A stretch of 64,000 bases of DNA from the NCBI GenBank assembly GCA_035705495.1, contig DASSWB010000026.1, positions 13,206 through 77,205 on the forward strand. Direction: 5' to 3'. Position numbers and translations under genes: made by a program. This document shows, in pieces, positions 1 to 64,000 of the stretch (positions within the stretch are counted from its first letter, which is position 1; every line of letters starts with the position of its first letter). Source of the stretch: Salinimicrobium sp. Lineage in GTDB: Bacteria > Bacteroidota > Bacteroidia > Flavobacteriales > Flavobacteriaceae. The notes below the pieces were generated by a model. That model searched no databases, was not told the DNA's origin, and saw only the letters and a list, made by a program, of their open reading frames with translations.

Positions 1-1
1 T

Positions 2-550
2 TGTGAACTGAACAATTCAAGCTTCGGAATCCCCGCGTATTTAAACGGTTCAATGGAATTTGGTACGGAAATGAAAATTATAAAAGTTGCAAAAATCTAT
101 GAAAGTGGTGCGGCCGATGTGATTTGTGAAGCTTCCAAGGTTTTTGAAATAAAAGAGTTTTATCTTCAGCAGACAGGAAAACCGTATGCCGGGGGAATTG
201 TTGAATACCTCGAAAATATCAATGATGGAAAATTTATTCAGCAAGAAAAATTACGTTCGCTCGTTCAGCAATTATATATCTTGCTTGGTGTACCACCCAT
301 AAATATACCTTCGGAAAAAATTTCGAGTTTTACTTTTCCACATAAAATCGGACTCTCGGTACAGCAAGAATATAACTTGTTGCGAATGACTTCTGAATCG
401 GAGCGATTGGATTATTTGATTTTACATTTGGAATTTGCCATTCCGCTGGTCAAGGAAATCAATAGAACTCAAGAAGTCATCGAGATGAACGGACATTTCA
501 AGAATTTTGATCCATTGGATTTTGGGGATTTTGTATGGGAGAAGAAATAG
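2..550 (+). CDS. Lon N-terminal (substrate-binding) domain-like protein, 5'-truncated by window edge
   Basis: The frame of tracked ORF 53..550 stays open back to nt 2 (CELNNSSFGIPAYLNGS-MEFGTEMKII...), so the gene starts upstream of the window. Size and sequence pattern recall stand-alone LON-N/PUA-like domain proteins. Family call is from memory only. Confidence 0.45.
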   Translation, partial: CELNNSSFGIPAYLNGSMEFGTEMKIIKVAKIYESGAADVICEASKVFEIKEFYLQQTGKPYAGGIVEYLENINDGKFIQQEKLRSLVQQLYILLGVPPINIPSEKISSFTFPHKIGLSVQQEYNLLRMTSESERLDYLILHLEFAIPLVKEINRTQEVIEMNGHFKNFDPLDFGDFVWEKK

Positions 551-601
551 AATAATGTTTCTTTTTTCCTTTGGACCCGATTCTTTTGAAGTGAAAAAAT
601 A

Positions 602-633
602 TTGGTAGAATCCTATTACATTTGTTACTTTTG
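602..633 (+). promoter_or_regulatory. candidate Bacteroidota-type promoter for sucC (-33 TTG at 602-604, -7 TACTTTTG at 626-633)
   Basis: The TAnnTTTG motif is seen directly, 21 nt after a TTG and about 34 nt upstream of the sucC ATG. A second TAnnTTTG (TACATTTG) lies at 617-624. Motif match only. Confidence 0.3.
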
Positions 634-666
634 TAATCCATAAAACTAATTTGAAGAATACCTGAT

Positions 667-1860
667 ATGAATTTACACGAATTTCAAGGAAAAGAAATAT
701 TAAACAGTTTTGGAGTGCGTATTCAGCGCGGTATTGTAGCTCAAAACCCTAAAGAGGCTGTAGAAGCTGCAAAAAAATTAACCGAGCAAACCGGAACTGG
801 ATGGCATGTTATTAAAGCCCAAGTTCATGCAGGTGGCCGCGGAAAAGGTGGTGGTGTGAAACTTGCCAAAAACCTTCAAGAAGTAGAAGATATTGCTGGA
901 CAAATCATCGGAATGAATTTAGTTACCCCGCAAACCAGTGCTGAAGGTAAAAAAGTTCATCAGGTGTTAATTGCTGAGGATGTATATTATCCCGGTGATA
1001 ACAAACCCGAAGAATATTACATGTCAGTTCTTTTAAACCGCGGTATTGGTAGAAATATGATCATGTATTCTACGGAAGGCGGAATGGATATTGAAACCGT
1101 GGCCGAAGAAACTCCACATTTAATTTTTACCGAAGAAATTGATCCTGCAGTAGGATTACTTCCTTTCCAAGCAAGAAGAATTGCTTTCAATCTTGGTTTA
1201 AGCGGAAACGCATTTAAGGAAATGACAAAATTCGTGACGGCACTTTATAAAGCTTACATGGCTTCTGATGCTTCTCTTTTTGAAATCAATCCGGTTTTGA
1301 AAACAAGTGATGACAAAATCATGGCGGTTGATGCGAAGGTTTCTTTAGATGACAATGCACTTTTTCGCCATAAGGATTATGCGGAAATGAGAGATATTCG
1401 TGAAGAAAGCCCAGTGGAAGTGGAAGCACGTGAAGTTGGTCTTAATTATGTGGATCTTGATGGAAATGTTGGTTGTATGGTGAACGGTGCCGGACTTGCG
1501 ATGGCAACGATGGATTTGATCAAACAAGCCGGTGGGGAACCTGCAAATTTCCTTGATGTTGGAGGAACGGCTGATGCAAAAAGAGTAGAAGAGGCTTTCC
1601 GTTTGATCTTGAAAGATGAAAATGTAAAAGCTATCTTGGTAAATATTTTCGGTGGAATTGTTCGTTGTGACCGAGTGGCCCAAGGAATTGTAGATGCATA
1701 CAAAAATATGGGAGATACTATTAAAGTTCCTATTATTGTACGTCTTCAAGGAACAAACGCCGATATTGCAAAAGAATTGATTGACAACAGCGGATTAGAT
1801 GTTCAGAGCGCTATTGAATTCCAAGAAGCAGCAGATAAAGTGCAAGCTGTACTTGCATAA
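667..1860 (+). CDS. sucC: succinate--CoA ligase (ADP-forming) beta subunit
   Basis: 397 aa. N-terminus MNLHEFQGKEIL, then HAGGRGKGGGVK and GCMVNGAGLAMATMD, the classic SucC ATP-grasp and CoA-ligase motifs. Confidence 0.95.
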   Translation: MNLHEFQGKEILNSFGVRIQRGIVAQNPKEAVEAAKKLTEQTGTGWHVIKAQVHAGGRGKGGGVKLAKNLQEVEDIAGQIIGMNLVTPQTSAEGKKVHQVLIAEDVYYPGDNKPEEYYMSVLLNRGIGRNMIMYSTEGGMDIETVAEETPHLIFTEEIDPAVGLLPFQARRIAFNLGLSGNAFKEMTKFVTALYKAYMASDASLFEINPVLKTSDDKIMAVDAKVSLDDNALFRHKDYAEMRDIREESPVEVEAREVGLNYVDLDGNVGCMVNGAGLAMATMDLIKQAGGEPANFLDVGGTADAKRVEEAFRLILKDENVKAILVNIFGGIVRCDRVAQGIVDAYKNMGDTIKVPIIVRLQGTNADIAKELIDNSGLDVQSAIEFQEAADKVQAVLA

Positions 1861-1881
1861 AAGTAGTAGCCCTCACCCCCG

Positions 1882-1900
1882 CCTCTCCCCAAGGGAGAGG
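1882..1900. terminator. GC-rich hairpin 1 (CCTCTCCC-CAA-GGGAGAGG) in the convergent sucC/cysH spacer
   Basis: Perfect 8-bp stem read directly, 22 nt after the sucC stop. No clean T-tail follows immediately (AGCTAACCAAAATTTTT). Confidence 0.4.
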
Positions 1901-1943
1901 AGCTAACCAAAATTTTTAGTAAATAAAACTATCCTTTAGAGTT

Positions 1944-1962
1944 CCCTTCCCTTCGGGAAGGG
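1944..1962. terminator. GC-rich hairpin 2 (CCCTTCCC-TTC-GGGAAGGG) in the convergent sucC/cysH spacer
   Basis: Perfect 8-bp stem read directly, about 20 nt beyond the cysH stop on the minus strand. Same pyrimidine-arm/purine-arm design as hairpin 1. Confidence 0.4.
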
Positions 1963-1980
1963 TTAGGGATGGGCTCCTTT

Positions 1981-2670
1981 TCACAAATGCAGTCCACATT
2001 CAGTTTTTGGGTTGTTGTTCCATCTGCCATTTCTGTCTTCTCCTGGAACAGTACAATGCGTGCAGCCTATTGAATTATAGCCTTTGGCAACTAACGGATG
2101 AAAGGGAAGATTGTGTTTGGCAATATACGTGTCCCGTTCTTCTTTGCTAACATCCAGCAATGGATAAAACTTTAAAATATTTCCTCTTTTTTCAAAAATA
2201 TCCAGACTGGATCTGTGATCGCTTTGCCAGCTCATTAATCCAGAAACCCAAAGCGTATAATTTTTTTTCAGTAAGTCCAAAGGCTTTACTTTGTTTATGC
2301 TGCAACAGAAATCCGGATTTTTTCTCCAAGTTTCATCTTGGGTCGTAAAATCGTGTTCTTCTTTTATCGCACTCACCGAAATCACCTCCAAATTATATAA
2401 ATCGGTTAATTTTTCCTTGTATTTCAGGGTTTCATCAAAGTGATAACCCGTGTCAATAAAAAAGACTTTCTGGGATTTGTTATGATCTGAAATTAATTTG
2501 AGTAAAAAAGCTGAAGTTGCCGCAAACGAACTTGTCAGCATGATTTCTTCAACATCAAAATCTTTGTAAATTTCTTTTATGCGCTGCGTTACAGTTAACG
2601 AGCGATACTTTTTATTCAATTCAGATATTTCTTCTTCAGAAATAATCCTTTTTTCAAACGCTAAATTCAT
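1981..2670 (-). CDS. cysH: phosphoadenylyl-sulfate / adenylyl-sulfate reductase (thioredoxin-dependent, PAPS-reductase family)
   Basis: 229 aa ending in the family-typical ECGLH(L). A CC pair (FCCSINKVKPL) plus CTHC suggests the Fe-S (APS-reductase-like) subtype. Confidence 0.85.
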   Translation of the reverse strand: MNLAFEKRIISEEEISELNKKYRSLTVTQRIKEIYKDFDVEEIMLTSSFAATSAFLLKLISDHNKSQKVFFIDTGYHFDETLKYKEKLTDLYNLEVISVSAIKEEHDFTTQDETWRKNPDFCCSINKVKPLDLLKKNYTLWVSGLMSWQSDHRSSLDIFEKRGNILKFYPLLDVSKEERDTYIAKHNLPFHPLVAKGYNSIGCTHCTVPGEDRNGRWNNNPKTECGLHL

Positions 2671-2933
2671 TGTTTTTTAGGAAGGGGAGGTTTGTTTTCT
2701 TTTTTGGGCGGCATGGGTCCGCGTAAATGAATAATAAGGCCATTGAGGAAATTCCGCAGTATTTGGTCTCCGCATTCCATATATTTGGGATGATCTTCAC
2801 TTCTAAAAAATGCGCCCAACTCGGCCTTGGTCACTTTAAAATCGACTAAAGCACAAATTTTCACAATATCGTCATCACGTAATTTATGTGCGACCCTTAA
2901 TTTTTTAAAAATATCATTGTTTGATAATGCCAT
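2667..2933 (-). CDS. DUF1456 (YehS-like) single-repeat protein
   Basis: 88 aa. The pattern NDIFKKLRVAHKLRDDDIVKI...ECGDQILRNFLNGLIIHLRG matches my memory of the YehS/DUF1456 repeat. Its stop overlaps the cysH start by 4 nt, suggesting translational coupling. Confidence 0.5.
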   Translation of the reverse strand: MALSNNDIFKKLRVAHKLRDDDIVKICALVDFKVTKAELGAFFRSEDHPKYMECGDQILRNFLNGLIIHLRGPMPPKKENKPPLPKKQ

Positions 2934-2952
2934 GGATTCAATTTTACCTGGA

Positions 2953-5052
2953 TTAATAGAGATCTTTTATTTTTTGTAATTTCTCTTTCCACATTTCGAG
3001 TTGTTCTTTTTGTTTCTCAATATTCTTGTGAACTTCCCGTACCAATGGATTATCAGAATTGGCATTACTGAAAAATTGAAGGTTGTTTTCCAGTTGTCTG
3101 ATTTCTGCCTGGGTTTCTTCTACTTTCTTAGATAAGAAATAATGTTCGTTTTTTAATTTTGAAACATCGTCAGCATCATTTAATATTTGGATTTTGTTGT
3201 CAAATTTCAACATCTCCGCTTCAGATTTTTTCAAATCCAGTTGACCAAATAAATGATCTATCGCTTTGTTGAATTTTCCTTCAATAAATCGCACTTTGTG
3301 ATTCACGTTTCCAATTTCTTTCCAACGTGCAATAAACGATTTTATGATTGCAAGTTTGGCTTCGTGATCTCCAGATAATTCGGTGTTTTTCACCTCATCC
3401 AGAAGTGCTTTTTTCTGTTCAAAAGCTTGTCCTTCTTCTTTGTTTTCTTCATTTCTTTCAGCATGTAATCTGTCAAAGAAATGATTACAAGCTGCTTTGA
3501 ACCTTTTCCAAATTTTGTCGCTGTCTTTTCTGGGAACATGGCCAATTTTCTTCCAATCGTCCTGAATTTTTTTCATGACCGCAACGGTGGCCTTCATGTC
3601 TTCATTGTCCTTGTTCTCTTCAGCAATTTTCACCAGTTCCAACTTCTTCTCTAAATTGTCGAACTGCTCTTTCTTGAGATTTTTGTAATAAGCATTTTTA
3701 TTTCTGTTGAATTGCCTCACCGTTTTTTTGAAGTCGGTCCAGATTTCATCTGTGGCTTCTCTTGGTACTTTTCCCGCGTTAAAAAACTCGGTTCTTAAAG
3801 CTTCTACATTTTTTATTTGTTGCTGTAACTGCTGATGTGATTGTCCTTGAATGTCAACAACTTCATTGAGTTTCTGAATAATTTCTTTCTTTTTCTCTAG
3901 GTTTTTTTCACGTTCCTGATCGAGTTGTTTGAAATATTCTTGGCGTTTATCGTGGATTTTTTTTGTCGCTTCACTGAAACGCTCCCAAAGTTCATCCCGA
4001 TACTCTTTCGCAACTGGACCCAAATCTTCCTTCCACATTTTGTGCAGCATTTGAAGCTCCCGGAACGCTCTATTGGTATCTTCCTCTTGCGCCAATTCGT
4101 CAGCGCGGTCTATTATTTTTAATTTTTGCTCAAGATTATGTTTGAAGTCCAAATCCCTGAACTCTCTGTTCAAGTGAAGAAAATCATAAAAATTCTCAAC
4201 ATGATGGTGGTAATTGTTCCAAACATTATTGTATTTATCACGCGGAATTGCTCCTGCTGCCTTCCAGCGCTCCTGAAGTTCTTTAAAGTGTTTGTAGGTT
4301 GTATTGATGTTTTCCTCAACATCTATCAAACCTTTCAATTCCTCAATGATCTGCAATCGTTTTTTTAGATTTTCTTCAAGGTTCTGTTTGAGGTTTTGAT
4401 AGTATTTATTCCTTTTCTCCTTGTAATCAAAATATACATCGCTGTATCTTTTTTTCAGGGGAGTGGAATAATGGAAATCGATAATGTTTCCTCCTTCAGC
4501 AAGAAATTCTTCTTTTTTCTCTTCAAAATCTTCCTCAAACTTGTTGTTGAATTCCGTTTTTATTTCTTCAACATGATCGCGAATTGCCTGAATTTTATAA
4601 TTTTTCACCAGATGCTCCAATTCATTTACAAGTTGTTCCTGAGTCATTTTTTCATACTCTTTCACAGGAATTCCGTGTTTTTCATTGGTGGTTTCATCTT
4701 CACTTTCTTCCGCAACCGCATCGTCCATTTCACCTTGTGCATCTTTTTTCTTGGTAGATGCATCCTCTTTCCCTTCAGTGTTGGCAGCGACAAGAGTCTC
4801 TTCGGTTCGGATTTCTGATTTTTCAGCTGATGCTTCAGATTCTTCAACCATGGCATCTTCTATACTGTTCTGTTTTTTTTCGTCCGAATTTTCTGTGGCT
4901 TGTTCCTGAAGTTGATCGTTCGTGGTTTCCTCTTCCAAAGGTTTCTCCACAATATTTTCTGCAGGTTGGTTCCCTGCATTTATTTTTTCTTCGGAATTGA
5001 TTTGATCAGGAGAAAGTTGCTTTGGTTGCTCTTTTTCGGACATTTTTTTCAA
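2953..5052 (-). CDS. DUF349 repeat protein with acidic N-terminal region
   Basis: 699 aa with at least 5 repeats of the W-x-x-x-G-x-(V/I)P-x(5-6)-(I/L)W-x-(R/D/N)F pattern (ERWKAAGAIPRDKYNNVWNNY, DDWKKIGHVPRKDSDKIWKRF, etc.). Confidence 0.8.
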   Translation of the reverse strand: MKKMSEKEQPKQLSPDQINSEEKINAGNQPAENIVEKPLEEETTNDQLQEQATENSDEKKQNSIEDAMVEESEASAEKSEIRTEETLVAANTEGKEDASTKKKDAQGEMDDAVAEESEDETTNEKHGIPVKEYEKMTQEQLVNELEHLVKNYKIQAIRDHVEEIKTEFNNKFEEDFEEKKEEFLAEGGNIIDFHYSTPLKKRYSDVYFDYKEKRNKYYQNLKQNLEENLKKRLQIIEELKGLIDVEENINTTYKHFKELQERWKAAGAIPRDKYNNVWNNYHHHVENFYDFLHLNREFRDLDFKHNLEQKLKIIDRADELAQEEDTNRAFRELQMLHKMWKEDLGPVAKEYRDELWERFSEATKKIHDKRQEYFKQLDQEREKNLEKKKEIIQKLNEVVDIQGQSHQQLQQQIKNVEALRTEFFNAGKVPREATDEIWTDFKKTVRQFNRNKNAYYKNLKKEQFDNLEKKLELVKIAEENKDNEDMKATVAVMKKIQDDWKKIGHVPRKDSDKIWKRFKAACNHFFDRLHAERNEENKEEGQAFEQKKALLDEVKNTELSGDHEAKLAIIKSFIARWKEIGNVNHKVRFIEGKFNKAIDHLFGQLDLKKSEAEMLKFDNKIQILNDADDVSKLKNEHYFLSKKVEETQAEIRQLENNLQFFSNANSDNPLVREVHKNIEKQKEQLEMWKEKLQKIKDLY

Positions 5053-5144
5053 TGTTAGGTTCGTCTAGATTATAATCTCGAAAGATAGTAACTCCGTTAA
5101 AATCTGCCAAATGATTGCAATGCTTTAAAACGAAATAAATAGGT

Positions 5145-5897
5145 TTACAAGGTATTCCAAATCTTCCAAGCTTCTTCGGCCTGAATTTGAAGCATTTTAT
5201 AACCGTTTGAAGTGGTGGCACCATTTGCTTCTGCCAGTTTCATCAATTTGGTTTTTTCTGGATTGTAAATCAAATCGAAAACCAGATTTTTTGAAGTTAA
5301 AAAATCGGTTGGAAAGGGTGGTAATTGATCGATTTCAGGGAAAGTGCCTAAAGGAGTACAGTTGATTATGACGCTAAATTCCTGTACGATGGCTCGGGTT
5401 ATATTTTCATAATTCAAAAAACCGATTTCATTTTTTCTGGAAACAAATCGGTAAGTGATACCCAATTTTTCCAAGGCGTAAGCAATTGCTTTTGATGCGC
5501 CTCCAGTTCCTAAAATAAGTGCTTTTTTGTGGTGGGGAAGAAGTTGAGGTTTGATCGCTTCTAAAAAACCAATAAAATCGGTATTGAACCCAATATATTT
5601 GTCGTTTTTAAGTTTAATAGTGTTCACGGCACCTATGTTTTCGGCATCTGGAGTCAATTCATCCAAAAATTTTATAATTTTTTCTTTGTACGGAATCGTG
5701 ACATTCAGACCTGAAATTTCTTGTTTTTTTATTTCTGAAAAATCCGAAATATCAGTGAGGTCAAAGTTTTGATAAGTTGCAAAAATTCCTAACGCTTCAA
5801 ATTTTTTTTCGAAATAGGTTTTGGAAAAGGAATAGGATATATTTTTTCCAATCAAACCGAATTTACGCGGATTTTCCCTTTGAAATTCTTTTTTCAT
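5145..5897 (-). CDS. aroE: shikimate dehydrogenase
   Basis: 250 aa. FGLIGKNISYSFSK N-terminal substrate motif and GTGGASKAIAYAL Rossmann motif. Confidence 0.85.
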   Translation of the reverse strand: MKKEFQRENPRKFGLIGKNISYSFSKTYFEKKFEALGIFATYQNFDLTDISDFSEIKKQEISGLNVTIPYKEKIIKFLDELTPDAENIGAVNTIKLKNDKYIGFNTDFIGFLEAIKPQLLPHHKKALILGTGGASKAIAYALEKLGITYRFVSRKNEIGFLNYENITRAIVQEFSVIINCTPLGTFPEIDQLPPFPTDFLTSKNLVFDLIYNPEKTKLMKLAEANGATTSNGYKMLQIQAEEAWKIWNTL

Positions 5898-6888
5898 ATC
5901 GTTCCAAAGCTAAAACAATTAAAATCCCGACGAAAATAAAAAATACGGCGATCCAAGTTTCTTTACTGTGGACATCAGGCCAATAACGTACATAACTTTC
6001 AATAATTTTTTCACCGGACGAATTCAAGATTTCGTTTCCGGTTTCATCTCTTCGGAACAGTTTGTGCTTCCAAGGCCATACCACGCCAAGTGAACCGGTA
6101 ATAAAACCAATAATGCTTGCGTATGTAGCCGTTTTAAAATGTTTCAGCAAATATCCCAGAAGATGTGACAAGGTGACTAAACCGACTAATGATCCGAGGG
6201 TGAAAACAATCAAAACTTGTAAAAGACGAATTCGAGTTTCATCATAGATAAAAGAGAAATCCCCTTGAAAAATATCCACAATTGTCAGGTATAGGGAATT
6301 CACGGAATCTACCAGTAGCAGCACATAATTTCCCAACAACATAATAATGAATGATCCTGAAAGTCCAGGCAAAGTCTGACCTGAAACTCCTATAATTCCG
6401 CAGAGGAAAACAAACCACAAATTATCGTTTTCATTGGCGGGATCAAAAAAGCTGATGCTGATACCCGCGATAAAACCTAATAGAATCAATCCGATATTCC
6501 GCTTGGTCCAATCGTCAAAATCTTGGCCTACGTAGTATATAGAGCCGAGAATCATTCCGAAGAAAGCCGACCAAACATAGAGTTCATGTTGTTGTAAAAG
6601 GTAATCCAAAAGCAGAGAAACGCTGAAATAGCTGATTACCATACCCAGAATCAGCAGCGTCAAAAACCTTCCGTTTATATATAAATAAAATGATTTGAAC
6701 CTTCCGTTGATCAGGAACTTGAAAGCTTTGGAATTGACTCTTTGAAGCGAATAAATAAATTCTTCATAAAAACCGGCCACGAAAGCGACCATTCCGCCGG
6801 AAACACCTGGAACTTTATTGGCTGCACCCATTCCAATCCCTTTCAGGATCAAGAATATCTTATCGCTAAAAGTTCTGGAGGCTTGCAT
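5863..6888 (-). CDS. DUF368 family integral membrane protein (paralogue B)
   Basis: 341 aa, polytopic. GMGAANKVPGVSGGMVAFVAGFYEE and a second PGLSGSFIIMLLG motif. Its 3' end overlaps the aroE start by 35 nt. Confidence 0.8.
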   Translation of the reverse strand: MQASRTFSDKIFLILKGIGMGAANKVPGVSGGMVAFVAGFYEEFIYSLQRVNSKAFKFLINGRFKSFYLYINGRFLTLLILGMVISYFSVSLLLDYLLQQHELYVWSAFFGMILGSIYYVGQDFDDWTKRNIGLILLGFIAGISISFFDPANENDNLWFVFLCGIIGVSGQTLPGLSGSFIIMLLGNYVLLLVDSVNSLYLTIVDIFQGDFSFIYDETRIRLLQVLIVFTLGSLVGLVTLSHLLGYLLKHFKTATYASIIGFITGSLGVVWPWKHKLFRRDETGNEILNSSGEKIIESYVRYWPDVHSKETWIAVFFIFVGILIVLALERYEKRISKGKSA

Positions 6889-7860
6889 TTATATTTTTCC
6901 TTTCTTTCTTACAGCGTATTTTTCTAAAAGGAAAATAGTCAAGAAACCAACAACACCAAATATAATAGCCGTTATGATCTGCGGATCTCCGGAAAAATTG
7001 TTTGGTAGAACACTTTTCTCCAATATTGGTACAATTTCGTTATGCGAGTTTGTGTATGTTGAAACCACTTCTTTCCAAGGCCAAATTTTATTCAAGGAAC
7101 CAATCATAAATCCTGTGAGAAGAGCAAGTGTCAAATTCTTGTAATTGTCAAACATCCAGGTTAAGACCTTGGAAAATAATTTAATACCTAAAATAGCACC
7201 AACAGCGAAAACTGCTAACTTGGAAACGGCCGATACGACCAAATCCCAATTTAAAGAAAAAACACCGGAACTTAAATCATTGATGCTTCCAATAACCGAA
7301 TGGTAAGATCCCATTAGAAGGAGGATAAACGAACCTGAAATCCCCGGTAATATCATAGCGATAATAGCAATGAAACCTGAAAAAAACAAAAACCAATAAC
7401 TATCTGGCGAAGCTATGGCCTCGGCAATGGTAATATAATAAGAAACCGCCACGCTCAATAATGTGCAAATGATGCTAACGAGGTTCCATTTTTCGATTTG
7501 ATTAAAAATATAAACGATACTCGCAATGACAAGTCCGAAGAAGAAAGACCAAATCGCAATGGGTTCATTGGTCAATAAATAGGTAATTACCTTTGCAAAG
7601 GACAAAATACTTATTCCAATACCAAGCAATAATGAGAACAAAAAATTGAGGTTGTATTCTTTCCAAGCTTTCTTTAATCCCTCACGTTTTGCGACCACAA
7701 AAAATTTGAAATCGAGTTTGTCAATTGTATTGATCAGTTCCTCATAAATACCGGAAATAAAGGCTATTGTTCCGCCCGAAACTCCTGGAACCACATCAGC
7801 GGCTCCCATGGCCATTCCTTTTAATGTTGTTTTAGCATAATCTGCAAAAGAGCGTTGCAT
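6889..7860 (-). CDS. DUF368 family integral membrane protein (paralogue A)
   Basis: 323 aa. GMAMGAADVVPGVSGGTIAFISGIYEE and PGISGSFILLLMG. Abuts paralogue B with zero spacer. Confidence 0.8.
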   Translation of the reverse strand: MQRSFADYAKTTLKGMAMGAADVVPGVSGGTIAFISGIYEELINTIDKLDFKFFVVAKREGLKKAWKEYNLNFLFSLLLGIGISILSFAKVITYLLTNEPIAIWSFFFGLVIASIVYIFNQIEKWNLVSIICTLLSVAVSYYITIAEAIASPDSYWFLFFSGFIAIIAMILPGISGSFILLLMGSYHSVIGSINDLSSGVFSLNWDLVVSAVSKLAVFAVGAILGIKLFSKVLTWMFDNYKNLTLALLTGFMIGSLNKIWPWKEVVSTYTNSHNEIVPILEKSVLPNNFSGDPQIITAIIFGVVGFLTIFLLEKYAVRKKGKI

Positions 7861-7896
7861 TTTTCTCGATTTTAGAAAGCTAAAGTAATTAAAATG

Positions 7897-9294
7897 CTAT
7901 GATTGCTGCTTATATGCGGAGATAATTTTTTGGATAGGTTCTTGGTCAAATACGCTGGGGAAAAGTTCTTCGATAATGATATAGTATTCAACATCAATTT
8001 TCAATGCATTTTTCAAATGGAAAAAACCTTTCTCGTTTTGCTCCAAATAAAAGAAAAGCCCTGCCAATCGATATTCTATTTCTGCGGTTTCAGGATAAAA
8101 TTCATAGGCATGAAACAGGTTTTGAATTGCTGTTTCAAATTCCCCTAGGTTGATGAGGATATCGCAACGTTTAATCCATGTTTCGAGTTCGTAGTTACCC
8201 AGATCCAAGCTTTTTTTGTAGCCTTTTTCAGCCTCTTTTAGGAAATACAGTTTATTGTTGATTTTCGCATAACGCTTCCAATACAAAACATTGTCTTCAT
8301 CAATACTAATTGCTTTATTGATGTAAAAAAGTGCCTTTTGATAATCCATTTTTTTGTAATAAAAATCGGTTATCGCAATCCATCCTTTATCCAGTAAGGG
8401 ATCTTCATGCACGGTTTTGCTGTAATTTTCCAAAGCGAGATCGTGCAAACCCAATTTTTCATAACATTTACCTATTCGGAGGTAAGCGAAAGAAGTGGGG
8501 TCATCCAATTCCAAAGTGATGTTGTAATTTTCAATCGCTTCATTATAACGCTTCAGTTTTTCGAGAACTTTCCCTTTTTCAAGGTAGGCTCCAAGAAAGT
8601 ACTCGTCGCTTATAATGGCAAAATCAAAAGATCTTAAAGCTTTTTCATATTGTTTTAAATCGAAATATTGTTTGCCTAGTTGATGCCAAGCTACTTCACA
8701 ATATGGGTTTTTGTCCAGAAATTCGTTTAGGAAATCGATTGCTTCGCCAGATTGTTCTAAAAAATCAAAACAATACATGATGTTGTAAAGCGCAGAATAA
8801 TCTTCTTCATCTGCTTCCAAACATTTTATAAAGTTGTTTTTGGCATTTTCATAATCTTCCAGAAACAAAAATTCCATGCCCATCAATGAGTAAACATCGG
8901 CCTCATCTACAGTCATTTCCAAAGCCAACTTAAGCATTTTTATTGCTTCTTTGTGCTTGTCTTTTTTAGAGAGAATGTTCGCTTTTTGTATATAAATTTC
9001 TTCGTTTGAGGATTCTAACTGATATAATTCGCCCAAAATTCCATCCGCCAAATCCAGTTTGTTTTCAAAAACAAGGATTTCGACCTTAAGTAATTTTAGA
9101 TTTGTTGAGGAGGGATGCTGTGCCAAACCCAATTTGACAGCTTTTTTTGCAAGTGCTATTTTTCCATTTTCCAAATAATGATGTACAATATTTTCAAATT
9201 CTTCAGAATCGAAAAATAATACATCATTTGTTTTTAGCATGGATTCGAAACGGACAAGGGAGAAATTATTTTCTTCGTTATGGCTTAATTGCAT
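7897..9294 (-). CDS. tetratricopeptide-repeat protein
   Basis: 465 aa, all-helical, with a recurring 34-aa A/Y/L TPR-like periodicity (e.g. AWHQLGKQYFDLKQYEKALRSFDFAI). Confidence 0.75.
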   Translation of the reverse strand: MQLSHNEENNFSLVRFESMLKTNDVLFFDSEEFENIVHHYLENGKIALAKKAVKLGLAQHPSSTNLKLLKVEILVFENKLDLADGILGELYQLESSNEEIYIQKANILSKKDKHKEAIKMLKLALEMTVDEADVYSLMGMEFLFLEDYENAKNNFIKCLEADEEDYSALYNIMYCFDFLEQSGEAIDFLNEFLDKNPYCEVAWHQLGKQYFDLKQYEKALRSFDFAIISDEYFLGAYLEKGKVLEKLKRYNEAIENYNITLELDDPTSFAYLRIGKCYEKLGLHDLALENYSKTVHEDPLLDKGWIAITDFYYKKMDYQKALFYINKAISIDEDNVLYWKRYAKINNKLYFLKEAEKGYKKSLDLGNYELETWIKRCDILINLGEFETAIQNLFHAYEFYPETAEIEYRLAGLFFYLEQNEKGFFHLKNALKIDVEYYIIIEELFPSVFDQEPIQKIISAYKQQS

Positions 9295-9395
9295 ACGTAA
9301 GGAGTTGCTGATTTCTACAGTATTAAATTTATAAATGATAACGCATGCGTCGGGTGAATATTTGAATTGTTGTTAACAAAGTAATCAACAAATTT

Positions 9396-10586
9396 TCATT
9401 TTGAATGCATGAGCTCATCCAGAACATCAATAATAATACCACATCCCTCCAAAATCTCTTCTTCGGAAATTGTTAGCGGTGGCGTTATTCGAATGGCACG
9501 TTGTTCAAAAAGTAACCAAAAGAGAATCAAGCCTTTATCTTTACATTTTAAAATCACTTCGTTTGTAATTTCTGCGGATGGTAAAATGGCAGCCAACATT
9601 AATCCGCTTCCCCTGATTTCTGAAATGAGCGGATGTTTCAAATTTTCCCGAAACAGTTTTTCCTTCCTTAATGTTTCGGGAATTAAATCCGTGGAAATAA
9701 GCTCCTTCAAAGTAGCAAGAGCAGCTGCGGCAATCACCGGATTTCCGCCAAAAGTAGTAATATGCCCCATTTTCGGATTATAAGACAAAGTATCCATCAC
9801 GGCGGAAGAAGCTGTAAAAGCTCCAATTGGAAGTCCGCCGCCCATTCCTTTTCCCATGACAACAATATCTGGCACGACACCAAAATTTTCAAAACCAAAA
9901 AGTTTGCCTGTCCGTCCAAACCCTGGCTGTATTTCGTCTAAAATCAGCAGTGCGCCGACTTCCTCACAACATTTTTTTACTTTTTGCAAATAATTATTTT
10001 TCGGCAAAATAAATCCCGCGCCTCCTTGGATTGTTTCCAGTATGACAGCCGCAGTTTTTTCGGTGATTTTTGAAATTTCGGCGACATTATTAAATTCCAG
10101 GAAATCGATATCACCAATTAGAGGTCTGAACGGTTTTTGGCGTTCTTCAAAATTCATCAAACTCAACGATCCCATCGTATTTCCGTGGTAGGCATTTTTT
10201 GCAGCAAATATTTCGGTTCTCCCCGTAAATCTTCGAGCTAATTTCAACGCACCTTCTATTGCTTCGGTTCCCGAATTCGTCAAATAAGTTTTCTCCAACG
10301 GGTCTGGAAGGTTTTCGGACAATAATTTACTGAGATCAACGGCAGGTTGTTGCGCGTACTCTCCGTAAACCATTACATGCATATATTTGTCAAGCTGATT
10401 TTTTACCGCGTTTAAAACATTGGGATTTCCATGACCCACACTAACGGCCGAAACTCCGGCAACAAAATCCAAATGTTTTTTTCCGTCTGAAGTATAAATA
10501 TAAGATCCACGTGCATGAGAAACTTCCAACCCGAGCGGAAATAGGGAAGTCTGTGCTTGGTATTTTAAAAAGTCCTTGCCTAACAT
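9396..10586 (-). CDS. class-III (aspartate aminotransferase family) PLP-dependent aminotransferase
   Basis: 396 aa. LTNSGTEAIEGALKLAR, ILDEIQPGFGRTGK and MGKGMGGG (PLP lysine region) motifs. Confidence 0.85.
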   Translation of the reverse strand: MLGKDFLKYQAQTSLFPLGLEVSHARGSYIYTSDGKKHLDFVAGVSAVSVGHGNPNVLNAVKNQLDKYMHVMVYGEYAQQPAVDLSKLLSENLPDPLEKTYLTNSGTEAIEGALKLARRFTGRTEIFAAKNAYHGNTMGSLSLMNFEERQKPFRPLIGDIDFLEFNNVAEISKITEKTAAVILETIQGGAGFILPKNNYLQKVKKCCEEVGALLILDEIQPGFGRTGKLFGFENFGVVPDIVVMGKGMGGGLPIGAFTASSAVMDTLSYNPKMGHITTFGGNPVIAAAALATLKELISTDLIPETLRKEKLFRENLKHPLISEIRGSGLMLAAILPSAEITNEVILKCKDKGLILFWLLFEQRAIRITPPLTISEEEILEGCGIIIDVLDELMHSK

Positions 10587-12317
10587 TTATTCTTCTTTTA
10601 AAGGAGCTAAATTCATAGATTCAATTTCCGCCGGCGGATTCTGATCTTCTCCCTCTTCTTGAAGATCATTGCTTTCCAGACGTGAATTCTTATTTAACAA
10701 AGACCTGCCTTTTTCATTTTCAAAAAAATCTTTTTCTTCCTTCGGAACTTCCAAACCTCTTATTTCAGGCAATTCCAATGGTGGTTCACCTTTGAATAAA
10801 TCTTCTTTGGTTTCCAACCTTTCATCGCCTCGCCAGTTGAAACCACGCAATTGTCTTACGTTTTCGGGAAAATCTGCTTCGGGGAATAAATTACCATCAA
10901 TTTGTTTGAAATAGTAAATATCTTCAATTTGCCGATTGTTGATCAATAACCTGATTGATGAAGAAAGTGTTTTGTTGATGCCAACCAATTCGCCATCATC
11001 ATTTCGGGAATAAAAAATAGTTTCGGTATTTTTCAGGATATCGACTTGATACAGTTCGTTTTCCGAAAAAAGACCGACAAGTTCTTTTCCCTTCACCTGA
11101 TTAAATCCGCCAAGGCTATCCTGCTGGATCATAAACGCATTGTAAAACACCTTGAGTGAATCCAATTCCTCACTTTTGGGTTTATTTTTTAAATGGATTG
11201 TATCTCCGGTCATTTGTCCGTTGGACGACCAAACAACGGGATTTCCCAACATTTGGGTCAATCCTGTTTTTTCATTGACGTGAATGGAATCACTTTTACC
11301 ACTCATGTCACTTTTAAAAATCCGCACATCTCGAAAACCTCTAATAATTCGATTATCCGGTTTTCCGGTGACCATTAAAGTATCTCCGTGAATGTAAATG
11401 GAATCCTTTTCTTGAATACTAATCGCGACTGCTCTTTTTGTGATAAAAACTGAATCTTTTTCCCGAAAAACTTCGGCATAATGCCCTCGAATAACGCTGT
11501 TATTAATTGTATCGGTCACTACAATATTATTAGTGGCAGAAGCGAAATTAGTGTTACGATTAAAGTAAAGACTATCGCCTTCAAGTTTTCTATTTTCGTA
11601 ATTAATCGTCGAATTTTTTACAAAATAGCCTGTATCACCTCTCGTATCATAAAACCCTCTTTCACAGTAAACCGTACTCGTGGGACTCGTAATTGTTGTG
11701 GGGCCGTAGAAAAAGGCATGGCCATTATCAGAATAAAAGTCGAGTTGGGCTGAATTAATTTCGTATTTCGGGTTAACTAGTTTTACATTGGATGCAAACG
11801 AATACTTTTTTGATTTCAGAAAATACCTTCCAATTTTACTTGTCAGGACACTGGCCGTGTCCCGAATGGTTCCGCCGCTTTTATAATACGCTTCCTGTTT
11901 GAGTCGGTCAAAAAATAGCGAATCGGTGGCCAAAGAAGAATTAGGATCCCGAAGCATTACATCTCCACTCGCAAAGGCAAATTGAGTAGTTCCATTGTAT
12001 TCAGCGTAATTACTGCTCATTTTAATCGTATCACCTTGATTCATCCTCACGTTTCCGTAGGCCCTAAAAAAGTTTTCCGCTTCGTAATGAATTGCTTGAT
12101 CACACCATATTTCTATTCCTTTGTGCTTAAAATAGACTTGGTTTACAACTTTACTTAAGATGATGGCACCTGGATATTTTTCTTCATCTTTTAAGGTCCT
12201 GTCGCTGGTATAATCAATCTGCCGTTCTTGCGCGGAAAGTATATTTCCGAAGCAAAAGAAACAAATAATCAAAATCAAGTACCGTAGTCGTTTCAAGATG
12301 TGAATTTTAGTCTGCAA
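10587..12317 (-). CDS. OstA/LptA-like repeat protein with signal peptide and acidic C-terminal tail
   Basis: 576 aa. Signal-like LILIICFFCFGNILSAQ. Repeated beta-rich segments typical of Bacteroidota OstA-like proteins. The tracked start is TTG; an in-frame TTG giving MKRLRYLIL is an alternative. Abuts the aminotransferase gene with zero spacer. Confidence 0.45.
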   Translation of the reverse strand: MQTKIHILKRLRYLILIICFFCFGNILSAQERQIDYTSDRTLKDEEKYPGAIILSKVVNQVYFKHKGIEIWCDQAIHYEAENFFRAYGNVRMNQGDTIKMSSNYAEYNGTTQFAFASGDVMLRDPNSSLATDSLFFDRLKQEAYYKSGGTIRDTASVLTSKIGRYFLKSKKYSFASNVKLVNPKYEINSAQLDFYSDNGHAFFYGPTTITSPTSTVYCERGFYDTRGDTGYFVKNSTINYENRKLEGDSLYFNRNTNFASATNNIVVTDTINNSVIRGHYAEVFREKDSVFITKRAVAISIQEKDSIYIHGDTLMVTGKPDNRIIRGFRDVRIFKSDMSGKSDSIHVNEKTGLTQMLGNPVVWSSNGQMTGDTIHLKNKPKSEELDSLKVFYNAFMIQQDSLGGFNQVKGKELVGLFSENELYQVDILKNTETIFYSRNDDGELVGINKTLSSSIRLLINNRQIEDIYYFKQIDGNLFPEADFPENVRQLRGFNWRGDERLETKEDLFKGEPPLELPEIRGLEVPKEEKDFFENEKGRSLLNKNSRLESNDLQEEGEDQNPPAEIESMNLAPLKEE

Positions 12318-12382
12318 AAATAACGAAATCCAAGGGATTTCATTGTGATTGGAAAACGAGGTTGTGTAAAAGAAGTTTATTT

Positions 12383-12413
12383 AATGAGAACCTGAGCTTA
12401 TCAGGTTCTCATT
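12383..12413. terminator. perfect 13-bp inverted repeat (AATGAGAACCTGA-GCTTA-TCAGGTTCTCATT) downstream of purA
   Basis: Read directly. It lies about 90 nt after the purA stop and about 65 nt upstream of the OstA-like start. There is no T-tail on either strand, so it may be a protein-binding palindrome rather than a terminator. Confidence 0.3.
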
Positions 12414-12502
12414 TATACTGGAATCATGTCTTGTTTGATTCCGAATTCAATTCAAAATCAAGAATTTTTTATTTGAAGAAAACTTTTCGATTTAAAAAAA
12501 TC

Positions 12503-13774
12503 TTAGCGCAATATCGTTTGCTCCCTATCTGGTCCAACAGATACTAGTTTGATCGGCACACCAACTTCTTCTTCAATAAAACTGATGTAATCATTTAATT
12601 CTTTCGGGAATTCTGAAACATCTGTTATTTTGGTCAGATCTTCTTTCCAACCTTTCATTTTTGTATATACGCAAGTAACGTTTTCTGCCTCAATATTGTA
12701 TGGCAAATGCTTGATTTCAGAGCCTTTATGATTATATGCGGTACAGATTTTTAAATTTGAAAAACCACTTAGAACGTCGGCCTTCATCATCATTAATTGT
12801 GTAACACCATTTATTTCAACTGCATATTTTAAAGCGACAAGATCTAACCAGCCACAACGACGTGGTCTTCCGGTTGTGGCGCCAAATTCGTTTCCTACAC
12901 GGCCCATTCTTTTCCCGTCTTCATCATTCAATTCTGACGGAAACGGACCACTTCCAACGCGCGTTGCATAAGCCTTAAAAATACCATAGACTTCCCCGAT
13001 TTTATTTGGGGCAATTCCCAAACCGGTACACGCTCCTGCAGCCGTGGTATTGGATGAAGTTACAAAAGGATAAGTCCCAAAATCAATGTCCAAAAGAGAA
13101 CCTTGCGCTCCTTCTGCCAGAATTGTTTTCTCTTCTCTTTGCGCCTGAAACAAATATTCTTCGCTATCAATAAACTGCAAAGTTTTGAGCATTTCCACAG
13201 CGCTGAAAAAATCCTTTTCCAATTCTTCCAAACTGTATTGCACGTCCACATTGTAAAAAGCAATCATCGCTTCATGCTTGTTTGCCAAGTGGCGGTATTT
13301 TTCTTTCCAATCCGGAAGTTCGAGGTCACCGACCCTAATTCCGTTTCTTCCGGTTTTATCCATGTAAGTCGGGCCAATTCCTTTAAGGGTGGAGCCGATT
13401 TTTGCTTTGCCTTTGGAAGTTTCGGAAGCAGCATCCAATAAACGATGTGTTGGTAAAATAAGATGCGCTTTTCTGGAAATCAGAAGTTTATTCTGAAAAT
13501 CGACATCGTATTTTTTTAGATCTTCCAGCTCTTTTTTGAAAATCACAGGGTCAATAACCACTCCGTTCCCAACGATATTTATCGCGTTTTTGTGAAAAAT
13601 TCCAGAGGGTATTGTGTGAAGAACATGTTTTATTCCGTTGAATTCCAAAGTATGTCCGGCATTGGGACCGCCTTGAAATCGCGCAATAATATCATAGTTT
13701 TTTGTGAGGACATCAACAATTTTCCCTTTTCCTTCATCACCCCATTGTAATCCGAGTAGTAAATCTACCGCCAT
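12503..13774 (-). CDS. purA: adenylosuccinate synthase
   Basis: 423 aa. QWGDEGKGKIVD P-loop, GIGPTY, TTGRPRRCGWLD. Confidence 0.95.
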   Translation of the reverse strand: MAVDLLLGLQWGDEGKGKIVDVLTKNYDIIARFQGGPNAGHTLEFNGIKHVLHTIPSGIFHKNAINIVGNGVVIDPVIFKKELEDLKKYDVDFQNKLLISRKAHLILPTHRLLDAASETSKGKAKIGSTLKGIGPTYMDKTGRNGIRVGDLELPDWKEKYRHLANKHEAMIAFYNVDVQYSLEELEKDFFSAVEMLKTLQFIDSEEYLFQAQREEKTILAEGAQGSLLDIDFGTYPFVTSSNTTAAGACTGLGIAPNKIGEVYGIFKAYATRVGSGPFPSELNDEDGKRMGRVGNEFGATTGRPRRCGWLDLVALKYAVEINGVTQLMMMKADVLSGFSNLKICTAYNHKGSEIKHLPYNIEAENVTCVYTKMKGWKEDLTKITDVSEFPKELNDYISFIEEEVGVPIKLVSVGPDREQTILR

Positions 13775-13790
13775 GCTAAATTTTTTATAG

Positions 13791-14261
13791 TTATTCTGTT
13801 GCTTTTTTGTTTCCGTAAAAATATAGGGAATGATTCGAAATTTCTATATCAAAAACTTCTTCAATGGTTTTCTTGATACTGTAAATCCTAGGATCGCAAA
13901 ATTCAATCACCTCACCAGTGTCTGTCAAAATAATGTGATCGTGGTTTCTGTCGAAAAATGATTTTTCATACTGCGCCTGATTTTTACCAAACTGATGTTT
14001 TCTAACCAGTGCGCATTCAAGAAGTAATTCAATAGTGTTGTATAAAGTAGCCCGGCTCACCCGATACTTTTTATTTTTCATTTTAATATAAAGCGATTCA
14101 ATATCAAAATGTTCTTCACTTTCATATATCTCTTGTAAAATCGCAAAACGTTCAGGAGTTTTTCTATGGCCGTTTTCTTCTAAAAACTTGGTAAACACGT
14201 TTTTAACGATTGACTGATGACTATTATCCAAAGTTTGATCGTTCATAAGTTGTAGGAACAA
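13791..14261 (-). CDS. Fur-family metalloregulator
   Basis: 156 aa. Winged-helix segment ([14 protein letters not shown]), an HDH motif and Fur-like length. Confidence 0.7.
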
Positions 14262-14270
14262 AGGTACATA

Positions 14271-16478
14271 TTATTCACGGGTTACCTTATCTATACCGTT
14301 GATTTTTTTAAGGTGTTCCATAAGGGTTTTTAATATGGAATTGTTTTTGACAATGACCGTTATTTTCCCTGTAAAAATGCCGTCGGAACTTTCAAAATTT
14401 ATTTTTCGGATATTCACGTTCATGTTGTTCGAAATTTCCCGAGTCACTTCATTCACCAAACCAATGTTGTCAATACCGGTCAAACTGATCACCGATTTAA
14501 ATTCTTCTTGAGACGAATCGATCCATTTTGCGGAAATGATCCGGTACGCAAAATTACTCTGGAGTTGAATCGCGTTTGGGCAATCCTTTTTATGAACTTT
14601 AATGCCTTCGCTAACGGTCAAAAATCCGAAGACACTGTCGCCAGGAATTGGATTGCAACAATTGGCAAGTTTGTAATCAAATTTTTCTTCTTCTTTTCCA
14701 AAAACAAGCTGATCATAATTTGCCGTTACCTCATCCTTATCAATATCCTCAGCAACATGAGGTTTTCTGATCTTGTTTTTGATGAAACTCATTAAAGCGT
14801 TGCTTCGGGAAGCAGCAAATTCTTTTAATTTGGTATTTTCAATACGACCTATCCCGACTCGATAGAATAAATCCAGACTTGTTTTCAGTTTGAAAAAAAT
14901 GACAAGATCGTTCACCGTCTTTTCATTGAACGGAATTTTCTGTGCCTTCAGTTTTCGCCGAAGAATTGCTTTTCCTTCTTCCGCAATTTCCTTTTTCTCG
15001 TCTTTAAGAGACGATTTAATTTTGGCCCTCGCCCTTGCTGTTGTAGCGTAATCCAACCAGTTGGCCGTAGGTTTGCTTTTTTCCGAAGTAATAATATCGA
15101 CTTGGTCACCGCTCTTTAGCTCGTGACTTAAAGGAACCAGTTTTCCGTTAACGCGGGCACCTCTTGTGTGTAAACCGATTTCTGTATGAATGCTGAAAGC
15201 AAAATCCAGTGGTGTAGCACCTTTGGGCAAGGATTTTAAATCCCCTTGCGGTGTGAAAACGAAGATTTCCTTGGAATATAAATTCAGTTTAAACTGCTCT
15301 ACAAAATCGACCGCATTGATTTCTGATCCTTCCAATACTTCTTGAAGTTTGTTGAGCCATTCTTCAAGTCCTTTTTCCTCTTGAACCGAGCCTTGTTTGT
15401 ATTTATAATGTGCAGCGTAACCTTTCTCCGCTATTTCGTTCATTCTATCACTCCGGATTTGCACTTCCACCCATCTTCCTTTTGGTCCCATTACGGTAAT
15501 ATGAAGCGCTTCGTAGCCTGTGGATTTAGGGGAAGAAATCCAGTCTCTTAATCGCGTTGGATTGGGTCGAAAATGATCCGTTACGATTGAATATATTTTC
15601 CAAGCGATAAATTTTTCATTCGATGCATCCGTATTGTAAATGATTCTTACGGCAAATTTATCATAGACTTCATCAAAACTTACATTCTGATTTTTCATTT
15701 TCCGCCGTATCGAATAAATAGATTTTGGTCTTCCTTTTATATCGTAAGTTAAATCCTCTTTATCCAAAGAATCTTTGATCACCTTGGTAAATTCCTTTAT
15801 ATAAAGATCTTGTTCCTCTTTACTTTCTTTGATTTTCGTGAAAATTTCGTTGTAAACTTCGGGCTCGGTATATTTTAACCCAAGATCTTCAAGGTCTGTT
15901 TTTATATTGTACAACCCGATACGGTGTGCCAAAGGAGCATAAATATATAAGGTTTCAGAGGCAATTTTTTCCTGTTTGTCCGGTTGCATGGAATCCATTG
16001 TTTGCATGTTGTGCAACCGATCTGCGATTTTTATGATAATTACACGAACGTCATCATTCAACGTAAGTAACATTTTACGGAAGTTTTCGGCTTGAAGTGA
16101 AACGTCTTTATCGTGCTTGAGATGCGAAATTTTTGTGAGTCCGTCAACAATATGGGCGATGGTTTCGCCGAATAATTCCCGAAGATTTTCAAGCGTGTAA
16201 GAAGTATCTTCAACAACATCATGTAACAGGGCAGCAGCGATACAAGTTGCATCCAGACCAATTTCCGATGCGACAATTTTCGCAACGGCGATTGGATGGA
16301 AAATATAAGCTTCGCCCGATTTACGCCGCTGGCCGTTATGTGCATCAACGGCGGTATCAAAAGCCAAACGAATCAATTTTTTATCTTCTGCGGAAAGCGT
16401 TTGATAACTAATTCGAAGCAATTCTTTGTACTGCCTTGCGATCTCTTTATTTTCTTGCTCTAATGCTGCTTCTGTCAT
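14271..16478 (-). CDS. bifunctional (p)ppGpp synthetase/hydrolase, RelA/SpoT homologue
   Basis: 735 aa. HD hydrolase motif (LLHDVVEDT), synthetase domain (YEALHITV), TGS and ACT-like C-terminus. Confidence 0.95.
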   Translation of the reverse strand: MTEAALEQENKEIARQYKELLRISYQTLSAEDKKLIRLAFDTAVDAHNGQRRKSGEAYIFHPIAVAKIVASEIGLDATCIAAALLHDVVEDTSYTLENLRELFGETIAHIVDGLTKISHLKHDKDVSLQAENFRKMLLTLNDDVRVIIIKIADRLHNMQTMDSMQPDKQEKIASETLYIYAPLAHRIGLYNIKTDLEDLGLKYTEPEVYNEIFTKIKESKEEQDLYIKEFTKVIKDSLDKEDLTYDIKGRPKSIYSIRRKMKNQNVSFDEVYDKFAVRIIYNTDASNEKFIAWKIYSIVTDHFRPNPTRLRDWISSPKSTGYEALHITVMGPKGRWVEVQIRSDRMNEIAEKGYAAHYKYKQGSVQEEKGLEEWLNKLQEVLEGSEINAVDFVEQFKLNLYSKEIFVFTPQGDLKSLPKGATPLDFAFSIHTEIGLHTRGARVNGKLVPLSHELKSGDQVDIITSEKSKPTANWLDYATTARARAKIKSSLKDEKKEIAEEGKAILRRKLKAQKIPFNEKTVNDLVIFFKLKTSLDLFYRVGIGRIENTKLKEFAASRSNALMSFIKNKIRKPHVAEDIDKDEVTANYDQLVFGKEEEKFDYKLANCCNPIPGDSVFGFLTVSEGIKVHKKDCPNAIQLQSNFAYRIISAKWIDSSQEEFKSVISLTGIDNIGLVNEVTREISNNMNVNIRKINFESSDGIFTGKITVIVKNNSILKTLMEHLKKINGIDKVTRE

Positions 16479-16526
16479 GAAATAAAAATAGTATTTCCAA
16501 TCTTATAAAGCAACAAGAATTATACT

Positions 16527-16592
16527 TCAAGATTTTTTTATTCTTTGAAAAAGTGTTGAGGTTAATATTTCAAAATAAAAAAAGTTACGGTG
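16527..16592 (-). repeat. left island boundary: degenerate duplicate of the last ~21 codons of the M48 protease gene
   Basis: The minus-strand reading gives HRNFFYFEILTSTLFQRIKKS*. This aligns without gaps to the M48 C-terminus HPAYVFIHYSHPTLFQRIKNL. The 20-nt core TTTTTTATTCTTTGAAAAAG (16534-16553) is identical to 21622-21641. Confidence 0.6.
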
Positions 16593-16675
16593 TTAAAAAT
16601 GCTAAAGTTTTATTAAACTGAGCTTCCGCTGAAGTTAAATTTTTAACTTTTTTTTGGAATTTTTAAAATAGACCC

Positions 16676-18422
16676 ATGAAACCCATTAAATTTCTGATTG
16701 CGCTTACCACAATTTCGCTCCTGATTAGTTGCGAATATGAAGAGGATGTTGAAACAAATATGAGTGGAGTATCTTTGGAAGAATACAGCGTTACCAATAT
16801 GAATGGAAAACAGATCCAGATGAATGCTGCACTTGTAGAAAAGTTGAGGTTGTTTAGGAATACACCTATGTTAACTGGAAAAATTGGTGATACAATCTCG
16901 GTTTCCATTGATACTACATTTGCAAAATATGTTGAAAGTAAAGATGGATTATATCATTCCTATACTTTTTCGTCATTAAATGATAGATATAAGAATATTT
17001 TGTTTTCCCAAAAAAGAGATGGTACGTATGGAACTTTTTTAGTAGAATATAATTTAACTCCAGAACAGAAAAAGTCGCTCTTGTTAGGTGAGGAAATTTT
17101 TTTTACTAATGAAGTAAAAACCACTGCTATAGAATTTACCGGTGGAAATCTCGAGATGGCAGTGAAAATGAGCGCCTGTATCGACGTTGCTTGGACATTC
17201 ACACCAGGAGAACCTTGCGTTGCCGGATTTTATTTTGGTGATCCCCGTTGTACACATACTTCAGGACCTGATGCGCCAACACCTGGGCAAATGGTAATGA
17301 CAGTTACAAACAACTGGTGGCGGTGGAAGCGTCAATTTTGGCTCATTACCTAACTCAAATCCTCCAAGCGGAGGGGGTATTTATACAGACATTAATTCCA
17401 CCTTTAATCCAGTTACCACCTACACCATGCCACCCGCCGTAAGCAGAAGGAAAATTTTCTTCATGAATTTAAATCCAGATCAGTTGGCATGTTTCAATAA
17501 TACCACAACCACAGGTTCTGGGTTGACTCCTCAAGATTCACTTCAAGTGATGAATTTTTTGGAGAACAGTTTGTTGGAAAATGGTTTGATTGCAGATTCT
17601 TCTATTTATCCTGGTGATGCCTCGGGTTTTGCTGCGGAAGCTATTACGACTATTTGTGAGGATGGTGAAGTGGATTGGGAGGAGCAGGTGATTCTAGATG
17701 ATTCTTTTACTCAAAACGACTGCCTGTATGGAATTTACCAGCAAATGGGTGAGGCGCCAATATTCAACGGCTACTTACAAAGTTTTGATAGTGATGGTTC
17801 TGTGGCAGATTTGAAGTTTAAAGCTGATAGCAACTTTGCGACAAATAGGGAAACAAAATATCATAATGCTATGGCAATAACGGATCCTCCATTGAATTCC
17901 GTTTTAATTAATATTACTTTTAACACTGATGTAACCACTACAGGAAATATTCTAGATAAACCTGATGTTTTCAAAGCTGTATCGCTTATACACGAGATTT
18001 TACATGCTGAAATGTATAGAAAAATGTTGGATGCAGTGAGAGCCGCTGAAATAAGCGGAAATAGTTTAGATTGGGCCAATTGGACCAGCGAGGAGTTTTA
18101 TAACGATTTTTTGGATAGTTTAGAAAATAAATATTTTGGAATATTTGATTACTTTACAAGGTATAAATATGGCATACCTGTTGGGAGTAACCCTAACGAT
18201 TACCAACACCAACAGCTGGCAGAACATTATCGGGACATAGTAAAGCAAGCATTAACAGAATATGATCCTAATCTCACAGAGGCACAAAAAGAAGCACTTT
18301 CGTGGATTGGTTTAAATAGCGCAGATATTGTGGCTTGGCAAAATTTAACACCAATAGACCAACAAATAATAAACAACAACATAGAAAACATGAAAAACAA
18401 CTTAGAAAATGGATGCAATTAA
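16676..18422 (+). pseudogene. lipoprotein with C-terminal HExxH (zincin-like) module, split by a frameshift within 17301-17353
   Basis: ORF 16676..17353 has a lipobox (LLISC). Its frame ends in junk-like NNWWRWKRQFWLIT*. The frame of ORF 17427..18422 is open from 17301 and reads as a G/S/P/N linker (TTGGGGSVNFGSLPNSNPPSGGGIYTD...) before the tracked Met. LIHEILHAEMY contains the HExxH. Confidence 0.55.
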
Positions 18423-18855
18423 AAAAACTGCTTTTGTCGCTTTGTTTATCCCTTGGCTGATCTTTTCACAGAAAGAAAACGGAACATTGTATCCAAAAGA
18501 TACGATTTATATCCAATATGTACACACACAACAAAATAATGATTGGAATGCAAAATTTAAAAGAAACTATCGAGGAGAATTTGGGATTTTCTTCAATATC
18601 GAAAGTAGTAGTGGAGACATAGCACTATTTTATTCTTTTAAGAAAAAAGCAGATACTTTATGTATAGAGTACTTGAACAATTTTCATTTATCCAGCTTGG
18701 AAGAGATTAATGAAAAGAGGAACGAATGGATTTTTAACAACAAACGGCCTCCTGCAGATAGAAACGGAGTCTTTCAAACTTATGTTGTCGAAATAATCTC
18801 GAACAATAAATTTGTAAAATATCCTGTGATATGGCGAAATGAGGGAAAGTATTGA
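18409..18855 (+). CDS. small exported protein P1 (immunity/inhibitor-like, uncharacterised)
   Basis: 148 aa. Signal peptide MDAIKKTAFVALFIPWLIFSQ. The start overlaps the HExxH gene stop by 14 nt. Shares the beta-rich pattern of P2-P5 (DTIYIQY ... TYVVEII ... YPVIWRNEG). Confidence 0.6.
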   Translation: MDAIKKTAFVALFIPWLIFSQKENGTLYPKDTIYIQYVHTQQNNDWNAKFKRNYRGEFGIFFNIESSSGDIALFYSFKKKADTLCIEYLNNFHLSSLEEINEKRNEWIFNNKRPPADRNGVFQTYVVEIISNNKFVKYPVIWRNEGKY

Positions 18856-18903
18856 TTACTGATTGGTCTCATTCTTTTTGCTGTCAATAGCTTCTCCTTA
18901 ACT

Positions 18904-19167
18904 ACCTATCAACAACAATTGGCAGATTTTATTTATAATAACCATGAATGGAATAGTGAAAATTCAAATTTCGTCAGTCAAATGCAATTATATTTTGGTG
19001 TAAATTGGAAAGAAAAAACTGCGGAGGCTTGTAGTTGGATAGGTCTTACAGAAACAGATCAATATTACGATTTTGTAAATGGATTATCTGCGGCTGAAGC
19101 ATTAGGTTTCGATCAAATATCCAGACAAAAAATGTTCATTAATGATGCCAATTCAAATTGTAATTAG
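18904..19167 (+). pseudogene. orphan 3' fragment paralogous to the last ~85 codons of the HExxH lipoprotein gene
   Basis: TYQQQLADF...CSWIGLTETD...NDANSNCN* parallels DYQHQQLAEHY...LSWIGLNSAD...NLENGCN* of the full-length gene. It has no HExxH and no ATG (the tracked start is TTG at 18919). Confidence 0.6.
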
Positions 19168-19168
19168 T

Positions 19169-19678
19169 ATGAAAAATCTTTATATATTTTTCTTAATAAG
19201 TTTTGGTCTCAATTTTTCTCAAAATAATATTGGTCCAGTAGATAAGAAAGGATATGATTTGTATATCGTTTATGAAGAATTAGATAAAATTTTCACAAAA
19301 CCTATAGACACTACAGATGAAAATTTACACTATAGTGTTTATACCTTAAGAATCCCTAACCAAAATAATCCAAGGTTTGTATTTAATTTTAAAGATAAGG
19401 ATAGTCTAGAGTTGGGCTATACCCTAAAGGGAGGCAATGGTACGGACTTTGATTTTAATTTTTCTCACAATAGTAAAGAACATGAAAAGTTTTATATTGA
19501 AAAAAATAAACACTTAGAGAATCAAATATCTATAAATCATATTTTGGCTTCTAATCTTAAAGTATTCGAGAGAGTATTAGAAAAGGCTAATATAATATAT
19601 ATATTGGAGGTAGTTGATGAAGAAAGTTTCGAATACATAGCAAGAGAAGTGAGTTATTCAAAGGATATTAAGCTATGA
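19169..19678 (+). CDS. small exported protein P2 (uncharacterised)
   Basis: 169 aa from ATG 19169 (MKNLYIFFLISFGLNFSQ signal peptide). It starts 1 nt after the orphan fragment's stop, mirroring the toxin/P1 junction. The tracked ORF 19142 start is probably spurious. Confidence 0.6.
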   Translation: MKNLYIFFLISFGLNFSQNNIGPVDKKGYDLYIVYEELDKIFTKPIDTTDENLHYSVYTLRIPNQNNPRFVFNFKDKDSLELGYTLKGGNGTDFDFNFSHNSKEHEKFYIEKNKHLENQISINHILASNLKVFERVLEKANIIYILEVVDEESFEYIAREVSYSKDIKL

Positions 19679-19741
19679 TTTATTAAGGGCACAAGAAAGA
19701 ATATTATACCAACTGATTTATCATTTGATAATAGGTGATAG
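19679..19741 (+). repeat. remnant of a P5-type gene 3' end (FIKGTRKNIIPTDLSFDNR*)
   Basis: Near-identical at the DNA level to 21350-21410, which encodes the P5 C-terminus (YEGTRKNIIPTDLSFDNKG*). Confidence 0.6.
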
Positions 19742-20267
19742 CCGCTCAATTCTAATTGATTCACGTATAAAAAATCTGATATTTATTATTGCGTTCTTGT
19801 TTTCTATAAATGTTTTTTCTCAAGAAAAGCAGAATGTGTATCAGGATATTTATATCATGACAAATTACTTTACTCAGGATTTTTTGGGATATAAAGCCTA
19901 TTTTGATATTAAAAGTACAGATTTAAGATTCACGCATGACACTTATTTTTTCAGGATAGACTTTCCGGATATTGATTATAGTAGCCTCTATAGTTTGGGA
20001 AAACCTGTGAATATAGATTCGATAGAGGTGATGGAGCCTAAGCAGTTTTTTTACAATAAATCAAATAATTTTATTCACACAGAACTAAGTCTTTGGGAAA
20101 AAGAAAACAACACACGAATTTTTATCGTTGCTGAAATTCCTTCAAGTCGATTAAGAAGACAGGCGGATAAATCAAAAAAGCACATGATTTGGGACGTGGA
20201 CTATGTTGGGACGATGAAAGAATTCTATCAAATGCTGATGACAAAAGGTTTGTTATCGGGAGATTGA
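19725..20267 (+). CDS. small exported protein P3 (uncharacterised); start codon uncertain
   Basis: Signal peptide IKNLIFIIAFLFSINVFSQ. The position homologous to the P2 ATG is ATA here. The only tracked start is TTG 19725, inside the remnant above. Resembles P5 (IHTELSLWEK/IHNELSLIKE; VDYVGT/LIYEGT). Confidence 0.5.
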   Translation: MIIGDSRSILIDSRIKNLIFIIAFLFSINVFSQEKQNVYQDIYIMTNYFTQDFLGYKAYFDIKSTDLRFTHDTYFFRIDFPDIDYSSLYSLGKPVNIDSIEVMEPKQFFYNKSNNFIHTELSLWEKENNTRIFIVAEIPSSRLRRQADKSKKHMIWDVDYVGTMKEFYQMLMTKGLLSGD

Positions 20268-20295
20268 AAAATATCCCCAGAAGATTTGAATAAAA

Positions 20296-20418
20296 ATGAA
20301 AAACGTATATTTTCTGTTAATCGTAATATTGCTGTCTTGTGAAGTTGTTTCACAACAAACCAGATTAAGTATTTTGGATATTATAGAAGCTTTTCACGAT
20401 AATAACCCAGACTGTTAA
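20296..20418 (+). CDS. 40-aa mini-ORF with a lipoprotein-type signal (MKNVYFLLIVILLSCEVVSQQ...), possibly a truncated cassette
   Basis: Read by hand; it falls below the ORF-track length cut-off. The stop lies 2 nt before the P4 ATG. Confidence 0.3.
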   Translation: MKNVYFLLIVILLSCEVVSQQTRLSILDIIEAFHDNNPDC

Positions 20419-20420
20419 TT

Positions 20421-20876
20421 ATGAAATACAAATTGTACATATTATTTTTCATGTTTTGTTTACAAAAAGGCTTAGCTCAAAAAAAACCGCAGCTTTGTAT
20501 ATGCTTTACTGAAAAAACAAAATATATTGAAGTCAATACCAGTGAAGATTCCACAAAAACCAGTTTTACAATTGTTAGAGGAGGATTTGAAACGAAAGAA
20601 AAAAGAAAAAAAAATTTAGAAAATTATCAAGCGGGGCCTCCTTCGGCATCGGGGCAACCCAGTTTTACTATTAATTACTATACGTCAAAAAGACCAGAAA
20701 GAATTGATTTGATAAACTCCAATGATGAGTGCGAATTCTTCATTACATTAGATCAGTTCCGTCAAAAAGAATTTGGCTTTCCAAAGGGAATAGGAGGCTC
20801 TCAAGTAATTTTTTTGAAAAAACTCCCTGATGGCTCATTTTTAAAATGGAATCCTATACTAATGGCACGCGAATAA
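20421..20876 (+). CDS. small exported protein P4 (uncharacterised)
   Basis: 151 aa. Signal peptide MKYKLYILFFMFCLQKGLAQ. Late motif SQVIFLKKLPDGSFLKWNPILMARE, as in the other P proteins. Confidence 0.55.
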   Translation: MKYKLYILFFMFCLQKGLAQKKPQLCICFTEKTKYIEVNTSEDSTKTSFTIVRGGFETKEKRKKNLENYQAGPPSASGQPSFTINYYTSKRPERIDLINSNDECEFFITLDQFRQKEFGFPKGIGGSQVIFLKKLPDGSFLKWNPILMARE

Positions 20877-20945
20877 AACTGATTAATCTTTTGAATGTAA
20901 GGATAAATTCAACATTAGTTTTAATGATAAAGAAAGTAGGTTATT

Positions 20946-21410
20946 ATGAAACGGTTAATTCTTATTGCTTTATTAATTTTCAGCTTTCAATATGCTGTTT
21001 CCCAGAATGATACTATTTATCTAATGGTAGAAGATGTTTCCATTCAATCAAGAATAGGACAAGAATTATCTTGGGGGTTTTTGGTTAAAAGCCATGATGA
21101 TCGTTTCATTTGTGATTATTACAAATTTCAAATTCCAAATTGGATGGGCATTGATGAGAAAGGAGAAGATATTTTTTTTAACGCTGATCAGTTAAAAAAA
21201 GGAATTGATTTGGATTCCATTCATTTCGAAACCATTTCGTCTTTTATTCTTAATAAAAAACCTTGGGAGATACATAATGAATTAAGTTTGATAAAGGAAA
21301 TATTTATTATTGGACGACAAAATGGCAATTATTATTTCTTGCCATTAATTTATGAGGGCACACGAAAAAATATTATACCAACTGATTTATCCTTTGATAA
21401 TAAAGGATAG
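20946..21410 (+). CDS. small exported protein P5 (uncharacterised)
   Basis: 154 aa. Signal peptide MKRLILIALLIFSFQYAVSQ. Then DTIYLMVE ... KEIFIIGRQNGNYYFLPLIYEGT. Confidence 0.6.
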   Translation: MKRLILIALLIFSFQYAVSQNDTIYLMVEDVSIQSRIGQELSWGFLVKSHDDRFICDYYKFQIPNWMGIDEKGEDIFFNADQLKKGIDLDSIHFETISSFILNKKPWEIHNELSLIKEIFIIGRQNGNYYFLPLIYEGTRKNIIPTDLSFDNKG

Positions 21411-21439
21411 TGCCAGTTGTAATTGATTCACGTCTTAAA

Positions 21440-21527
21440 AAGAATCTTTATATATTCATTTTTAACACATTTTGGTATCAATTTTTCTCAGAATAACAAT
21501 GATCCCATAGATAAGAAGGGATATGAT
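21440..21527 (+). pseudogene. decayed 5' fragment of a P2-type gene (no ATG, indel, stops)
   Basis: By-eye alignment shows roughly 85% identity to 19172-19258 (AATCTTTATATATT...TTTTGGT.TCAATTTTTCTCA.AATAA...TAGATAAGAA.GGATATGAT). Confidence 0.6.
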
Positions 21528-21540
21528 GATTATAATGAAT

Positions 21541-21571
21541 AAAAAAGCCGCAGAATTGCGGCATTTTTTTT
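21541..21571. terminator. bidirectional intrinsic terminator (GCCGCA-GAAT-TGCGGC, A6 before, T8 after)
   Basis: Read directly. It closes the plus-strand island array and sits about 40 nt beyond the minus-strand M48 stop. Confidence 0.7.
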
Positions 21572-21608
21572 GAATTTGAAAATCCACAACTTCCTCGAAA
21601 CCCTAAAC

Positions 21609-22841
21609 TTAATTTTCCAAATTTTTTATTCTTTGAAAAAGAGTGGGATGTGAATAATGTATAAAAACATAAGCGGGATGCGGCGTTAAATTACTTAAAC
21701 TGTTCTTGGATAATTTTTTAAGACCAGAAATCAATGCTTCAGATTCAAAAGTATTTTTAGCATATTCGTCTGCTTGATATTCGAATTTTCTAGAGATTAA
21801 ATTCATTATTATTCCTGTTACCTCGGAAATCGGTCCGTATAAAATACCGAAAGCAATCAAGCCGACATGAAAACTTGGTTGTTCAACTCCCAAAGCATTT
21901 GAAAGCAACGGATTGTTTATGAAAAGCGAAAGCAACCACAACGTAAATCCGGTGATCAAGATGGAAATAATCAAATTGAAAATAATGTGCTTCTTTTTAT
22001 AATGACCGACTTCATGCGCCAAAACGGCAACGATTTCGGGTTCATCCAAGTCATTGATCAAGGTGTCGTACAGTGTGATTCGCTTTTCTTTTCCAAAACC
22101 AGAAAAATAGGCGTTCGCTTTTGTGCTTCTTTTTGAACCATCAATTACGAAAATATTGTCCAGTGTAAAACCGACTTTTTGCGCATAAGTTTCGATTTGA
22201 TCTCTTAAAGAACCTTCACCTAAAGGTGTTTGTTTGTTGAAAATCGGCACAATCAATTTTGCATAAAACATATTGACGAAAACCGAAAAAATCGCCACCA
22301 ATCCCCAAGTGTAAAGCCAGAAATTATCGTCGGTGATTTGGTAGAACCAAATGATAAGTGACAAGATCCCGCCGCCCACGATAATCATCATTGCCCAAGA
22401 TTTGAGCTTGTCTAAAAAGAAAGTCTTTTTTGTGGTTTTATTGAAACCGTATTTTTCTTCAATCACAAAAGTGTTGTAGTAAGAAAACGGAAGACTTATG
22501 ATGTCACTTGCGAGCATTATAATTCCGAAGAAAATCAAACCAATTACAATTTCATTATCTGAAATGGAACGTGCAATTTCATCCACAAAATCAAATCCGT
22601 CGAGGAAGAGAAAAAGCAATGTTACAATGATTGAAAATGTAGAAGAAATAATTCCGAAGCTGTATTTTTCCTTTTTATAACGCATTGATTTCTCGTATTC
22701 TTCAGCGTTGTAAATATCTTGCAACGGTTCAGGAATCGGATCGTTAAAATGTTTGGCGTTCAGGAAATCGAGAATTTTTTCAATTAAAAAATCCAATAAT
22801 ATAATTCCGATGATAATGTAGAAAAGTGTGATTGAAGACAT
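21609..22841 (-). CDS. M48 family (Ste24/HtpX-like) integral-membrane zinc metalloprotease
   Basis: 410 aa. Multi-TM N-terminus and VLAHEVGHYKKKH (HExxH). The last 21 codons are duplicated at 16527-16592. Confidence 0.85.
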   Translation of the reverse strand: MSSITLFYIIIGIILLDFLIEKILDFLNAKHFNDPIPEPLQDIYNAEEYEKSMRYKKEKYSFGIISSTFSIIVTLLFLFLDGFDFVDEIARSISDNEIVIGLIFFGIIMLASDIISLPFSYYNTFVIEEKYGFNKTTKKTFFLDKLKSWAMMIIVGGGILSLIIWFYQITDDNFWLYTWGLVAIFSVFVNMFYAKLIVPIFNKQTPLGEGSLRDQIETYAQKVGFTLDNIFVIDGSKRSTKANAYFSGFGKEKRITLYDTLINDLDEPEIVAVLAHEVGHYKKKHIIFNLIISILITGFTLWLLSLFINNPLLSNALGVEQPSFHVGLIAFGILYGPISEVTGIIMNLISRKFEYQADEYAKNTFESEALISGLKKLSKNSLSNLTPHPAYVFIHYSHPTLFQRIKNLEN

Positions 22842-22851
22842 TCAAATTTTT

Positions 22852-23436
22852 TTACAAAGTTGTCATTTTTTCGGAAACAAAAGTTTGTAATTCTTCAAAA
22901 AATAAAAGGAATTCCGATTCAAATTCGGTGTAGAAAAGTTCGAGTTCTTCCACAGCAAAATTCATTTTCGAAACATCTTTTGTCCGCAGGTTCATCTGGT
23001 ACAATATTTTTCCAATACCTTCAATGGTGGCATAACTTAAAAGCCAATTATCTTCAACCATATAAGGCATAAACTGCTGAATCCGCTTGGGCAAAATTTC
23101 AAAATTTTCCTGAAGCAGCTCGTAAAATTCATCTACATAAACATCCAGCTCTTTTTCAGAATATCTTCGCCAATGTAGCGCAAGAAAATGATCGTATAAA
23201 ATGTCGACGATAATCCCGTTGAAATGCCCGTAACGTTCAAAAAGCCGGGCGGAACTTTTCCTTGCAATCGGATGCGTATCGGTGTAAAAATCGATCGCTC
23301 GGTGCAAAATGATTCCCTTTTGTACCTCCGTTGGATATTTTTTATAGGAATTGCCTTTCACGGCATCGGCGATAAAATTACCAATTTTCAACTGATCATT
23401 ATTTCCGGAAAGATAGATGTGGGCCAAAAAGTTCAT
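22852..23436 (-). CDS. acpH: acyl carrier protein phosphodiesterase
   Basis: 194 aa with the hallmark N-terminus MNFLAHIYLSG...GNFIADAVKG. Confidence 0.8.
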   Translation of the reverse strand: MNFLAHIYLSGNNDQLKIGNFIADAVKGNSYKKYPTEVQKGIILHRAIDFYTDTHPIARKSSARLFERYGHFNGIIVDILYDHFLALHWRRYSEKELDVYVDEFYELLQENFEILPKRIQQFMPYMVEDNWLLSYATIEGIGKILYQMNLRTKDVSKMNFAVEELELFYTEFESEFLLFFEELQTFVSEKMTTL

Positions 23437-23591
23437 TATGCAAATTAACCATTTTTTAATTGTTTAAATATTCATAACTTTTATGGCTTTTTTAAATGGA
23501 CTTGTATCTTTGTTTGAAAGCAGAATTGACTTAAAAATCTTGTTTTTTAAATATAAAAAAACAGCATCAGCTCATAAACCAATCACAAAAA

Positions 23592-24980
23592 ATGACATTA
23601 ATAAAATCTATTTCCGGAATCCGCGGAACCATTGGAGGAAAAACCCAAAACAATCTTACACCTATTGATACCGTTAAATTTGCTGCAGCTTATGGAAGCT
23701 GGTTGCAAAAGCAGTTTCCCGATAAAAAACTGAAAGTTGTAGTTGGAAGGGACGCTCGAATTTCCGGCGCGATGATTCAGAATTTAGTAATGAATACTTT
23801 GGTGGGATTGGGAATAGAAGTAATTGATATTGATCTTTCCACAACGCCAACTGTTGAGGTTGCGGTTCCGATAGAAGATGCAGACGGCGGAATTATCCTT
23901 ACCGCAAGTCATAATCCGAAGCAATGGAACGCTTTGAAATTATTGAACAACAAAGGAGAATTTTTGGACGGAGAAAATGGCGCTGAAATTCTTGAAATCG
24001 CCGAAAGTGAAGATTTCCATTTTGCTGAAGTCGACGATCTGGGAAGCATTCAGCAGAAATCAGAATACATCGATATCCACATTAGAGAAGTTTTGAACCT
24101 GAAACTTGTAGATGCTGAAAAGGTTGCAAATGCGAAATTTAAAGTTGTGGTGGACGCGGTAAATTCGACCGGAGGGATTGTCATTCCGAAGTTATTGAAA
24201 AAAATGGGGGTTGAGGTGGTGGAACTGTATTGTACTCCAAATGGAGATTTTCCTCACAATCCAGAGCCGCTGAAAGAGCATCTCGAAGATATTTGTAAAC
24301 TGGTTGTGAAGGAAAAAGCCGATTTAGGTATTGTTGTCGATCCCGATGTTGACCGACTCGCATTTATATCTGAAGATGGGGAAATGTTTGGTGAAGAATA
24401 TACTTTGGTCGCTTGTGCCGATTATGTTTTGAGCAAAACTCCGGGCAGTACGGTCAGTAATCTTTCCTCTTCACGAGCTTTGAAAGACGTAACAGAAAAA
24501 CACGGTGGAACCTACAAAGCAAGTGCGGTAGGCGAGGTGAATGTTGTGCAGTTAATGAAAGATTCCGAAGCCATAATAGGAGGAGAGGGCAATGGAGGAA
24601 TTATTTATCCTGAACTTCATTATGGAAGGGATAGTTTGGTGGGTGTTGCCTTATTTCTGACACATTTGGCGGAAAAGAAAATTTCGGTTTCGGAATTAAG
24701 AAAGGAATATCCATCCTATTTTATGAGCAAGAAAAAAATTGAACTGACTCCAGAATTGGATGTGGACAAGCTGTTGGAAGCAATGAAAAATAAATATTCC
24801 AACGAACAAGTTAGTACGGTGGACGGCGTGAAAATCGACTTTCCTGAAAATTGGGTGCATTTAAGAAAATCGAATACAGAGCCTATTATTAGGATTTATA
24901 CCGAAGCTAAAAGTCAACAGGAAGCAAGTGATCTTGCCGATAAAATAATCAGTGAAATAAAAGAAATCGCTGGGATTTAA
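23592..24980 (+). CDS. glmM: phosphoglucosamine mutase / phosphohexomutase
   Basis: 462 aa. GIRGT, active-site TASHNP, DPDVDR metal loop. Confidence 0.85.
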   Translation: MTLIKSISGIRGTIGGKTQNNLTPIDTVKFAAAYGSWLQKQFPDKKLKVVVGRDARISGAMIQNLVMNTLVGLGIEVIDIDLSTTPTVEVAVPIEDADGGIILTASHNPKQWNALKLLNNKGEFLDGENGAEILEIAESEDFHFAEVDDLGSIQQKSEYIDIHIREVLNLKLVDAEKVANAKFKVVVDAVNSTGGIVIPKLLKKMGVEVVELYCTPNGDFPHNPEPLKEHLEDICKLVVKEKADLGIVVDPDVDRLAFISEDGEMFGEEYTLVACADYVLSKTPGSTVSNLSSSRALKDVTEKHGGTYKASAVGEVNVVQLMKDSEAIIGGEGNGGIIYPELHYGRDSLVGVALFLTHLAEKKISVSELRKEYPSYFMSKKKIELTPELDVDKLLEAMKNKYSNEQVSTVDGVKIDFPENWVHLRKSNTEPIIRIYTEAKSQQEASDLADKIISEIKEIAGI

Positions 24981-25882
24981 TCAATTACGGTCGCTTCTTT
25001 AGGAATTGGATAATTTCGAAATTTCCATCGTTTGTGCGTCCACAAATAATATTGAGGTGCGGCGTGAATTTGTTTTTCCAGTTTTCGTAAATACGCGTCT
25101 GTAATCGCAAACTCTTTTTCTGTTTCGGGATTGTAAGTGATAGTTTCAAAAGTTGCTTGATAGTAACCTCTTTTTACCTTTTCCACGTGGAGATAGGTAA
25201 CCACCATATCCAAGTTTTTCGCCAATTTTTCCGTACCGGTAAAAACGGGAACCGTAATCCCCATAAATTTCGCCCAATATTTCGCTCTTTGCACGCGCGG
25301 CGTTTGATCGGCAATCATTCCATAAATTCCAAGAACTCCATTTTTTTGGTTTTTTGTAATGGTCTGGGTCGCATCTACGGTCCGAATTAATTCTCCGTCA
25401 TATCTACCGCGGATGTCTTTGGCCAATTTATCAAAATACGGATTAGCGACTTTTTTATAAATCCCAAAACCTCTGTAATCATAACCATAAAGCTGTAATG
25501 CATTCATCCATTCATAGCTGGCATAATGACCACATATAAGAACGATGCTTTTGTTCATCGCGCGTATTTTGTCGATTTCCTCAAGATTAGTGAAAACAAA
25601 TCTCTTTTTGAGTTCTTCTTCGGAAATAGAAATGCTCTTGATCATCTCAAGAAACATATCAACCATGTGGTGGAAAAATTGTTTTCTGATTTTTTTGATT
25701 TCGTTATCGTCTTTTTCAGGAAATACCAATTTGAGATTGTCGAAAACGGTTTTTTTTCGATATGAAAAAACATAAAAAACGAAGAAGAAAACAAAATCTG
25801 AAAAAAGATAGAATAGCGGAAAAGGCAACTTAGAAATAAGCAGTAAAATTGGGTATGTTATCCAAAAAACTAATTTTTGCAT
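24977..25882 (-). CDS. lipid A / lysophospholipid acyltransferase family protein (LpxL/HtrB-like)
   Basis: 301 aa. N-terminal TM segment and CGHYASYEW (HX4-type acyltransferase motif). The 3' end overlaps the glmM stop by 4 nt (convergent). Confidence 0.7.
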   Translation of the reverse strand: MQKLVFWITYPILLLISKLPFPLFYLFSDFVFFFVFYVFSYRKKTVFDNLKLVFPEKDDNEIKKIRKQFFHHMVDMFLEMIKSISISEEELKKRFVFTNLEEIDKIRAMNKSIVLICGHYASYEWMNALQLYGYDYRGFGIYKKVANPYFDKLAKDIRGRYDGELIRTVDATQTITKNQKNGVLGIYGMIADQTPRVQRAKYWAKFMGITVPVFTGTEKLAKNLDMVVTYLHVEKVKRGYYQATFETITYNPETEKEFAITDAYLRKLEKQIHAAPQYYLWTHKRWKFRNYPIPKEATVID

Positions 25883-25935
25883 GGATTAAATTTCCAGCAA
25901 ATATATGGTATATTTGAGATTTAACTGAAGTATCA

Positions 25936-26586
25936 ATGGGAGATTTAAGTTTGGTGAGTATTATAATAATCGGGATTAATATTCTGGTTTCGATAAAAGG
26001 ATTCAATGATTATTCATTTTTTGATAAATATAAATTCAATACGGCAGCAATAAAAAGAGGAGAGAAAATCAGGATTTTCAGTTCGGGATTCTTACATGCT
26101 GATGTTTCCCATTTGTTGTTCAATATGCTCACCTTGTATTTTTTTGCCGAAGTTGTTATTCATTCGTTGGGGAGTATCGGTTTTTTGGCGGTTTATATCG
26201 CAAGTTTGCTGCTGGGCAATTTTCTTTCATTCTTTTTTCATAAAGACGATCCGTCTTATAATGCAGTAGGAGCAAGTGGGGCTGTATCGGGAATAATTTA
26301 TGCGGCAATTCTTTTGTATCCTGAAATGGATTTGTTTCTTTTCTTTATTCCAATTCCAATTCCAGCGTATGTTTTCGGGATTGGTTATATGTTGTATTCC
26401 ATCTACGGAATGAAACGCCAATTGGGAAATATTGGTCATGACGCACATTTTGGCGGTGCGGTTGGAGGTTATGTTTTAACCATTCTTCTGGTGCCATGGA
26501 TTTTAATCGAAAATTTATTAATGGTGATTTTATTGGCAATTCCTATTGTCATTCTTTTTGTGCTTCAAAAAATGGGAAAAATATAA
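25936..26586 (+). CDS. rhomboid family intramembrane serine protease
   Basis: 216 aa. HLLFNM, catalytic GASGAVSG and a downstream AHFGG histidine motif. A TATATTTG box lies at 25909-25916. Confidence 0.85.
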   Translation: MGDLSLVSIIIIGINILVSIKGFNDYSFFDKYKFNTAAIKRGEKIRIFSSGFLHADVSHLLFNMLTLYFFAEVVIHSLGSIGFLAVYIASLLLGNFLSFFFHKDDPSYNAVGASGAVSGIIYAAILLYPEMDLFLFFIPIPIPAYVFGIGYMLYSIYGMKRQLGNIGHDAHFGGAVGGYVLTILLVPWILIENLLMVILLAIPIVILFVLQKMGKI

Positions 26587-26632
26587 TCATGGTATTCTTA
26601 TTGTATAAGTGTAACTTCAAAAGATAAAAATT

Positions 26633-27310
26633 ATGAAAACATTCTTCACATTATTAATGTTTATTGTTGGTTTAAACATGAATGCACAACAACAACATCC
26701 ACCTTTGGTTTCTGTCGTGGGCGAGGGAATTGTTGAGGTTGTCCCAGATCAAGTGATTCTTCAAGCGCGTGTAGAACACGAAGGATTGAACCCATCTGAA
26801 GTGAAAAGGAAAAATGACGAGGTATTAGATGCTATTTTTAAATTTTTAAAAAAAGAAGGAATTGATTCCAAAGACGTTCAAACCACCTATTTAAATCTGA
26901 ACAAAAACTACGATTACCAAACAAAAACATATTCATATTCCGCAAATCAGTCTATTTCAATTACAATTAGGGATATCAGTAAGTATGAAGCGATTGTAAC
27001 CGGACTTTTACAAAAAGGATTAAATCGAATTGATGGGATTACTTTTGATTCTTCTGAAATTGAAAAACACCAGCAAGAGGCTCGTAGGCTTGCTATTTTG
27101 GAAGCCAAGAAGAAAGCCGAACTCTATGCAAGCACTTTAAATCAAGAAATTGGTAAAGCCTATAGTATTAGCGAAACTCAAGATAATAATTTCCGACCTT
27201 ACGGACCTGAAATAATGAAAATGAGTGCAGATAGTAGCTCACAGCAAACAATTGCACCTGGAGAAATGAAAATTTCAATAAAGGTTCATGTATCTTTTTA
27301 TTTATATTGA
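26633..27310 (+). CDS. SIMPL (DUF541) domain periplasmic protein
   Basis: 225 aa. Signal peptide, and length and pattern typical of SIMPL/BP26-like proteins (...VVPDQVILQARVE... GEMKISIKV). Confidence 0.7.
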   Translation: MKTFFTLLMFIVGLNMNAQQQHPPLVSVVGEGIVEVVPDQVILQARVEHEGLNPSEVKRKNDEVLDAIFKFLKKEGIDSKDVQTTYLNLNKNYDYQTKTYSYSANQSISITIRDISKYEAIVTGLLQKGLNRIDGITFDSSEIEKHQQEARRLAILEAKKKAELYASTLNQEIGKAYSISETQDNNFRPYGPEIMKMSADSSSQQTIAPGEMKISIKVHVSFYLY

Positions 27311-27337
27311 TCCGAGCTTTGAATTTTATGAAATAAA

Positions 27338-27375
27338 AAAATGCCTTTCCGAAAAGAAAGGCATTTTCATTTTTA
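27338..27375. terminator. bidirectional intrinsic terminator (AAAATGCCTTTC-CGAAAA-GAAAGGCATTTT)
   Basis: 12-bp stem read directly, flanked by an A-run and a T-run, between the convergent SIMPL and TlpA-like genes. Confidence 0.75.
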
Positions 27376-27385
27376 AAGGATTTTC

Positions 27386-28522
27386 TTACTCCGCAGCTGG
27401 AACATCACCTAAAAGCTGTGCGATTTTTGCCTCTAAAGCATCTCCTCGTAAATCTTTCGCGACAATAATTCCATCTTCATTCAAAATAAAGGTAGCAGGG
27501 ATAGATCTCACTCCGTAAGTTTGAGCAATTGGTTCCTGCCAAAACTGTAAGTTGGAAACGTGGTGCCAAGTCAGTTTGTCTTCTTCAATTGCCCCAAGCC
27601 ATTTATCTTTTTGTGATGCTTTATCCAGTGAAACACCTATAATGTTCAATCCTTTATCATGGTATTTATTGTAGATTCTTACCACATTCGGATTTTCAAT
27701 TCTACAAGGTTTGCACCAAGAAGCCCAAAAATCGATGATGGTTACTTTTCCCATCGCTTCCTCCAAAGAAAATTGTTCGCCCGTTGGCGTAGGAGCGCTA
27801 AAATTTGGTGCTTTTCCTCCAATGTCCACAGCGCTCAAGCTTTCCAAATGTTTCCCCATCGCTTGACCTAAATGTGAACTTTTTACATTTTCAGAAAGTG
27901 AAGCGTAGATTTTTTTGAGTTCATCGGTAGAATATGCCTTTACATTCATTAAATCCCGTAACGCAATAATGGAAGCCAATTTGTCGGGATTAGCCTCTAT
28001 TAGTTTTCTTTTGTACAATTTGTCATTTTCGTTCACCTTTTCATTTGCTTTGAAAAGTATGTTTAACTGCGTTGAATCTTTCGTCATCGCCGCTTGTTGC
28101 ATTGCCATTTGGGCTTCCCGTGATCTTTTTTCCGATTCAGTCAAATGATTTATGTATTCAGAAAAAAGTTCATTTTCAGGACCCCCGGTTATTTTTGATG
28201 CTCGCAAACTGTCTTTGTAAATCTCGAAATTGATTTTTTCGTTTTCTGAAACAAACACTACATTTCCTTTAAGGTTTTGGAAAGTAAGAAAAGTTATTTC
28301 TGGATGTTCTACTTCGGGAAGATCAAGTTCAAATTTTCCGTTTTCAATTACAGCAGTATCAATGGTTTTTGGTTGATTGTTTTCATCAAGAACTTGTACG
28401 TAAATCTCTGAACCATCTTGAATTTCTTCAGAAGTACCGGAAATTACAAATCCTTCGTTCTCTTCTTTTTCACAAGATACGAGTAGAAAAGCACAACATA
28501 ATAGAGCAAATAAATGTTTCAT
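27386..28522 (-). CDS. TlpA/ResA-like thiol:disulfide oxidoreductase lipoprotein (DUF4369-like N-domain + thioredoxin fold)
   Basis: WASWCKPC active site. Lipobox LLVSC. I prefer ATG 28522 (MKHLFALLCCAF...) over the tracked start at 28543. Confidence 0.8.
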   Translation of the reverse strand: MKHLFALLCCAFLLVSCEKEENEGFVISGTSEEIQDGSEIYVQVLDENNQPKTIDTAVIENGKFELDLPEVEHPEITFLTFQNLKGNVVFVSENEKINFEIYKDSLRASKITGGPENELFSEYINHLTESEKRSREAQMAMQQAAMTKDSTQLNILFKANEKVNENDKLYKRKLIEANPDKLASIIALRDLMNVKAYSTDELKKIYASLSENVKSSHLGQAMGKHLESLSAVDIGGKAPNFSAPTPTGEQFSLEEAMGKVTIIDFWASWCKPCRIENPNVVRIYNKYHDKGLNIIGVSLDKASQKDKWLGAIEEDKLTWHHVSNLQFWQEPIAQTYGVRSIPATFILNEDGIIVAKDLRGDALEAKIAQLLGDVPAAE

Positions 28523-28655
28523 ATTGATATAATTTGGATACAAAAATACAGAACTGCTGTTATATAATAGTAGTAATGACCTAAATTATTGTTAATTCGA
28601 TTGGCTAATGGGTGTTCATTTTTTATAAATCTTAATTTTAGAGGAAATTTTATAT

Positions 28656-31019
28656 ATGAACCCTGAATTTTTACATTCTCCCTTGAAAATACTCATTAGT
28701 TTTCACAAAATTATTGAACAGTATGAGAAGGAGTTGGAACGTGAAAAAAATCCGATAGTTCAGGACTATATTGTCAGGGTGCTTCAGTATTTGAATGATT
28801 ATCCGCAGTTGGTCGATGGAATTACCAATTTTTCAGAATTAAAAAATTACAGAGATCCTATAAAATTACTTCTCAGTGATCTTTTTCCGCACGTTTTGAC
28901 AAACAATGAAATAAAAGCGGTTACTATTCCTTTTCAAGACAAGGTGTTTAACCTTTCCAATAAATTTAAAAATATTCTGGAAAACGCCGGAGAGGATTTT
29001 CATATGGAAATAAGAAATCTGGACGAAGATTCACGGTATATTTTTACCTGCATTCTTATCCTTAATGTCCATTATCAATACAACATTGATTTTTCACATC
29101 CGCTCTATTATGACATTCCCGATCAAAATGGGATCATGAAAAATTACAAAATCGATATCAATACTGATTTTATTGAAATTTTCCCTGCTGAAAACACCGA
29201 AAGCATACAAGATGCAGATGTCGATATTTTACTTCAAAATATTGATGATGTCACCTTATGGAAGGAGAAATTTCCATTGAATAGCTATGTTTTTAAAGGA
29301 ATTGCGATATTAAATTTAACCGATGTTACGGTGGGAGATGCGATTTCGGATTTGAAAACGGCATTACTTTCCCAACCAGTTTCAGAGGAAGATCAACTTT
29401 TTCATTTTCAGGAAATTTTCAGGTCCATTTATAAAATCTCAGATTTGGAAGTCGGTTTTACGCTTTATAATGAAGAAACGGCTTCATTTGAAAAATTGAG
29501 GAAGAAATCAAACAGTTTTATTTTAAACAAAAAAAATAAAGAAGAAGCAGTTGAGGCCATTTGCGATGATTCGTATAAATCCATTCTAGAAGATAAATTA
29601 ATTTTTTCCATTTCCAATGTAGATCGGTACGTGAGATCTACAGGTACTAATAAGTTGGCACAGAATCTTAAAGAAAGGGGAATTCAAAGCTGTTTACTCG
29701 CGCCAATCGCAAACCGGGACAATCTTTTGGGGATACTTGAATTGGTTTCCAAAAGAAAAAATGAACTGAACAGCATCAATGCAATAAAATTGGAGGGAAT
29801 TATTCCATATATGGTTACTGCGATCCAAAGAAATAAAACCGAATTTGAAAATAGGGTGAAAGCTGTCATCCAAAGTGAATGTACTTCAATACATCCAAGT
29901 GTTCTTTGGATTTTTGAAAAGGAGGCGAAAAAATTCATTCGGAATTTGGAAGAAGACGGACTCGCGTCTTTTAGGGACATTGCTTTTGAAGATGTATATC
30001 CACTTTACGGCCAGATTGATATCGTGGCTTCTTCCGAAGCAAGAAATGAAGCAATTCAGAAGGATCTACTCCATCAATTGCATCTTTTGAAAAATATTTT
30101 TGAGGAAGCATACCAACTGGAAGAACTTCCGGTTTACGAGCAAGTTCTTTTCAGGATCAAGGAATTTGAAGATGATTTGACGACCAGTCTAAATGCATCC
30201 AGTGAACAACAAGTTTATAAACTTCTGGAACAAGAAGTGCATCCCATCATGAAGCATATCAAAAAACACAATAAAGAATTGAAAGCTTCAATAAAGGAAT
30301 ATTATAAGTTAATCACGCCAAACTCAGGAATTATATATAACCATAGGAAGAATTATGATGAAAGTGTTCAAAAAGTAAATCGGGTTTTGGCGAGATACAT
30401 TGATGCCAAACAACTTGAAGCACAAGAAATATATCCGCATTACTTCGAAAGATATAAAACCGATGGTGTTGAACATAATATATACATGGGAGGTGCCCTT
30501 TCCAAGAAAGCCTTTAGCATGGTGTATTTGTTCAATCTTAGGATATGGCAATTGAAGACCATGTGCGAAATGGAGAACAGGTTTTATCAAATTCAGCAAA
30601 ACATGCCTTTGGTTCTGCCTGCTGCCTCCCTCATTTTGGTTTACGGCGGAACAGTTTCGATTCGATACAGAATGGATGAGAAAAAATTTGATGTTGACGG
30701 TACCTATAACGCACGTTATGAGATTATAAAAAAGAGAATTGACAAAGCTTATGTGAAAGGAACGGAAGAACGGGTGACCCAAAAAGGAAAAATATCCATT
30801 ATTTATTCCCAAAGCAATGATGAAAAGGAATATTTGAGATATGTAAAATACCTGCAAGCCAAAAATTATTTAGGAGAAAACGTTGAAATTGTAGAATTGG
30901 AAGATGTTCAAGGTGTAGTGGGCCTTAAAGCGATAAGGGCAGAGATTTTATATCATATAGACGAAACAAACCCGAATAAAGTGGTCCGTTTTGATGAGTT
31001 CATAAAAGATTTACATTAG
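28656..31019 (+). CDS. 787-aa GAF-domain protein with a large uncharacterised C-terminal region
   Basis: The central segment ...SCLLAPIANRDNLLGILELVSKRKNELNSINAIKLEGIIPYMVTAIQRN matches the C-terminal half of a GAF fold. The rest is unrecognised. Confidence 0.55.
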   Translation: MNPEFLHSPLKILISFHKIIEQYEKELEREKNPIVQDYIVRVLQYLNDYPQLVDGITNFSELKNYRDPIKLLLSDLFPHVLTNNEIKAVTIPFQDKVFNLSNKFKNILENAGEDFHMEIRNLDEDSRYIFTCILILNVHYQYNIDFSHPLYYDIPDQNGIMKNYKIDINTDFIEIFPAENTESIQDADVDILLQNIDDVTLWKEKFPLNSYVFKGIAILNLTDVTVGDAISDLKTALLSQPVSEEDQLFHFQEIFRSIYKISDLEVGFTLYNEETASFEKLRKKSNSFILNKKNKEEAVEAICDDSYKSILEDKLIFSISNVDRYVRSTGTNKLAQNLKERGIQSCLLAPIANRDNLLGILELVSKRKNELNSINAIKLEGIIPYMVTAIQRNKTEFENRVKAVIQSECTSIHPSVLWIFEKEAKKFIRNLEEDGLASFRDIAFEDVYPLYGQIDIVASSEARNEAIQKDLLHQLHLLKNIFEEAYQLEELPVYEQVLFRIKEFEDDLTTSLNASSEQQVYKLLEQEVHPIMKHIKKHNKELKASIKEYYKLITPNSGIIYNHRKNYDESVQKVNRVLARYIDAKQLEAQEIYPHYFERYKTDGVEHNIYMGGALSKKAFSMVYLFNLRIWQLKTMCEMENRFYQIQQNMPLVLPAASLILVYGGTVSIRYRMDEKKFDVDGTYNARYEIIKKRIDKAYVKGTEERVTQKGKISIIYSQSNDEKEYLRYVKYLQAKNYLGENVEIVELEDVQGVVGLKAIRAEILYHIDETNPNKVVRFDEFIKDLH

Positions 31020-32195
31020 GAAATAGGCAATCCCAAAACTGGTAACGCTTAATATTATTCCTATCATGAAAGTTGTGTAGGTAATTCTAAGTAGTTTGTA
31101 TTTTCTGTTAAGAACGACGCCCAAATAATACAAATCTTTTGTAAGGGAATTATACACATATTGTTTGTCATTTATAATTTCATTCATCGCCCATTCGTAT
31201 TGTTCATAAGGCATTTTGTGAAAGTTTCCGAAGAAAAGAATATTCACATCCCTATTTTTGACCTGTTCTTTTGTGAATTCACCTGAGGTCACATTGGGTC
31301 GGGTGGACATAATGGAGAGAATAATGGAAGCCACACTAAACAGAATCAAAATAATTGACGGCACCAAGATATATTTGTTTGTCATCGTCTCTAGTTGCGG
31401 GATAATATTTGCCATTGCCAGAGAAATAATAATCGCGTTTACGGATAGTAAAATATTGGCTTTGGTATCAGCAATATCACTGAGTTTTAAATGATTCCGC
31501 ATGGTCACCCTATACATGGTTTGGATGCTTCTCTCGGGATTGTCGTTTTTATATTTCGCTTTTAATTTCGCTTTAATTTTTTCTTCCGTGTACTTCTTTT
31601 TCTTTTTGTTTTTCTTTTCGAGCAAACTAAAAAGATTTTCTTCCTTGGTTGCCCTCCAATTTTGTATTGCGTAATGCGTATAGAACTTATGCTCGTGTGT
31701 CAGGAATTTAATGTTTTCTTCAACCCATTCAATAGGGTCATAACTTTTAATATGGTTCAACTTGAGTTCTTGCCGCAGCAATTCACTTGTTTTTTCAAAG
31801 TGTTCTTTGGCAAAATGGGAGGAATCGGCATCTTTTAATATTTTCTGAAGCTCTGTTTTGGGCTCAACACCCATTTTGGTGGCTTTAATACATGAAATTA
31901 CTTCATCTATTATTTCTTGTGCTACATTTTCTTCTTTTAAAAAAGTGGTGGCAATTTTTATACTTTCTTCTTCGTGTCCTTTGTAAGTGTGGATATATCC
32001 AACGTCGTGAAACCAAGCAGCCAGTAAGACGGTCTCTTCTTGTTTAACATTAATTTGAGATTTTTCAATTATTTCTTTAGTACTTTTAATTACACGTTTA
32101 GTGTGTTTATGGTTGTGATAAAGAAAGGTTGAAGGCAATTTCTCATTAAATAATTGCTCAACAAATTGTTCGACTTTTTCTAATAATACAGACAT
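31011..32195 (-). CDS. HD-domain phosphohydrolase fused to a DUF5706/PycTM-like (Pycsar-effector-like) membrane module
   Basis: N-terminus has HNHKHTKRV...AAWFHDVGY (the H...HD motif), then a K-rich linker. The C-terminal half has LSDIADTKANILLSVNAIIISL plus two or more additional TM segments. ATG 32195 is preferred over the tracked TTG 32216. The 3' end overlaps the GAF gene by 9 nt. Confidence 0.55.
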   Translation of the reverse strand: MSVLLEKVEQFVEQLFNEKLPSTFLYHNHKHTKRVIKSTKEIIEKSQINVKQEETVLLAAWFHDVGYIHTYKGHEEESIKIATTFLKEENVAQEIIDEVISCIKATKMGVEPKTELQKILKDADSSHFAKEHFEKTSELLRQELKLNHIKSYDPIEWVEENIKFLTHEHKFYTHYAIQNWRATKEENLFSLLEKKNKKKKKYTEEKIKAKLKAKYKNDNPERSIQTMYRVTMRNHLKLSDIADTKANILLSVNAIIISLAMANIIPQLETMTNKYILVPSIILILFSVASIILSIMSTRPNVTSGEFTKEQVKNRDVNILFFGNFHKMPYEQYEWAMNEIINDKQYVYNSLTKDLYYLGVVLNRKYKLLRITYTTFMIGIILSVTSFGIAYFLM

Positions 32196-32246
32196 TAAAA
32201 TTGAAGTTTCTGCCAAATTACGAAAATTTCATTCCAAATATTTTTT

Positions 32247-35200
32247 ATGAAAAAAAATAACATATTTCTAACAGTCCTGGTTTTATTGCTGTCTGTTGGA
32301 TGTGCTGTAAAAGGACCAAAATATGCCAAAGACGAAAAGACTGCGGATTTTGGCTATCCAAAAAATAAAGAAATTGAAAAGACATTTTACCTTCTAGGTG
32401 ATGGAGGAAATTCGTCACCAGAGAATCTTTCCCCGGGAATGCGAGCTTTTAAAACCGTCTTGGATACCGCTGAAACCGAAGGAGACGTTGTAATGTTTTT
32501 GGGCGACAATATTTACCCGGCTGGAATGCCACCCCCAGAACATCCAAACAGAAAACACGCAGAGATTAAAATGAAAGGTCAGTTGTCATCGCTGTCAGGA
32601 TTCGATGGTAAAGTGATGTTTATTCCCGGAAACCATGATTGGTACATTAATGGGATAAAAGGTTTGGAAGACCAAAAGGAATTTATTGAGGAGAATTACG
32701 ACGGAGATTTCTATTGGGCCCCACCCATCGGAACTGGTTTGGAGGTTTTGGATATTTCCGATGATATCCAAATGATCGTCATCGATTCCCAATGGTACTT
32801 GGAAGATTGGAACGAACATCCTTTAGTAAACGAAAATGCTGAAGAAATTAAGACAAGGGCCGACTTTTTTTTGGAAATCGAATCCGAATTAAAAAAAGGA
32901 CAAAATAAAACCGTGATTTTTGCATTGCACCATCCGTTGCTCACAAATGGACTCCACGGAGGGGAATATAGCTTTCACAACCATATTTATCCCACACAAA
33001 GTGTCATCCCGCTTCCCATTCTTGGTTCTTTGGCAATGTTGATTAGAACGAGTGGCGGTGTATCCATTCAAGATGCGCAAAATGAGCAGTACAAATCTTT
33101 GGTCAACAGATTAATTACTTTGGCAGAAGGTTCCGAGCGTGTGATATTTGTTTCAGGACATGAACACAATCTTCAATATTTAATCAATGATGTAGGTATT
33201 AAACAAATTGTTTCGGGTTCGGGTTCAAAATCTTCTTATGTAAGTGTTGGTATGAATGGCTTGTTTGCTTATGAAGGTGAAGGTTTTGCTGTTTATGATG
33301 TTTTTAAAGACGGATCTTCTTGGGTCAGTTTTTATGGAAATGAAAATGGCGTTCCCAAATTGTATTATCAGAAAGAAGTTTTTAAAGCTCCAGAAGAATT
33401 CGACGTTTCCATTCTTCCGGATGAATTCCCTACGACCATAGAAGCTTCTGTGTACGAGCCTGATAAAACTGAAAAAAGTGATGTTTACGAAAGTATTTGG
33501 GGAGACCGGTATCGGGCATTATACGGAACACCTGTAGAAGTGAAAGTGGCAGAGCTCGATACGCTATATGGAGGTTTGGAAGTAATAAGAAAAGGAGGCG
33601 GCCACCAAACTCGAACACTTCGATTAAAGGATAGCTTGGACCGGGAATATAATATGCGGGCCATTGAGAAAAGTGCTGTTCAGTTTTTACAAACCGTGGC
33701 CTATAAAAATGAACCGATTGCTGAAAGGTTTAAAAACACGCTGGCAGAAGATATTATTTTCGATTTTTATACCTCCGCGCATCCTTATGGTTTTATGACA
33801 ATTCCTACCTTGTCTGAAGCCGCAGGGATTTTTCACACAAATCCAGATCTTTTTTACATTCCGAAGCAAAAAGCATTGGGAAAATACAATGAAGAATATG
33901 GTGGTGAACTTTACATGATTGAAGAACGTCCCGAAGAAAATTGGGTCGGAACTGAAGGCATTTTTGGTAATCCAAATCACGATATTGAAAGTACCGCAGG
34001 TTTATACGCTCGATTAAGAAGGGACGAAAAATATAAATTGGATGAAGATGCTTACATAAGAGCGAGATTATTTGATATGTTGGTAGGTGACTGGGACCGA
34101 CACGAAGATCAATGGAGATGGCACGAAAGTGAGGACGAAGAAGGAAATCGAAGAATGTTGCCCATCCCAAGGGATCGGGATCAGGTTTATTCCAATTTCG
34201 ATGGTGCATTTTTGGGAACTTTACGAGGTTTGTTTGGTATGGCGAAGCAATTCGTGACTTATTCCGAAGACATTGAAAATATAAAATGGTTCAATAGAGC
34301 TGCCTTGGGAATGGACAGATCGCTCATCCAGAACAAAGGAAGGGAATCTTGGATCAGGGAAGCAAAATATCTTCAAGAGCATATTACCGACGAAGTTATA
34401 GAAGAAGCATTTTCACATCTACCTAAAGAAACACAAGGTAAATCTGCCAAAGAAATCATTCGAAAATTAAAAGGAAGAAGGGGAAATCTCGTTTCCATTG
34501 CAGAAAGATATTACGATTACTTGGCCGAACTTTCCATTATTACCGGAACAGATAAAGATGATTACATTGAGGTAAAACGTTTGGATGATGGGAAAACGGA
34601 AGTAATTGTAAGAAGATTAAAAGGTGGAAATAAAGCTGATTTGATCAGTCAAAAAATTTATAATGCAGATGAAACCAAGGAATTATGGATTTATGGTTTA
34701 GCAGATGATGACATATTCGAAGTGAACGGCACTGGTTCAGATCCGATTAAGGTAAGAATTATTGGTGGGCAGAATAATGACGTTTACAGAATAAAAACAG
34801 GTCACAACGTAAAAGTTTATGATCATGCAACAAAACCCAATACAATTGAACAATGGGGAGAAGCAAAATTCAGGTTTGCCGATGATTATGAAGTCAATGT
34901 TTATAACAAGGACAAAAATATCCTTTCAAACTCCGCATTGATACCGGCATTTGGATATAATCCTGACGACGGATTTAAACTGGGCATAAGAAGTATTCGT
35001 ACGCTCAATGGGTTTAAACGTAACCCTTTTACTGCGCAACATCGGTTTGGTTTGGGGTATTTTTTTGGTACCAAAGGATTTTATCTTAATTATGAATCTG
35101 AATTCGCACACATTGTCGGAAATTATAATTTATTGGTGGGAGCAAATTATACGGATCCAAATTACGGTAGCAACTTTTTTGGAATTGGAAATGAAACCTA

Positions 35201-35963
35201 CAATCCTGAAGATGAATTGGGAAAAGATTACAATCGAACAAGAATTTCTACGATCGGTGTGCAGGCAGGATTACAGCGTCAGAGCGTTTATGGTAGTTTC
35301 TTTAGGTATTTGGCAACATTTGAAGGGATTAAAGTTGAAGAAACCCCAGGCCGATTTATAGATCAATTCGCCAACGATGCTCTTTTTGAAAGAAAATATT
35401 TTGCAGGTTTGGAAGGAACTTTTAGGTATGAGAGTTATGACGATATCTTGAACCCAACCAACGGATTGTATTTTGATGCAACGGCAGGAACAAAATTAAA
35501 TACTTCAAACACTGATAATGCGTATGGGTACATTAATTCTGCTTTCGAAATTTATAATGCCCTAATCCGAAATCGAAAATTGGTTTTGAAAACACATCTC
35601 AACGGACAATTTTTAATTGGAAAAGGTTATGAATTCTACCAAGCCGCAGTTTTGGGCGGGGAAACAGGATTGAGAGGATATAGATCAGAAAGATTTGCGG
35701 GTCAATCTGCATTTGCGGCTGGAGGTGATTTAAGATATAGTTTCGATAAATTCAGAACTAAATTTTTGCCTTTTCAAATCGGAGTATTTGCCGGATATGA
35801 TATTGGACGTGTTTGGATTGATGATGGAGATAGTGAGAAATGGCACGACAGTTATGGTGGAGGTTTTTGGGTAAACGGGGCAAGCGCGATCAACGGCACC
35901 TTCAGCTTGTTTCGTGGAAGTGAAGGTTGGCGATTTTCTTTCGGATTCGGGTTTAAATTCTAA
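32247..35963 (+). CDS. calcineurin-like metallophosphoesterase fused to an Omp85/surface-antigen-type C-terminal beta-barrel
   Basis: 1238 aa. Lipobox LLSVGC. GDGGN...GDNIY...GNHDW...HHP...GHEH phosphoesterase motifs. C-terminus has GLRGY..., alternating beta pattern and a terminal F. Confidence 0.7.
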   Translation: MKKNNIFLTVLVLLLSVGCAVKGPKYAKDEKTADFGYPKNKEIEKTFYLLGDGGNSSPENLSPGMRAFKTVLDTAETEGDVVMFLGDNIYPAGMPPPEHPNRKHAEIKMKGQLSSLSGFDGKVMFIPGNHDWYINGIKGLEDQKEFIEENYDGDFYWAPPIGTGLEVLDISDDIQMIVIDSQWYLEDWNEHPLVNENAEEIKTRADFFLEIESELKKGQNKTVIFALHHPLLTNGLHGGEYSFHNHIYPTQSVIPLPILGSLAMLIRTSGGVSIQDAQNEQYKSLVNRLITLAEGSERVIFVSGHEHNLQYLINDVGIKQIVSGSGSKSSYVSVGMNGLFAYEGEGFAVYDVFKDGSSWVSFYGNENGVPKLYYQKEVFKAPEEFDVSILPDEFPTTIEASVYEPDKTEKSDVYESIWGDRYRALYGTPVEVKVAELDTLYGGLEVIRKGGGHQTRTLRLKDSLDREYNMRAIEKSAVQFLQTVAYKNEPIAERFKNTLAEDIIFDFYTSAHPYGFMTIPTLSEAAGIFHTNPDLFYIPKQKALGKYNEEYGGELYMIEERPEENWVGTEGIFGNPNHDIESTAGLYARLRRDEKYKLDEDAYIRARLFDMLVGDWDRHEDQWRWHESEDEEGNRRMLPIPRDRDQVYSNFDGAFLGTLRGLFGMAKQFVTYSEDIENIKWFNRAALGMDRSLIQNKGRESWIREAKYLQEHITDEVIEEAFSHLPKETQGKSAKEIIRKLKGRRGNLVSIAERYYDYLAELSIITGTDKDDYIEVKRLDDGKTEVIVRRLKGGNKADLISQKIYNADETKELWIYGLADDDIFEVNGTGSDPIKVRIIGGQNNDVYRIKTGHNVKVYDHATKPNTIEQWGEAKFRFADDYEVNVYNKDKNILSNSALIPAFGYNPDDGFKLGIRSIRTLNGFKRNPFTAQHRFGLGYFFGTKGFYLNYESEFAHIVGNYNLLVGANYTDPNYGSNFFGIGNETYNPEDELGKDYNRTRISTIGVQAGLQRQSVYGSFFRYLATFEGIKVEETPGRFIDQFANDALFERKYFAGLEGTFRYESYDDILNPTNGLYFDATAGTKLNTSNTDNAYGYINSAFEIYNALIRNRKLVLKTHLNGQFLIGKGYEFYQAAVLGGETGLRGYRSERFAGQSAFAAGGDLRYSFDKFRTKFLPFQIGVFAGYDIGRVWIDDGDSEKWHDSYGGGFWVNGASAINGTFSLFRGSEGWRFSFGFGFKF

Positions 35964-36047
35964 AGTTTATTTCTTCGAAAAAGAGGGTTTAACTTAAGAT
36001 TTTTCAATTTGAAAAATTCGAATTTTTGTGCAAATTCAACTATTGGA

Positions 36048-38051
36048 TTATTTATTTGCTTGAACCTTGTCTTGCAAAAGCTTAATTTCATCACGCAGTT
36101 TTGCTGCCGTCATAAAATCAAGTTCTTTCGCTGCGGACTCCATTGCTTTTCGTTTTTCTTTGATTTTCTTTTCCAGTTGAGGTATGTTGTAAAGTGCGGC
36201 TTCTTCCTCGGCCGCTTTTAAAATTGGGGCCATTTCTATCTCATAAGCTGTTTCTTGCTTTTTGTCGAAAGCACTTCCAATAGATTTTATTAAAGCTTGT
36301 GGTGAAATATTGTTTTTGGTATTGTACGCAATTTGTTTTTGACGTCGGTATTCCGTTTCATCAATGGTCATTTGCATACTATTGGTGATTTTATCGGCGT
36401 ACATAATTGCTTTTCCTTCCAAATGTCGCGCCGCCCTTCCAATCGTTTGGGTCAAAGATCTGTTACTTCTTAAAAAACCTTCTTTGTCGGCATCCAAAAT
36501 GGCAACCAAGGAAACTTCGGGCAAATCCAAACCTTCCCTTAGTAAATTTACACCGATCAACACATCAAAAATTCCCTTCCGCAGGTCCTGCATAATTTCC
36601 ACACGTTCCAAAGTATCTACGTCGCTGTGAATATATCGGCAGCGAATATTGATCCTTGCCAAATACTTTGTCAATTCTTCCGCCATTCGTTTTGTCAATG
36701 TGGTGACTAAAATCCGCTGATCTTTTTCAATTCTTAAATGGATTTCTTCTATTAGATCGTCGATTTGATTCTGACTTGGCCTGACTTCAATAATCGGATC
36801 CAATAACCCAGTAGGGCGAATGACTTGCTCCACATATAATCCTTCCGATTTTTGTAATTCATAATCGGCAGGAGTGGCGCTCACATAAATCACTTGATTT
36901 TGCAGCGCTTCAAATTCCTCAAATTTCAGCGGACGGTTATCCATAGCAGCTGGCAGTCTAAAACCGTATTCCACTAAAGTTTCCTTTCTTGATCTGTCGC
37001 CGCCGTACATTGCGTGAACCTGCGGAATTGTTACGTGACTTTCATCCACAACCATTAAAAAATCCCGCGGAAAATAATCCAATAAACAGAAAGGCCTGGT
37101 TCCTGGCAACCTTCCATCGAGATAACGCGAATAATTTTCTATCCCGGAACAATAACCCAATTCCCGAATCATTTCAAGATCGAAATTTGTGCGTTCTTCC
37201 AAACGTTTTGCTTCCAAATGTTTTCCGATTTCCTGAAAATAATCGACTTGTTTTACCAAATCATCTTGAATTTGATGAATGGCGCCCTGTAACACATCGG
37301 GAGAAGTCACGAACATATTCGCAGGATAAATATTCAGCTTTTCATATTTCTCAATAACTTGGTTGGTCTTGATGTCAAAGGCTTCAATTTCTTCGATTTC
37401 ATCACCAAAAAAATGAATTCGGAATGCGTCATCTGCATAACTTGGAAAAACATCCACGGTATCTCCTTTTATTCTGAAGTTTCCGTGGGAAAAATCCGCT
37501 TCAGTTCTGGAGTACAAACTCTGAACCAATCGGTGCAAGAATTTCGTACGTGAAATCACCATATCTTTTTCAATGGAAATCACGTTTTTCTGAAATTCCA
37601 CCGGATTACCGATGCCATAAAGGCAAGAAACCGAAGCGACCACAATAACATCCCTTCGACCCGAAAGCAGGGAAGAGGTGGTGCTCAATCTCAGTTTCTC
37701 GATTTCTTCATTAATTGATAAATCTTTTTCTATATAAGTTCCCGAAGTTGGAATAAATGCTTCCGGTTGGTAATAATCATAATAAGAAACAAAATACTCG
37801 ACTGCATTATCAGGAAAAAATTGTTTGAATTCTGAATATAATTGCGCAGCCAAGGTTTTGTTGTGCGCCAAAACCAGCGTTGGGCGTTGTACTTCTTGAA
37901 CAACATTGGCAATCGTAAACGTTTTTCCCGAACCTGTAACCCCTAAAAGTGTCTGGTATTTCTCATCACTGATGATGCCTTTAGACAGTTGTTCAATAGC
38001 TGCTGGCTGATCACCCGTGGGCGTGTAATCGGATTTAATTCGGAATTTCAT
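36048..38051 (-). CDS. uvrB: excinuclease ABC subunit B
   Basis: 667 aa. GVTGSGKT Walker A, DESH box and a C-terminal UVR motif (AAKLRDEIKLLQ). Confidence 0.95.
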   Translation of the reverse strand: MKFRIKSDYTPTGDQPAAIEQLSKGIISDEKYQTLLGVTGSGKTFTIANVVQEVQRPTLVLAHNKTLAAQLYSEFKQFFPDNAVEYFVSYYDYYQPEAFIPTSGTYIEKDLSINEEIEKLRLSTTSSLLSGRRDVIVVASVSCLYGIGNPVEFQKNVISIEKDMVISRTKFLHRLVQSLYSRTEADFSHGNFRIKGDTVDVFPSYADDAFRIHFFGDEIEEIEAFDIKTNQVIEKYEKLNIYPANMFVTSPDVLQGAIHQIQDDLVKQVDYFQEIGKHLEAKRLEERTNFDLEMIRELGYCSGIENYSRYLDGRLPGTRPFCLLDYFPRDFLMVVDESHVTIPQVHAMYGGDRSRKETLVEYGFRLPAAMDNRPLKFEEFEALQNQVIYVSATPADYELQKSEGLYVEQVIRPTGLLDPIIEVRPSQNQIDDLIEEIHLRIEKDQRILVTTLTKRMAEELTKYLARINIRCRYIHSDVDTLERVEIMQDLRKGIFDVLIGVNLLREGLDLPEVSLVAILDADKEGFLRSNRSLTQTIGRAARHLEGKAIMYADKITNSMQMTIDETEYRRQKQIAYNTKNNISPQALIKSIGSAFDKKQETAYEIEMAPILKAAEEEAALYNIPQLEKKIKEKRKAMESAAKELDFMTAAKLRDEIKLLQDKVQANK

Positions 38052-38089
38052 TGGGGTCTTTTTCTTTGGATTACAAAAATAAAGAAATA

Positions 38090-40462
38090 TTACCTGTTGA
38101 GGTAAACCCAGCCTGTAATTATATCATATCCAGGATCATTAAGATTCAGAACATAATAATAGGTTCCAGTTGGCAAATCGCCTGAAGACGAAAGTCCGGT
38201 GTTACAGGTTCCGTTCCATTCTTCGATTTTATTGTTTCCTTCATATATCTTATTTCCCAATCTCGTGAAAATGCTGATCTCAAAATTTTCGAAAATATCA
38301 TACAGGCCGCTGATTTCAAAAGTATCGTTCACGCCATCGGCATTTGGTGAAAATCCCTGCGGAACAAAAGGCGGACAGTTTTCCGTTTCTAAAAAAAAGC
38401 TGCCAATGTTGTAACATTCACCAAGTTCCTCATAACGGACAAAAATAGGCTGTGGCGTGGGCTGACTTAAATATGCTGAAGTTTCCAGAATTTCATTGAA
38501 ATCGGCAATAGCATCTTCATAAGAAGCAAAAAATGAAATTTCGGTTGAATTTGACTGATTTTGAACAAATTCTTGTGCTGTCAAATTGAAAGTGCCTATT
38601 TTTTCACCTTCGTTGCAAGTCAGCAGAGGCTCCAATTCAACCAACGGACCTAAATTTTTCATTTCATAAAAAACAAACGCCTCGTTATTATCCTCAAAAA
38701 TTTCATTTACGAGATTATCAGGATCCACGATCATATAAATTTCAATATCCCCGACCAGATTTTCAGGTAAACTGAAACTGGAACTGCTTTCCCAGCTTTC
38801 ATTCATTGGAATTTCCGTCGGTGTAAAAACAGATCCGATAATGATTCCATCTGCGAAAAAGAGTATTTCCGTTCCAGAAGCCAATGCCGCTGTACTTTCA
38901 TTGTTCGAAACCATAAAATCGATTTGTATTTCACGGTCGTAACATTCGCCTTGTATGTTACTGATTTCTGGACTTGCATCTGGAAAAGTACAAGAAATAC
39001 GCTCTAGATTAAAATCTCCAATCTTGTAACAAAATTCGTTTCCGTACCGAAGCCAAATCGTTTGTGGAGAAGACGGACTCGTATAATTTTCTGGATACGG
39101 AATTGGGTTCGTATTATTTTCGGCATCTTCTTGAGAAGTAAAAAACTGAACATTTGTTGCATCCGCTCCAGGAATCAATGCAATCTGCTGAGTTAGATTG
39201 AAAAGATCGTTATCAGTTTCCTCAAGGCAATTCTCCAAATCTGGAAAAATTGGGAGGTCCGGGAAATTTTCAAATTCCAAAAAAATGCTTGCGGCATTAT
39301 TGTCTTCGACGAATTCCGGAATTAAGTTTCCGGGATCGACTAAAATTTCAATATCATAATTGATTATCGAGGGATCTAAATTAAGCGTCATAGTGCCTTG
39401 CCAGCTTTCGTTAATATCAAGATCCTGCGGAATGCTGCCTGTTTCCACGAGTACAGAATTGGCAAGAATTTGAAATTCCGTTCCCGCAGGTAAAATTTCC
39501 GTGCTGTTGTTATTGCTAATTGTAAAATCGATTGTTACTTCCCCATTTCCGCAGTTTGCAATAACTTCATCCATAAGCACGCTTGCATCTGGCAACTGAC
39601 TGTTCAGTACGGTGATAATATTGTTTATGAGCACAACATCTTGTCCGCTGGTCAGTTGGATTTCTGCGGAAGTGTCTCCAATAGAAATGTTATTTTGAAT
39701 ATTATAGAAATCAATATCCATATTGAACAAGGTTCCACCGTTAAAACTGTTGGTCCCGTTGAAGGCATTATTTGACGGATTTAGCGGGGGATTCCCAATT
39801 AAATTCCCATTGATTCTCAGCGATTCATTCACCGCAATGGAAGCATCTCCTTCCCAAGCGATAAAACCTATTTTTGCGCCTTCATTATCCAGAACATTCA
39901 AATTATTCAGCTGAATATTCAATGAAGTGGGTACCGATTGTAATCCATCATAAACATTTAACTGATTGAGCGGAAGGTTTGGATCTTCAAATATTATCGC
40001 AATTGCCCATCCTGCGAAATTAGAACCGGTGGGACAGTAAGGAGCAATATCTTCAGAAATATCCAGTTCGGAAACTTCATAAATACCAGTTCCGGTTGCG
40101 GTAACTTGAGCGGTTACATCTGCGAAAGCCGCAAAATCCGTTAACCCGGAATTTATCACAACGCTAAAAGTTCTTTCTGCAGAAATTGGCGTACCATTAA
40201 GTTCAATATCGAAATCACCGGTGCCAGATCCAGCCCAATATAAATAAGCTGCAACCACGGTTTGGGTATCTTCAAGCACCAACGTAGCAGAAGAGGATGT
40301 GTTGATAACACACGGTGCGGTGGTGCCATTTTCCACTGTATTCATGCTATTCCCAATAGCGGTATAATCGTAACGCCCATTGAATTGCGTATACAATTCA
40401 ATATTCTGGGCAAAAGTTGAGCTGAAACCAAAAAATAAAAAAACCAGAAAGTATTTCCACAT
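38090..40462 (-). CDS. T9SS type-B sorting-domain (gliding-motility-associated C-terminal domain) secreted protein with an internal ~200-aa tandem duplication
   Basis: Signal peptide MWKYFLVFLFFGFSSTFAQ. C-terminus FSPNADGVNDTFEI...GTYYYVL...GWVYLNR. Residues ~290-490 and ~491-693 are clear repeats (PDAS...DF.VSNN.ST...VDP.NL..E..EDNN). Confidence 0.8.
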   Translation of the reverse strand: MWKYFLVFLFFGFSSTFAQNIELYTQFNGRYDYTAIGNSMNTVENGTTAPCVINTSSSATLVLEDTQTVVAAYLYWAGSGTGDFDIELNGTPISAERTFSVVINSGLTDFAAFADVTAQVTATGTGIYEVSELDISEDIAPYCPTGSNFAGWAIAIIFEDPNLPLNQLNVYDGLQSVPTSLNIQLNNLNVLDNEGAKIGFIAWEGDASIAVNESLRINGNLIGNPPLNPSNNAFNGTNSFNGGTLFNMDIDFYNIQNNISIGDTSAEIQLTSGQDVVLINNIITVLNSQLPDASVLMDEVIANCGNGEVTIDFTISNNNSTEILPAGTEFQILANSVLVETGSIPQDLDINESWQGTMTLNLDPSIINYDIEILVDPGNLIPEFVEDNNAASIFLEFENFPDLPIFPDLENCLEETDNDLFNLTQQIALIPGADATNVQFFTSQEDAENNTNPIPYPENYTSPSSPQTIWLRYGNEFCYKIGDFNLERISCTFPDASPEISNIQGECYDREIQIDFMVSNNESTAALASGTEILFFADGIIIGSVFTPTEIPMNESWESSSSFSLPENLVGDIEIYMIVDPDNLVNEIFEDNNEAFVFYEMKNLGPLVELEPLLTCNEGEKIGTFNLTAQEFVQNQSNSTEISFFASYEDAIADFNEILETSAYLSQPTPQPIFVRYEELGECYNIGSFFLETENCPPFVPQGFSPNADGVNDTFEISGLYDIFENFEISIFTRLGNKIYEGNNKIEEWNGTCNTGLSSSGDLPTGTYYYVLNLNDPGYDIITGWVYLNR

Positions 40463-40502
40463 TTTTTGAAAGATAGAAAACTAAAGATAGGAAAATTTTC
40501 CT

Positions 40503-43500
40503 TTAGCGTTTCAAAGAAAAATGCCCGCGATATTCCCTTCCATCTTCCAAAATCACACGATACCAATAATCGGTTACCGGCATTGGATGCCCGTTATAGC
40601 TTCCGTTCCATCCTTCGGAATTCGGGTTCAGTTGCTGCATTAGCTTACCATACCGATCAAAAATAAAAATTTGTGCATCTGCTTCGTGGGTTTCGTCCAC
40701 ACCTGTCACTTGCCAGTAATCGTTGTAGCCATCATTATTTGGCGTGAAAAATTTCGGGAAACCCACAACGCTGAAATTAGCAGGAGTGATTCCGCAGCCC
40801 AAAAGATCGCGAACGTAAACTGTATGTAAACCCGGACCAACATTTTCAAAATAATTTTCAGCTTGATAAGGTCCGTATATGTTGTCGAGCGAAAATTCGT
40901 AGTTGCCATTATTTTCCGAAGAAAGCAAAACCGAAACTGAATTATTGAATTCTATTCCTTCAATAATTATATCTTCTATAACTGCGGAATTGGACGGAAC
41001 GACTAGAATATTTCGTGTGTTCTCACAGCCCGAAGAAATATTTGTCACCGTCACAGCATAATTTCCGGGTTCATTAATTTCGATTTCTGCTGAAGTTTCT
41101 CCGTTTGTCCAAGAAAATGAGTAGGTTTCGGAATTCTGATTGATTCCAGCACTCAAAGTAATTGTATTGGGAAATTGGTCAAGACAATAAATCAATTCTT
41201 CATCTTCAGGCAAATTGGGAATCGTATTTACAATCAATTCGACTTCACTGATACCGAAACATTCCAAATCACCGCTTTCTACCCTTGCATAAATCATTTG
41301 TTCAAAAGGAACCGTATTTGAAAAATTATTGGAAAGTGGAGAAATTTCAAGCAGTGCGTTTTCTTCAGTTTCAAAATACTGAATCGTCAAATCGGCGGGT
41401 TGATCCAATAAAATTTGTTCGTTTGCATCGTTTAAATTAAACTGAAAAAATCCATCGGTATCATTGTCGCACGCAATTAATTGTGCGTCATTGGCTTCGG
41501 TCATATTCAGCGTCAACAATAATTCTGCAATTCGAAAACAGCCCGTTTCTGGATTTTTTACTTTTGCAAAAATCGTCTGCGGATTTGTTACGTTAGGAAA
41601 CGCCTCTGGATTTTCAATACCATTAATCCCGTTTTCTGCATTTGAAAAAGTCGTGAAATACGCAACTTCCACATTTTCCGCGTCATCAGTGATGTTTTCT
41701 TCGGCCAACAACAAATTGAACAAGGAGTTTGGACCAGCTTGATCGAGAAAACACTGTGTGAGCTCGGAATCAAATGCTTCTGGTAAAGGATTGATTAGAA
41801 TAGGGATTTCAAATATGTCGTAACACAGCGGATTGTTCAAATTTTTGAATCTGAAAAAAATCGATGTTTCATCGGGATCCAATGCATATTCAAATGGTAA
41901 ACTAATTGCATCGGTTTCATTTTCAGCATCAGCAAAAGAATGGTAAAAACTCTTTTCAAAAACAAAAGGATCGTCATTTTCCAAAATTGAATGTGCATAT
42001 TCCGAAAGATCAAAAACCACGGGAACACTATTCGGGTTTTCACAAACCACAATTGCGGAATCAACAGCAATTACCGGAGCTTCCGAAGCAAAGAGTGTGA
42101 AGGTTTTTAAAACAAAACAATTAGAGTTTCCCGAGTTTTCATAACGGACGAAAATTTCCTGCTCATCTGTGGTGATTTCATACAAATCTGGTAAGGCATC
42201 AATTCGCTGTTCGGCCGATTCTTCGGTTCCAAAAAATAGAATATTCAAAAAATTTTCATCCTCGTTCTCGAGTAGTTCCGTCCTTTTTTCTGATAAATCA
42301 TAAACGGCATTGCCTTCAGGATCGTCGTTGCAAACGGTCTCGTCTTCAGGATCTGTATTTATTTCCGGATTTGAAAAATACGTGATATCCGCCAATCCCA
42401 ATAACGGACAAGTACCGTCGTTTTTGTCAATTTCCAATTTGTAATTTTCGGAATAAGGCAATTCCACATTTTCCGGCTGACTTATCTCAAGTTGGAATGA
42501 AGTTTCATCTTCCAGTAATTCGTCGTTTTTATACCAAGTATAGGTGGCGCCTTCATATACATCGCCTTGTAAAGTGAATGTTTCTCCATCGCACAAGAAC
42601 AATTCTGTTTCGACCGATTCAGAGATATTCACAATATCTATATAAGTGGAAAAAAGCGATTGGATAAAAGGCGGAAGACCAATGGTAGAACTTCGATTTC
42701 CATCTACATCAACCAACATTTCAGTCTCGGTGTATTGCAAATCCGCACCTAAAACTTCAGGATTTTTTATGACGCCCAAATAATCATTTTGTGTGGAATT
42801 AAAAGAAAATAACGCACGATAGATTCTGCCATCAGGCGCCAATTGCAAAGCACCGGCATTATAAATGGTGTACAAATCCCCATTTTCATTGGGAATGATA
42901 TATTCTGAAGCTGCAATTTGATTTTCGGGGACGGTTAAATCGTATTGTACGATAAATCCGTCACCACTTCCATCATCACCTAAATTAATTGAAGCATATA
43001 ATCTGTTTCCTGACGAAGAAAATTCTATTCCGTAGGGAGAATCTCCATTGTACAGTTCATTTTCATTTGAAACAACACCAGTAGCATTATCAAAATCATA
43101 CAACAGGACTTTCCCCGGTCCGTTTCCACCTGTAACCGTTCCCAATCCCAAATGTGCGACTGCAAGTTGATCGCCCTGTGGAGAAACTTTCATATAACCC
43201 AAAGAATTCCGTCTGTAACCAGAAAGCGGAACTGTAACGCCAACAGTTGAGATTACAGGGGTTTCATTAATGCCGCTTTCACTAACTTCAAAAGCATAAA
43301 AAGAATCAATGAAGTGTGTTACAATCCAAAAGGAGGAACAGTTGTCGCTAATTACAGCGGTGATTTTTTCTGAACATTTATAAGCACTTTCTTCACTGTT
43401 GCTCGGATTATAAGTGATTAACGGTAAATTTTTTTGAGTTTGAATAACAGCACCCTTACCGTTGTTTAACGTCATATCCACCAAAGAATACATGAGTCCG

Positions 43501-43907
43501 TTGTTCTCACCATCACCATTGTTATTATTCGGATCTGAATCGACGTTGGAATGATGCGGTTCATCTACGGTAAAAACGTAGTAAATATTGGTAACTCCGG
43601 GTTTGGGAACAATTAAAGCTGAAGAAGTACTTGATTCATCACCTTTTAAATCCGTCCCATTAAGCATTACCTGATGGGTTTTATCATAAACAATGGAACC
43701 ATCGGTATAAAACAGCAAGTTTCCATTTGAGTCGGAAATAGTTGTGCAGCCTTCCAAAGTAGAAAGTTGTCCGTCTGTGAGGGCTGTTGGGGGAGTGGTG
43801 CTAAAATCCAGACCCGCATGATTTCCGAAGTACCAGTAATTGGCTTCACCTTGAGCCAAAATAACAGTACAATTAAGAAAAAAAAAGATGATAAGAAACT
43901 TCTTCAT
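40503..43907 (-). CDS. T9SS type-B sorting-domain secreted protein (large adhesin-like)
   Basis: C-terminus FTPNNDGYNDYWQV...DYWYRV...GHFSLKR. At least 4 copies of the F.T...A....N.I....Y......Q.I(F/Y).R(V/Y)....C module. I start it at ATG 43907 (MKKFLIIFFFLNCTVILAQ) rather than at the tracked 44030. Confidence 0.8.
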   Translation of the reverse strand: MKKFLIIFFFLNCTVILAQGEANYWYFGNHAGLDFSTTPPTALTDGQLSTLEGCTTISDSNGNLLFYTDGSIVYDKTHQVMLNGTDLKGDESSTSSALIVPKPGVTNIYYVFTVDEPHHSNVDSDPNNNNGDGENNGLMYSLVDMTLNNGKGAVIQTQKNLPLITYNPSNSEESAYKCSEKITAVISDNCSSFWIVTHFIDSFYAFEVSESGINETPVISTVGVTVPLSGYRRNSLGYMKVSPQGDQLAVAHLGLGTVTGGNGPGKVLLYDFDNATGVVSNENELYNGDSPYGIEFSSSGNRLYASINLGDDGSGDGFIVQYDLTVPENQIAASEYIIPNENGDLYTIYNAGALQLAPDGRIYRALFSFNSTQNDYLGVIKNPEVLGADLQYTETEMLVDVDGNRSSTIGLPPFIQSLFSTYIDIVNISESVETELFLCDGETFTLQGDVYEGATYTWYKNDELLEDETSFQLEISQPENVELPYSENYKLEIDKNDGTCPLLGLADITYFSNPEINTDPEDETVCNDDPEGNAVYDLSEKRTELLENEDENFLNILFFGTEESAEQRIDALPDLYEITTDEQEIFVRYENSGNSNCFVLKTFTLFASEAPVIAVDSAIVVCENPNSVPVVFDLSEYAHSILENDDPFVFEKSFYHSFADAENETDAISLPFEYALDPDETSIFFRFKNLNNPLCYDIFEIPILINPLPEAFDSELTQCFLDQAGPNSLFNLLLAEENITDDAENVEVAYFTTFSNAENGINGIENPEAFPNVTNPQTIFAKVKNPETGCFRIAELLLTLNMTEANDAQLIACDNDTDGFFQFNLNDANEQILLDQPADLTIQYFETEENALLEISPLSNNFSNTVPFEQMIYARVESGDLECFGISEVELIVNTIPNLPEDEELIYCLDQFPNTITLSAGINQNSETYSFSWTNGETSAEIEINEPGNYAVTVTNISSGCENTRNILVVPSNSAVIEDIIIEGIEFNNSVSVLLSSENNGNYEFSLDNIYGPYQAENYFENVGPGLHTVYVRDLLGCGITPANFSVVGFPKFFTPNNDGYNDYWQVTGVDETHEADAQIFIFDRYGKLMQQLNPNSEGWNGSYNGHPMPVTDYWYRVILEDGREYRGHFSLKR

Positions 43908-43945
43908 TGGGAATCTGTAGAGCCCCCCAAATATAAGTATAAAAA

Positions 43946-44782
43946 TTACAAATCTCTTTTCTTCAATAGCGCGTAAGACAGGTAAATAAAAAGAACGGTC
44001 CAGATAAGTACAATCAAAATCTGGTACCAATGAATACCGTAATCTTTTTCGAATTCAGACCCCAAAGTACTTGCTGCAGATTGAACTGCATTAAAACGTG
44101 TAAACGGTTCTTTGATCAAATTGCTCATTGCCGTTAGCGGAAAGAATTGCATAATACTTTCGGCTATATCCTGACCTTTAAAAACCACCCATTCGAGCAC
44201 GCCAAAAATAACGGCTTCTACCACCCACCAGAGGAAAAGAAAACCCAAAGAAAATGCTGAACGTTTAACAAGCATACTCAGAAAAAGACAGAAGGCAAAG
44301 AAACCTGGAAGTTTGACGAAGTAAGCCAACAAGTATTCCATATCGGAAAAAATGATGGAAACTTCATTGTAATCAGAAAAAATCAAACCGAGAATAAGGG
44401 AAAGCAAAAAAATGAAAACCGTCGAAAGTGCGGAAAGCAAGACAACAATCAGGAACTTGGACATGATGAATTCCTTTTTGCTCAATCCGTCAATAAGGTT
44501 TTGCTTCAAGGTGCGCTCGCTGTATTCATTTGCGATCATGGAAACAATTACAATCGCCAAGAAGATCTTTAATAGCGCGGCAATATAGGTGTTGAAATGC
44601 CAAATGAAAGGAAAATTGAAAATCCCTTGATCCGCAACCCTAAAATTAATTTGTCCAAAATTAAATTCGATCGAAGCAATGAGCGCAATAAATGTCAGGA
44701 GGATAAAATAGGTAATCGTCAAGACTTTTGTTGAACGACTGTATTTTAATTTATGGAGTTCTATATCGAGTAAACGTAGCAT
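43946..44782 (-). CDS. ABC-2 type transporter permease
   Basis: 278 aa with about 6 TM segments. Overlaps the stop of the upstream ATPase gene by 1 nt. Confidence 0.6.
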   Translation of the reverse strand: MLRLLDIELHKLKYSRSTKVLTITYFILLTFIALIASIEFNFGQINFRVADQGIFNFPFIWHFNTYIAALLKIFLAIVIVSMIANEYSERTLKQNLIDGLSKKEFIMSKFLIVVLLSALSTVFIFLLSLILGLIFSDYNEVSIIFSDMEYLLAYFVKLPGFFAFCLFLSMLVKRSAFSLGFLFLWWVVEAVIFGVLEWVVFKGQDIAESIMQFFPLTAMSNLIKEPFTRFNAVQSAASTLGSEFEKDYGIHWYQILIVLIWTVLFIYLSYALLKKRDL

Positions 44783-45714
44783 TAAGAAGAAATTTGATTG
44801 GTTAATTGTAAAAACTGCTCTTCAAGACTCTCTTTTCTCTTGATTAAGTAAGAAAGCGTAATTCCTTGTTCAAAAAGAAAGGCATTTAAAAAATGTGGTT
44901 CCATCGGTTCTTTTAAAAAAGCGGTAATCATGTCGTTTTTGGTATCGATATGGGAGAAAGAAGGATGTTTGGAAAGAATTTGAGCCAGCTTTTCGTTGTT
45001 CAAACTTTTCAGTTCAAAAAAACCGTGACTCGCATTCATCGTATCGACCCGACCGGAATATAATTTCTCCCCTTTGCGCAAAATAATGACGTGGGAACAG
45101 ACTTTCTCCACTTCATCAAGTAAATGTGAAGCCAGAAGAATGGTGGTTCCCATTGCGGCGATTTTTTTTATGATTTCCCGGATTTGATGTATTCCTTGCG
45201 GATCCAATCCATTTGTGGGTTCGTCCAAAATTAATATTTCAGGATTGTTCAATAGGGCAGAGGCAATGGCCAATCTCTGCTTCATTCCCAGGGAAAAAGT
45301 GCTGAATTTACTGTTTCTCCTGTCCAATAAACCTACCAGTTCCAATTTTTCATCAATTGCCGATGCATCAATTCCTTTAATTTTACAAACTAGCGCTAAA
45401 TTTTGCCCGGCAGTCATGTACGGATAAAAATTAGGTCGTTCGATGATGGCACCGACTTTTTTCAGGGCGGCATGTGTATTTTCGCTTCCGTCAAACCAGT
45501 GAAAATCACCACTTGTTTTATTCACCACATTTAAAACCATTCCCAAAGTGGTGGATTTTCCGCTTCCGTTAGGACCTAAAATTCCATAAACATTACCTTT
45601 TTCTATGACAAAAGATAAATTCTTCACTGCGGTTATCGGACCAAATTTTTTTGTTAGATTGTTTATTGTAAGAATTGTCTGCAAAATGAATGATTTTTTC
45701 CATAAGACTGCCAA
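44782..45714 (-). CDS. ABC transporter ATP-binding protein
   Basis: GPNGSGKST Walker A, LSLGMKQRL signature, ILILDEP Walker B. The tracked start is TTG 45714; TTG 45684 (MQTILTINNLTKKFG) is equally plausible. Confidence 0.85.
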   Translation of the reverse strand: MAVLWKKSFILQTILTINNLTKKFGPITAVKNLSFVIEKGNVYGILGPNGSGKSTTLGMVLNVVNKTSGDFHWFDGSENTHAALKKVGAIIERPNFYPYMTAGQNLALVCKIKGIDASAIDEKLELVGLLDRRNSKFSTFSLGMKQRLAIASALLNNPEILILDEPTNGLDPQGIHQIREIIKKIAAMGTTILLASHLLDEVEKVCSHVIILRKGEKLYSGRVDTMNASHGFFELKSLNNEKLAQILSKHPSFSHIDTKNDMITAFLKEPMEPHFLNAFLFEQGITLSYLIKRKESLEEQFLQLTNQISS

Positions 45715-45773
45715 GTTAACTTTTTGTTACATATCTTATTGGATTGAGGAATTATTTTAGAAATGGAAAAAAC

Positions 45774-46841
45774 ATGACTCAGCAAAAATTAATGTCGAAG
45801 AAAAAGCCTTCTTTTCCGATCAATAAAAAACTCTATGAATATTTGGAAAGGCACAACAGAATCACTAAAATTCCTATTTTCTACGAAGATTTGTTGCGGT
45901 TTTCCGGTTCGATTGTGGTTTACGATCGGCATGAAGAAGATACACTTTGGGTCCGGTGTTATTACCAAGAGTTTGAGCGAAGGGAAATTGATCATAGCCT
46001 AAAACAGGTTTACAATATTTTGCATTCCGATGGAAGTGAAAGTTCAGTAGATCATTTGAATGTTGATGCCATCGATTTTTGCACTTTCGGAAATTCGAAA
46101 CCTTTTCGGGTGAAAATCAGGAATATCTTAAATGAAAACTCAACTTATTTTTATTTGAAAAAAGCCGACGCCTCCCGAATATATGGATTGGAATTTGAGC
46201 ATATTTTATCGCCGCACCGCATCAATTTTTTGGTTTCACAAGATACTTTGATTGAAGAACATATTGCGGGGATTCCCGGAGATGTTTTCATTGAAAAGGA
46301 CTTGCCAAAATGTGACGAACGTGCAAAAACGCAAATTGCCAAACAATTCGTCAAATTCAACGAACGTTGTACCGTCCGACTTTTGGGTGACATGAGATCT
46401 TATAATTATGTGGTGATTCCCACGCACGATTTTGACCATGTCGATTACCAAATTAGGGCCATAGATTTTGATCAACAGAGTTATGAGGGGAATTTTAAAG
46501 TTTATCGGCCACAATTCTTTAAAGAGAATTACAAAATGGTACAATTGGTTGAACAAAAATTAGAATCTGCATCAATTGATCAATATCAGAGAGAAGAACG
46601 TTCACTTTTGGCCAAAAGACTCATCACCTCTGGAAACAGACACAAAAACTTACTAAAATGTATGTCTTCGGATTATCTTTCAACTCAAAAAAATGTTTTG
46701 AAATTACGCCGACAGTTATATCATTATTCCAACGATATGAAATTTTTAAGGGCTCGAAATATGGGTCAGATTTTAAAAACAGCGCTCAATTTTGTCAAGC
46801 GAAATTATGAGGATACAAATTTGAAGATTTTCACGAGATGA
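45774..46841 (+). CDS. hypothetical protein with a possible protein-kinase-like/ATP-grasp-like core
   Basis: ATG 45774 (MTQQKLMSKKK...) is preferred to the tracked TTG 45744. LLGDMRSYNYVV and IRAIDFDQ loosely resemble catalytic-loop and DFG-like motifs. Family not recognised. Confidence 0.35.
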   Translation: MTQQKLMSKKKPSFPINKKLYEYLERHNRITKIPIFYEDLLRFSGSIVVYDRHEEDTLWVRCYYQEFERREIDHSLKQVYNILHSDGSESSVDHLNVDAIDFCTFGNSKPFRVKIRNILNENSTYFYLKKADASRIYGLEFEHILSPHRINFLVSQDTLIEEHIAGIPGDVFIEKDLPKCDERAKTQIAKQFVKFNERCTVRLLGDMRSYNYVVIPTHDFDHVDYQIRAIDFDQQSYEGNFKVYRPQFFKENYKMVQLVEQKLESASIDQYQREERSLLAKRLITSGNRHKNLLKCMSSDYLSTQKNVLKLRRQLYHYSNDMKFLRARNMGQILKTALNFVKRNYEDTNLKIFTR

Positions 46842-47063
46842 TTGTGATGAAAGAAAAGAGAATAGAGAAAAAGAAAAAAGAGAATAAAGAAAAAGGAGAT
46901 TGCATAAGACAACAATCGTTGAGATTTTTTCTAAGTAAAAAACACAGGGTTTTTGAAAATTTCCTTGAACAGTCTCTTTCTCTAAAAACGGGGGACTACA
47001 ATCGTTTTTACAGGACGCTATTAATTGGAATTTGTGATTTAAATTTTTGGAATTTGAAAAGAA

Positions 47064-48122
47064 TTAAGCCTTCTGCTCTTTATTGAAATAAATCAAATAA
47101 TAATACATTTGTTTTTCCTCATCCCAGCCTTTTTCCACAAATTTATCCGCAGATTCCGGATTGATGAAATCCATTTTAATTTGGATGTTCGTGTCCAAAC
47201 TTATTGTGTTTTTAATCGTTTTTCTTGCAGCGGTAACCGCTTTGTTGGCAATTGGAAATTCGGTTAAATCTTCAATTTTGTATTTTGGTGCTTTTTCAGT
47301 TTTATAATTTCTGAATTCAGGGATTAAATCAGGATTGTCAATAACCGAATTCATAAAGGCGGTTTCCTCAAAAGCGTCGTTTTTCGCAAAGTAATCAACA
47401 CTTCGGTTCATGAACATCACCTCTTGTTTTTTGTCTTCTGCCGGCAAGACTACATCTTTTGCGAAATTCTGACAGAACTTCAAATATTTTTTTGTGTAGA
47501 AAATATCATCAGCCAAAACATCAACTCCGAGGAAATTTTCCAACCAATATTTTGTATCGTATTTATTTGAATCCACCGAAAGGATTTTATAACCTTCTTC
47601 TTTTCCTTTATTAAAAATTAAAGCCCCTTTGTCCAGTTTATTCAGATTTATTCCCTGTTGAATAATCATTTCCAGAATACTTTCTTTTTCTTCAAACTGA
47701 AGGAAATCATGTTTTAACTCAGTTTTAAAAATACCAATGGCAGGCATTTTTTCATTGTCCAGCATCACATTGTCAAAATAAACCACGTACACTTCACCAC
47801 CTTTAATATGAGGATGAGTTGATTGATTAAAAAGTAATGTGGTGATTTTTTTGGAAGCTTCGTGAATGTCACTCGGTCTATCAAAAATATTTGAAACCAA
47901 GTTAAAAAGTTCATGAAATTCCAAATCGGTTTCATGTGCAAAATGGAAGTAATTTTCTTCTTTCTCCCGAAATGCCTTCAGAAAAAACTCTTTCATAAGT
48001 GGTGTAACTTCGTCGTTTAACTGAAACGGGGCCGCAGATAAAAACAAATTCTCACTCCGACTTTTATTACCTACTCTGTGAATAGATAAAGATTCAATTT
48101 GCGCATTAAATAAGTTGATCAT
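47064..48122 (-). CDS. nucleoid-associated protein, NdpA/YejK-like
   Basis: 352 aa. N-terminus IESLSIHRVGNK... and overall length fit the 37-kDa nucleoid-associated protein family. From memory. Confidence 0.55.
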   Translation of the reverse strand: MINLFNAQIESLSIHRVGNKSRSENLFLSAAPFQLNDEVTPLMKEFFLKAFREKEENYFHFAHETDLEFHELFNLVSNIFDRPSDIHEASKKITTLLFNQSTHPHIKGGEVYVVYFDNVMLDNEKMPAIGIFKTELKHDFLQFEEKESILEMIIQQGINLNKLDKGALIFNKGKEEGYKILSVDSNKYDTKYWLENFLGVDVLADDIFYTKKYLKFCQNFAKDVVLPAEDKKQEVMFMNRSVDYFAKNDAFEETAFMNSVIDNPDLIPEFRNYKTEKAPKYKIEDLTEFPIANKAVTAARKTIKNTISLDTNIQIKMDFINPESADKFVEKGWDEEKQMYYYLIYFNKEQKA

Positions 48123-48197
48123 TAATAGTTTCGGGTATTGAAAAGTTAAACCAAAAGACTGGGAAAGTGATTTTTTTAATTTCGAAAAAGTAGGGAA

Positions 48198-48710
48198 TTA
48201 ATTCCAGTTTTCGTCAAAAGATAAATCGTCATAATCTTCAATATCGAGATCGTCGTCAAATTCATCAAAATTATCTTCATCGTTTTCTTCGGCAACAAAT
48301 TCTTTTTCGGGCGCTTCATCGGGAATTTGTCCGTGGGCGAACATTAAATTTGGATAATCCCTCCCTTCTTCAATTTCAGAGATTTCAGCAAGTTCAACCA
48401 AAAATGTCCACATGCTGAAAAAATCATAGATATAAATCAGTTTCGTCTGGTCTTCAGAAACAACGCTGTCCAAAGTAGTTTCTTCCATTAATCGAACGCC
48501 GCTATCTCCATCCATGTCGAACTGCGGAATTTCTTCGCCCTGCGTCCATTCATCATCACTTATATAAAAAGCAGCCATTTCATTACCGCCAAAGCCAAAA
48601 GCTTGAGTGATTGTATTATGAAAATCCTCTAACGTACTTTCTTGTAATAATTCTATGTCCCTGAAAACATCTTCTTTTGCATCAAGAATTATTCTGAATT
48701 TGTAAACCAT
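48198..48710 (-). CDS. pRiA4b ORF-3-like domain protein with a strongly acidic C-terminal tail
   Basis: MVYKFRIILDAKEDVFRDIELLQESTLEDFHNTITQAFGF... matches the PRiA4_ORF3 family pattern as remembered. Tail is EENDEDNFDEFDDDLDIEDYDDLSFDENWN. Confidence 0.5.
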   Translation of the reverse strand: MVYKFRIILDAKEDVFRDIELLQESTLEDFHNTITQAFGFGGNEMAAFYISDDEWTQGEEIPQFDMDGDSGVRLMEETTLDSVVSEDQTKLIYIYDFFSMWTFLVELAEISEIEEGRDYPNLMFAHGQIPDEAPEKEFVAEENDEDNFDEFDDDLDIEDYDDLSFDENWN

Positions 48711-48759
48711 AATTTTAAAAAATTGGACTGCAAAGATACAGTTTTAGATGAAAAATATG

Positions 48760-49773
48760 CTATTTGCTAAATCTATGTAGCGTAAAAGTCATTGCTGTCA
48801 AAAGGAAAAACGCGCCAATTTGATGTGCAACACCCAACCATAATGGAACCGCATAAATTAACGTGAAAATCCCCAAAAGAAACTGAACAAAAACCAAAAT
48901 CAGGAGCCAGTCGATTCCTCGACTTTGAATTGCTGTCAAATCCATTTTACGTGATTTCCACCAAATCGTTAAAATAAAAGCTACCACAATATAAGCGACA
49001 TAGCGATGTACAAATTGAACGCCGCTTTTTCCTTCAACAAAATTTCTCCACAAGGGATTTTGCTCTATCCAAACCGATTCGTGAATAATTTTTCCATCAG
49101 TCATTAGGGGCCAGAAATTGTGTATGAACCCTGCATCGAGTCCGGCAATAAAAGCTCCCCAAATAATCTGGATAATTAAAGCTGCCATTCCCCAACGAAT
49201 CAAGTTTCTGAATTTTTTATCAATTTCTTTTTTCTTCGGATAAATCAGATCCAAAGCAACCCAAAAACAATAGGCAAAAGTGAGAAAAGCAGTTACTAAA
49301 TGCGCTGCCAAACGGTAATGACTCACCGCAGGAATATCAACCAAACCGCTTTTAACCATATACCAGCCCAAGAAACCTTGAAAAGCACCGAGCGCAAGTA
49401 GAATGACCGACTTTTTTATAGTGGGTTTGCTCAACTGTTTGGTGAAAAGAAAGTATAAAAATGGGATTATAAATACAATTCCAATTAAGCGGCCAATGAC
49501 ACGATGAAGCCATTCCCAGAAATAAATTTCCTTGAAATCTTCAAGCGAAAAATGATAGTGTAATTTCTGATATTCAGGATATTGCTTGTAAAGATCAAAT
49601 GCTTCCGTCCATTCTTGCTCGTTCAGAGGCGGAATTGTTCCGCTGATCAATTTATATTCAGAAATAGAAAGTCCGGAGACAGTGAGGCGCGTAATTCCGC
49701 CAACAATGACCATAATAAATATTAAAATACAGCCGGTGTACAGCCAGTAAATTACCTTCTTGTTGTCTTTCAT
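48760..49773 (-). CDS. ctaA: heme A synthase (COX15/CtaA family)
   Basis: 337 aa with 8 TM-like segments. WLHR and VHR histidine motifs in the two halves. Confidence 0.75.
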   Translation of the reverse strand: MKDNKKVIYWLYTGCILIFIMVIVGGITRLTVSGLSISEYKLISGTIPPLNEQEWTEAFDLYKQYPEYQKLHYHFSLEDFKEIYFWEWLHRVIGRLIGIVFIIPFLYFLFTKQLSKPTIKKSVILLALGAFQGFLGWYMVKSGLVDIPAVSHYRLAAHLVTAFLTFAYCFWVALDLIYPKKKEIDKKFRNLIRWGMAALIIQIIWGAFIAGLDAGFIHNFWPLMTDGKIIHESVWIEQNPLWRNFVEGKSGVQFVHRYVAYIVVAFILTIWWKSRKMDLTAIQSRGIDWLLILVFVQFLLGIFTLIYAVPLWLGVAHQIGAFFLLTAMTFTLHRFSK

Positions 49774-49808
49774 GGAATTAAAATTGATTTTTTCATTTTA
49801 AAAATTAC

Positions 49809-51248
49809 CTAAACAGGATTTAAACCGAGTTCTTTTCCTCTTTTCAGCATCAATTCACGCGCTGCCTCATATTCATTTGGAATTTCTCCTTCCAATATTG
49901 CTTCTTTAATGGTTTCTTTGATCATCCCAATTTCCTTGGAAGGTTTAATATTGAAGGTTTCCATAATTTCTTCACCAGTCACGGGAGGTTGGAAATTTCT
50001 TACATGATCCCTTTCCTCAACTTCCTTGATTTTTTTCCGAACTTCTTGAAAATTCTGATGATATTTTCTGAATCGTTTCGGATTTTTAGTCGTGATATCT
50101 GCTTCGCAAAGCGTCATTAAATCTTCAATATTTTCCCCAGCATCAAAAACCAATCTGCGAACTGCCGAATCAGTCACTTTTTCATCTGCAATAACGATAG
50201 GGCGGGAACTCATTAAAACCAATTTCTGAACAAATTTCATTTTTTCATTCAGTGGCATGCGCAATCTTTTAAAAAGTTTAAACACCATTTTTGAACCCAC
50301 AAATTCGTGTCCGTGAAAGGTCCAACCGATTTTCTTGTGAAATTTTTTCGTTGGCGCCTTTCCAATATCGTGCAAGAGCGCAGCCCATCGAAGCCATAAA
50401 TCGTCTGTATTCTCGGAAATATTATCCACTACTTCCAAAGTATGCCAAAAATTGTCTTTGTGTTTTTGACCTTCAATCTCGTCAATACCTTCAAGCGCGG
50501 TCAATTCAGGTAAAATAAGTTCCAATAAACCTGTTTTATGAAGCAATGAAAATCCTACGGAAGGTTTTTGCGAAAGCAGAATTTTATTCAGTTCATCCAC
50601 GATTCTTTCTTTGGAAATAATGCGGATTCGATCTTTGTTTTTACTGATTGCTTCAAGCGAATTTTTTTCAATTTTAAAATTGAGCTGTGAAGCAAAACGA
50701 ATCGCCCGAAGCATCCGCAACGGATCATCAGAATAAGTGATGTCCGGATCCAACGGAGTTTTGATCGTTTTATTTTTCAAATCTTCCAATCCGTTGAAAG
50801 GATCAAGAAGTTTCCCGAAATTATACTGATTCAAACTTATTGCCAGTGCATTGATCGTAAAGTCCCTGCGATTTTGATCATCTTCCAAAGTCCCATTTTG
50901 CACTACGGGATTTCTGCTTTCTTCACTGTAACTTTCTTTTCGGGCTCCCACAAATTCAATTTCCAAATTGTAAGCACGGAGCATTGCGGTTCCGTAATTT
51001 TTAAAAACTTGGACTTTGGGTTTGTGCGATAATTTTTCTGAAACTTTTTGGGCGAGTTCAATTCCGCTTCCAACTGCAACAACATCAATATCTTTGGCCT
51101 CACCACGGTCTAGAATCAAATCACGAACAAATCCTCCTATCACATAACATTCAATCTCAAGATCAAATGCGGCCGAGGAGATGGCGTCAAAAATTTTATG
51201 GTTCAGTTTATTTTGGAAATTGGAATTGGTCAAGACTTTATTTTTCAA
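49809..51248 (-). CDS. CCA tRNA nucleotidyltransferase / poly(A) polymerase-family protein with HD domain
   Basis: 479 aa. GGFVRDLIL...DIDV head-domain motif, RDFTINA, and a later HD segment (LLHDIGK). Confidence 0.8.
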
Positions 51249-51282
51249 TGGTGATTTCCAGGAACAATTCCTTAAAATGACC

Positions 51283-51855
51283 TTATTTTCGAATTATTTT
51301 CACCTTCCCATCTTTCCCCAATTTTATAATTGCCGAAGGTTTAGGTGTTTTTTTATTTAACTGCCGCAAATTTACTACATAGTCAACACCTTTTAAAATT
51401 TCCCGGCTTATTTCGGCAAAGGAATTTGGCGCTGGTTTTCCGCTGATATTTGCGGAAGTCGAAACCAATGGTTTTTTCAATTTTCTGATTAAATCGTTAC
51501 AAAAAAGATCTTTGGTAACTCGAATTCCCAACGTGTCATCTTCGCCGACCAAATTGTCAGCAATTCTTATGGGGTTGTCATAAATAATGGTTGTCGGTGA
51601 GTTTGCATATTTCAAAATGTCATAGGCAACTTCGGGAACTTCCTCGATATATTGGTTCAGCATTTTAAAATCGTTTACCAAACAAATGAGCGCTTTGGCT
51701 TCACTGCGTTTTTTGAGTGCATAAACCTTATCAACAGCATCTGCATTGGTGGCATCGCAACCTATTCCCCAAACGGTATCGGTCGGATATAGAATGATTC
51801 CGCCTTTTTTTAAAACTGCAAAAGCATTGTTGAGTTCGTCTTTAAAATTCTCCAT
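51283..51855 (-). CDS. tsaC: L-threonylcarbamoyladenylate synthase (YrdC/TsaC domain)
   Basis: 190 aa. [13 protein letters not shown] and STSANISG motifs. Confidence 0.8.
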
Positions 51856-52954
51856 TGAGTACTTTTTTATATGCTTCCAAGGTTTTTTGTGCCATTATTT
51901 TGGAAGTGAAATTATTTACTAGAAGTTCGTATGATGTTTCGGTAAACGCGAGTTGCTGCTCTTCATTTTCGCTCAAAGATACTATATGTTCCGCTAATTT
52001 TTTAAAATCAAAAGGATCTGTGAGCAAGCCATTTTTCCCATGCGAAATGATTTCAGGAATTCCGCCTACATTAGTGCTTATAACTGGAACTTTATGATAA
52101 AAAGCTTCATAAATAACCTGCGGTAGGCCTTCACTCTGGGAAGTCATTATTTTTAAATCGAATTGCGGGATCAAATTTTGTGCATTGGGAATAAAATCAA
52201 AAAAAGAGAAATAGGAGATCAAATTGTGTTTTTCAACTAATAATTTCAAAGCTTTTGTTCTTGCCGAAAATCTTCCAATCTGGACAAAATGAAAATTCTT
52301 TTTGTTCATTTCGTTCACCAAATAATTTGCGGTCAAAAGCAGTGTTTCTAAGTTCTTTGCACGTATATGGTTTCCAATATTTCCGATTAGAATCGTTTCT
52401 TCAGAAAGATTCAACTTTTTCCGAATTAAAAAACTGGGTCTACCATCTTTATTGTCAATTCTTGTTCCGTGGTAAATCGTTACCAATTTACTCGGTTCTT
52501 CGATACTTTCCGCAGTAATTTTTTTCGTGGCTTCCGAAACACAGAGTATTTTTTTTATGTTCGTATGATTGTATTTATAAAGTGTTTGCCACCGATTTTT
52601 AATTGGAAAAGAAGTTTTTTTACTCAGTATAAATGGTGGTAGTTTAAAGATTTTGTGTGCTATAACTGCCAGCGTCAAGGAAGTTGAACCATGAATGTGG
52701 ATCAGGTCATATTTTTCTCTTCTGCACAATTTTATCAATTTAAAAATGGCCCTAGGATCCATTTTAAATTTCATGTACAAGGTGTCGTAATTAAAATTTC
52801 CTTTCTTTAGCCTTTCATGAAATCGACCATTTTTAGCCACCACAATCGTATTTTCAATTTCCGGGTGTGACAAGGAAAGCTCATAGTACAAATTTTCAAT
52901 ATGATTTCCACCACCACCCCAACTCTTGACTGCAGAAAGATGGAGTATTTTCAT
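51842..52954 (-). CDS. glycosyltransferase family 4 (GT-B, GT1-type C-domain)
   Basis: 370 aa. C-terminal SEGLPQVIYEAFYHKVPVISTNVGGIPE (E-x7-E region). Confidence 0.75.
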   Translation of the reverse strand: MKILHLSAVKSWGGGGNHIENLYYELSLSHPEIENTIVVAKNGRFHERLKKGNFNYDTLYMKFKMDPRAIFKLIKLCRREKYDLIHIHGSTSLTLAVIAHKIFKLPPFILSKKTSFPIKNRWQTLYKYNHTNIKKILCVSEATKKITAESIEEPSKLVTIYHGTRIDNKDGRPSFLIRKKLNLSEETILIGNIGNHIRAKNLETLLLTANYLVNEMNKKNFHFVQIGRFSARTKALKLLVEKHNLISYFSFFDFIPNAQNLIPQFDLKIMTSQSEGLPQVIYEAFYHKVPVISTNVGGIPEIISHGKNGLLTDPFDFKKLAEHIVSLSENEEQQLAFTETSYELLVNNFTSKIMAQKTLEAYKKVLNGEF

Positions 52955-52978
52955 TAGTAAGTTTTTAAAAGGGTCGGA

Positions 52979-53881
52979 TCAAATTTCCAGATAATTGAAA
53001 ACCTTTTGCGCAAAATTCTTGTTAATTTCTCGACATTCCTCCAAAACTCCTGAATATACATTTGCTTTCGATAAATCCTCCAAACTGTTTTCAAAAGTGG
53101 AAATAACCGGTTTGTATTTGAAGTCATAAAATTTTGACGAGTTTGGAACCACTACTACTTTCTTTCCCAGTAACATTGACCAATACATAGCGTGATAACT
53201 ATCGGTAATGATATTCTCGGAACTTCCAATAAAATTGATCAATTCTTCAAGATTTGTAGTGTTTGATGTCGATGGAAAATCTTTAAACCGATTTAAAATT
53301 TTGGGTTTTTTCAGCGTGTCCTTGTGAAAAACAATTCCGGTTTCCTGGGTGATTTTATAATCCCGATCAAAAACCGAATTCATACAACTCACGCAAGGAA
53401 CATATTCGCCGGGCATTGAAAAATCCCTTGTCCCAACCAAGCCAAACTTCGAAACATCGATGTTGTAATGTTTTAGTTTTCCGTAGGTCTGCGGATTCTT
53501 GTCATTATGACCAACTCCCCACAATACAGTTTTTTTTCCTTTTGCGGTCAAATCCTGAAAAAGCTGCATTTGTTTATAAAATGCATTCCGGTTCAACAAT
53601 CCGCCGCCGCCCACAATCACTGCGTTATTGGAAATTTTTTCAATAAAATTCTTTAATTCAACAGGATCTGATTTTTTATAATCAAAAATATCGACGGAAG
53701 TGTTTTTGATTTTTTCAAAATAATGATGTGGAGCACTATAATAATCGCCAATATTCCGCGTGTCGATGCGGTGAATATTCACAACCGATTCATTCTTTTG
53801 AGGCGTTTCTAAAATGGTTTTTATAACCCGTCTCTTGCGCTGTGACCGCTGAAGCGAGGATATGATTTTTTTTATCGGCAT
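52979..53881 (-). CDS. polysaccharide pyruvyl transferase-like protein
   Basis: 300 aa. NIGDYY, VGGGGLL, GTRD and a DSYHAMYWSMLLGKKVV pattern, as in the WcaK/CsaB-type family. From memory. Confidence 0.45.
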   Translation of the reverse strand: MPIKKIISSLQRSQRKRRVIKTILETPQKNESVVNIHRIDTRNIGDYYSAPHHYFEKIKNTSVDIFDYKKSDPVELKNFIEKISNNAVIVGGGGLLNRNAFYKQMQLFQDLTAKGKKTVLWGVGHNDKNPQTYGKLKHYNIDVSKFGLVGTRDFSMPGEYVPCVSCMNSVFDRDYKITQETGIVFHKDTLKKPKILNRFKDFPSTSNTTNLEELINFIGSSENIITDSYHAMYWSMLLGKKVVVVPNSSKFYDFKYKPVISTFENSLEDLSKANVYSGVLEECREINKNFAQKVFNYLEI

Positions 53882-53890
53882 ATTATTATT

Positions 53891-54955
53891 TTAAAGGAGC
53901 GACTTATAAACTTCCAAATATTGTTTTGCTGCTTCATCCCAACTGAAACTTTGTGCACGGGCAATCATTTTTTCTCGATACAATTGCTTGTCGGCTTCAA
54001 ATTTATGCATTCCTTTGATAAAAACATCGGCCATATATTCTGGATCATAATCTTCCCAATAAAAAGCGAGTTCTCCACCAATTTCAGGAAGGGAAGTATT
54101 GTTTGAAGTGAAAACCGGTTTTCCAAATCGCATCGCTTCAATGATGGGCAACCCAAATCCTTCACGTAAAGAAGGAAATACGAAAGCGGCACAGTTCTGA
54201 TAGTAATATTGTTTATCGGCTTCGGAAATTTTTCCAACTAAAAAAATACGGTCTTTTAAATTTTTGTCCTCGATCAGTTTGGCAATTTCCTGACCGTTTT
54301 CAGTTGAATTTTTACCAGCCAAAATCAAATTGAAATCCGGCAATATTTCCATCATTTTGACGAGGGAAGCAAAATTTTTTCGAGCTGTAAATTCACCTAT
54401 GGAAAATAGAAAAGGAGCCGTGATTTTTTTTGATGGTTTATAATCAGATGAAATTGTTATTTCTTTAATCGGATTTCCATTGTAAATCACATACTCTGGA
54501 ACATCTGGTACATCAAAAAATTGATGTGTTGAGTTTTTGGCGTAATTGGAAATATAAGTAATGGCATTGCTACGGTTCAATTTCTCCTGAAAACGCTGGT
54601 GAACAGGATCATTTTTGTAATTTTCCAGATCTTTAATATGGGTAATATTATGAACCGTAAGTAAATAAGGGATTTTATGGAACGGTTCAATTTTCGTGTT
54701 TTGGTTCATTGAATGCCATAAATCGTATTTTTTTCTTATCCGCAAACTTTTATATCTGTAAAAAGAATGATATTTTTTAAAATTCACTGCTTCAAAATCC
54801 TTGATCAATGATTTGTTCTTGGCGGTTACCGTCAATGTGAATTCTGTATTCTGCTTAGCCAAACTTTTGATGAGCCAATAGTTGAATTGCCCAAACCCGA
54901 AATAAATATTGTTGAGGTTGTGGGATTCCAGAAATATTTGTTTTTTGTTCCCCAT
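53891..54955 (-). CDS. glycosyltransferase family 1/4
   Basis: 354 aa. PSLREGFGLPIIEAMRFGKPVFTSNNTSLPEIGG. Confidence 0.75.
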   Translation of the reverse strand: MGNKKQIFLESHNLNNIYFGFGQFNYWLIKSLAKQNTEFTLTVTAKNKSLIKDFEAVNFKKYHSFYRYKSLRIRKKYDLWHSMNQNTKIEPFHKIPYLLTVHNITHIKDLENYKNDPVHQRFQEKLNRSNAITYISNYAKNSTHQFFDVPDVPEYVIYNGNPIKEITISSDYKPSKKITAPFLFSIGEFTARKNFASLVKMMEILPDFNLILAGKNSTENGQEIAKLIEDKNLKDRIFLVGKISEADKQYYYQNCAAFVFPSLREGFGLPIIEAMRFGKPVFTSNNTSLPEIGGELAFYWEDYDPEYMADVFIKGMHKFEADKQLYREKMIARAQSFSWDEAAKQYLEVYKSLL

Positions 54956-54982
54956 CGAATCAGAAGGATCAATTTTTAAAAT

Positions 54983-56065
54983 TTAAAAACGCTTGTTATA
55001 GTTTAGGATTCTTTCTGTTGCTTCCCTTATGGCTCCGTTTCCGGAATTTTGAGAAAGAATGATATCAACAAAAGGTTTTACCGAATTCGTGGCATTTTGC
55101 GGACAAAAAGACCATCCGACGGAACATAAATTGGCCAAATCATTCACGTCATCCCCAATATAGGCGATTTCTCCACGGGAAATATTTTGTTGTTCTAAAA
55201 AATTCTGAAGCAATGAATGTTTGTCTTTTGCATAGAGAAAAACGTGTTCGATTTTCAATTTTTCCATTCGTTTTTTCACAAGTGCGGAATCTTCGGAAGT
55301 CATTACAGCTACTTGAACGCCATGTTCCCTTAGAATTTCGAGTCCCATTCCGTCACGAATGTCAAATCGTTTGCTCAGTTCGCCGTTTTCATCATAATAA
55401 ACACCGCCATCCGTAAAAACGCCATCCACATCCAAAACCAGGAATTTAATGGACTTGGTTTCTTTTTCCGAGATTAATTTGTTGGCAATTATAGTTTCGT
55501 TGGATTCCCAGTTTTTTTCCGAAATCGGAAAAATTGTTTCCACGGGCATTTTGATCAATTCAGAAGTTTTTAAATTTTCCCCACCTATTTTTTCGAATAA
55601 TAATGCCGAGTTTTCCAAAAACCGAGAATTTTGTACTCCCATAGTAATACTGCCATCCTCATTCCGTATTTTATTTTCAAGCTCAACAACGCTTATTGCA
55701 TGGGTGGTTTTTTGATCGGAAACTTTCGAAAGACCTCGATTAATATCCGCTTTTGAAACAAATGCCGAAAAAATATTCAGAAGGCAAACAATGTCACCAG
55801 TTTTACTTTTTTCAGTTTTAAAAGAATTGAAAGCTTCTACGGAATTGGTTTTTGAATCAAAAGAAATCACATTGATTTTTTTGGTCCAATTATAATTTTT
55901 GGAAATAAAATGCTGTATTTCATCATCATCGGTAGCAACAAAAATTTCTTCTAATTCCGAAAAAATTGCTTCCGCCAAAACCCAACAAAAAAGTGGTCTG
56001 CCCAAAAATTTTCTCTTTGAAAGCTTGTTCTTCTGTGAAATGGGTAAGAATCCTATTGTTCGCAT
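54983..56065 (-). CDS. fusion protein: sugar-acid cytidylyltransferase-like N-domain + KdsC-type HAD-IIIA phosphatase C-domain
   Basis: From ATG 56065: MRTIGFLPISQKNKLSKRKFLGRPLFCWVLAEA (NeuA/KdsB-like). C-terminal FLVLDVDGVFTDG...IAYIGDDVNDL (KdsC-like). The tracked ORF extends to 56203, but that extension looks non-coding. Confidence 0.6.
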   Translation of the reverse strand: MRTIGFLPISQKNKLSKRKFLGRPLFCWVLAEAIFSELEEIFVATDDDEIQHFISKNYNWTKKINVISFDSKTNSVEAFNSFKTEKSKTGDIVCLLNIFSAFVSKADINRGLSKVSDQKTTHAISVVELENKIRNEDGSITMGVQNSRFLENSALLFEKIGGENLKTSELIKMPVETIFPISEKNWESNETIIANKLISEKETKSIKFLVLDVDGVFTDGGVYYDENGELSKRFDIRDGMGLEILREHGVQVAVMTSEDSALVKKRMEKLKIEHVFLYAKDKHSLLQNFLEQQNISRGEIAYIGDDVNDLANLCSVGWSFCPQNATNSVKPFVDIILSQNSGNGAIREATERILNYNKRF

Positions 56066-56231
56066 AAAATGAAATTGGAATTGTAAAGGTAAATTTTTAA
56101 TGCATAAATCCGAATCCAATTTTTCCAAATTGAAAAACGAACTCTTGATGCAGATTTTTAAGCTTATATTTGCAGACATAATTAAGGAGTAGAAATTCTC
56201 CAACCGAAAATTTGAAAAAGAAAGTTTGTTG

Positions 56232-56981
56232 ATGAAAGCAGTTTTTTCAGAAAAATATAAGGATCAAAAAGACGAGATTCATTCCCTTGTAAGAAATTTC
56301 GAAAACGAAGGAGAATTATTTGGAGCAGGAGACAGGAACCAGATAAAAATTTTTGAGCTGAATGGGAATAAAATCAATGTAAAAGCTTTTAAAGTCCCGA
56401 ATTTATTCAACAAAATCGTTTATAAATTTTTCCGACAGTCAAAAGCGGAAAGATCTTTTGATTACGCAAATCGACTTATTTCGAAGAACATAGGAACCCC
56501 GCATCCCATTGCTTATATTGAGGAGAAACGCTTGCTCGGGTTTGGAAAAAGCTATTATGTCAGTGAGCATTTAACTTATGACCTCACTTATCGGGAATTG
56601 ACAAAAGATCCAAATTATCCGAGAAAAGAAGAGATTTTGCGTGCTTTTACAAAATTTACTTTTCATCTCCATGAACAAGAAATTGAGTTTTTGGATCACT
56701 CTCCAGGAAATACGCTGATTAAATTCCACGATGCCGGTTTCGAATTTTTTCTTGTTGATTTGAACCGAATGAACTTCAGGCAATTGAATCTTGACGAAAG
56801 AATGAAAAATTTCTCACGTTTAACTTCGAAAAGAGAAATCGTGGAAATTATGGCAAATGAGTATGCGATATTGACTGGAAAACCGGAAAAGGAGATTTTT
56901 GAAAAAATGTGGTTTTACGTGAGTCGGTTTCAGGATAAATTCCGAAGAAAAAAACGTCTGAAACGGACTTTTAAAGTTTAA
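56232..56981 (+). CDS. lipopolysaccharide (Kdo/WaaP-family) kinase-like protein
   Basis: About 249 aa. FLDHSPGNTLIKF...FLVDLNRMNF resembles the catalytic and Mg loops of Kdo kinases. It sits within the LPS cluster. Confidence 0.55.
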   Translation: MKAVFSEKYKDQKDEIHSLVRNFENEGELFGAGDRNQIKIFELNGNKINVKAFKVPNLFNKIVYKFFRQSKAERSFDYANRLISKNIGTPHPIAYIEEKRLLGFGKSYYVSEHLTYDLTYRELTKDPNYPRKEEILRAFTKFTFHLHEQEIEFLDHSPGNTLIKFHDAGFEFFLVDLNRMNFRQLNLDERMKNFSRLTSKREIVEIMANEYAILTGKPEKEIFEKMWFYVSRFQDKFRRKKRLKRTFKV

Positions 56982-56990
56982 AAAACAATA

Positions 56991-57746
56991 TTAACTTCTT
57001 CCACGTCTTAAGAGCCAAAGCTTGGCGTATCGCATAAAAATTGCGTAGGCCTGAATATAACTTATTGTAAAACCAACCATCCCGTCCCTAAATCCGCTTT
57101 GGATAAAATAATGTTTTATAAATCCGTAAAAAGGTTTTATAACGACGTGAAAAATGGAGATTTTCCCTGTTTTTTTCTCGTAATCTTTCGCCTGCCAAGC
57201 CGCATATCTGTTCTTTTTTTCAATGTATTTGTCAAGCGTGACGTATGTATTGTGGTATAATCTGTTTTTTAGTTTTCCAACTTTTCCATCGGCAATAATT
57301 TCCGCATGAACCATTTTCTTCTCGTACCGACATTTACTTTTCCTGAAAAGTCTGATAACCTTGTCATTTTTCCAACCACTGTAATGGACTTTTTGACCCA
57401 TAAAATGATTGTTTCGGTAAATCCAATACCCTACAAACTCTTGCGGCGGATTTTTTAAAATCTGAAGAATCTCCTCCCGCAACTCAGGCGTCACTCTTTC
57501 ATCGGCATCCACAAGTAAAATCCATTCGTGTTGAGCCTGCGGAATGGTCCAATTCTTTTGAGAGGCAGAATTTTTGTATTCTCTTTGAAGTATTTTCGGC
57601 GAATATTTTTCGGCCAAAGCTACAGTTTCATCCGTACTGAAGCTGTCAACAACGATAATTTCATCAGCAAAAGAAACGCTTTCAAGCACTTCTTCTATGT
57701 TGTGGGCTTCGTTCCCAGTAGGTATTATTGCTGTAAGTTTTTCCAT
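56991..57746 (-). CDS. glycosyltransferase family 2
   Basis: 251 aa. LTAIIPTGNEAHNIE...IIVVDSFSTDET...LLVDADE. Confidence 0.8.
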   Translation of the reverse strand: MEKLTAIIPTGNEAHNIEEVLESVSFADEIIVVDSFSTDETVALAEKYSPKILQREYKNSASQKNWTIPQAQHEWILLVDADERVTPELREEILQILKNPPQEFVGYWIYRNNHFMGQKVHYSGWKNDKVIRLFRKSKCRYEKKMVHAEIIADGKVGKLKNRLYHNTYVTLDKYIEKKNRYAAWQAKDYEKKTGKISIFHVVIKPFYGFIKHYFIQSGFRDGMVGFTISYIQAYAIFMRYAKLWLLRRGRS

Positions 57747-57818
57747 GGATAATTGAGAAGGTAAAACTATTACGATTTTTATAAAATAAAAAGTTTATTT
57801 TTGTTCAAAATTTTTAGC

Positions 57819-58658
57819 ATGGCTCCTAAACCAAAAATTTCCGTTATTATAAGTACTTATAATGCTGTGGAATGGCTAAAAAAAACTTTATGGGGTTACA
57901 GCATTCAAACATTTCAAGATTTTGAAATTGTAATAGCAGACGATGGATCCACGAAGGAAACGGCTGAATTGATACAAAAGTTTTCCCAGGATTTAACCAT
58001 TCCTATTGTACATGTGTGGCATGAAGATCAAGGTTTTCAAAAATCGGCTATCCTCAATAAAGCAATAAAGGCCTGCTCCAGTGATTATGTTTTGATGAGC
58101 GACGGAGATTGTATTCCCAAGGCGGATTTTGTGGCGCAGCATATGCAAAACAGGAAAGAGGGATTTTTTCTTTCCGGAGGCTATTTTAAACTTCCAATGG
58201 ATATTTCTACCGCCATTACAAAAGAAAATATTCTGAAACAGGATTGTTTTAATATACTTTGGCTGAAAAGTGAGGGTTTAAAATCATCTTTTAAAAATAA
58301 AAAACTAACCGCAAGAGGTTTCGAAGCGAAATTTTTAAATGCCATTACGCCGACAAATGCCAGTTGGAACGGTCATAATTCCAGCGGCTGGAAAGCTGAT
58401 ATTCTTGCAGTGAACGGTTTTGACGAGCGCATGCAATACGGCGGACAAGATAGGGAGTTGGGCGAGCGTTTGTTCAATTTGGGCATTAAATCGAAACAAA
58501 TTAGATATAGTGCACTTTGTGTTCATTTGGACCATCCCAGAGGTTATAAAACAAAAGAATCTATTCAGAAGAATAAAGGAATCAGGTCTGAAACCCGCTC
58601 TCAAAAAAAATACTGGACTGAATTTGGAATAGAGAAGAAGCAAAAGCAGGAGAATTAA
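57819..58658 (+). CDS. glycosyltransferase family 2
   Basis: ATG 57819 (MAPKPKISVIISTYNA...). VIADDGSTKET and MSDGDCIP motifs. Confidence 0.8.
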   Translation: MAPKPKISVIISTYNAVEWLKKTLWGYSIQTFQDFEIVIADDGSTKETAELIQKFSQDLTIPIVHVWHEDQGFQKSAILNKAIKACSSDYVLMSDGDCIPKADFVAQHMQNRKEGFFLSGGYFKLPMDISTAITKENILKQDCFNILWLKSEGLKSSFKNKKLTARGFEAKFLNAITPTNASWNGHNSSGWKADILAVNGFDERMQYGGQDRELGERLFNLGIKSKQIRYSALCVHLDHPRGYKTKESIQKNKGIRSETRSQKKYWTEFGIEKKQKQEN

Positions 58659-58659
58659 G

Positions 58660-59472
58660 ATGAAGCTGAAAGAAATTCCACTTTCCCTGTTTACCGCATT
58701 TTCCTTAAGGTCGATTCCTGTTGAAAGTCTCAAATCTCATTCCGAACCCGCATTTCCAATAATTGTATCCCTGACCACGATTGAAAGTCGGTTGGATAAA
58801 GTCCACATTACAATTCGAAGTATTTTAGCACAAAAACGGAAACCTAAAAAAATCCTGTTGTGGATTCCTACAGAACTGAAAAATAAAATTCCGCAGTCGC
58901 TAAAAAAACTAACTGGCGATATTGTTGAAATTCATTTTTCACATTTACATTGTTCGCACAAAAAACTGATTCACAGCTTGAAATTACATCCTTCGGAAGT
59001 CATTGTTACATGTGACGATGATGTGATGTATCGAGAAAACTGGTTAAAAACCTTGTACAATAGCCATTTGAAATTTCCCAATGATGTCATTGCGCATCGC
59101 GTTCGTTGTATTCGTTACGAAAATGGGGAACTTTTACCTTACAAAAAATGGAGTTGTCAGGCTGACGTGAAACCAGAGGCTTTATTGCCCATTGGCGCAG
59201 AAGGCGTTTTGTATCCGCCCGAAACTTTTTCCGATGTTGTTTTTGATGAAAAGCTTTTCCTGAAATTGGCACCAAAAGCTGACGATCTATGGTTCAAAGC
59301 AGTTGCTTTATCAAACGATAAACGTGCCAGAAAGGCTGAAGAAAGCCCCGAGTTGGCAATTCCGCTAGCTGGAACGCAGAAAATTTCATTGAAAAAAGAG
59401 AATGTGGACGAAGACCGAAATCGAAAACAATGGAATGATTTAGCGCAGTATTTTGGGATTGATTTGAGGTGA
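58660..59472 (+). CDS. putative glycosyltransferase (DxD-containing, family unassigned)
   Basis: 270 aa. PIIVSLTTIESR...VTCDDDVMY. Starts 1 nt after the preceding GT2 stop. Confidence 0.4.
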   Translation: MKLKEIPLSLFTAFSLRSIPVESLKSHSEPAFPIIVSLTTIESRLDKVHITIRSILAQKRKPKKILLWIPTELKNKIPQSLKKLTGDIVEIHFSHLHCSHKKLIHSLKLHPSEVIVTCDDDVMYRENWLKTLYNSHLKFPNDVIAHRVRCIRYENGELLPYKKWSCQADVKPEALLPIGAEGVLYPPETFSDVVFDEKLFLKLAPKADDLWFKAVALSNDKRARKAEESPELAIPLAGTQKISLKKENVDEDRNRKQWNDLAQYFGIDLR

Positions 59473-59488
59473 TTTCATATCTACTACT

Positions 59489-60550
59489 TCACAAAAACTT
59501 TTTCAAGCGATCCGCAAACAATTCAGGTTTGAAAGCTTCATAAAATGCCGCAACGTTGCGTTTGATTTCTTTTTTTGATTTTCCCTCAAATAATTCCGGT
59601 CTAAATTCTCTCAAGTGGACGTTCAAATATTTCTCGCTGTTTTGATGTCCCCAAGCTTCTGCGCTTACCCAAGGTGAAAAAATGGCGAAAGTTTTTAAAT
59701 CCAAGGCTTTTCCGATATTGATGGCGCCGCCTTCATTGCCAATTACTGCTTCGCAAAAAGAAGTCAGTACGATGAATTTTCTTAAGCTCGGCGCATAAAA
59801 TTTTAAAATGACCGATTTTGTTTTTGGATCACATAAATGAATTAATTCTTCGACTTCCTTTAATTGCATCGGAATGTAATTCAATAGTAATTTTTTGTTT
59901 GGGTAAAAGCTGATGAAAGTGTCCAAAAATTTCGCCATATATTTCAGCGGATAGGTTTTTGAAGCTTCACTTCCCAAACAATTGACCATGACAAGTTCAT
60001 CGTTTTCAGAAAAATCCTCCTTTTTCAGAAGTTCCTGCATCTGAAGTTTTTCATCTTCGGAAATAAAAATTTTTGGAGCCAAATTGAGATCAATGGGAAC
60101 GTTCAAAGGTTTCAGAAACTCCAATCGGTTGTAAAATGCCTTTGGAATTTCCACGGAGATATCAGAGGTTTCAATTGAATTTGTATAAGCCCACTTCAAA
60201 TACCATTTTTTGAGTCCGATACGAATTTTGGCGTTTGTTTTAAAAGTTAAAAACGCACTTGAATTCTTCGAATAAACATCAATAACAATATCGTATTTTT
60301 TAGATTTTAGAAAAGAACCCAATTTCCAAAGCATGTGCACATTTTTCTCGGTTTTGACGGAAATGGTAATTAATTCATCAATAAAGGGGTTATTTTCAAC
60401 CACCGGAACACAATTTTGGTTCACGAGGTAATGTAATTCCGAAGTGGGAAATTTTGTCTTCAGTGCTTCAAACAAAATGGACGTTGTGAGTACGTCGCCA
60501 ATCATTTTCTGCTGAATGATCAATATTTTTTTTGGATCCAAATTTTTCAA
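59489..60550 (-). CDS. glycosyltransferase family 9 (LPS heptosyltransferase-like)
   Basis: 353 aa. KILIIQQKMIGDVLTTS N-terminus and C-terminal GNEGGAINIGKAL. Confidence 0.75.
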   Translation of the reverse strand: MKNLDPKKILIIQQKMIGDVLTTSILFEALKTKFPTSELHYLVNQNCVPVVENNPFIDELITISVKTEKNVHMLWKLGSFLKSKKYDIVIDVYSKNSSAFLTFKTNAKIRIGLKKWYLKWAYTNSIETSDISVEIPKAFYNRLEFLKPLNVPIDLNLAPKIFISEDEKLQMQELLKKEDFSENDELVMVNCLGSEASKTYPLKYMAKFLDTFISFYPNKKLLLNYIPMQLKEVEELIHLCDPKTKSVILKFYAPSLRKFIVLTSFCEAVIGNEGGAINIGKALDLKTFAIFSPWVSAEAWGHQNSEKYLNVHLREFRPELFEGKSKKEIKRNVAAFYEAFKPELFADRLKKFL

Positions 60551-60579
60551 CTCCGAAAATTGTTAGATTATTTTTTTTT

Positions 60580-61395
60580 TTACACCGCAACATCATATTC
60601 CCTCAAAGCATCATTCAATGAGGTTTTTTTGTTCGTACTTTCTTTTCGTTTTCCTATAATCAAGGCACATGAAACTTGATATTCGCCAGCTGCAAATTTT
60701 TTGGTATAACTTCCAGGTATTACCACGGATTTTTCAGGAACATATCCTTTAAATTCCTTGGGTTCTGTGCCTGTAACGTCAATAATTTTTGTAGATCCGG
60801 TTAACACCACATTGGCGCCCAGAACGGCTTCTCTCCCAATTCTTACACCTTCAACCACAATACTTCTGGAACCAATAAAAGCATTGTCTTCAATAATTAC
60901 CGGTGCGGCCTGTAAAGGTTCCAAAACACCGCCAATGCCCACGCCGCCACTTAAATGCACATTTTTTCCGATTTGTGCACAACTGCCGACAGTTGCCCAT
61001 GTATCAACCATGGTTCCTTCATCTACGTAGGCGCCAATGTTGATGTAACTCGGCATCATAACCACGCCTTTTGAAATATAAGCTCCGTGGCGCGCAACTG
61101 CATGAGGTACAACTCGGATTCCTTTTTCAAAATATCCGGTTTTTAAAGGGATTTTATCGTGGTATTCAAAAATACCGACTTCCATTTTCTGCATTTTTTG
61201 AATTGGAAAATAAAGCACAACTGCTTTTTTCACCCATTCGTTTACTTGCCAATCTTCCGAAGTTGGTTCGGCAACGCGCAATTTTCCGTCGTCTAAAAGT
61301 GAAATTACTTCTCTTATGGCATTGATGGTTTCAGTTTCTTTAAGTAATTCCCTGTTTTCCCAGGCTTCGTTTATGATGTTTTCTAGATGCTTCAT
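60580..61395 (-). CDS. dapD: 2,3,4,5-tetrahydropyridine-2,6-dicarboxylate N-succinyltransferase
   Basis: Hexapeptide-repeat LbH core and the conserved tail ...KTSLNDALRE. ATG 61395 (MKHLENIINEAWENR) is preferred to the tracked 61446. Confidence 0.85.
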   Translation of the reverse strand: MKHLENIINEAWENRELLKETETINAIREVISLLDDGKLRVAEPTSEDWQVNEWVKKAVVLYFPIQKMQKMEVGIFEYHDKIPLKTGYFEKGIRVVPHAVARHGAYISKGVVMMPSYINIGAYVDEGTMVDTWATVGSCAQIGKNVHLSGGVGIGGVLEPLQAAPVIIEDNAFIGSRSIVVEGVRIGREAVLGANVVLTGSTKIIDVTGTEPKEFKGYVPEKSVVIPGSYTKKFAAGEYQVSCALIIGKRKESTNKKTSLNDALREYDVAV

Positions 61396-61462
61396 TTCAG
61401 AAAATTTTTGGGTAAAGATAATAGCTTCAAGCCAAACGGCAGACAATTCTATACAGAAAGCT

Positions 61463-61470
61463 TATCTTTG
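61463..61470 (+). promoter_or_regulatory. candidate -7 box TATCTTTG upstream of ruvX
   Basis: TAnnTTTG match seen directly, 14 nt upstream of ATG 61485. No convincing -33 element was identified. Confidence 0.25.
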
Positions 61471-61484
61471 CACAAAATTGTGTG

Positions 61485-61892
61485 ATGGCAAGAATTTTGG
61501 CTTTGGATTACGGAACGAAACGAACCGGAATAGCGGTTACGGATGAATCCCAGATCATTGCGTCGGGATTGACAACCGTACCCACAACAGAGCTTTTTTC
61601 ATTTTTGAAAAAGTATTTCTCCGAAGAGAAAGTCGAGTTGGTTTTGGTCGGAGAGCCGAAACAAAAAGATGGTTCCGCTTCGGAAAGTGAGGCTGCGATT
61701 CAGGTTTTTCTTGAACAATTCGAAAAAGAATTTTCAACAATGAAATTGCAACGTGTGGATGAAAGATTCACATCAAAAATGGCATTCCAAACCATGATTG
61801 ACAGCGGACTCAAAAAAAATCAGCGTAAAAACAAAGCGCTTGTCGACGAAATTAGTGCGACAATTATTTTGCAATCGTATCTTTACAAGTGA
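61485..61892 (+). CDS. ruvX: Holliday junction resolvase-like protein RuvX/YqgF
   Basis: MARILALDYGTKRTGIAV N-terminus and DERFTS motif. Confidence 0.85.
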   Translation: MARILALDYGTKRTGIAVTDESQIIASGLTTVPTTELFSFLKKYFSEEKVELVLVGEPKQKDGSASESEAAIQVFLEQFEKEFSTMKLQRVDERFTSKMAFQTMIDSGLKKNQRKNKALVDEISATIILQSYLYK

Positions 61893-61953
61893 TGTCATTC
61901 AACATTTGTAATTTTTTATTTTATTAAGCATACAAAACATCAATATTAAAAGA

Positions 61954-62544
61954 ATGATTTTACCAATAGTAGCATATGGCGATCCGGTTTTAAAGAAGAA
62001 AGCCAAAGATATTCCTGAAGATTTTCCGCATTTGAAAGAATTGCTTGAAAATATGTGGGAAACCATGTACAATGCGTACGGAGTCGGTTTGGCGGCGCCG
62101 CAAGTGGGATTGCCCATTCGTTTGTTCGTTATTGATACTTCGCCTTTTGCGGAGGATGAGGATTTGCCCGAAGAAGAGCGGGAAGAATTAAAAGACATGA
62201 AAAAAGTATTCATCAATGCGAAAATCACTGCGGAAGAAGGTGATGAATGGGCGTTTAATGAGGGTTGTTTGAGCATTCCGGATGTTCGGGAAGATGTTTT
62301 TCGAAAATCCGATATTACTATTGAATACTTGGACGAAAACTTCGAAAAGAAAACGGAAAATTTCAGCGGATTGGCAGCGCGCGTTATTCAGCATGAATAT
62401 GATCATATTGAAGGAATTTTGTTTACCGATAAACTTTCCAGCTTAAAAAAACGTTTGATTAAATCGAAACTGACCAATATTGCAAAAGGAAAAATCAATA
62501 TTGATTATAGGATGCGTTTTCCAGAAGTTAAAAAAGGACGCTAA
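61954..62544 (+). CDS. def: peptide deformylase
   Basis: GVGLAAPQ, EGCLS and QHEYDH motifs. Confidence 0.95.
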   Translation: MILPIVAYGDPVLKKKAKDIPEDFPHLKELLENMWETMYNAYGVGLAAPQVGLPIRLFVIDTSPFAEDEDLPEEEREELKDMKKVFINAKITAEEGDEWAFNEGCLSIPDVREDVFRKSDITIEYLDENFEKKTENFSGLAARVIQHEYDHIEGILFTDKLSSLKKRLIKSKLTNIAKGKINIDYRMRFPEVKKGR

Positions 62545-62602
62545 TTTTTTTTGAAATTCATTGTAGGTATTGCATATTTGTGCAGCAAAATTGAAAATAG
62601 AA

Positions 62603-63217
62603 ATGGGATTGGATAAAATATTATCGATTACGGGAAAACCCGGATTATACGAATTAAAAGCACAAACCAGAGGTGGTTTTATTGCGGAGTCTTTATTGGA
62701 CGGAAAGAAAATATCGGTGAATCTGCGAAACAATGTGAGTATGTTGAGCGAAATCGCTATTTACACCATCACCGAAGAAGTGCCGCTTAGAGAAATTTTT
62801 CAGAAAATAAAAGAAAAAGAAAATTCCGGTCCTGCGATAAATCATAAGGAATCAACTGATAAATTAACCGCTTATTTTGAGGAAATCCTACCTGATTATG
62901 ATACCGACCGGGTGTATATGAGTGATATCAAAAAGGTATTTCAATGGTATAATTTACTCCAAAAGAAAGATTTAATGGATTTTTCTGATCCTGAAAAAAA
63001 TGAAAAGGAAACCGAAACTGATACGGAAAAATCAGAAAAGGTAAAAACGGAAGGAAAAACCGAAAAGCCAAAGAAAACTACCAAGGCGACGAAAGCCAAG
63101 AAAGCGGAAAAAACCGTTGATGCGAAAGAAAAAAAATTGGTAGAAAAAATGCCTGCAAAAGGTAAAAAGGCCGAAACAGCGAAAAAAGCAGCAGATAAAA
63201 AGAAGAAATCGGAATAA
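62603..63217 (+). CDS. DUF5606-like protein with a lysine-rich (histone-H1-like) C-terminal tail
   Basis: ATG 62603 (MGLDKILSITGKPGLYELKAQTRGGFIAESL...). Tail is KPKKTTKATKAKKAEKT...KGKKAETAKKAADKKKKSE. Confidence 0.6.
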   Translation: MGLDKILSITGKPGLYELKAQTRGGFIAESLLDGKKISVNLRNNVSMLSEIAIYTITEEVPLREIFQKIKEKENSGPAINHKESTDKLTAYFEEILPDYDTDRVYMSDIKKVFQWYNLLQKKDLMDFSDPEKNEKETETDTEKSEKVKTEGKTEKPKKTTKATKAKKAEKTVDAKEKKLVEKMPAKGKKAETAKKAADKKKKSE

Positions 63218-63237
63218 AGATTTTTTAAACATAAAAA

Positions 63238-63300
63238 GACCTGAAAAACACTTTTAGGTCGGCGGAAAATGAAGGCTGTTTTTACAGCCTTTTTCGTTTT
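63238..63300 (+). terminator. tandem hairpins; the second is a canonical intrinsic terminator (AAGGCTGT-TTTT-ACAGCCTT + T-rich tail)
   Basis: Read directly: GACCTGAAA...TTTAGGTC at 63238-63260, then the 8-bp stem at 63272-63291 followed by TTTCGTTTT. Confidence 0.7.
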
Positions 63301-63337
63301 ATAAATTCACAAAGTGTAATTTTATCAAAAACAAAAT

Positions 63338-64000
63338 ATGATGAATTCCAGAAAAGATCAATTAATGGCATTTGACAAATTGTTGACAATCATGGATGAA
63401 CTTCGGGAGCAATGTCCATGGGATAAAAAGCAAACTATGCTCTCTTTGAGGCATCTTACCATTGAAGAAGTTTATGAGCTTGGTGATGCCATTTTGGACG
63501 GAGATCAGGATGAAATCAAAAAGGAATTGGGCGATATTTTATTGCATATTGTTTTCTATTCCAGGATAGGCAGTGAGACAAATGATTTTGATATTGCTGA
63601 TGTGGCAAACAGCATTTGTGAGAAATTAATCAATCGGCATCCGCATATTTATGGCGATGTAAAAGTCGAAAATGAAGAAGATGTAAAGCGCAATTGGGAA
63701 AAATTAAAATTGAAAGAAGGAAAGAAAAGCGTTTTGGAAGGCGTTCCCAATTCTTTACCAGCTTTGGTGAAAGCCAGTAGGATCCAAGAGAAAGTTGCTG
63801 GGGTAGGATTTGATTGGGAAGAGCCACAGCAAGTTTTTGAAAAAGTAAAAGAAGAACTGGATGAGCTGCAACAGGAAATAAATATTTCGAATAAAGATGC
63901 AATTGAGGCCGAATTTGGCGATGTGCTATTTTCCATGGTCAATTATGCCAGGTTTTTGGACATCAATCCTGAAAATGCGTTGGAACGGACGAATAAAAAG
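63338..64000 (+). CDS. mazG: nucleoside triphosphate pyrophosphohydrolase MazG, 3'-truncated by window edge
   Basis: Hand-translated; absent from the ORF track because no stop lies in the window. MMNSRKDQLMAFDKLLTIMDELREQCPWDKKQT...EELGDILLHIVFYS...RHPHIYGD...EFGDVLFSMVNYARF. Frame is open for 221 codons to nt 64000. Confidence 0.85.
   Translation, partial: MMNSRKDQLMAFDKLLTIMDELREQCPWDKKQTMLSLRHLTIEEVYELGDAILDGDQDEIKKELGDILLHIVFYSRIGSETNDFDIADVANSICEKLINRHPHIYGDVKVENEEDVKRNWEKLKLKEGKKSVLEGVPNSLPALVKASRIQEKVAGVGFDWEEPQQVFEKVKEELDELQQEINISNKDAIEAEFGDVLFSMVNYARFLDINPENALERTNKK

Follow-up and report, generated by a model that had tools for sequence, protein, structure and literature searches.

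A probable CIME-like islet lacking an integrase gene at the 3′ end of an M48 protease gene in Salinimicrobium sp.

How did a block of ∼5 kb of unrecognizable genes come to lie between a protease gene and relA/spoT in the marine flavobacterium Salinimicrobium sp., and what does it carry? The question is raised by a stretch of 64,000 nucleotides (the window), in which an islet of ∼5.09 kb (5.1 kb) is located at the junction of two chromosomal genes: relA/spoT on the left (14271..16478, minus strand; Pfam HD_4, RelA_SpoT, TGS, and ACT_4) and, on the right, an intact gene for an M48 (Ste24/HtpX-type) protease (21609..22841, minus strand; Pfam Peptidase_M48_N and Peptidase_M48). The initial annotation had proposed that an element was integrated into the 3′ end of the M48 gene, with the displaced original 3′ end left at the far border. 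The explanation that we consider probable is that a foreign circle of ∼5.09 kb entered by one crossover in the M48 tail, leaving an integrase-less islet that resembles a cis-mobilizable element (CIME), with decaying toxin/immunity-like cargo.

The general description of the islet given in the initial annotation was confirmed. All eight open reading frames (ORFs) of the islet are on the plus strand and both flanking genes on the minus strand; none of the eight matched Pfam, NCBIfam, or PADLOC, in keeping with the statement that no housekeeping gene is recognizable, and the segment from 18.4 to 21.55 kb is the AT-richest stretch of 3.15 kb in the window (GC content of 0.298 versus a median of 0.367). 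Integration or transfer genes are absent from the islet, where the eight ORFs leave no space for a further gene. No transposase was found in it with Pfam, no recombinase in it or in the scanned neighboring genes, and no match in it by tRNA and Rfam searches; likewise, similarity of the islet to plasmids or phages was not found.

A repeat at both borders and the displaced M48 tail

The exact 20-mer TTTTTTATTCTTTGAAAAAG occurs twice in the window, at 16534-16553 and 21622-21641, as had been noted, and is not a common repeat there: near-matches (≤2 mismatches) are absent from the window, none of 100 shuffles gave two matches, and a single further exact repeat of ≥18 nt is present in the 64 kb. 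In block-wise Markov simulations, any exact 20-mer direct repeat appeared in 4 of 200 runs (2%). The right, attR-like copy lies in the last codons of the M48 gene and encodes its true C-terminus (the ORF ends ...HYSHPTLFQRIKNLEN*), as the initial annotation had stated; it is part of the functional tail TLFQRIKNLEN* (21609..21644, minus strand), a duplicate of 16520-16556. The left, attL-like copy (16534..16553, without strand), the proposed crossover core, lies in the spacer upstream from relA/spoT, 56 to 75 nt before the ATG, again as annotated.

As it stands, the left tail reads TLFQRIKKS*. With one A removed from a run of seven (16533-16539), a post-hoc 1-nt correction that the KNLE reading requires, it becomes TLFQRIKNLEV*, with a TAA at 16520-16522, and can be compared with the M48 family tail consensus, QR[IF][KR]NL[KR]x*; in the MAFFT alignment, every relative has a gap of 1 nt where the left copy has the extra A. 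The corrected stop is located 41 nt before the relA ATG (35 to 48 nt is common in relatives) and is followed by the ancestral M48-to-relA spacer, which still lies beside relA (16479..16519, minus strand, 41 nt) and aligns to that of empty-site relatives (consensus TTGTTTCTTTACAATCTTAATCGTATTTTTAA..ATG). Because 41 relatives have tail-spacer-relA junctions collinear with the left copy and the TLFQRIKNLEV* stop is in this position, we identify 16520..16556 (minus strand) as the displaced original M48 3′ end.

The gap-free alignment of the left copy to the M48 tail that had been proposed stands only for TLFQRIK; with one A removed, the left copy continues downstream as KNLEV*. Similarity to M48 upstream of TLFQRIK (HRNFFYFEILTS versus HPAYVFIHYSHP) was rejected, the nucleotide identity in both 60-nt flanks being 33 to 35%, which is background. 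The HYSHP motif, near-invariant in the M48 family, is missing upstream of the left copy, and its islet side has no M48 similarity; real homology of the left copy appears to run downstream of TLFQRIK and not upstream. The adjoining left arm of the inserted DNA, which includes the 5′ leader of the first islet gene (16557..16675, plus strand), is 33% identical to M48 in register at the nucleotide level and gave no informative match when compared with 163 related loci.

Related genomes confirm that the islet is an insertion. M48, relA, fur, and purA form a syntenic group in Flavobacteriaceae (94 loci, in which M48 identity goes as low as 57%), with relA 74 to 87% identical to that of the window, and the gap between M48 and relA is ≤60 nt in 42 of the 94 loci holding both genes, including a Salinimicrobium metagenome-assembled genome (MAG; L076). 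These empty sites, for which the initial annotation had called, apply at the genus and family levels: the relatives that match best share up to ∼75% M48 identity, and no conspecific empty site was seen among them. The islet proteins are absent from 160 M48 loci of other taxa. It is scarcely credible that the two 20-mers are coincidental AT-rich sequence and that the islet either came in through an unrelated event of illegitimate recombination or is an ancestral feature that the other genomes have lost. The 20-mer is indeed AT-rich and is found by chance in IMG/VR (31 contigs, four unrelated contexts), and the M48-relA junction is variable in other genera, where other insertions lack the M48-tail repeat. 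However, a repeat with a 2% chance of arising anywhere in the window coincides exactly with the two synteny breakpoints, the collinearity of the left copy with the relatives' M48 tails continues through the stop codon and spacer, and M48-relA adjacency is so widespread that loss everywhere else would be unparsimonious.

Probable course of the insertion

At the protein level the two tails are alike (KNLE-x-stop), but their DNA is not (Leu CTT versus TTG). All six differences are downstream of the core, within 16 nt and next to 20 identical nt. Beyond the core (16 to 17 nt), the DNA of the tails is no more alike than random 17-mers of the window (fraction scoring at least as high, 0.48); since this likeness is insignificant alone, the extension of homology depends on how the tail reads as protein, on where its stop lies, and on the junction collinearity. 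The clustering of the differences suits two previously diverged homologues that crossed over better than a duplicate that drifted. It bears on the idea that the copies are a target-site-type duplication of ∼36 nt, made, for example, by staggered-cut repair in transposition, with later drift of the left copy. Direct repeats do immediately flank the inserted DNA, but we consider such an origin improbable: usual target duplications are far shorter than 36 nt, a change-free run of this kind under uniform drift has a P value of ∼0.015 by a hand-calculated estimate, and a remnant free of selection would not be expected to show a synonymous Leu change from CTT to TTG. Moreover, neither a transposase nor terminal inverted repeats were found, the latter in scans that covered each border region separately rather than the two islet ends against each other and whose only yield was the terminator and, next to the left core, a pair of the hairpin type.

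In the course of events that we favor, circular foreign DNA of ∼5.09 kb would integrate by a single reciprocal crossover within the identical 20 bp, which lie among the last 12 codons of M48. The incoming DNA would bring a version of the M48 tail of its own (…KNLEN*) with a bidirectional terminator behind it, and M48 would stay intact because this tail was supplied; the original tail (…KNLEV*, now frameshifted by the extra A), the 41-nt spacer, and the relA promoter region would be moved 5 kb off. A bidirectional hairpin resembling an intrinsic terminator (GCCGCAGAATTGCGGC with A and T runs; 21547..21562, without strand) is predicted now to terminate both M48 and the islet operon.

The main alternative for the enzymatic step is a crossover by host RecA: a circular or looped fragment carrying the M48 tail of a donor flavobacterium could produce the same geometry by Campbell-type exchange in the longest patch of identity (20 to 23 bp), with no dedicated recombinase. 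This is unlikely in our estimation, although several observations speak for it. A recombinase is lacking in the islet, integrase-bearing relatives at the M48-relA site were not found, and the incoming arm may hold a relic of an M48-relA spacer (AGTTGTGGATTTTCA versus the consensus AGTTGTTTCTTTTCA), as would be expected if the DNA came by excision from the M48-relA junction of another genome. The relic lies inside the best match of a junction-profile search with nhmmer (21650-21577, E = 0.003), but the match is short and of low complexity. An identity of 20 to 23 bp is at the lower limit for RecA-dependent exchange, and the formation of the circle in the donor is left unexplained.

The islet is most likely an element that has decayed or depends on functions in trans and that, like a CIME, keeps attL- and attR-like repeats at its borders, the right one within the 3′ end of its target gene. 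No integrase family with two or more members is present among 94 ORFs 3′ of M48 in related loci (4 to 9 kb downstream were sampled), and thus no parent element using the att site of the islet was found.

A frameshifted lipoprotein gene and its small neighbors

The main cargo gene is frameshifted and specifies a lipoprotein of ∼556 amino acids (aa) with an invariant HExxH motif. Its N-terminal part, with the lipobox LLISC (16676..17353, plus strand), is cut by the frameshift, and its C-terminal part occupies 17302..18422 (plus strand; annotated ORF 17427-18422); a homologue of 577 aa (P0008) matches both ORFs, and the frame changes between 17302 and 17318. A domain of ∼250 aa at the C-terminus is conserved in the family, while the N-terminal half is variable; H189, E190, and H193 (HEILH at 17991-18005) are invariant in 40 aligned sequences. 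The domain is zincin-like in its motif. Zincin metallopeptidases have HExxH in an active-site helix that comes after a beta-sheet, together with a third metal ligand; in an AF2 model of the domain, the motif lies within a helix (180-207) after strands 129-166, with no residue assigned as the third ligand. A profile search returned 3401 clusters at E ≤1e-3. The domain has no match in Pfam, PDB sequences, or Foldseek: for eight family members, no Pfam family passes the threshold, even at E ≤5, and Foldseek found no PDB or viral match to the model (best E values of 0.19 and 0.15).

The next gene, for a signal-peptide protein of 148 aa that appears to be a cognate, immunity-like partner (18409..18855, plus strand), begins before the stop of the HExxH gene, and the two share 14 nt. 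Homologues of the partner (40 to 56% identity) are in the same position in loci L081, L082, L199, L200-202, and L203, with the same overlap in L081, L199, L200-202, and L203; counting the contexts other than that of the window, a partner of 146 to 150 aa lies 3′ of the HExxH gene in at least six, in most of them with the 14-nt overlap. The two genes co-occur in unrelated genomic contexts, some beside IS elements or defense genes. In L081, the 3′ end of the HExxH gene and the 5′ end of the partner gene are clearly duplicated, and L199 contains three tandem partner paralogues. A distant HExxH subfamily (a 618-aa lipoprotein), with which common features are limited to the lipobox/linker architecture, is paired with another small-protein family, i154 (L195 and L196), and not with the 148-aa type.

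The rest of the islet, all on the plus strand, consists of small genes and remnants. An orphan fragment of 82 aa (18919..19167) weakly resembles the C-terminal tip (SWIGL region) of the HExxH protein (BLASTP against the 331-aa ORF: E = 8e-5, 31% over 42 aa). It is followed by the ORF of a 178-aa signal-peptide protein, an orphan partner-like gene (19142..19678) whose 5′ end is repeated at 21459-21534, and by what is left of an i154-type gene, its last ∼16 codons (19672..19741; 83% identity to 21341-21410, including an exact 23-mer). A 180-aa protein (19725..20267), whose gene has an ATA where its 178-aa paralogue has an ATG, is a paralogue of the 154-aa signal-peptide protein i154 itself (20946..21410; BLASTP, 30% over 119 aa, E = 2e-5), the family that elsewhere lies 3′ of the distant 618-aa HExxH lipoprotein. 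Between them, the ORF list gives a 151-aa signal-peptide protein (20421..20876) with no family match in Pfam, NCBIfam, or PADLOC. At the right end is the truncated, frameshifted 5′ end of a gene like that of the 178-aa protein (21414..21534), recognized by internal repeats (80 to 86% identity to 19190-19265 and 19747-19774). With its main gene frameshifted, a gene head truncated at the right end, and internal remnants, the islet shows signs of decay, and the small signal-peptide genes are a decaying array.

By comparative analysis, this layout appears to resemble that of polymorphic toxin/immunity loci, and we regard the HExxH genes as an uncharacterized, putative toxin/antidote set: a small cognate gene lies directly 3′ of the HExxH gene and covaries with the HExxH subfamily. 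Known families and folds (Pfam, PDB, and Foldseek) lend the toxin function no support. The cargo might instead comprise a surface or secreted peptidase for nutrient acquisition or cell envelope processing, with the partner as its chaperone or inhibitor and no toxin/immunity pair, a reading that is possible but that we hold to be the less probable one. It would be consistent with the lipoprotein signal, the HExxH motif, the unmatched known toxin domains, and a C-terminal domain that is the conserved part of the family. It fits less well with the patchy distribution in unrelated contexts beside IS or defense genes, with the tandem partner paralogues and candidate orphan tip fragments, with the different partner families of different HExxH subfamilies, and with a frameshift that is tolerated in the HExxH gene here while the partner genes persist. 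More speculatively, the islet could represent one mobile unit within an interbacterial effector family of marine Bacteroidota that is large (>3000 clusters at 50% identity; no Pfam, PDB, or Foldseek match) and undescribed, in which surface lipoproteins with a zincin-like HExxH domain and cognate small secreted neutralizers spread with no recombinase of their own. If so, such cassettes would home by a captured copy of the 3′ end of a host gene.

Comparison with known systems

Like polymorphic toxin/immunity loci (Zhang et al. 2012, PMC3482391, where named polymorphic toxin domains are listed), the islet has a gene for a large secreted protein with that of a small partner closely coupled to it on the 3′ side, and the likeness extends to partner paralogues in tandem, candidate orphan C-terminal fragments with further small genes after them, and a patchy, island-like distribution. 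In contrast to these loci, the islet proteins match no Pfam metallopeptidase-toxin model and have no significant match to any Pfam family, and export of the HExxH protein is apparently by the lipoprotein signal and not by T5SS, T6SS, T7SS, or RHS. Such loci have a conserved N-terminal trafficking region and variable C-terminal toxin domains, whereas each HExxH subfamily is conserved C-terminally and variable N-terminally, and its toxicity is putative.

In that horizontally acquired DNA of a member of Bacteroidota carries an array of genes for small, secreted, immunity-like proteins, the islet is also reminiscent of the acquired interbacterial defense (AID) orphan-immunity islands of Bacteroidales, which were reportedly described by Ross et al. 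in 2019. Unlike AID islands, the islet has no associated recombinase or repeat-structured cassette system, none of its genes belongs to a known T6SS immunity family by Pfam, and it holds a frameshifted cognate effector-like gene.

As for the mode of insertion, the absence of a transposase and the duplicated segment of 20 to 36 nt set the islet apart from transposons and IS elements. With phages, ICEs, and IMEs that integrate into 3′ ends, it shares the geometry of an intact gene with an element-derived tail and a displaced original tail at the opposite border, but it is only 5.1 kb in size and has no integrase, excisionase, conjugation, or phage genes and no phage or plasmid similarity. The classic streptococcal CIMEs are located in the 3′ end of fda. 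The islet differs from CIMEs in its host, a marine flavobacterium, in its target, an M48 protease gene, in an identity core of only 20 bp, in its putative mobilization, and in that no cognate integrase-bearing element with its att site was found among the 94 ORFs 3′ of M48 in relatives. Like them, it has a direct repeat at each border, with one copy extending over the 3′ end of a protein-coding gene and completing it, and it carries decaying cargo only, with no integrase or transfer genes. It is a clean, fairly ordinary decayed genomic islet and a new instance of an already known type of element.

The direct repeat and the DNA between its copies

The 20-mer TTTTTTATTCTTTGAAAAAG was found exactly twice in the 64-kb window, at positions 16534-16553 (left copy, on the relA side) and 21622-21641 (right copy, on the M48 side), confirming the pair described in the initial annotation, and no near-match with ≤2 mismatches was present across the window. 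Two matches were obtained in 0 of 100 shuffles, and 4 of 200 block-wise Markov simulations produced an exact 20-mer direct repeat of any kind. Besides the 20-mer, the window has a single exact repeat of ≥18 nt, a 23-mer within the island. In IMG/VR, the 20-mer was detected 31 times; these hits fall into four unrelated contexts with flanks at background similarity and are thus attributed to chance. The left copy can be paired with DNA just inside the island in an imperfect inverted repeat (16535-16550 and 16568-16583; 81% complementary, 17 nt apart), which could be a recombinase-binding dyad and is too AT-rich for interpretation.

The M48 protease gene (21609-22841; Pfam Peptidase_M48_N and Peptidase_M48) and the RelA/SpoT gene (14271-16478; HD_4, RelA_SpoT, TGS, and ACT_4) are both encoded on the minus strand, and the DNA between the copies has eight ORFs, every one on the plus strand, in agreement with the orientation first reported. 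None of the eight matched Pfam, NCBIfam, or PADLOC, consistent with the earlier view that the island contains no recognizable housekeeping gene. The suspected AT richness was also borne out: no other 3.15-kb stretch of the window is as rich in AT as 18.4-21.55 kb (GC content of 0.298 versus a median of 0.367), and GC3, which is 0.31-0.40 in the flanking genes, falls to 0.22-0.27 in several island genes. A 401-aa protein encoded ∼10 kb from the island (31011-32216, minus strand) combines an HD domain with the transmembrane domain of Pycsar effectors (PycTM; E = 8e-36) and is possibly the product of an anti-phage defence gene.

The M48-relA junction in related Flavobacteriaceae

A query with the M48 protein against one genome per species and metagenome contigs yielded 160 Flavobacteriaceae loci, the closest with an M48 identity of ∼75%; no relative above this value was present in the genome and metagenome scans. 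Exact-protein look-ups returned either nothing or the same organism, in the form of a separate Logan assembly (L083, from run SRR25158396) that is identical to the window across 15.9 kb. The proteins of the island have 100% identical counterparts in a Salinimicrobium sp. MAG. According to tblastn, the genes for M48, relA, fur, and purA are co-directional and in this order in 94 loci, with M48 identities down to 57%. In 42 of these, none conspecific, ≤60 nt separate the M48 stop from the relA start, providing the empty site that the initial annotation had proposed to look for; the gap is 61-200 nt in 30 loci and >200 nt in 22. Distances of 35-42 nt, with the conserved spacer TTGTTTCTTTACAATCTTAATCGTATTTTTAA, are found in Salegentibacter, Christiangramia, Gillisia, Autumnicola, Antarcticibacterium, and the Salinimicrobium MAG locus L076. 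Homologues of the island proteins were absent from the related M48 loci. Since the adjacency is widespread and the island proteins are missing from the relatives, M48-relA adjacency is, by this comparison, the ancestral state, and the window differs from it by an insertion of 5.1 kb.

The same junction is filled with 0.25-7.9 kb of other DNA in 22 of the 94 loci (among such loci are L029, L031, L052, L047, L055, L063, L069, L071, L080, L066, L025, and L077) and, judged by this occupancy, has gained genes repeatedly in Flavobacteriaceae. A repeat of the M48 tail of ≥12 nt was found in 0 of 16 other insertions or long gaps at the junction (86 nt to 7.9 kb) in other genera, and a comparison of the island arms with 163 loci gave nothing beyond low-complexity matches.

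Identity of the left copy and proposed route of insertion

Read on the minus strand, the left copy encodes TLFQRIKKS followed by a stop (ACA CTT TTT CAA AGA ATA AAA AAA TCT TGA). The A-run at 16533-16539 has seven As at the left copy versus six at the right copy. With one A removed, the reading becomes TLFQRIKNLEV-stop, with TAA at 16520-16522 and a spacer of 41 nt up to the relA ATG; the tail consensus of the M48 family is ...HYSHPTLLQR[IF][KR]NL[KR]x-stop. When the left junction was aligned by MAFFT with the junctions of 41 empty sites, collinearity began at the Thr codon and continued across the stop and spacer as far as the relA ATG, with a 1-nt gap opposite the extra A in every relative. 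Upstream of the Thr codon (…EILTS), similarity to M48 is nil and the near-invariant HYSHP motif is missing. The collinear alignment, the tail reading, and this loss of similarity together argue that the left copy is the original M48 tail, displaced and still attached to its original relA upstream region. The case for an extension downstream of the core is made by the collinear alignment, the place of the stop, and the protein reading after correction; DNA similarity alone would be insufficient, since the 16-17 nt past the core were equaled or exceeded in score by a fraction of 0.48 of random window 17-mers. The true extension of the core is thus on its downstream side. Of the resemblance to the M48 tail claimed initially, TLFQRIK was retained, and homology of the residues upstream was rejected, the ungapped 60-nt flanks of the two copies being 33-35% identical, which is background for such AT-rich DNA. 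The more general claim, insertion into the 3′ end of the M48 gene with the displaced tail at the far border, is upheld by the junction alignment.

The two tails encode the same K-N-L-E-x-stop and differ in their DNA (Leu CTT versus TTG, GTA versus AAT, and one indel), and they are identical over the preceding 20 nt, or 22 of 23 nt when the synonymous Thr codon is counted. For seven random changes in 37 positions, a change-free run of ≥20 has a probability of ∼0.015 (hand calculation). This improbable run, together with a two-base synonymous Leu change that is not expected in an unselected remnant, suggests that homologues which had already diverged crossed over. In the proposed route, the incoming DNA was a circle with an M48 tail of its own, and recombination between this tail and the chromosomal one took place inside the identity block. 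After integration, M48 would end with the incoming tail (NLEN-stop) and a new bidirectional terminator at 21547-21562, and the old tail would remain beside relA. The predicted restored empty site is ...ACTCTTTTTCAAAGAATAAAAAA joined to the left-side tail, either ATCTTGAAGTATAATTCTTGTTGC... with the extra A or TCTTGAAG... without it, depending on the crossover position, and the predicted circle junction after excision is ...TATTAACCTCAACACTTTTTCAAAGAATAAAAAATTTGGAAAATTAAG.... The best window match of the junction profile built from the relatives was the right copy (E = 0.003); beyond the stop, the match extends over AGTTGTGGATTTTCA. The likeness of this segment to the spacer consensus AGTTGTTTCTTTTCA, short and of low complexity, is a hint that the incoming arm might derive from the M48-relA junction of another genome. 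At the right end of the island, a truncated gene head (21414-21534) abuts the terminator, which would be compatible with an internal deletion.

Regarding the enzyme, no recombinase was found in the island or in the scanned neighbour genes (AcpH, phosphoglucomutase, LpxL, rhomboid, SIMPL, and others), and the window has no tRNA or Rfam match, so the reported absence of integrase, transposase, and tRNA from the island holds. No integrase family recurred in a set of 94 ORFs (≥230 aa) that follow M48 in those relatives lacking M48-relA adjacency, and neither the island DNA nor its HExxH protein matched phages or plasmids. A RecA-mediated crossover at the 20-23 bp of identity is a serious alternative. 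Whichever enzyme acted, the data support an integrase-less, apparently decaying islet of 5.1 kb integrated in the 3′ end of M48. It is a precisely mapped, textbook-style case in a poorly studied marine flavobacterium, in which the target gene is undamaged.

Cargo of the island and its likeness to toxin/immunity loci

This type of islet is already known, and the most interesting aspect is the family of HExxH lipoproteins and partners that it carries, which is large and unannotated. The ORFs 16676-17353 and 17427-18422 are a single gene with a frameshift between 17302 and 17318: a 577-aa homologue (P0008) matches both, and the second frame is open further upstream through a Gly-rich linker. Full-length homologues of 500-600 aa have an N-terminal lipobox (LLISC in the window protein versus the consensus LWNC), a variable middle, and a conserved C-terminal domain of ∼250 aa, in which H189, E190, and H193 of the HExxH motif are invariant in 40 sequences. 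A profile search retrieved 3,401 clusters (50% identity) at E ≤ 1e-3 and 1,373 at E ≤ 1e-10. The family has no match above threshold in Pfam, even at E ≤ 5, nor in NCBIfam or PADLOC, and no sequence relative in the PDB by profile; with the AlphaFold2 model (mean pLDDT of 76.9; 148 residues at ≥90), Foldseek returned no significant PDB or BFVD match.

A partner ORF of 148 aa starts before the stop of the HExxH gene, and the two share 14 nt. Homologues of the partner (40-56% identity) are equally placed in L081, L082, L199, L200-202, and L203, the overlap recurring in most, and L199 has three partner paralogues in tandem. HExxH/partner loci occupy unrelated chromosomal contexts, at times beside IS elements or an AIPR gene, and flanking repeats were absent around the modules of L081 and L082. 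In L081, a tandem duplicate of 84% identity (11600-11747 and 12103-12250) comprises the 3′ end of the toxin gene and the 5′ end of the partner gene, forming an orphan module followed by an IS3-family transposase (12421-13595). In L200 (5855-7743), L201, and L202, the pair is directly followed by a 510-aa DUF6973 protein and a 117-aa ORF, a second large-plus-small pair that suggests mixed arrays of effector-like pairs. A divergent Xre-type HTH gene lies upstream of the toxin-like gene in the unrelated loci L081 (9596-9844) and L195 (1471-1701); the island has none.

The 154-aa and 180-aa island proteins belong to a separate small-protein family. In L195 and L196, members of this family come after a distant lipoprotein of 618 aa, which has the motifs HESIH and SWIGL and is ∼24% identical to the first HExxH family. 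An 18-nt direct repeat in L195 (1861-1878 and 4738-4755; 17/18, TTGTAATTTTAAAACCAA versus TTGAAATTTTAAAACCAA; L196 alike) exactly brackets this lipoprotein gene and two partner genes and may be due to chance or mark a second repeat-flanked insertion. In the stretch 19725-19790, the 180-aa ORF (…CGTATAAAAAATCTG…) carries ATA at the site of the ATG start codon of its 178-aa paralogue (…AGTATGAAAAATCTT…) and may use an upstream TTG start or be a pseudogene. A weak match (E = 8e-5) links an 82-aa ORF to the C-terminal tip of an HExxH protein. Array remnants are also present: 19190-19265 matches 21459-21534, and 19672-19741 matches 21341-21410, with an exact 23-mer at 19700-19722 and 21369-21391. 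The segment 19672-19741, directly after the 178-aa ORF, is a relic of a gene of the 154-aa type, from its last ∼16 codons, and, read in this way, shows reshuffling of cassettes within the array.

The cargo, with its tightly coupled small secreted partners and orphan arrays, is a more useful lead than the islet itself. If the pairs are antagonistic effectors and immunity proteins, they would add a lipoprotein-borne class of weapons to the ecology of Flavobacteriaceae and give a testable function to Pfam-less genes of many marine metagenomes. We give such a function about an even chance, because three features speak against a straightforward assignment to the polymorphic toxins: the HExxH domain has no match among the Pfam models of metallopeptidase toxins, export is apparently via a lipoprotein signal, and it is the C-terminal domain that is conserved within the family. 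The likeness to polymorphic toxin/immunity loci (PMC3482391) is in the layout of the island, with a large gene, a small partner, and orphan modules.

Follow-up and report, generated by a model that had tools for sequence, protein, structure and literature searches.

The window, i.e. the whole 64,000-nt stretch of Salinimicrobium DNA analysed here, contains on its forward strand a disrupted gene for a putative lipoprotein toxin, followed by five small genes for exported proteins and, among these, two short remnants of putative toxin genes. The features of this region are as follows.

16676..17353 (+): 5' half of the disrupted putative toxin gene, encoding a signal peptide, a lipobox, the acidic sequence EYEEDVE, the N-domain, and a Cys-rich segment
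17301..17353 (+): frame-change interval, in which both frames are open (frame 0 stop at 17351-17353)
17301..17675 (+): Gly/Ser/Pro/Asn linker and helical pre-toxin region, with the GEVD junction motif at its end (17664-17675)
17658..18422 (+): C-terminal putative toxin domain, 254 aa (residues are numbered from 17658)
18409..18855 (+): P1, candidate cognate immunity/inhibitor protein, 148 aa; its first 14 nt overlap the end of the toxin ORF
18919..19167 (+): orphan 3' remnant of a divergent putative toxin gene, SWIGL...SNCN, directly before P2
19142..19678 (+): P2, exported small protein
19725..20267 (+): P3, exported small protein, a distant P5 paralogue (30% identity to P5 by BLASTP, E 2e-5)
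20296..20418 (+): second short toxin-tail remnant, ending in ...DNNPDC, directly before P4
20421..20876 (+): P4, exported small protein, a divergent P1-family member
20946..21410 (+): P5, exported small protein, last of the array
21547..21562 (unstranded): bidirectional terminator-like hairpin closing the array

In the first-pass annotation, ORFs 16676..17353 and 17427..18422 were regarded as the halves of one frameshifted lipoprotein gene, and both the reading frames and the homologues bear this out. The 5' ORF (225 aa) starts with MKPIKFLIALTTISLLISC, the lipoprotein signal LLISC noted earlier is present (Cys19 codon, 16730-16732), and the C-terminal tail reads NNWWRWKRQFWLIT up to the stop codon. 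The W/R residues of this tail, which had been called implausible, arise from a Gly linker (GGT GGC GGT GGA AGC) misread as TGG TGG CGG TGG AAG, and the final 14 codons of the ORF, from about 17312, are out-of-frame linker. The +1 frame is open from 17301, as claimed: it is preceded by TAA TGA at 17295-17300, contains no stop until 18420-18422, encodes QLQTTGGGGSVNFGSLPNSNPPSGGGIYTD..., and is continuous with ORF 17427..18422. To judge from the sequence, the frame change is +1, i.e. one base extra or two lost, and the likeliest site is 17301-17320, immediately 5' of GGTGGCGGTGGA.

The annotation had proposed to look for intact orthologues in relatives; intact homologues were found as single ORFs of 573-582 aa. 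The repaired 581-aa protein is colinear with one 577-aa intact homologue (P0004) over its full length, with 42% identity, and the order of parts in intact homologues (lipobox, N-domain, Gly linker, and HExxH domain) is the same as in the repaired protein. The family lipoproteins are 450-620 aa in length, and a lipobox is present in 85 of the 121 family proteins of at least 400 aa. An N-domain HMM made from the homologues and searched over the fetched loci matches ORF 16676..17353 at E 6.9e-45. In the homologue search with the N-domain profile, the sole match at E ≤0.001 was the window's own ORF 16676..17353, because the N-domain has diverged too far to be followed in this way; it also has no match in Pfam. 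Helices in the pre-toxin region were predicted in the first structure model. The 85 full-length members share a consensus of E/Q-K-D/E-D/E after the lipidated Cys, which matches the K-(D/E)2 surface export signal of Bacteroidota lipoproteins (PMC5080379), as far as can be judged from the motif; the window copy reads C-E-Y-E-E-D at this position and is acidic but without Lys. The protein was also considered as a type IX secretion substrate and as a member of the TANFOR class. The former was rejected because the toxin domain forms the end of the protein and a C-terminal sorting domain is absent, and the latter because the size and the N-domain differ.

The source genome is a metagenome-assembled genome (MAG), and the break falls within a GGN-rich linker, at which variants from different strains might have been mis-joined. 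The frameshift might accordingly be a sequencing or assembly artefact, with the organism possessing an intact, functional 581-aa toxin gene. No intact near-identical allele that would serve for comparison was found among metagenome contigs, either by an exact-pattern scan across the frameshift or by a scan with the protein of ORF 16676..17353. The same indel is, however, present in an independently built Logan contig (L051, run SRR25158396; 100% identity over 6678 nt), but this assembly may have been built from the very reads behind the MAG, which leaves room for a read-level error. In addition, a homopolymer is absent at the site, the genes flanking the disrupted gene are intact, and family copies disrupted by nonsense mutations occur in isolate genomes (L008, L019, and L047). 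An artefact is therefore unlikely, in our estimation, and inactivation with retained immunity genes, one of the two possibilities raised by the annotation, is favoured over sequencing error because of the shared indel in the Logan assembly and the nonsense-disrupted copies in other genomes. Most likely, the toxin copy in the Salinimicrobium window is inactive; any product initiated at 17427 or 17463 would be without a signal peptide. P1 is intact. Programmed frameshifting was rejected: a slippery context is absent, and the disruptions in other genomes differ in position and kind.

The HExxH motif claimed for the C-terminal half is HEILH at 17991-18005 (H112, E113, and H116), and these three residues are 100% conserved in an alignment of 142 sequences. 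A third metal ligand had been proposed in a His/Glu-rich segment about 65 residues downstream. The segment itself (QHQQLAEHYRD, from 18204) stands, but the ligand is more likely to be its H184 (codon 18207-18209; 68 residues past the second His of the motif; 99% conserved) than one of its Glu residues, as far as conservation can indicate. Other candidates for this role are D203 (94%) and E118 (90%), and R121 and Y191 are also conserved among the 142 sequences. For a zincin, a third ligand that is a His on a distant helix would be unusual. C22 (17721-17723) and C253 (18414-18416) probably form a disulfide pair. In the AlphaFold model of this domain (pLDDT 87.9, pTM 0.87), helices 21-30 and 34-41 and strands 51-57, 73-76, and 83-89 are followed by helix 103-132, which contains the HExxH motif; the motif is thus predicted to lie in a long helix after a small beta-sheet, in agreement with the zincin-like helix that had been supposed.

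The earlier description of this module as unclassified also held in database searches. Scans of both gene halves and the five small ORFs against Pfam, NCBIfam, and PHROG yielded nothing meaningful, and no family (in Pfam, including Tox-MPTase, Peptidase_M91, and SprT-like, or in NCBIfam) reached its gathering threshold with the window protein. PDB sequences likewise gave no match: hits of whole-protein profiles were confined to Gly-rich linkers and signal peptides, and those of a domain-only profile were short homeodomain and bromodomain stretches judged to be chance. Foldseek searches with two models against PDB and one against BFVD returned nothing significant (best E, 0.45-0.59 and 0.022, respectively), but the weak hit lists are enriched in zincins, e.g. 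aminopeptidase N, MMP-11/12/1, ADAMTS4, phage peptidases, M34 endopeptidase, and SprT-like proteins. Among Pfam families, SprT-like (PF10263) alone recurred, matching 21 of the 60 divergent members scanned at E ≤0.5 (best, 0.0012), far below gathering; Peptidase_M91 appeared below threshold in 2 of the 60, and Peptidase_M85 and PipA were also seen. A profile search with the domain recovered 705 clusters at 50% identity, almost all from Bacteroidota. Exact look-ups of P0037 and P0001 returned no record, and a literature search for DUF6973 (see below) or the HExxH lipoprotein family found no paper.

The lack of significant matches to peptidase families or structures, a high-confidence model without a close structural neighbour, and a His, instead of Glu or Asp, as the best third-ligand candidate would also suit a toxin that is not a peptidase, i.e. 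a metal-dependent lipid, glycan, or peptidoglycan hydrolase, or a binding protein without enzymatic activity, with a structural role for the motif. Given the full invariance of H, E, and H in the HExxH helix, the conservation of R121 and Y191, and the fact that zincin peptidases are alone in recurring among the matches below threshold, we regard such a toxin as quite unlikely.

P1 has a Sec signal peptide, with predicted cleavage before a Gln that is invariant in the P1 family. A P1-family ORF lies directly 3' of the HExxH domain in nearly all of the 45 genome loci, and a homologue is found at the same place in other fetched homologue loci, usually overlapping the toxin stop codon. P1 shares 45-59% identity with the genes that follow the toxin in one of these loci (L001), and its profile has no match in PDB. 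In the window, the array of exported small proteins described earlier is present, with signal peptides in all five ORFs, and the GC content over 18500-21500 is 0.28-0.31, compared with 0.35-0.40 in the flanks. P4 matches the iterated P1 HMM at E 3.2e-6 among all locus ORFs (1e-8 in a small set). The matches of P2 (E 1.6e-4 in a 7-sequence search), P3, and P5 to the P1-family profile are weak and partly driven by signal peptides. Toxin-tail remnants occur at two places in the array: that at 18919..19167 is the second-best six-frame match to the toxin HMM (model positions 183-222, E 0.003), and that at 20296..20418 is the third-best, a weak one (positions 209-232, E 0.07). P2 is probably an orphan immunity gene, with its true start at the Met at 19169.

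Comparison with other loci revealed that the C-terminal domain is exchanged at the GEVD junction. In L001, an orphan cassette shares 91% identity with the toxin as far as GGEVD and is unrelated to it beyond this point, where it encodes Pfam DUF6973 and is accompanied by its own small lipoprotein gene. Another locus (L009) contains two lipoproteins with the same N-domain, one ending in the HExxH domain and the other, which is full-length, in a DUF6973-like C-terminal domain (N-domain E 1.7e-31). The gene directly 3' of DUF6973 cassettes is a different small lipoprotein gene, instead of a P1-family gene. Besides the DUF6973 orphan, L001 possesses four extra P1 paralogues, three of which directly follow a toxin tail of 41-68 aa, and a YezG-like immunity gene is present in one locus. 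The enzyme gene has been repeatedly pseudogenised with the partner kept, and split copies elsewhere result from in-frame stops at differing positions. Cultured strains that carry intact loci include Salegentibacter echinorum DSM 24579 and several isolates of Tenacibaculum, a genus in which some species cause disease in fish. The family therefore displays the features of polymorphic toxins, i.e. a shared N-terminal region, alternative C-terminal domains, a co-varying downstream partner, and orphan cassettes. The effector/immunity layout suggested by the first-pass annotation is strongly supported by the conserved P1 partner, the C-terminal swapping, and the orphan cassettes.

A periplasmic partner would be equally expected if P1 were a self-protective protease inhibitor. 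The lipoprotein could be a protease with a housekeeping or nutritional role, surface-bound or secreted, that degrades environmental proteins without any antagonism, with P1 guarding the producer's periplasm during export only, as in the serralysin-type protease/Inh pair. A signal peptide-bearing partner that is translationally coupled to the enzyme gene accords with this, as do the many surface lipoprotein hydrolases of Bacteroidota (PMC5080379) and the lack of any delivery apparatus among our findings. On the other hand, the same chassis carries an unrelated C-terminal domain with its own partner gene beyond a sharp junction, and orphan tails, arrays of divergent partner paralogues, the YezG-like gene, the repeated loss of the enzyme gene with its partner kept, and the low-GC island are found. 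Since swapping, orphans, a YezG-like gene, pseudogenes, and low GC are hallmarks of polymorphic toxins, we consider a nutritional protease distinctly unlikely. Finally, although public annotation lists two proteins, VFM70_02975 (ORF 16676..17353) and VFM70_02980, the reading of these as a small lipoprotein and a separate cytoplasmic HExxH protein is already contradicted and very improbable: full-length lipoproteins encoded by single ORFs, rather than two conserved genes, are usual among the homologues, the tail of the 5' ORF is out-of-frame linker, the split copies elsewhere are broken by stops at differing positions, and neither the conserved Cys pair nor the exported partner suits a cytoplasmic protein.

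The explanation that we favour, and hold to be fairly probable as a whole, is that the two ORFs represent one polymorphic surface-lipoprotein toxin of ~581 aa with an immunity system, that the toxin copy in the window is inactive, and that the C-terminal domain is a very divergent zincin-like zinc hydrolase, as its conserved residues and predicted model suggest. The intact protein would be exported by Sec and lipidated at Cys19, and the acidic export signal after this Cys would flip the lipoprotein to the cell surface. From the surface or from outer-membrane vesicles, the 254-aa domain might then be presented or delivered to neighbouring Bacteroidota. Its metal site would consist of H112, E113, H116, and probably H184, with R121 and Y191 in assisting roles. 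The C22-C253 disulfide probably locks the domain, which should therefore act outside the cytoplasm, presumably on an envelope or periplasmic substrate. In the periplasm, P1 would bind the toxin domain and neutralise it, and P2-P5 and the two toxin-tail remnants may be orphan immunity cassettes generated by duplication and recombination.

Apart from T6SS effectors, TANFOR proteins, and gut BSAPs, little has been charted of the interbacterial toxins in Flavobacteriia and other environmental Bacteroidota. Three previously unannotated items emerge from the present locus: a putative toxin domain with no relative in Pfam, NCBIfam, or PDB, a family of exported partners, and a lipoprotein chassis with swapping C-termini. 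Although the window copy is probably dead, making the locus a decayed example with a dead toxin and live immunity, it points to what may be an undescribed class of bacterial weapons in Bacteroidota, i.e. surface-lipoprotein toxins exported by the lipoprotein export signal, with cargo exchanged at GEVD that is mostly a His-His-His zincin-like envelope hydrolase, a new periplasmic immunity family, and delivery across the target outer membrane by a route such as vesicle fusion or lipoprotein exchange; we propose this class tentatively, as quite possible if not quite probable. If it is real, the family would offer tractable systems for studying the passage of surface-anchored lipoproteins across the outer membrane of competitors and the envelope substrate of a new zincin-like enzyme, and the arrays of unannotated small proteins with export signals in genomes of marine Bacteroidota would represent immunity repertoires.

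Among known systems, the SprT-like/Wss1 minimal zincins resemble the present domain in the recurrent weak Pfam match and in the phage SprT-like models in the weak Foldseek lists. SprT and Wss1 are proteases of DNA-protein crosslinks that work in the cytoplasm or nucleus, and their third His lies a few residues past HExxH, whereas the conserved His is 68 residues downstream in the present family and the protein is exported. VgrG2b of P. aeruginosa, which was reportedly described by Wood et al. (2019, Cell Reports), is said to be a T6SS-delivered effector with a C-terminal metallopeptidase and a periplasmic immunity protein. By analogy, an HExxH effector acting in the target periplasm and an exported immunity protein, as proposed here, would be common to both systems, but VgrG2b differs in its T6SS delivery and its chassis, and no homology was detected.

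Zincin domains are known from other polymorphic toxins, i.e. Tox-MPTase1-5, HopH1/NleD (Peptidase_M91), ALF-MPTase, and PVC-metallopeptidase (PMC3482391). These are likewise C-terminal HExxH domains, but they mostly reside on Rhs, T6SS, or PVC chassis, most are listed without immunity proteins, and no Pfam model of the group matches the window protein at E ≤1. The TANFOR toxins of Bacteroidetes, which are very large, have the TANFOR domain at the N-terminus, and have a proposed link with type IX secretion (PMC7073777), form a phylum-specific polymorphic toxin class in which the C-terminal domain varies and immunity genes lie alongside, as would the present family, whose members are, in contrast, lipoproteins of 450-620 aa with another N-domain. 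The BSAPs (Bacteroidales secreted antimicrobial proteins) are lipoproteins of the cell surface that bear a lipoprotein export signal (PMC12853789). The present family, for which an antibacterial role is our proposal, shares with them the phylum, the lipidated-Cys anchor, and the acidic signal for export to the surface or vesicles. BSAPs are, however, MACPF pore formers that have neither swappable C-terminal toxins nor such a downstream immunity protein, and the two groups are not homologous.

An architectural parallel is SitA/SitI, the polymorphic lipoprotein toxins of Myxococcus that are delivered by TraAB outer-membrane exchange (PMC5562445, PMC8546572). Both systems combine an N-terminal lipobox, a conserved N-terminal region (the escort in SitA), a variable C-terminal toxin, a downstream immunity gene, and many copies per genome, but they belong to different phyla and share no sequence similarity, so that the likeness is architectural only. 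Most SitA toxins are nucleases; they enter the cytoplasm and are countered by immunity proteins located there, whereas in the present family the partner is exported, the putative toxin contains a probable disulfide, and export appears to use the surface-lipoprotein signal of Bacteroidota.

The two halves of the toxin gene, which comes from a metagenome-assembled genome of Salinimicrobium sp. (Flavobacteriaceae), are annotated publicly as separate hypothetical proteins; the first-pass annotation had joined them as one frameshifted gene, and the homologues bear this out. The gene and its surroundings are as follows.

Features of the locus (window positions)
14271..16478, RelA/SpoT, flanking housekeeping gene
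16676..17353, + strand, toxin 5' half, 225 aa, with a typical lipoprotein signal MKPIKFLIALTTISLLISC and the C-terminal end NNWWRWKRQFWLIT before the stop
17427..18422, toxin 3' half
18409..18855, P1, candidate immunity protein
18919..19167, toxin-tail fragment, 82 aa (SWIGL...SNCN), before P2; second-best six-frame match to the toxin HMM
19142..19678, P2
19725..20267, P3
20296..20418, toxin-tail fragment, 40 aa (...NNPDC), before P4; third-best six-frame match to the toxin HMM
20421..20876, P4
20946..21410, P5
21547-21562, terminator-like hairpin, end of the array
21609..22841, M48 peptidase, flanking housekeeping gene

When the repaired 581-aa protein was used as the query, 46 proteins were retrieved. 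Two of them, P0004 (577 aa) and P0010 (573 aa), cover it completely, and the alignment with P0004 is colinear throughout, signal peptide and final residue included (BLASTP, 42% identity, E 1e-137). Most relatives are 450-620 aa in size and share, in a single ORF, the same order of parts, i.e. lipobox, N-domain with a conserved (S/T)Y(T/S)F...NL...Y pattern, Cys-rich segment, Gly-rich linker, helical region, and HExxH domain. A lipobox was recognisable in 85 of the 121 proteins retrieved with a length of 400 aa or more, and two separate, conserved genes were not found among the homologues retrieved. The first ORF has an acidic stretch after the lipobox Cys (EYEEDVE) and ends in a W/R tail because the Gly-linker codons GGT GGC GGT GGA AGC are read one base early, as TGG TGG CGG TGG AAG. 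Stop codons at 17295-17300 interrupt the +1 frame; from 17301 to 18422 it is open and reads QLQTTGGGGSVNFGSLPNSNPPSGGG..., continuing into ORF 17427..18422. The frame change is thus confined to 17301-17353, and a position directly ahead of the Gly run is the most likely.

The boundary of the toxin domain was set from locus L001 (Salegentibacter echinorum), in which the complete toxin and an orphan cassette downstream of it share 91% identity in the linker and helical region as far as GGEVD, beyond which the two are unrelated; GEVD lies at 17664-17675 in the window. Among 1.84 billion representatives, a profile of the resulting 254-aa domain (17658..18422) matched 705 clusters (50% identity) at E up to 0.001 and 412 at E up to 1e-10, nearly always at the C-terminus. 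In a scan of one genome per species, 45 loci were found, mostly in Flavobacteriaceae (Gillisia, Mesonia, Psychroflexus, Salegentibacter, Tenacibaculum, and Flavobacterium) and otherwise in Balneolales, Cytophagales, Chitinophagales, and one Chlorobiota MAG. The domain had no sequence match in Pfam, NCBIfam, PHROG, or PDB and stands outside every curated family; the toxin family is large and unannotated.

Conservation was measured over 142 sequences (residues counted from 17658): H112, E113, H116, and W216 are 100% conserved, H184, R121, N89, and C253 99%, and D203, Y191, E118, and C22 94, 91, 90, and 81%, respectively. An AlphaFold model based on this alignment (pLDDT 87.9, pTM 0.87) begins with two short helices and a three-stranded sheet (51-57, 73-76, and 83-89), followed by the long helix 103-132 bearing HExxH and by a helical subdomain, in which H184 and Y191 lie on helix 182-202; the predicted order of elements is that of a zincin. 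Foldseek returned nothing significant (best E 0.45 and 0.59 in PDB, 0.022 in BFVD). Zincins recur in its weak lists (a Bacteroides putative Zn peptidase, aminopeptidase N, MMP-11/12/1, and ADAMTS4, together with phage peptidases, an M34 endopeptidase, SprT-like proteins, and AR9 zincin proteases). When 60 divergent members were compared with Pfam, SprT-like was the only recurrent match (5 at E up to 0.01 and 21 at E up to 0.5), and the zincin effectors Peptidase_M91, Peptidase_M85, and PipA were also among the matches. We consider it fairly probable that the domain is a very divergent zincin-like hydrolase. The first-pass annotation had sought the third metal ligand in the segment QHQQLAEHYRD; this holds in part, the likeliest ligand being H184. 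The C22/C253 pair, which brackets the domain, suggests a disulfide, and the domain would accordingly fold and act outside the cytoplasm. For residues 205-231 (window about 18270-18350; LTEAQKEALSWIGLNSADIVAWQNL), the engrailed homeodomain came up as a weak profile match (E 0.004), which we attribute to chance similarity of a helix-turn-helix-like stretch.

The start codon of P1 lies within the final codons of the toxin gene, where AAT GGA TGC AAT TAA, the toxin end, becomes ATG GAT GCA ATT AAA in the other frame; an overlap of 11-14 nt recurs in L001, L003, and L004. The 14 nt at 18409-18422 encode both the toxin N-G-C-N-stop and the partner M-D/A-A-I-K, a two-frame junction also seen in L001, L003, L004, and L009. 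Since both termini are conserved on the same nucleotides, they constrain each other, and a duplicated immunity gene always brings a toxin tail along. P1 shares 45-59% identity with the genes following the toxin in L001. We built an HMM from homologues of P1 and ran it iteratively against every ORF in the fetched loci; in nearly all 45 genome loci, even in the most divergent ones, a P1-family member came immediately after the toxin domain. Members of this family carry a signal peptide, which ends before an invariant Gln, and then conserved KDTIY, DT, F..Y..E, and Y.V.W motifs, and they have no relatives in Pfam or PDB. An exported partner implies periplasmic control of the enzyme.

One lipoprotein chassis carries alternative C-terminal domains. 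In L009, a second lipoprotein of 510 aa adjoins the HExxH lipoprotein and shares its N-domain (E 1.7e-31; 31% identity over residues 1-217), with a DUF6973-like C-terminus and a following gene for a 117-aa lipoprotein; the L001 orphan matches Pfam DUF6973 (E 4.7e-19) and precedes a gene for a 115-aa lipoprotein. DUF6973 appears as an alternative toxin domain at L001 6880-8075 and L009 3847-5735, each followed by a lipoprotein of ~115 aa. L001 also contains four further P1 paralogues, three of which immediately follow a 41-68 aa copy of the toxin 3' end, and the two tail fragments in the window are the same decay products. P4 matches the P1 family as a divergent member (E 3e-6), P2, P3, and P5 give weak matches to the family, and P3 and P5 are related to each other. 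GC content is 0.28-0.31 over the small-ORF array (18500-21500) against 0.35-0.40 in the flanking housekeeping genes. Tandem toxin modules followed by 3-4 consecutive P1-like genes occur in Tenacibaculum (L047 1311-7073) and a Flavobacteriaceae MAG (L048 5068-10587), both arrays being larger than that in the window. In L004 (110-520), a gene for a YezG-like immunity protein (Pfam PF04634, E 5e-5) closely precedes an intact toxin/P1 pair, which suggests that the loci are mixed toxin and immunity islands.

Whether the frameshift is genuine or a sequencing error had been left undecided. An independently assembled Logan contig (run SRR25158396), which may share the MAG's reads, matches the window at 100% identity over 6678 nt, indel included; the window sequence has no homopolymer at the frame-change site; the genes on either side (RelA/SpoT, Fur, M48 peptidase, and AcpH) are undisrupted; and two scans found no intact near-identical allele. 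Family copies in other genomes are broken at other positions and in other ways:

L008 5050-6050, Psychroflexus gondwanensis, in-frame stop, isolate genome
L019 5041-6100, Flavobacterium sp. AED, in-frame stop, isolate genome
L047 1311-2870, Tenacibaculum sp. TC6, in-frame stop, isolate genome
L012 5100-5800, low-coverage MAG, frameshift
L007 5962-6762, truncated toxin copy

In these other genomes, toxin genes of the family are often disrupted while the downstream P1 gene is left intact. The frameshifted gene is probably a real pseudogene. Most likely, the toxin gene in the window has been inactivated and its immunity genes have been retained.

After the lipobox Cys, family members favour E/Q at +2, K at +3 (41 of 85), D/E at +4 (73%), and D/E at +5 (46%), a consensus that corresponds to the K-(D/E)2 lipoprotein export signal. 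This signal sends lipoproteins of Capnocytophaga, Flavobacterium, and Bacteroides to the cell surface (PMC5080379), and the BSAP toxins of Bacteroidales use the same route (PMC12853789). The toxin domain lies at the very end of its protein, which has no type IX sorting domain. Elsewhere in the window, a 1175-aa protein (40503-44030, - strand) carries a CHU_C sorting domain for type IX secretion (E 2.9e-13), and the organism therefore has type IX secretion; its 85-nt overlap with the upstream ABC-2 permease ORF (43946..44782) probably reflects an over-long TTG start call.

The observation of one split gene with an unclassified HExxH module is confirmed, and its interpretation as a toxin/immunity layout is supported. 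The family is best read as a polymorphic toxin system in which a surface lipoprotein serves as the chassis and both the zincin-like cargo and the periplasmic immunity family are new; its enzymatic activity, target, neutralisation, and delivery are inferred. The main rival, a non-antagonistic protease/inhibitor pair, is unlikely because of the domain swapping and the cassette arrays.

No paper describing this toxin family or DUF6973 was found in the literature searched, which lay largely outside subscription journals. The polymorphic toxin system proposed here resembles the SitA/SitI lipoprotein toxins of myxobacteria in architecture, without homology, but its immunity protein is exported, whereas that of SitA/SitI is cytoplasmic (PMC5562445, PMC8546572). 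Its cargo is similar to the zincin toxin domains of polymorphic toxins (PMC3482391), although none of their models matched, and the TANFOR class of Bacteroidetes toxins has a different chassis (PMC7073777).

Follow-up and report, generated by a model that had tools for sequence, protein, structure and literature searches.

The stretch of DNA analysed here, 64,000 nucleotides from a Salinimicrobium MAG (hereafter the window), probably harbours a toxin-immunity island of the polymorphic type from marine Flavobacteriaceae; of its five genes for exported immunity proteins, one would be cognate and four orphan. We assign this reading a probability of roughly 0.7. The toxin would be a lipoprotein of about 550 aa. 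Behind its lipobox come acidic residues and a variable N-terminal domain, after which a Gly-rich linker leads to a zincin-like HExxH domain at the C-terminus; at least four sequence subtypes of this last domain (A to D) can be told apart. Directly 3' of each toxin subtype a small protein of a subtype-specific family, predicted to be exported by Sec and signal peptidase I (SPI), is encoded. Toxicity and neutralisation at this locus are what we infer from this arrangement.

Organization of the locus

The locus consists of the following features.

16676-17353, plus strand: type A toxin gene, 5' part, an ORF; frames were compared across the break
17313-18422, plus strand: type A toxin gene, 3' part, with Gly-rich linker and conserved HExxH domain of about 250 aa, C-terminus NGCN
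18409-18855, plus strand: P1, 148 aa, predicted to be the exported immunity protein cognate to the type A toxin
18874-19167, plus strand: 3' relic of a putative type C HExxH toxin gene, 97 codons, C-terminus ANSNCN
19169-19678, plus strand: P2, 169 aa, orphan immunity-like gene, type C toxin partner
19672-19741, plus strand: P5-type 3'-end relic, FIKGTRKNIIPTDLSFDNR and stop, fused directly past the P2 stop codon
19725-20267, plus strand: P3, 180 aa, TTG start, belongs to the P5 family and has a recombined 5' end of P2 type
20296-20418, plus strand: stub of 40 codons, lipoprotein-like signal (LLS/C) fused to the final codons of a type D toxin gene (...EAFHDNNPDC and stop)
20421-20876, plus strand: P4, 151 aa, orphan immunity-like gene, type D toxin partner
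20946-21410, plus strand: P5, 154 aa, orphan immunity-like gene, type B toxin partner
21411-21542, plus strand: remnant of the 3' end of a type C toxin gene (ASCN and stop), then a truncated P2-like 5' end of 39 codons
21547-21562, no strand: bidirectional intrinsic-terminator-like hairpin at the array end, common to a convergent M48 peptidase gene

A preliminary description of this DNA listed five small plus-strand ORFs of 148-180 aa, and the coordinates and lengths of P1 to P5 agree with it. Its proposal of Sec-type signal peptides ending in SQ or AQ also holds by inspection: each N-terminus has a basic n-region and then a hydrophobic core, and all five are called as Sec/SPI signals cut before Gln, at FS/Q in P1, P2 and P3, LA/Q in P4 and VS/Q in P5. 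A small residue thus occupies position -1 and Gln position +1, the latter as in the 'Q-rule' that holds for signal peptidase I substrates of Bacteroidetes (PMC5837995). Judged by sequence, P1 to P5 are genuine genes and not chance ORFs, since relatives occur in databases (74 for P1, 20 for P5, 8 cluster representatives for the P2 family and one clear relative for P4). GC content is 0.30 across the array versus 0.36-0.38 in flanking housekeeping genes. The hairpin at the array end is the sole strong terminator-like site 3' of the toxin gene (16400-21700 scanned).

The type A toxin gene and P1

The 5' part of the type A gene encodes a lipoprotein signal (LLIS/C), an acidic EYEED stretch after the Cys and the variable N-terminal domain, which resembles that of an intact 582-aa toxin of Salegentibacter (phmmer E 3.9e-6). 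A frameshift truncates this ORF immediately ahead of the Gly-rich linker. The 3' part carries HEILH at 17991-18005 and the invariant third His at 18207-18209; it has 55 database homologues, and the intact homologue L008_573 (L numbers denote genome loci) aligns without a break across 17313-18419 (tblastn 7e-110). The frameshift could be an assembly error; toxin genes are broken at differing sites in the window, L006, L007, L011 and L018, with P1 intact throughout. The HExxH domain has no sequence match in Pfam, NCBIfam or the PDB, the top match being the HExxH helix of Spartan/SprT at a non-significant E of 0.14. A conserved Cys pair in type A toxins suggests folding outside the cytoplasm.

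The ATG of P1 lies within the last codons of the type A toxin gene. In all 10 genome loci whose sequence extends beyond the type A toxin gene, a P1-like gene comes directly 3' of it; L018 shows the same order. Since the frameshift interrupts the type A toxin gene, P1 is its predicted cognate immunity gene, possibly a widowed one.

Orphan genes and toxin relics

The array had been proposed to serve the adjacent enzyme, which stands for P1 only, P2 to P5 being apparent orphans of three other subtypes. They would be immunity genes left after recombination and deletion of former toxin-immunity modules, of which relics persist in the DNA between the genes.

The type C relic upstream of P2, inside which sits an 82-aa ORF (18919-19167) missing from the preliminary description, is 60% identical (tblastn 2e-36) to the C-terminus of L020_181, a sequence that starts at its HEVIH motif and lies upstream of a P2 homologue. 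The same pairing of type C relic and P2 recurs in L021 and L027, and the P2 homologues of L020, L021 and L027 each have a type C toxin, or part of one, on their 5' side. The relic at 21411-21542 shows about 80% DNA identity to 19149-19265.

In L001/L002, L017 and L026 a P5-like gene is situated 3' of a type B HExxH lipoprotein gene, and in L025 such a gene is preceded by a type B relic. The relic at 19672-19741 is 83% identical in DNA to the final stretch of P5 (21341-21410), and a three-way junction alignment displays recombined junctions around P3 and P5. The P3 codon aligned to the ATG of P2 is ATA (19767-19769); translation of P3 may begin at TTG 19725 instead, or the gene may be impaired.

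The stub preceding P4 is read, from its sequence, as a deletion relic of the cognate toxin of P4: the end of the type D toxin in L024 (...EDFNEQNPNCQ and stop) and the first part of the P4 homologue there align to the stub's 3' end and its junction with P4. This L024 gene, directly 3' of an intact 593-aa type D HExxH lipoprotein, is 40% identical to P4 over 146 aa (E 1e-36); database searches gave P4 no relative beyond it, and the D-P4 pairing is defined by this one intact locus. Toxin stubs followed by an immunity gene recur in L025 and L027.

Subtype-specific linkage

Gene order pairs type A with P1, B with P5 and P3, C with P2 and D with P4, so that the suggested linkage of P genes to HExxH lipoproteins proves strong and subtype-specific across genome loci. 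The four toxin subtypes are mutually homologous, and the H, E and H of the motif as well as the third His are invariant across all of them. A lipobox followed by acidic residues (mean 2.5 D/E in the first five) occurs in 32 toxin-family members, and this motif after the Cys resembles a lipoprotein export signal (PMC5080379). Because of that resemblance to the Bacteroidetes signal the toxin is likely surface exposed. Its N-terminal domain may serve in targeting or delivery.

The preliminary description likened the array to the immunity cluster of a polymorphic toxin locus, and the common N-terminal module, swapped C-terminal domains, orphan fragments and tandem arrays found here support this. 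An unlikely alternative is that the HExxH lipoprotein is a housekeeping protease for feeding or host interaction and that the P proteins are dedicated inhibitors guarding the producer during transit, without interbacterial conflict; such protection is the logic of Inh/AprI with serralysins. The gene pairs are indeed tightly coupled (the 14-nt overlap of toxin and P1 is identical in 9 loci, window included), the partners carry export signals, the domain that looks catalytic shows good conservation (50-70% identity across genera, the N-terminal domain being the variable part), and no delivery, secretion or killing machinery was found near the window locus. However, orphan P genes adjoin decayed toxin fragments, the enzyme gene has been lost repeatedly while the partner gene was kept, and mixed immunity-gene arrays, as in L023 and L024, combine partners of different subtypes in genomes where the matching intact enzyme was not seen in the stretch examined. 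A Salegentibacter genome carries five diverged P1 copies in tandem (61-84% identical). Two lipoproteins of L008 are alike over their N-terminal 245 aa (E 1e-17) and differ in the C-terminal domain, HExxH in one and Pfam DUF6973 in the other, which has its own small gene downstream. The Inh/AprI precedent invoked earlier holds for function, as Inh/AprI are small, Sec-exported and neutralise an HExxH enzyme of the same cell, which the P proteins would do as well. It fails for fold: Inh is an eight-stranded beta-barrel, whereas the P1 and P5 models are alpha/beta and not all-beta, and the P proteins have no Pfam Inh match nor is an Inh structure among the Foldseek matches of these two models.

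Sequence and structure of P1 to P5

Single-linkage BLAST of 207 small ORFs placed the five proteins in four separate families, P1, P2, P4 and P3 with P5, which does not bear out the first impression that all five are divergent paralogues; only P3 and P5 are demonstrably related. That these two are the closest pair had been noted by eye, and BLASTP (30% identity over 119 aa, E 9e-6) and hhalign of P3 against the P5 profile (probability 94%) agree. Profile-profile comparison of the mature regions gave no significant match across families, the best pair being P1-P5 with a non-significant P=0.002 and probability of 14-18%. A value of 81% in one such comparison stemmed from the signal peptides.

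AlphaFold models of P1 (pLDDT 87.6, pTM 0.82) and P5 (pLDDT 88, pTM 0.78) have an identical order of strands and helices, five strands followed by helices and a hairpin. The early strand and late strand pair noticed in the sequences correspond to beta1 and the beta6-beta7 hairpin of these models. Foldseek found no PDB fold match for either model, and for P1 no viral structural match; the two are not unrelated folds with known functions, an outcome that would have counted against the preliminary reading. As far as sequence comparison goes, the families of P1 to P5 and of the toxins are new to Pfam, NCBIfam and the PDB.

That P2 to P5 are functionless remnants, with the likeness among the five due to chance and signal-peptide composition, is rather improbable. 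Relics are abundant in the locus, P3 lacks a canonical start codon, P4 has one relative only and the cross-family scores are non-significant; against this, P2, P4 and P5 span the full length of homologues beside intact toxins (40-47% identity end to end), and the P1 and P5 models are confident with the same element order. Slightly less probable still is that the P proteins are chaperones or adaptors that move or fold the lipoprotein, which would suit the strict subtype-specific pairing and translational coupling, but helpers are useless after client loss, whereas P genes have been kept and have multiplied where intact toxin genes are missing, and four unrelated sequence families for one homologous client domain fit an arms race better.

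Comparison with known systems

Like polymorphic toxin systems such as CDI, Rhs and MafB (PMC3482391), the proposed island has immunity genes directly 3' of the toxin, orphan cassettes and, further downstream, truncated 3' ends of toxin genes that are each paired with an immunity gene and show recombination scars at the junctions; its toxin is likewise modular, with toxin domains that are exchanged at the C-terminus and an N-terminus presumed to serve trafficking. Zhang et al. (2012, PMC3482391), who surveyed such systems, found immunity proteins that are secreted, membrane-bound or lipoproteins only exceptionally; unlike most, those proposed here have signal peptides. The N-terminus consists of a lipoprotein signal and a family-specific domain and not of filamentous haemagglutinin repeats, RHS repeats or a T6SS/T7SS marker, and the conserved C-terminal and variable N-terminal domains reverse the pattern of classical CDI and Rhs toxins. 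None of the scanned Pfam models matched the toxin domain; the Tox-MPTase families are presumably among these, provided Pfam has models for them.

The closest functional precedent is VgrG2b of Pseudomonas aeruginosa, a periplasmic zincin toxin whose C-terminal zinc-metallopeptidase effector domain is countered by the exported immunity protein PA0261 (PMC6899460). VgrG2b is delivered within a T6SS spike (PMC6899460), whereas the toxin here is a predicted lipoprotein outside a T6SS context. No sequence or Pfam relationship of the toxin to VgrG2b was detected. Acquired interbacterial defence (AID) clusters of Bacteroidales are associated with a recombinase; inspection of the window locus revealed no integrase. 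AID clusters are described as mobile immunity arrays without matching toxins that protect against T6SS effectors of neighbours (bioRxiv 10.1101/471110). Unlike them, the window array adjoins a (broken) toxin gene.

SitA toxins have lipobox N-termini and are mainly nucleases acting in the cytoplasm, with cytoplasmic immunity proteins. Their delivery needs TraA/B-mediated outer membrane exchange, which is not known to occur in Flavobacteriaceae. SitA/SitI of myxobacteria are described as polymorphic toxins delivered from cell to cell by outer membrane exchange, with adjacent immunity genes (PMC5562445).

BcpT/BcpI of Phocaeicola vulgatus and the BSAP toxins, which come from gut Bacteroidales, have no sequence relationship to the present proteins. 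Both BcpT and the BSAPs are lipoproteins. Like the toxin proposed here they are antibacterial proteins of Bacteroidota, and the respective papers mention the lipoprotein export signal (PMC9308784, PMC12853789). BSAPs are pore formers (PMC12853789). BcpT binds lipid A-core, and BcpI is a small lipoprotein thought to reside in the outer membrane; orphan immunity-gene arrays, present here, are not noted in the passages on BcpT that were consulted (PMC9308784). BcpT has no HExxH domain.

Under the favoured reading of a toxin-immunity island, the toxin would act in the periplasm by metal-dependent hydrolysis, following a delivery route that we likewise infer. The P proteins, probably periplasmic, would bind and block the matching toxin domain and so protect the cell against its own toxin and against those delivered by neighbours. 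The locus would thus be new in its protein families and familiar in the kind of system that they form.

Organisation of the locus

All five small genes named in the preliminary description, P1 (18409-18855), P2 (19169-19678), P3 (19725-20267), P4 (20421-20876) and P5 (20946-21410), were recovered by ORF calling at those positions. The window is part of a metagenome-assembled genome of Salinimicrobium sp. (Flavobacteriaceae; locus tags VFM70_02975 to 03015). In it a 4.9-kb plus-strand block containing the five genes lies between the relA/spoT and M48 peptidase genes, with ordinary housekeeping genes on either side. The features that the argument requires are the following:

14271-16478, minus strand: relA/spoT, one flank of the plus-strand block
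17427-18422, plus strand: ORF with HEILH directly upstream of P1, identified by ORF calling
17991-18005, plus strand: HEILH motif of the window's type A toxin
18207-18209, plus strand: invariant third His of the same toxin
20296-20418, plus strand: 40-codon stub just before P4, in which a lipoprotein-like signal is joined to …EAFHDNNPDC and a stop codon
21411-21542, plus strand: end of a type C toxin (ASCN and stop codon) with a truncated P2-like start, directly after P5
21609-22841, minus strand: M48 peptidase gene, the other flank

The G+C content is 29.9% in the small-gene array (18409-21545), as against 37.3% for the toxin gene and 36-38% in the flanks; hence the immunity array is compositionally distinct, even from the adjoining toxin gene. 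A Bacteroidetes-type promoter pattern had no match across the entire window, which makes that scan uninformative, and a sigma-70 promoter scan gave matches at chance level.

A family of HExxH lipoproteins

Database searches with the HExxH ORF yielded 55 relatives, which without exception belong to marine Flavobacteriaceae or to unnamed metagenome contigs. Their genera include Mesonia, Psychroflexus, Polaribacter and Tenacibaculum, to which a genome scan added Gillisia and Salegentibacter. Full-length members of this family, which we refer to as (predicted) toxins, have 500-577 aa and begin with a lipoprotein signal (typically LLWN/C) and acidic residues immediately behind its Cys; an N-terminal domain that varies, a linker rich in Gly and a conserved C-terminal domain (about 250 aa, final residues NGCN) follow in that order. 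Tenacibaculum pelagium S7007, Salegentibacter echinorum DSM 24579 and Polaribacter atrinae are strains with an intact toxin. The window copy of the gene, with its HExxH domain at 17690-18419, is split: the lipoprotein part (16676-17353) frameshifts just short of the Gly linker, from about 17303 onwards the HExxH frame is open, and an intact homologue aligns unbroken across 17313-18419.

A lipobox was found in 32 toxins, with a mean of 2.5 D/E in the five residues past the Cys (e.g. CEKEE and CENEE; CEYEED in the window toxin). In Bacteroidetes, a lipobox Cys with a polar and then acidic residues behind it makes up the lipoprotein export signal, by which lipoproteins are directed to the cell surface (PMC5080379), and the acidic stretch of the toxins resembles this motif. 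The C-terminal domain occurs in sequence subtypes, designated types A to D, of which type A, the subtype of the window toxin, has a conserved Cys pair that would fit folding outside the cytoplasm. Across types A-D and the relative L016_262, invariance is confined to the H, E and H residues in HExxH, to a His some 70 residues downstream and to an SW.GL motif. Conservation of this kind would be expected of a metal-dependent hydrolase, here with a putative zincin-like fold.

Neither Pfam nor NCBIfam has a match for the HExxH domain, and one relative showed a sub-threshold match to Pfam SprT-like (E 0.0026). Searches against PDB with two different profiles yielded nothing significant, the best being the non-significant HExxH helix of Spartan (E 0.14). 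The C-terminal sorting domain of the T9SS, for which NCBIfam presumably holds models of the Por_Secre_tail type, was not matched in NCBIfam by either toxin half or by P1-P5 at E up to 1.

Each P family follows its own predicted toxin subtype

Twelve genome loci with a HExxH domain were fetched, and in all ten that include downstream sequence a P1 homologue is the next gene. Toxin and P1 share an identical 14-nt overlap in nine loci including the window, where the P1 start (MDAIK) is read inside the toxin's last codons (…NGCN and stop). At least 13 metagenomic HExxH and P1 homologues report equal-sized contigs (e.g. 10466, 9034, 49373, 5193 and 3305), which suggests that they reside on the same contigs and lends circumstantial extra support to linkage.

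The other P families have partners of their own. Type A pairs with P1 in 10/10 loci, type B with P5 in four loci, type C with P2 in three loci and the window, and type D with P4 in one locus and as a relic in the window. Type B, a distant HExxH relative, has 24% identity to the window domain (E 3e-7), and P5 homologues lie directly behind it in L001/L002, L017 and L026; in L025 a type B relic precedes a P5-like gene. The third subtype, type C, precedes the P2 homologues. A type C ORF of 181 aa in L020 starts with HEVIH and ends with ANSNCN, and its C-terminal 97 residues share 60% identity with window positions 18874-19164, from which it follows that the 82-aa ORF between P1 and P2 is a 3' relic of P2's cognate toxin. 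L021 and L027 likewise have a type C relic and then a P2-like gene; a metagenome scan with P2 returned one short contig without upstream context. P4's only clear relative (40% identity, E 1e-36) adjoins an intact type D lipoprotein of 593 aa, on its 3' side. This lipoprotein, with …NPNCQ as its terminus, shows 37.5% identity to the window domain, and the stub at 20296-20418 can be aligned to the type D 3' end and on through the junction with the P4 homologue. Viral contigs and plasmids gave no relatives of P4.

The neighbourhoods of homologues thus bear out the proposed linkage to the HExxH lipoprotein family, with each P family behind its own toxin subtype. The array had been proposed as the immunity cluster of the adjacent enzyme; this stands for P1 and not for P2-P5. 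The 'intergenic' DNA contains relics of other toxins, and P1 alone is the predicted partner of the adjacent broken toxin.

Relics, scars and probable toxin loss

Orphan cassettes, i.e. a truncated toxin 3' end plus an immunity gene, are represented in the window by the toxin 3' relic at 18874-19167 followed by P2 and by the stub at 20296-20418 followed by P4, and elsewhere in L025, L027, L021, L022 and L023. The 3' tail of P5 (GTRKNIIPTDLSFDN) recurs directly past the P2 stop at 19672-19741 with 83% DNA identity, and P3 carries a P2-type 5' end, the ATG of which is now ATA. Such junction scars are the traces expected from recombination among cassettes.

Breaks divide the toxin gene into at least two ORFs in the window (17290-17320), L018 (4282-6014), L007 (7152-8837), L011 (7118-8717) and L006 (7425-8681). 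The breaks occur at different positions, with P1 intact in each of the five loci, which looks like repeated toxin loss with the immunity gene kept; the frameshift in the window could be an assembly error. In L018 (Flavobacterium sp. CS20, CP073015.1) the locus is flanked by IS110-family transposase genes and a group II intron reverse transcriptase (1169-4224 and 9281-10543), which fits a mobile or rearranging region.

Signal peptides and database matches of P1-P5

Inspection of the N-termini shows that P1-P5 each start with a typical Sec signal peptide with n-, h- and c-region and that none has a lipobox Cys. Predicted cleavage sites are, in order, FS/Q, FS/Q, FS/Q, LA/Q and VS/Q, hence a small residue at -1 and Gln at +1; in the P1 family this Gln is conserved in at least 90%. 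The SQ or AQ ends pointed out earlier correspond in all five to the Q-rule, Gln at +1 in Bacteroidetes signal peptidase I substrates (PMC5837995).

P1-P5 have no matches in Pfam, NCBIfam or PADLOC, for Pfam at E up to 1, and scans of the two toxin halves and of family members likewise stayed at noise level. No curated model of a known immunity family (Pfam Imm*, SUKH and others) was matched, and an anti-phage defence reading of the locus was dropped because of the missing PADLOC matches and the toxin-immunity architecture. Two Salegentibacter copies of P1 bear the UniRef label GLPGLI family; 0/40 members of the P1 family match the corresponding model, which we take to be NCBIfam TIGR01200, at E up to 1. 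Doubtful public names are found on P1 homologues P0103, P0141, P0113 and P0126, and the JGI names 'CcmE' and 'histidine kinase' were treated as spurious.

Inh/AprI serralysin inhibitors had been put forward as a precedent. The functional analogy holds; family membership and the all-beta fold do not. No Pfam match to this family was obtained for P1-P5 at E up to 1, the P1 and P5 models have 2-3 helices between strands 5 and 6 where Inh/AprI are all-beta barrels, and Inh structures are absent from the Foldseek PDB matches of both models.

Four sequence families, plausibly one fold for P1 and P5

In an all-versus-all BLASTP of P1-P5 the sole match is between P3 and P5 (30% identity across 119 aa, E 9e-6), and hhalign gives P3 a 94% probability against the P5-family profile, in agreement with the kinship of these two seen by eye. 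Single-linkage clustering of 207 small ORFs resulted in four separate families: P1 with 96 members, P3 and P5 together with 29, P2 with 12 and P4 with 2. Profile-profile comparison of mature regions by hhalign was never significant across these families. The best cross-family score, between P1 and P5, is non-significant (P=0.002, probability 14-18%), and P2 and P4 gave no profile signal to the other P families. Attempts at uniting the families by hhalign with mature regions only, model-derived secondary structure and enlarged families were all non-significant. An 81% cross-family probability obtained with full-length alignments was identified as a signal-peptide artefact, and a P5-like match within P2 (tblastn E 7e-4) was rejected as evidence of homology since its score derives mostly from the P5-type tail fused past the P2 stop. 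Of the five divergent paralogues initially proposed, the P3-P5 pair is retained; the array as a whole comprises four sequence families.

AlphaFold models of mature P1 (pLDDT 87.6, pTM 0.82, 69 sequences) and mature P5 (pLDDT 88.0, pTM 0.78, 20 sequences) are confident and agree in the succession of their elements, with five beta strands first, two or three helices next and a long beta hairpin last. The early strand noted from the sequence (DTIYIQY / TIYLM) is beta1 and the late pair of strands is the hairpin in both models. Foldseek found no PDB match with E <= 0.001 for either model and no match among viral structures for the P1 model. The weak best PDB neighbours are alike for both, namely sortases and kinase N-lobes with TM <= 0.33, here taken only as indicating a five-stranded sheet plus helix. 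Given the same element order and the same weak neighbours, the models suggest that P1 and P5 plausibly share one fold without a solved representative.

Alternative domains, tandem arrays and further families

Two lipoproteins of L008 are alike over the first ~245 aa (31% identity, E 1e-17) and differ in C-terminus, the HExxH domain versus Pfam DUF6973, with a small exported gene of its own directly behind each. DUF6973-type lipoproteins with the same kind of N-terminus occur in L008 (3847-5735), L009 (6880-8075) and L022 (1255-3563), and in all three loci a short gene for a lipoprotein of 115-117 aa comes next. The delivery family probably has a second toxin-immunity pair in these genes; the literature searched contained no mention of DUF6973.

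Arrays vary in composition. Salegentibacter echinorum has five tandem copies of P1 (61-84% identical), L024 has a type D toxin, a P4-like gene and two orphan P1 copies in that order, and the mixed array of Mesonia sediminis (L023) contains P1, a divergent P1-like gene, a P5-like gene and toxin 3' fragments. More small signal-peptide proteins are located behind toxin 3' fragments in L021 (656-1394), L027 (3-473), L022 (4574-5014) and L023 (3646-4095); these fragments end in …NDICE, …NNINCQ and …THNCPN, and one of the small proteins is P1-like, with just 26% identity to P1. Clearly, toxin subtypes and partner families outnumber the four in the window. A conserved signal-peptide protein of 216-219 aa (L003 791-1441, L017 4239-4898, L025 684-932) is behind a P5-like gene in two loci, and in L025 its signal peptide is fused to the type B toxin 3' relic. 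It may be another immunity-like family or part of another module.

Discussion

The locus shows the features of polymorphic toxins sensu Zhang et al. 2012: a shared N-terminus with alternative C-termini, a specific downstream gene and orphan cassettes. The effector/immunity interpretation of the preliminary description is supported with three corrections, namely that there are four families, that P1 is the sole partner of the adjacent toxin and that the 'intergenic' DNA contains relics. This is a known kind of system made of protein families absent from curated resources, and no published description of the HExxH toxin or the P families was found in the literature searched.

Toxin activity, localisation and protection by the P proteins are all inferred. 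The export-signal-like acidic residues, the type A Cys pair and the exported, soluble partners point to a toxin domain that would act in the cell envelope. Neutralisation by the P proteins would take place in the periplasm through direct binding that is specific to the subtype, and orphan P genes would guard against the toxins of neighbours. Delivery may, speculatively, proceed by vesicles or by receptor-mediated uptake via the variable N-terminal domain.

As the most far-reaching reading, we tentatively envisage a bacteriocin-like weapon of the marine Flavobacteriaceae's own, a surface or vesicle lipoprotein with N-terminal targeting, a new zincin-like domain and a new immunity fold that would need no known contact-dependent secretion system; to this reading, all parts jointly, we assign a probability of roughly 0.4. 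The variable N-terminal domain would pick the target and the zincin-like C-terminal domain would hit the envelope from the periplasm, countered by Sec-exported immunity proteins with a new alpha/beta fold. P1, P2, P4 and P5 would then represent one fold that diverged past sequence recognition alongside subtypes A to D.

In function the nearest precedent is VgrG2b, a zinc-metallopeptidase effector that acts, as does its cognate immunity protein, in the periplasm (PMC6899460). Inh/AprI resemble the P proteins in function only. Architecturally the closest are classical polymorphic toxin loci with orphan cassettes (PMC3482391), together with BcpT/BcpI of gut Bacteroidales (PMC9308784) and SitA/SitI of myxobacteria (PMC5562445). 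Orphan immunity arrays of the window type recall AID clusters (bioRxiv 10.1101/471110).

For annotation, about 150 'hypothetical proteins' could be given names and the misleading GLPGLI family label could be dropped. The locus defines one toxin domain and four immunity families without a name in any curated library, with toxin-immunity pairing rules clear enough for direct testing in culturable strains. Most of what is known about interbacterial toxins in Bacteroidota comes from gut Bacteroidales, and much less from Flavobacteriaceae, which dominate marine particle and algal-bloom communities. An envelope target is indicated by the exported immunity proteins, and delivery other than by T6SS or CDI by the lipoprotein architecture.
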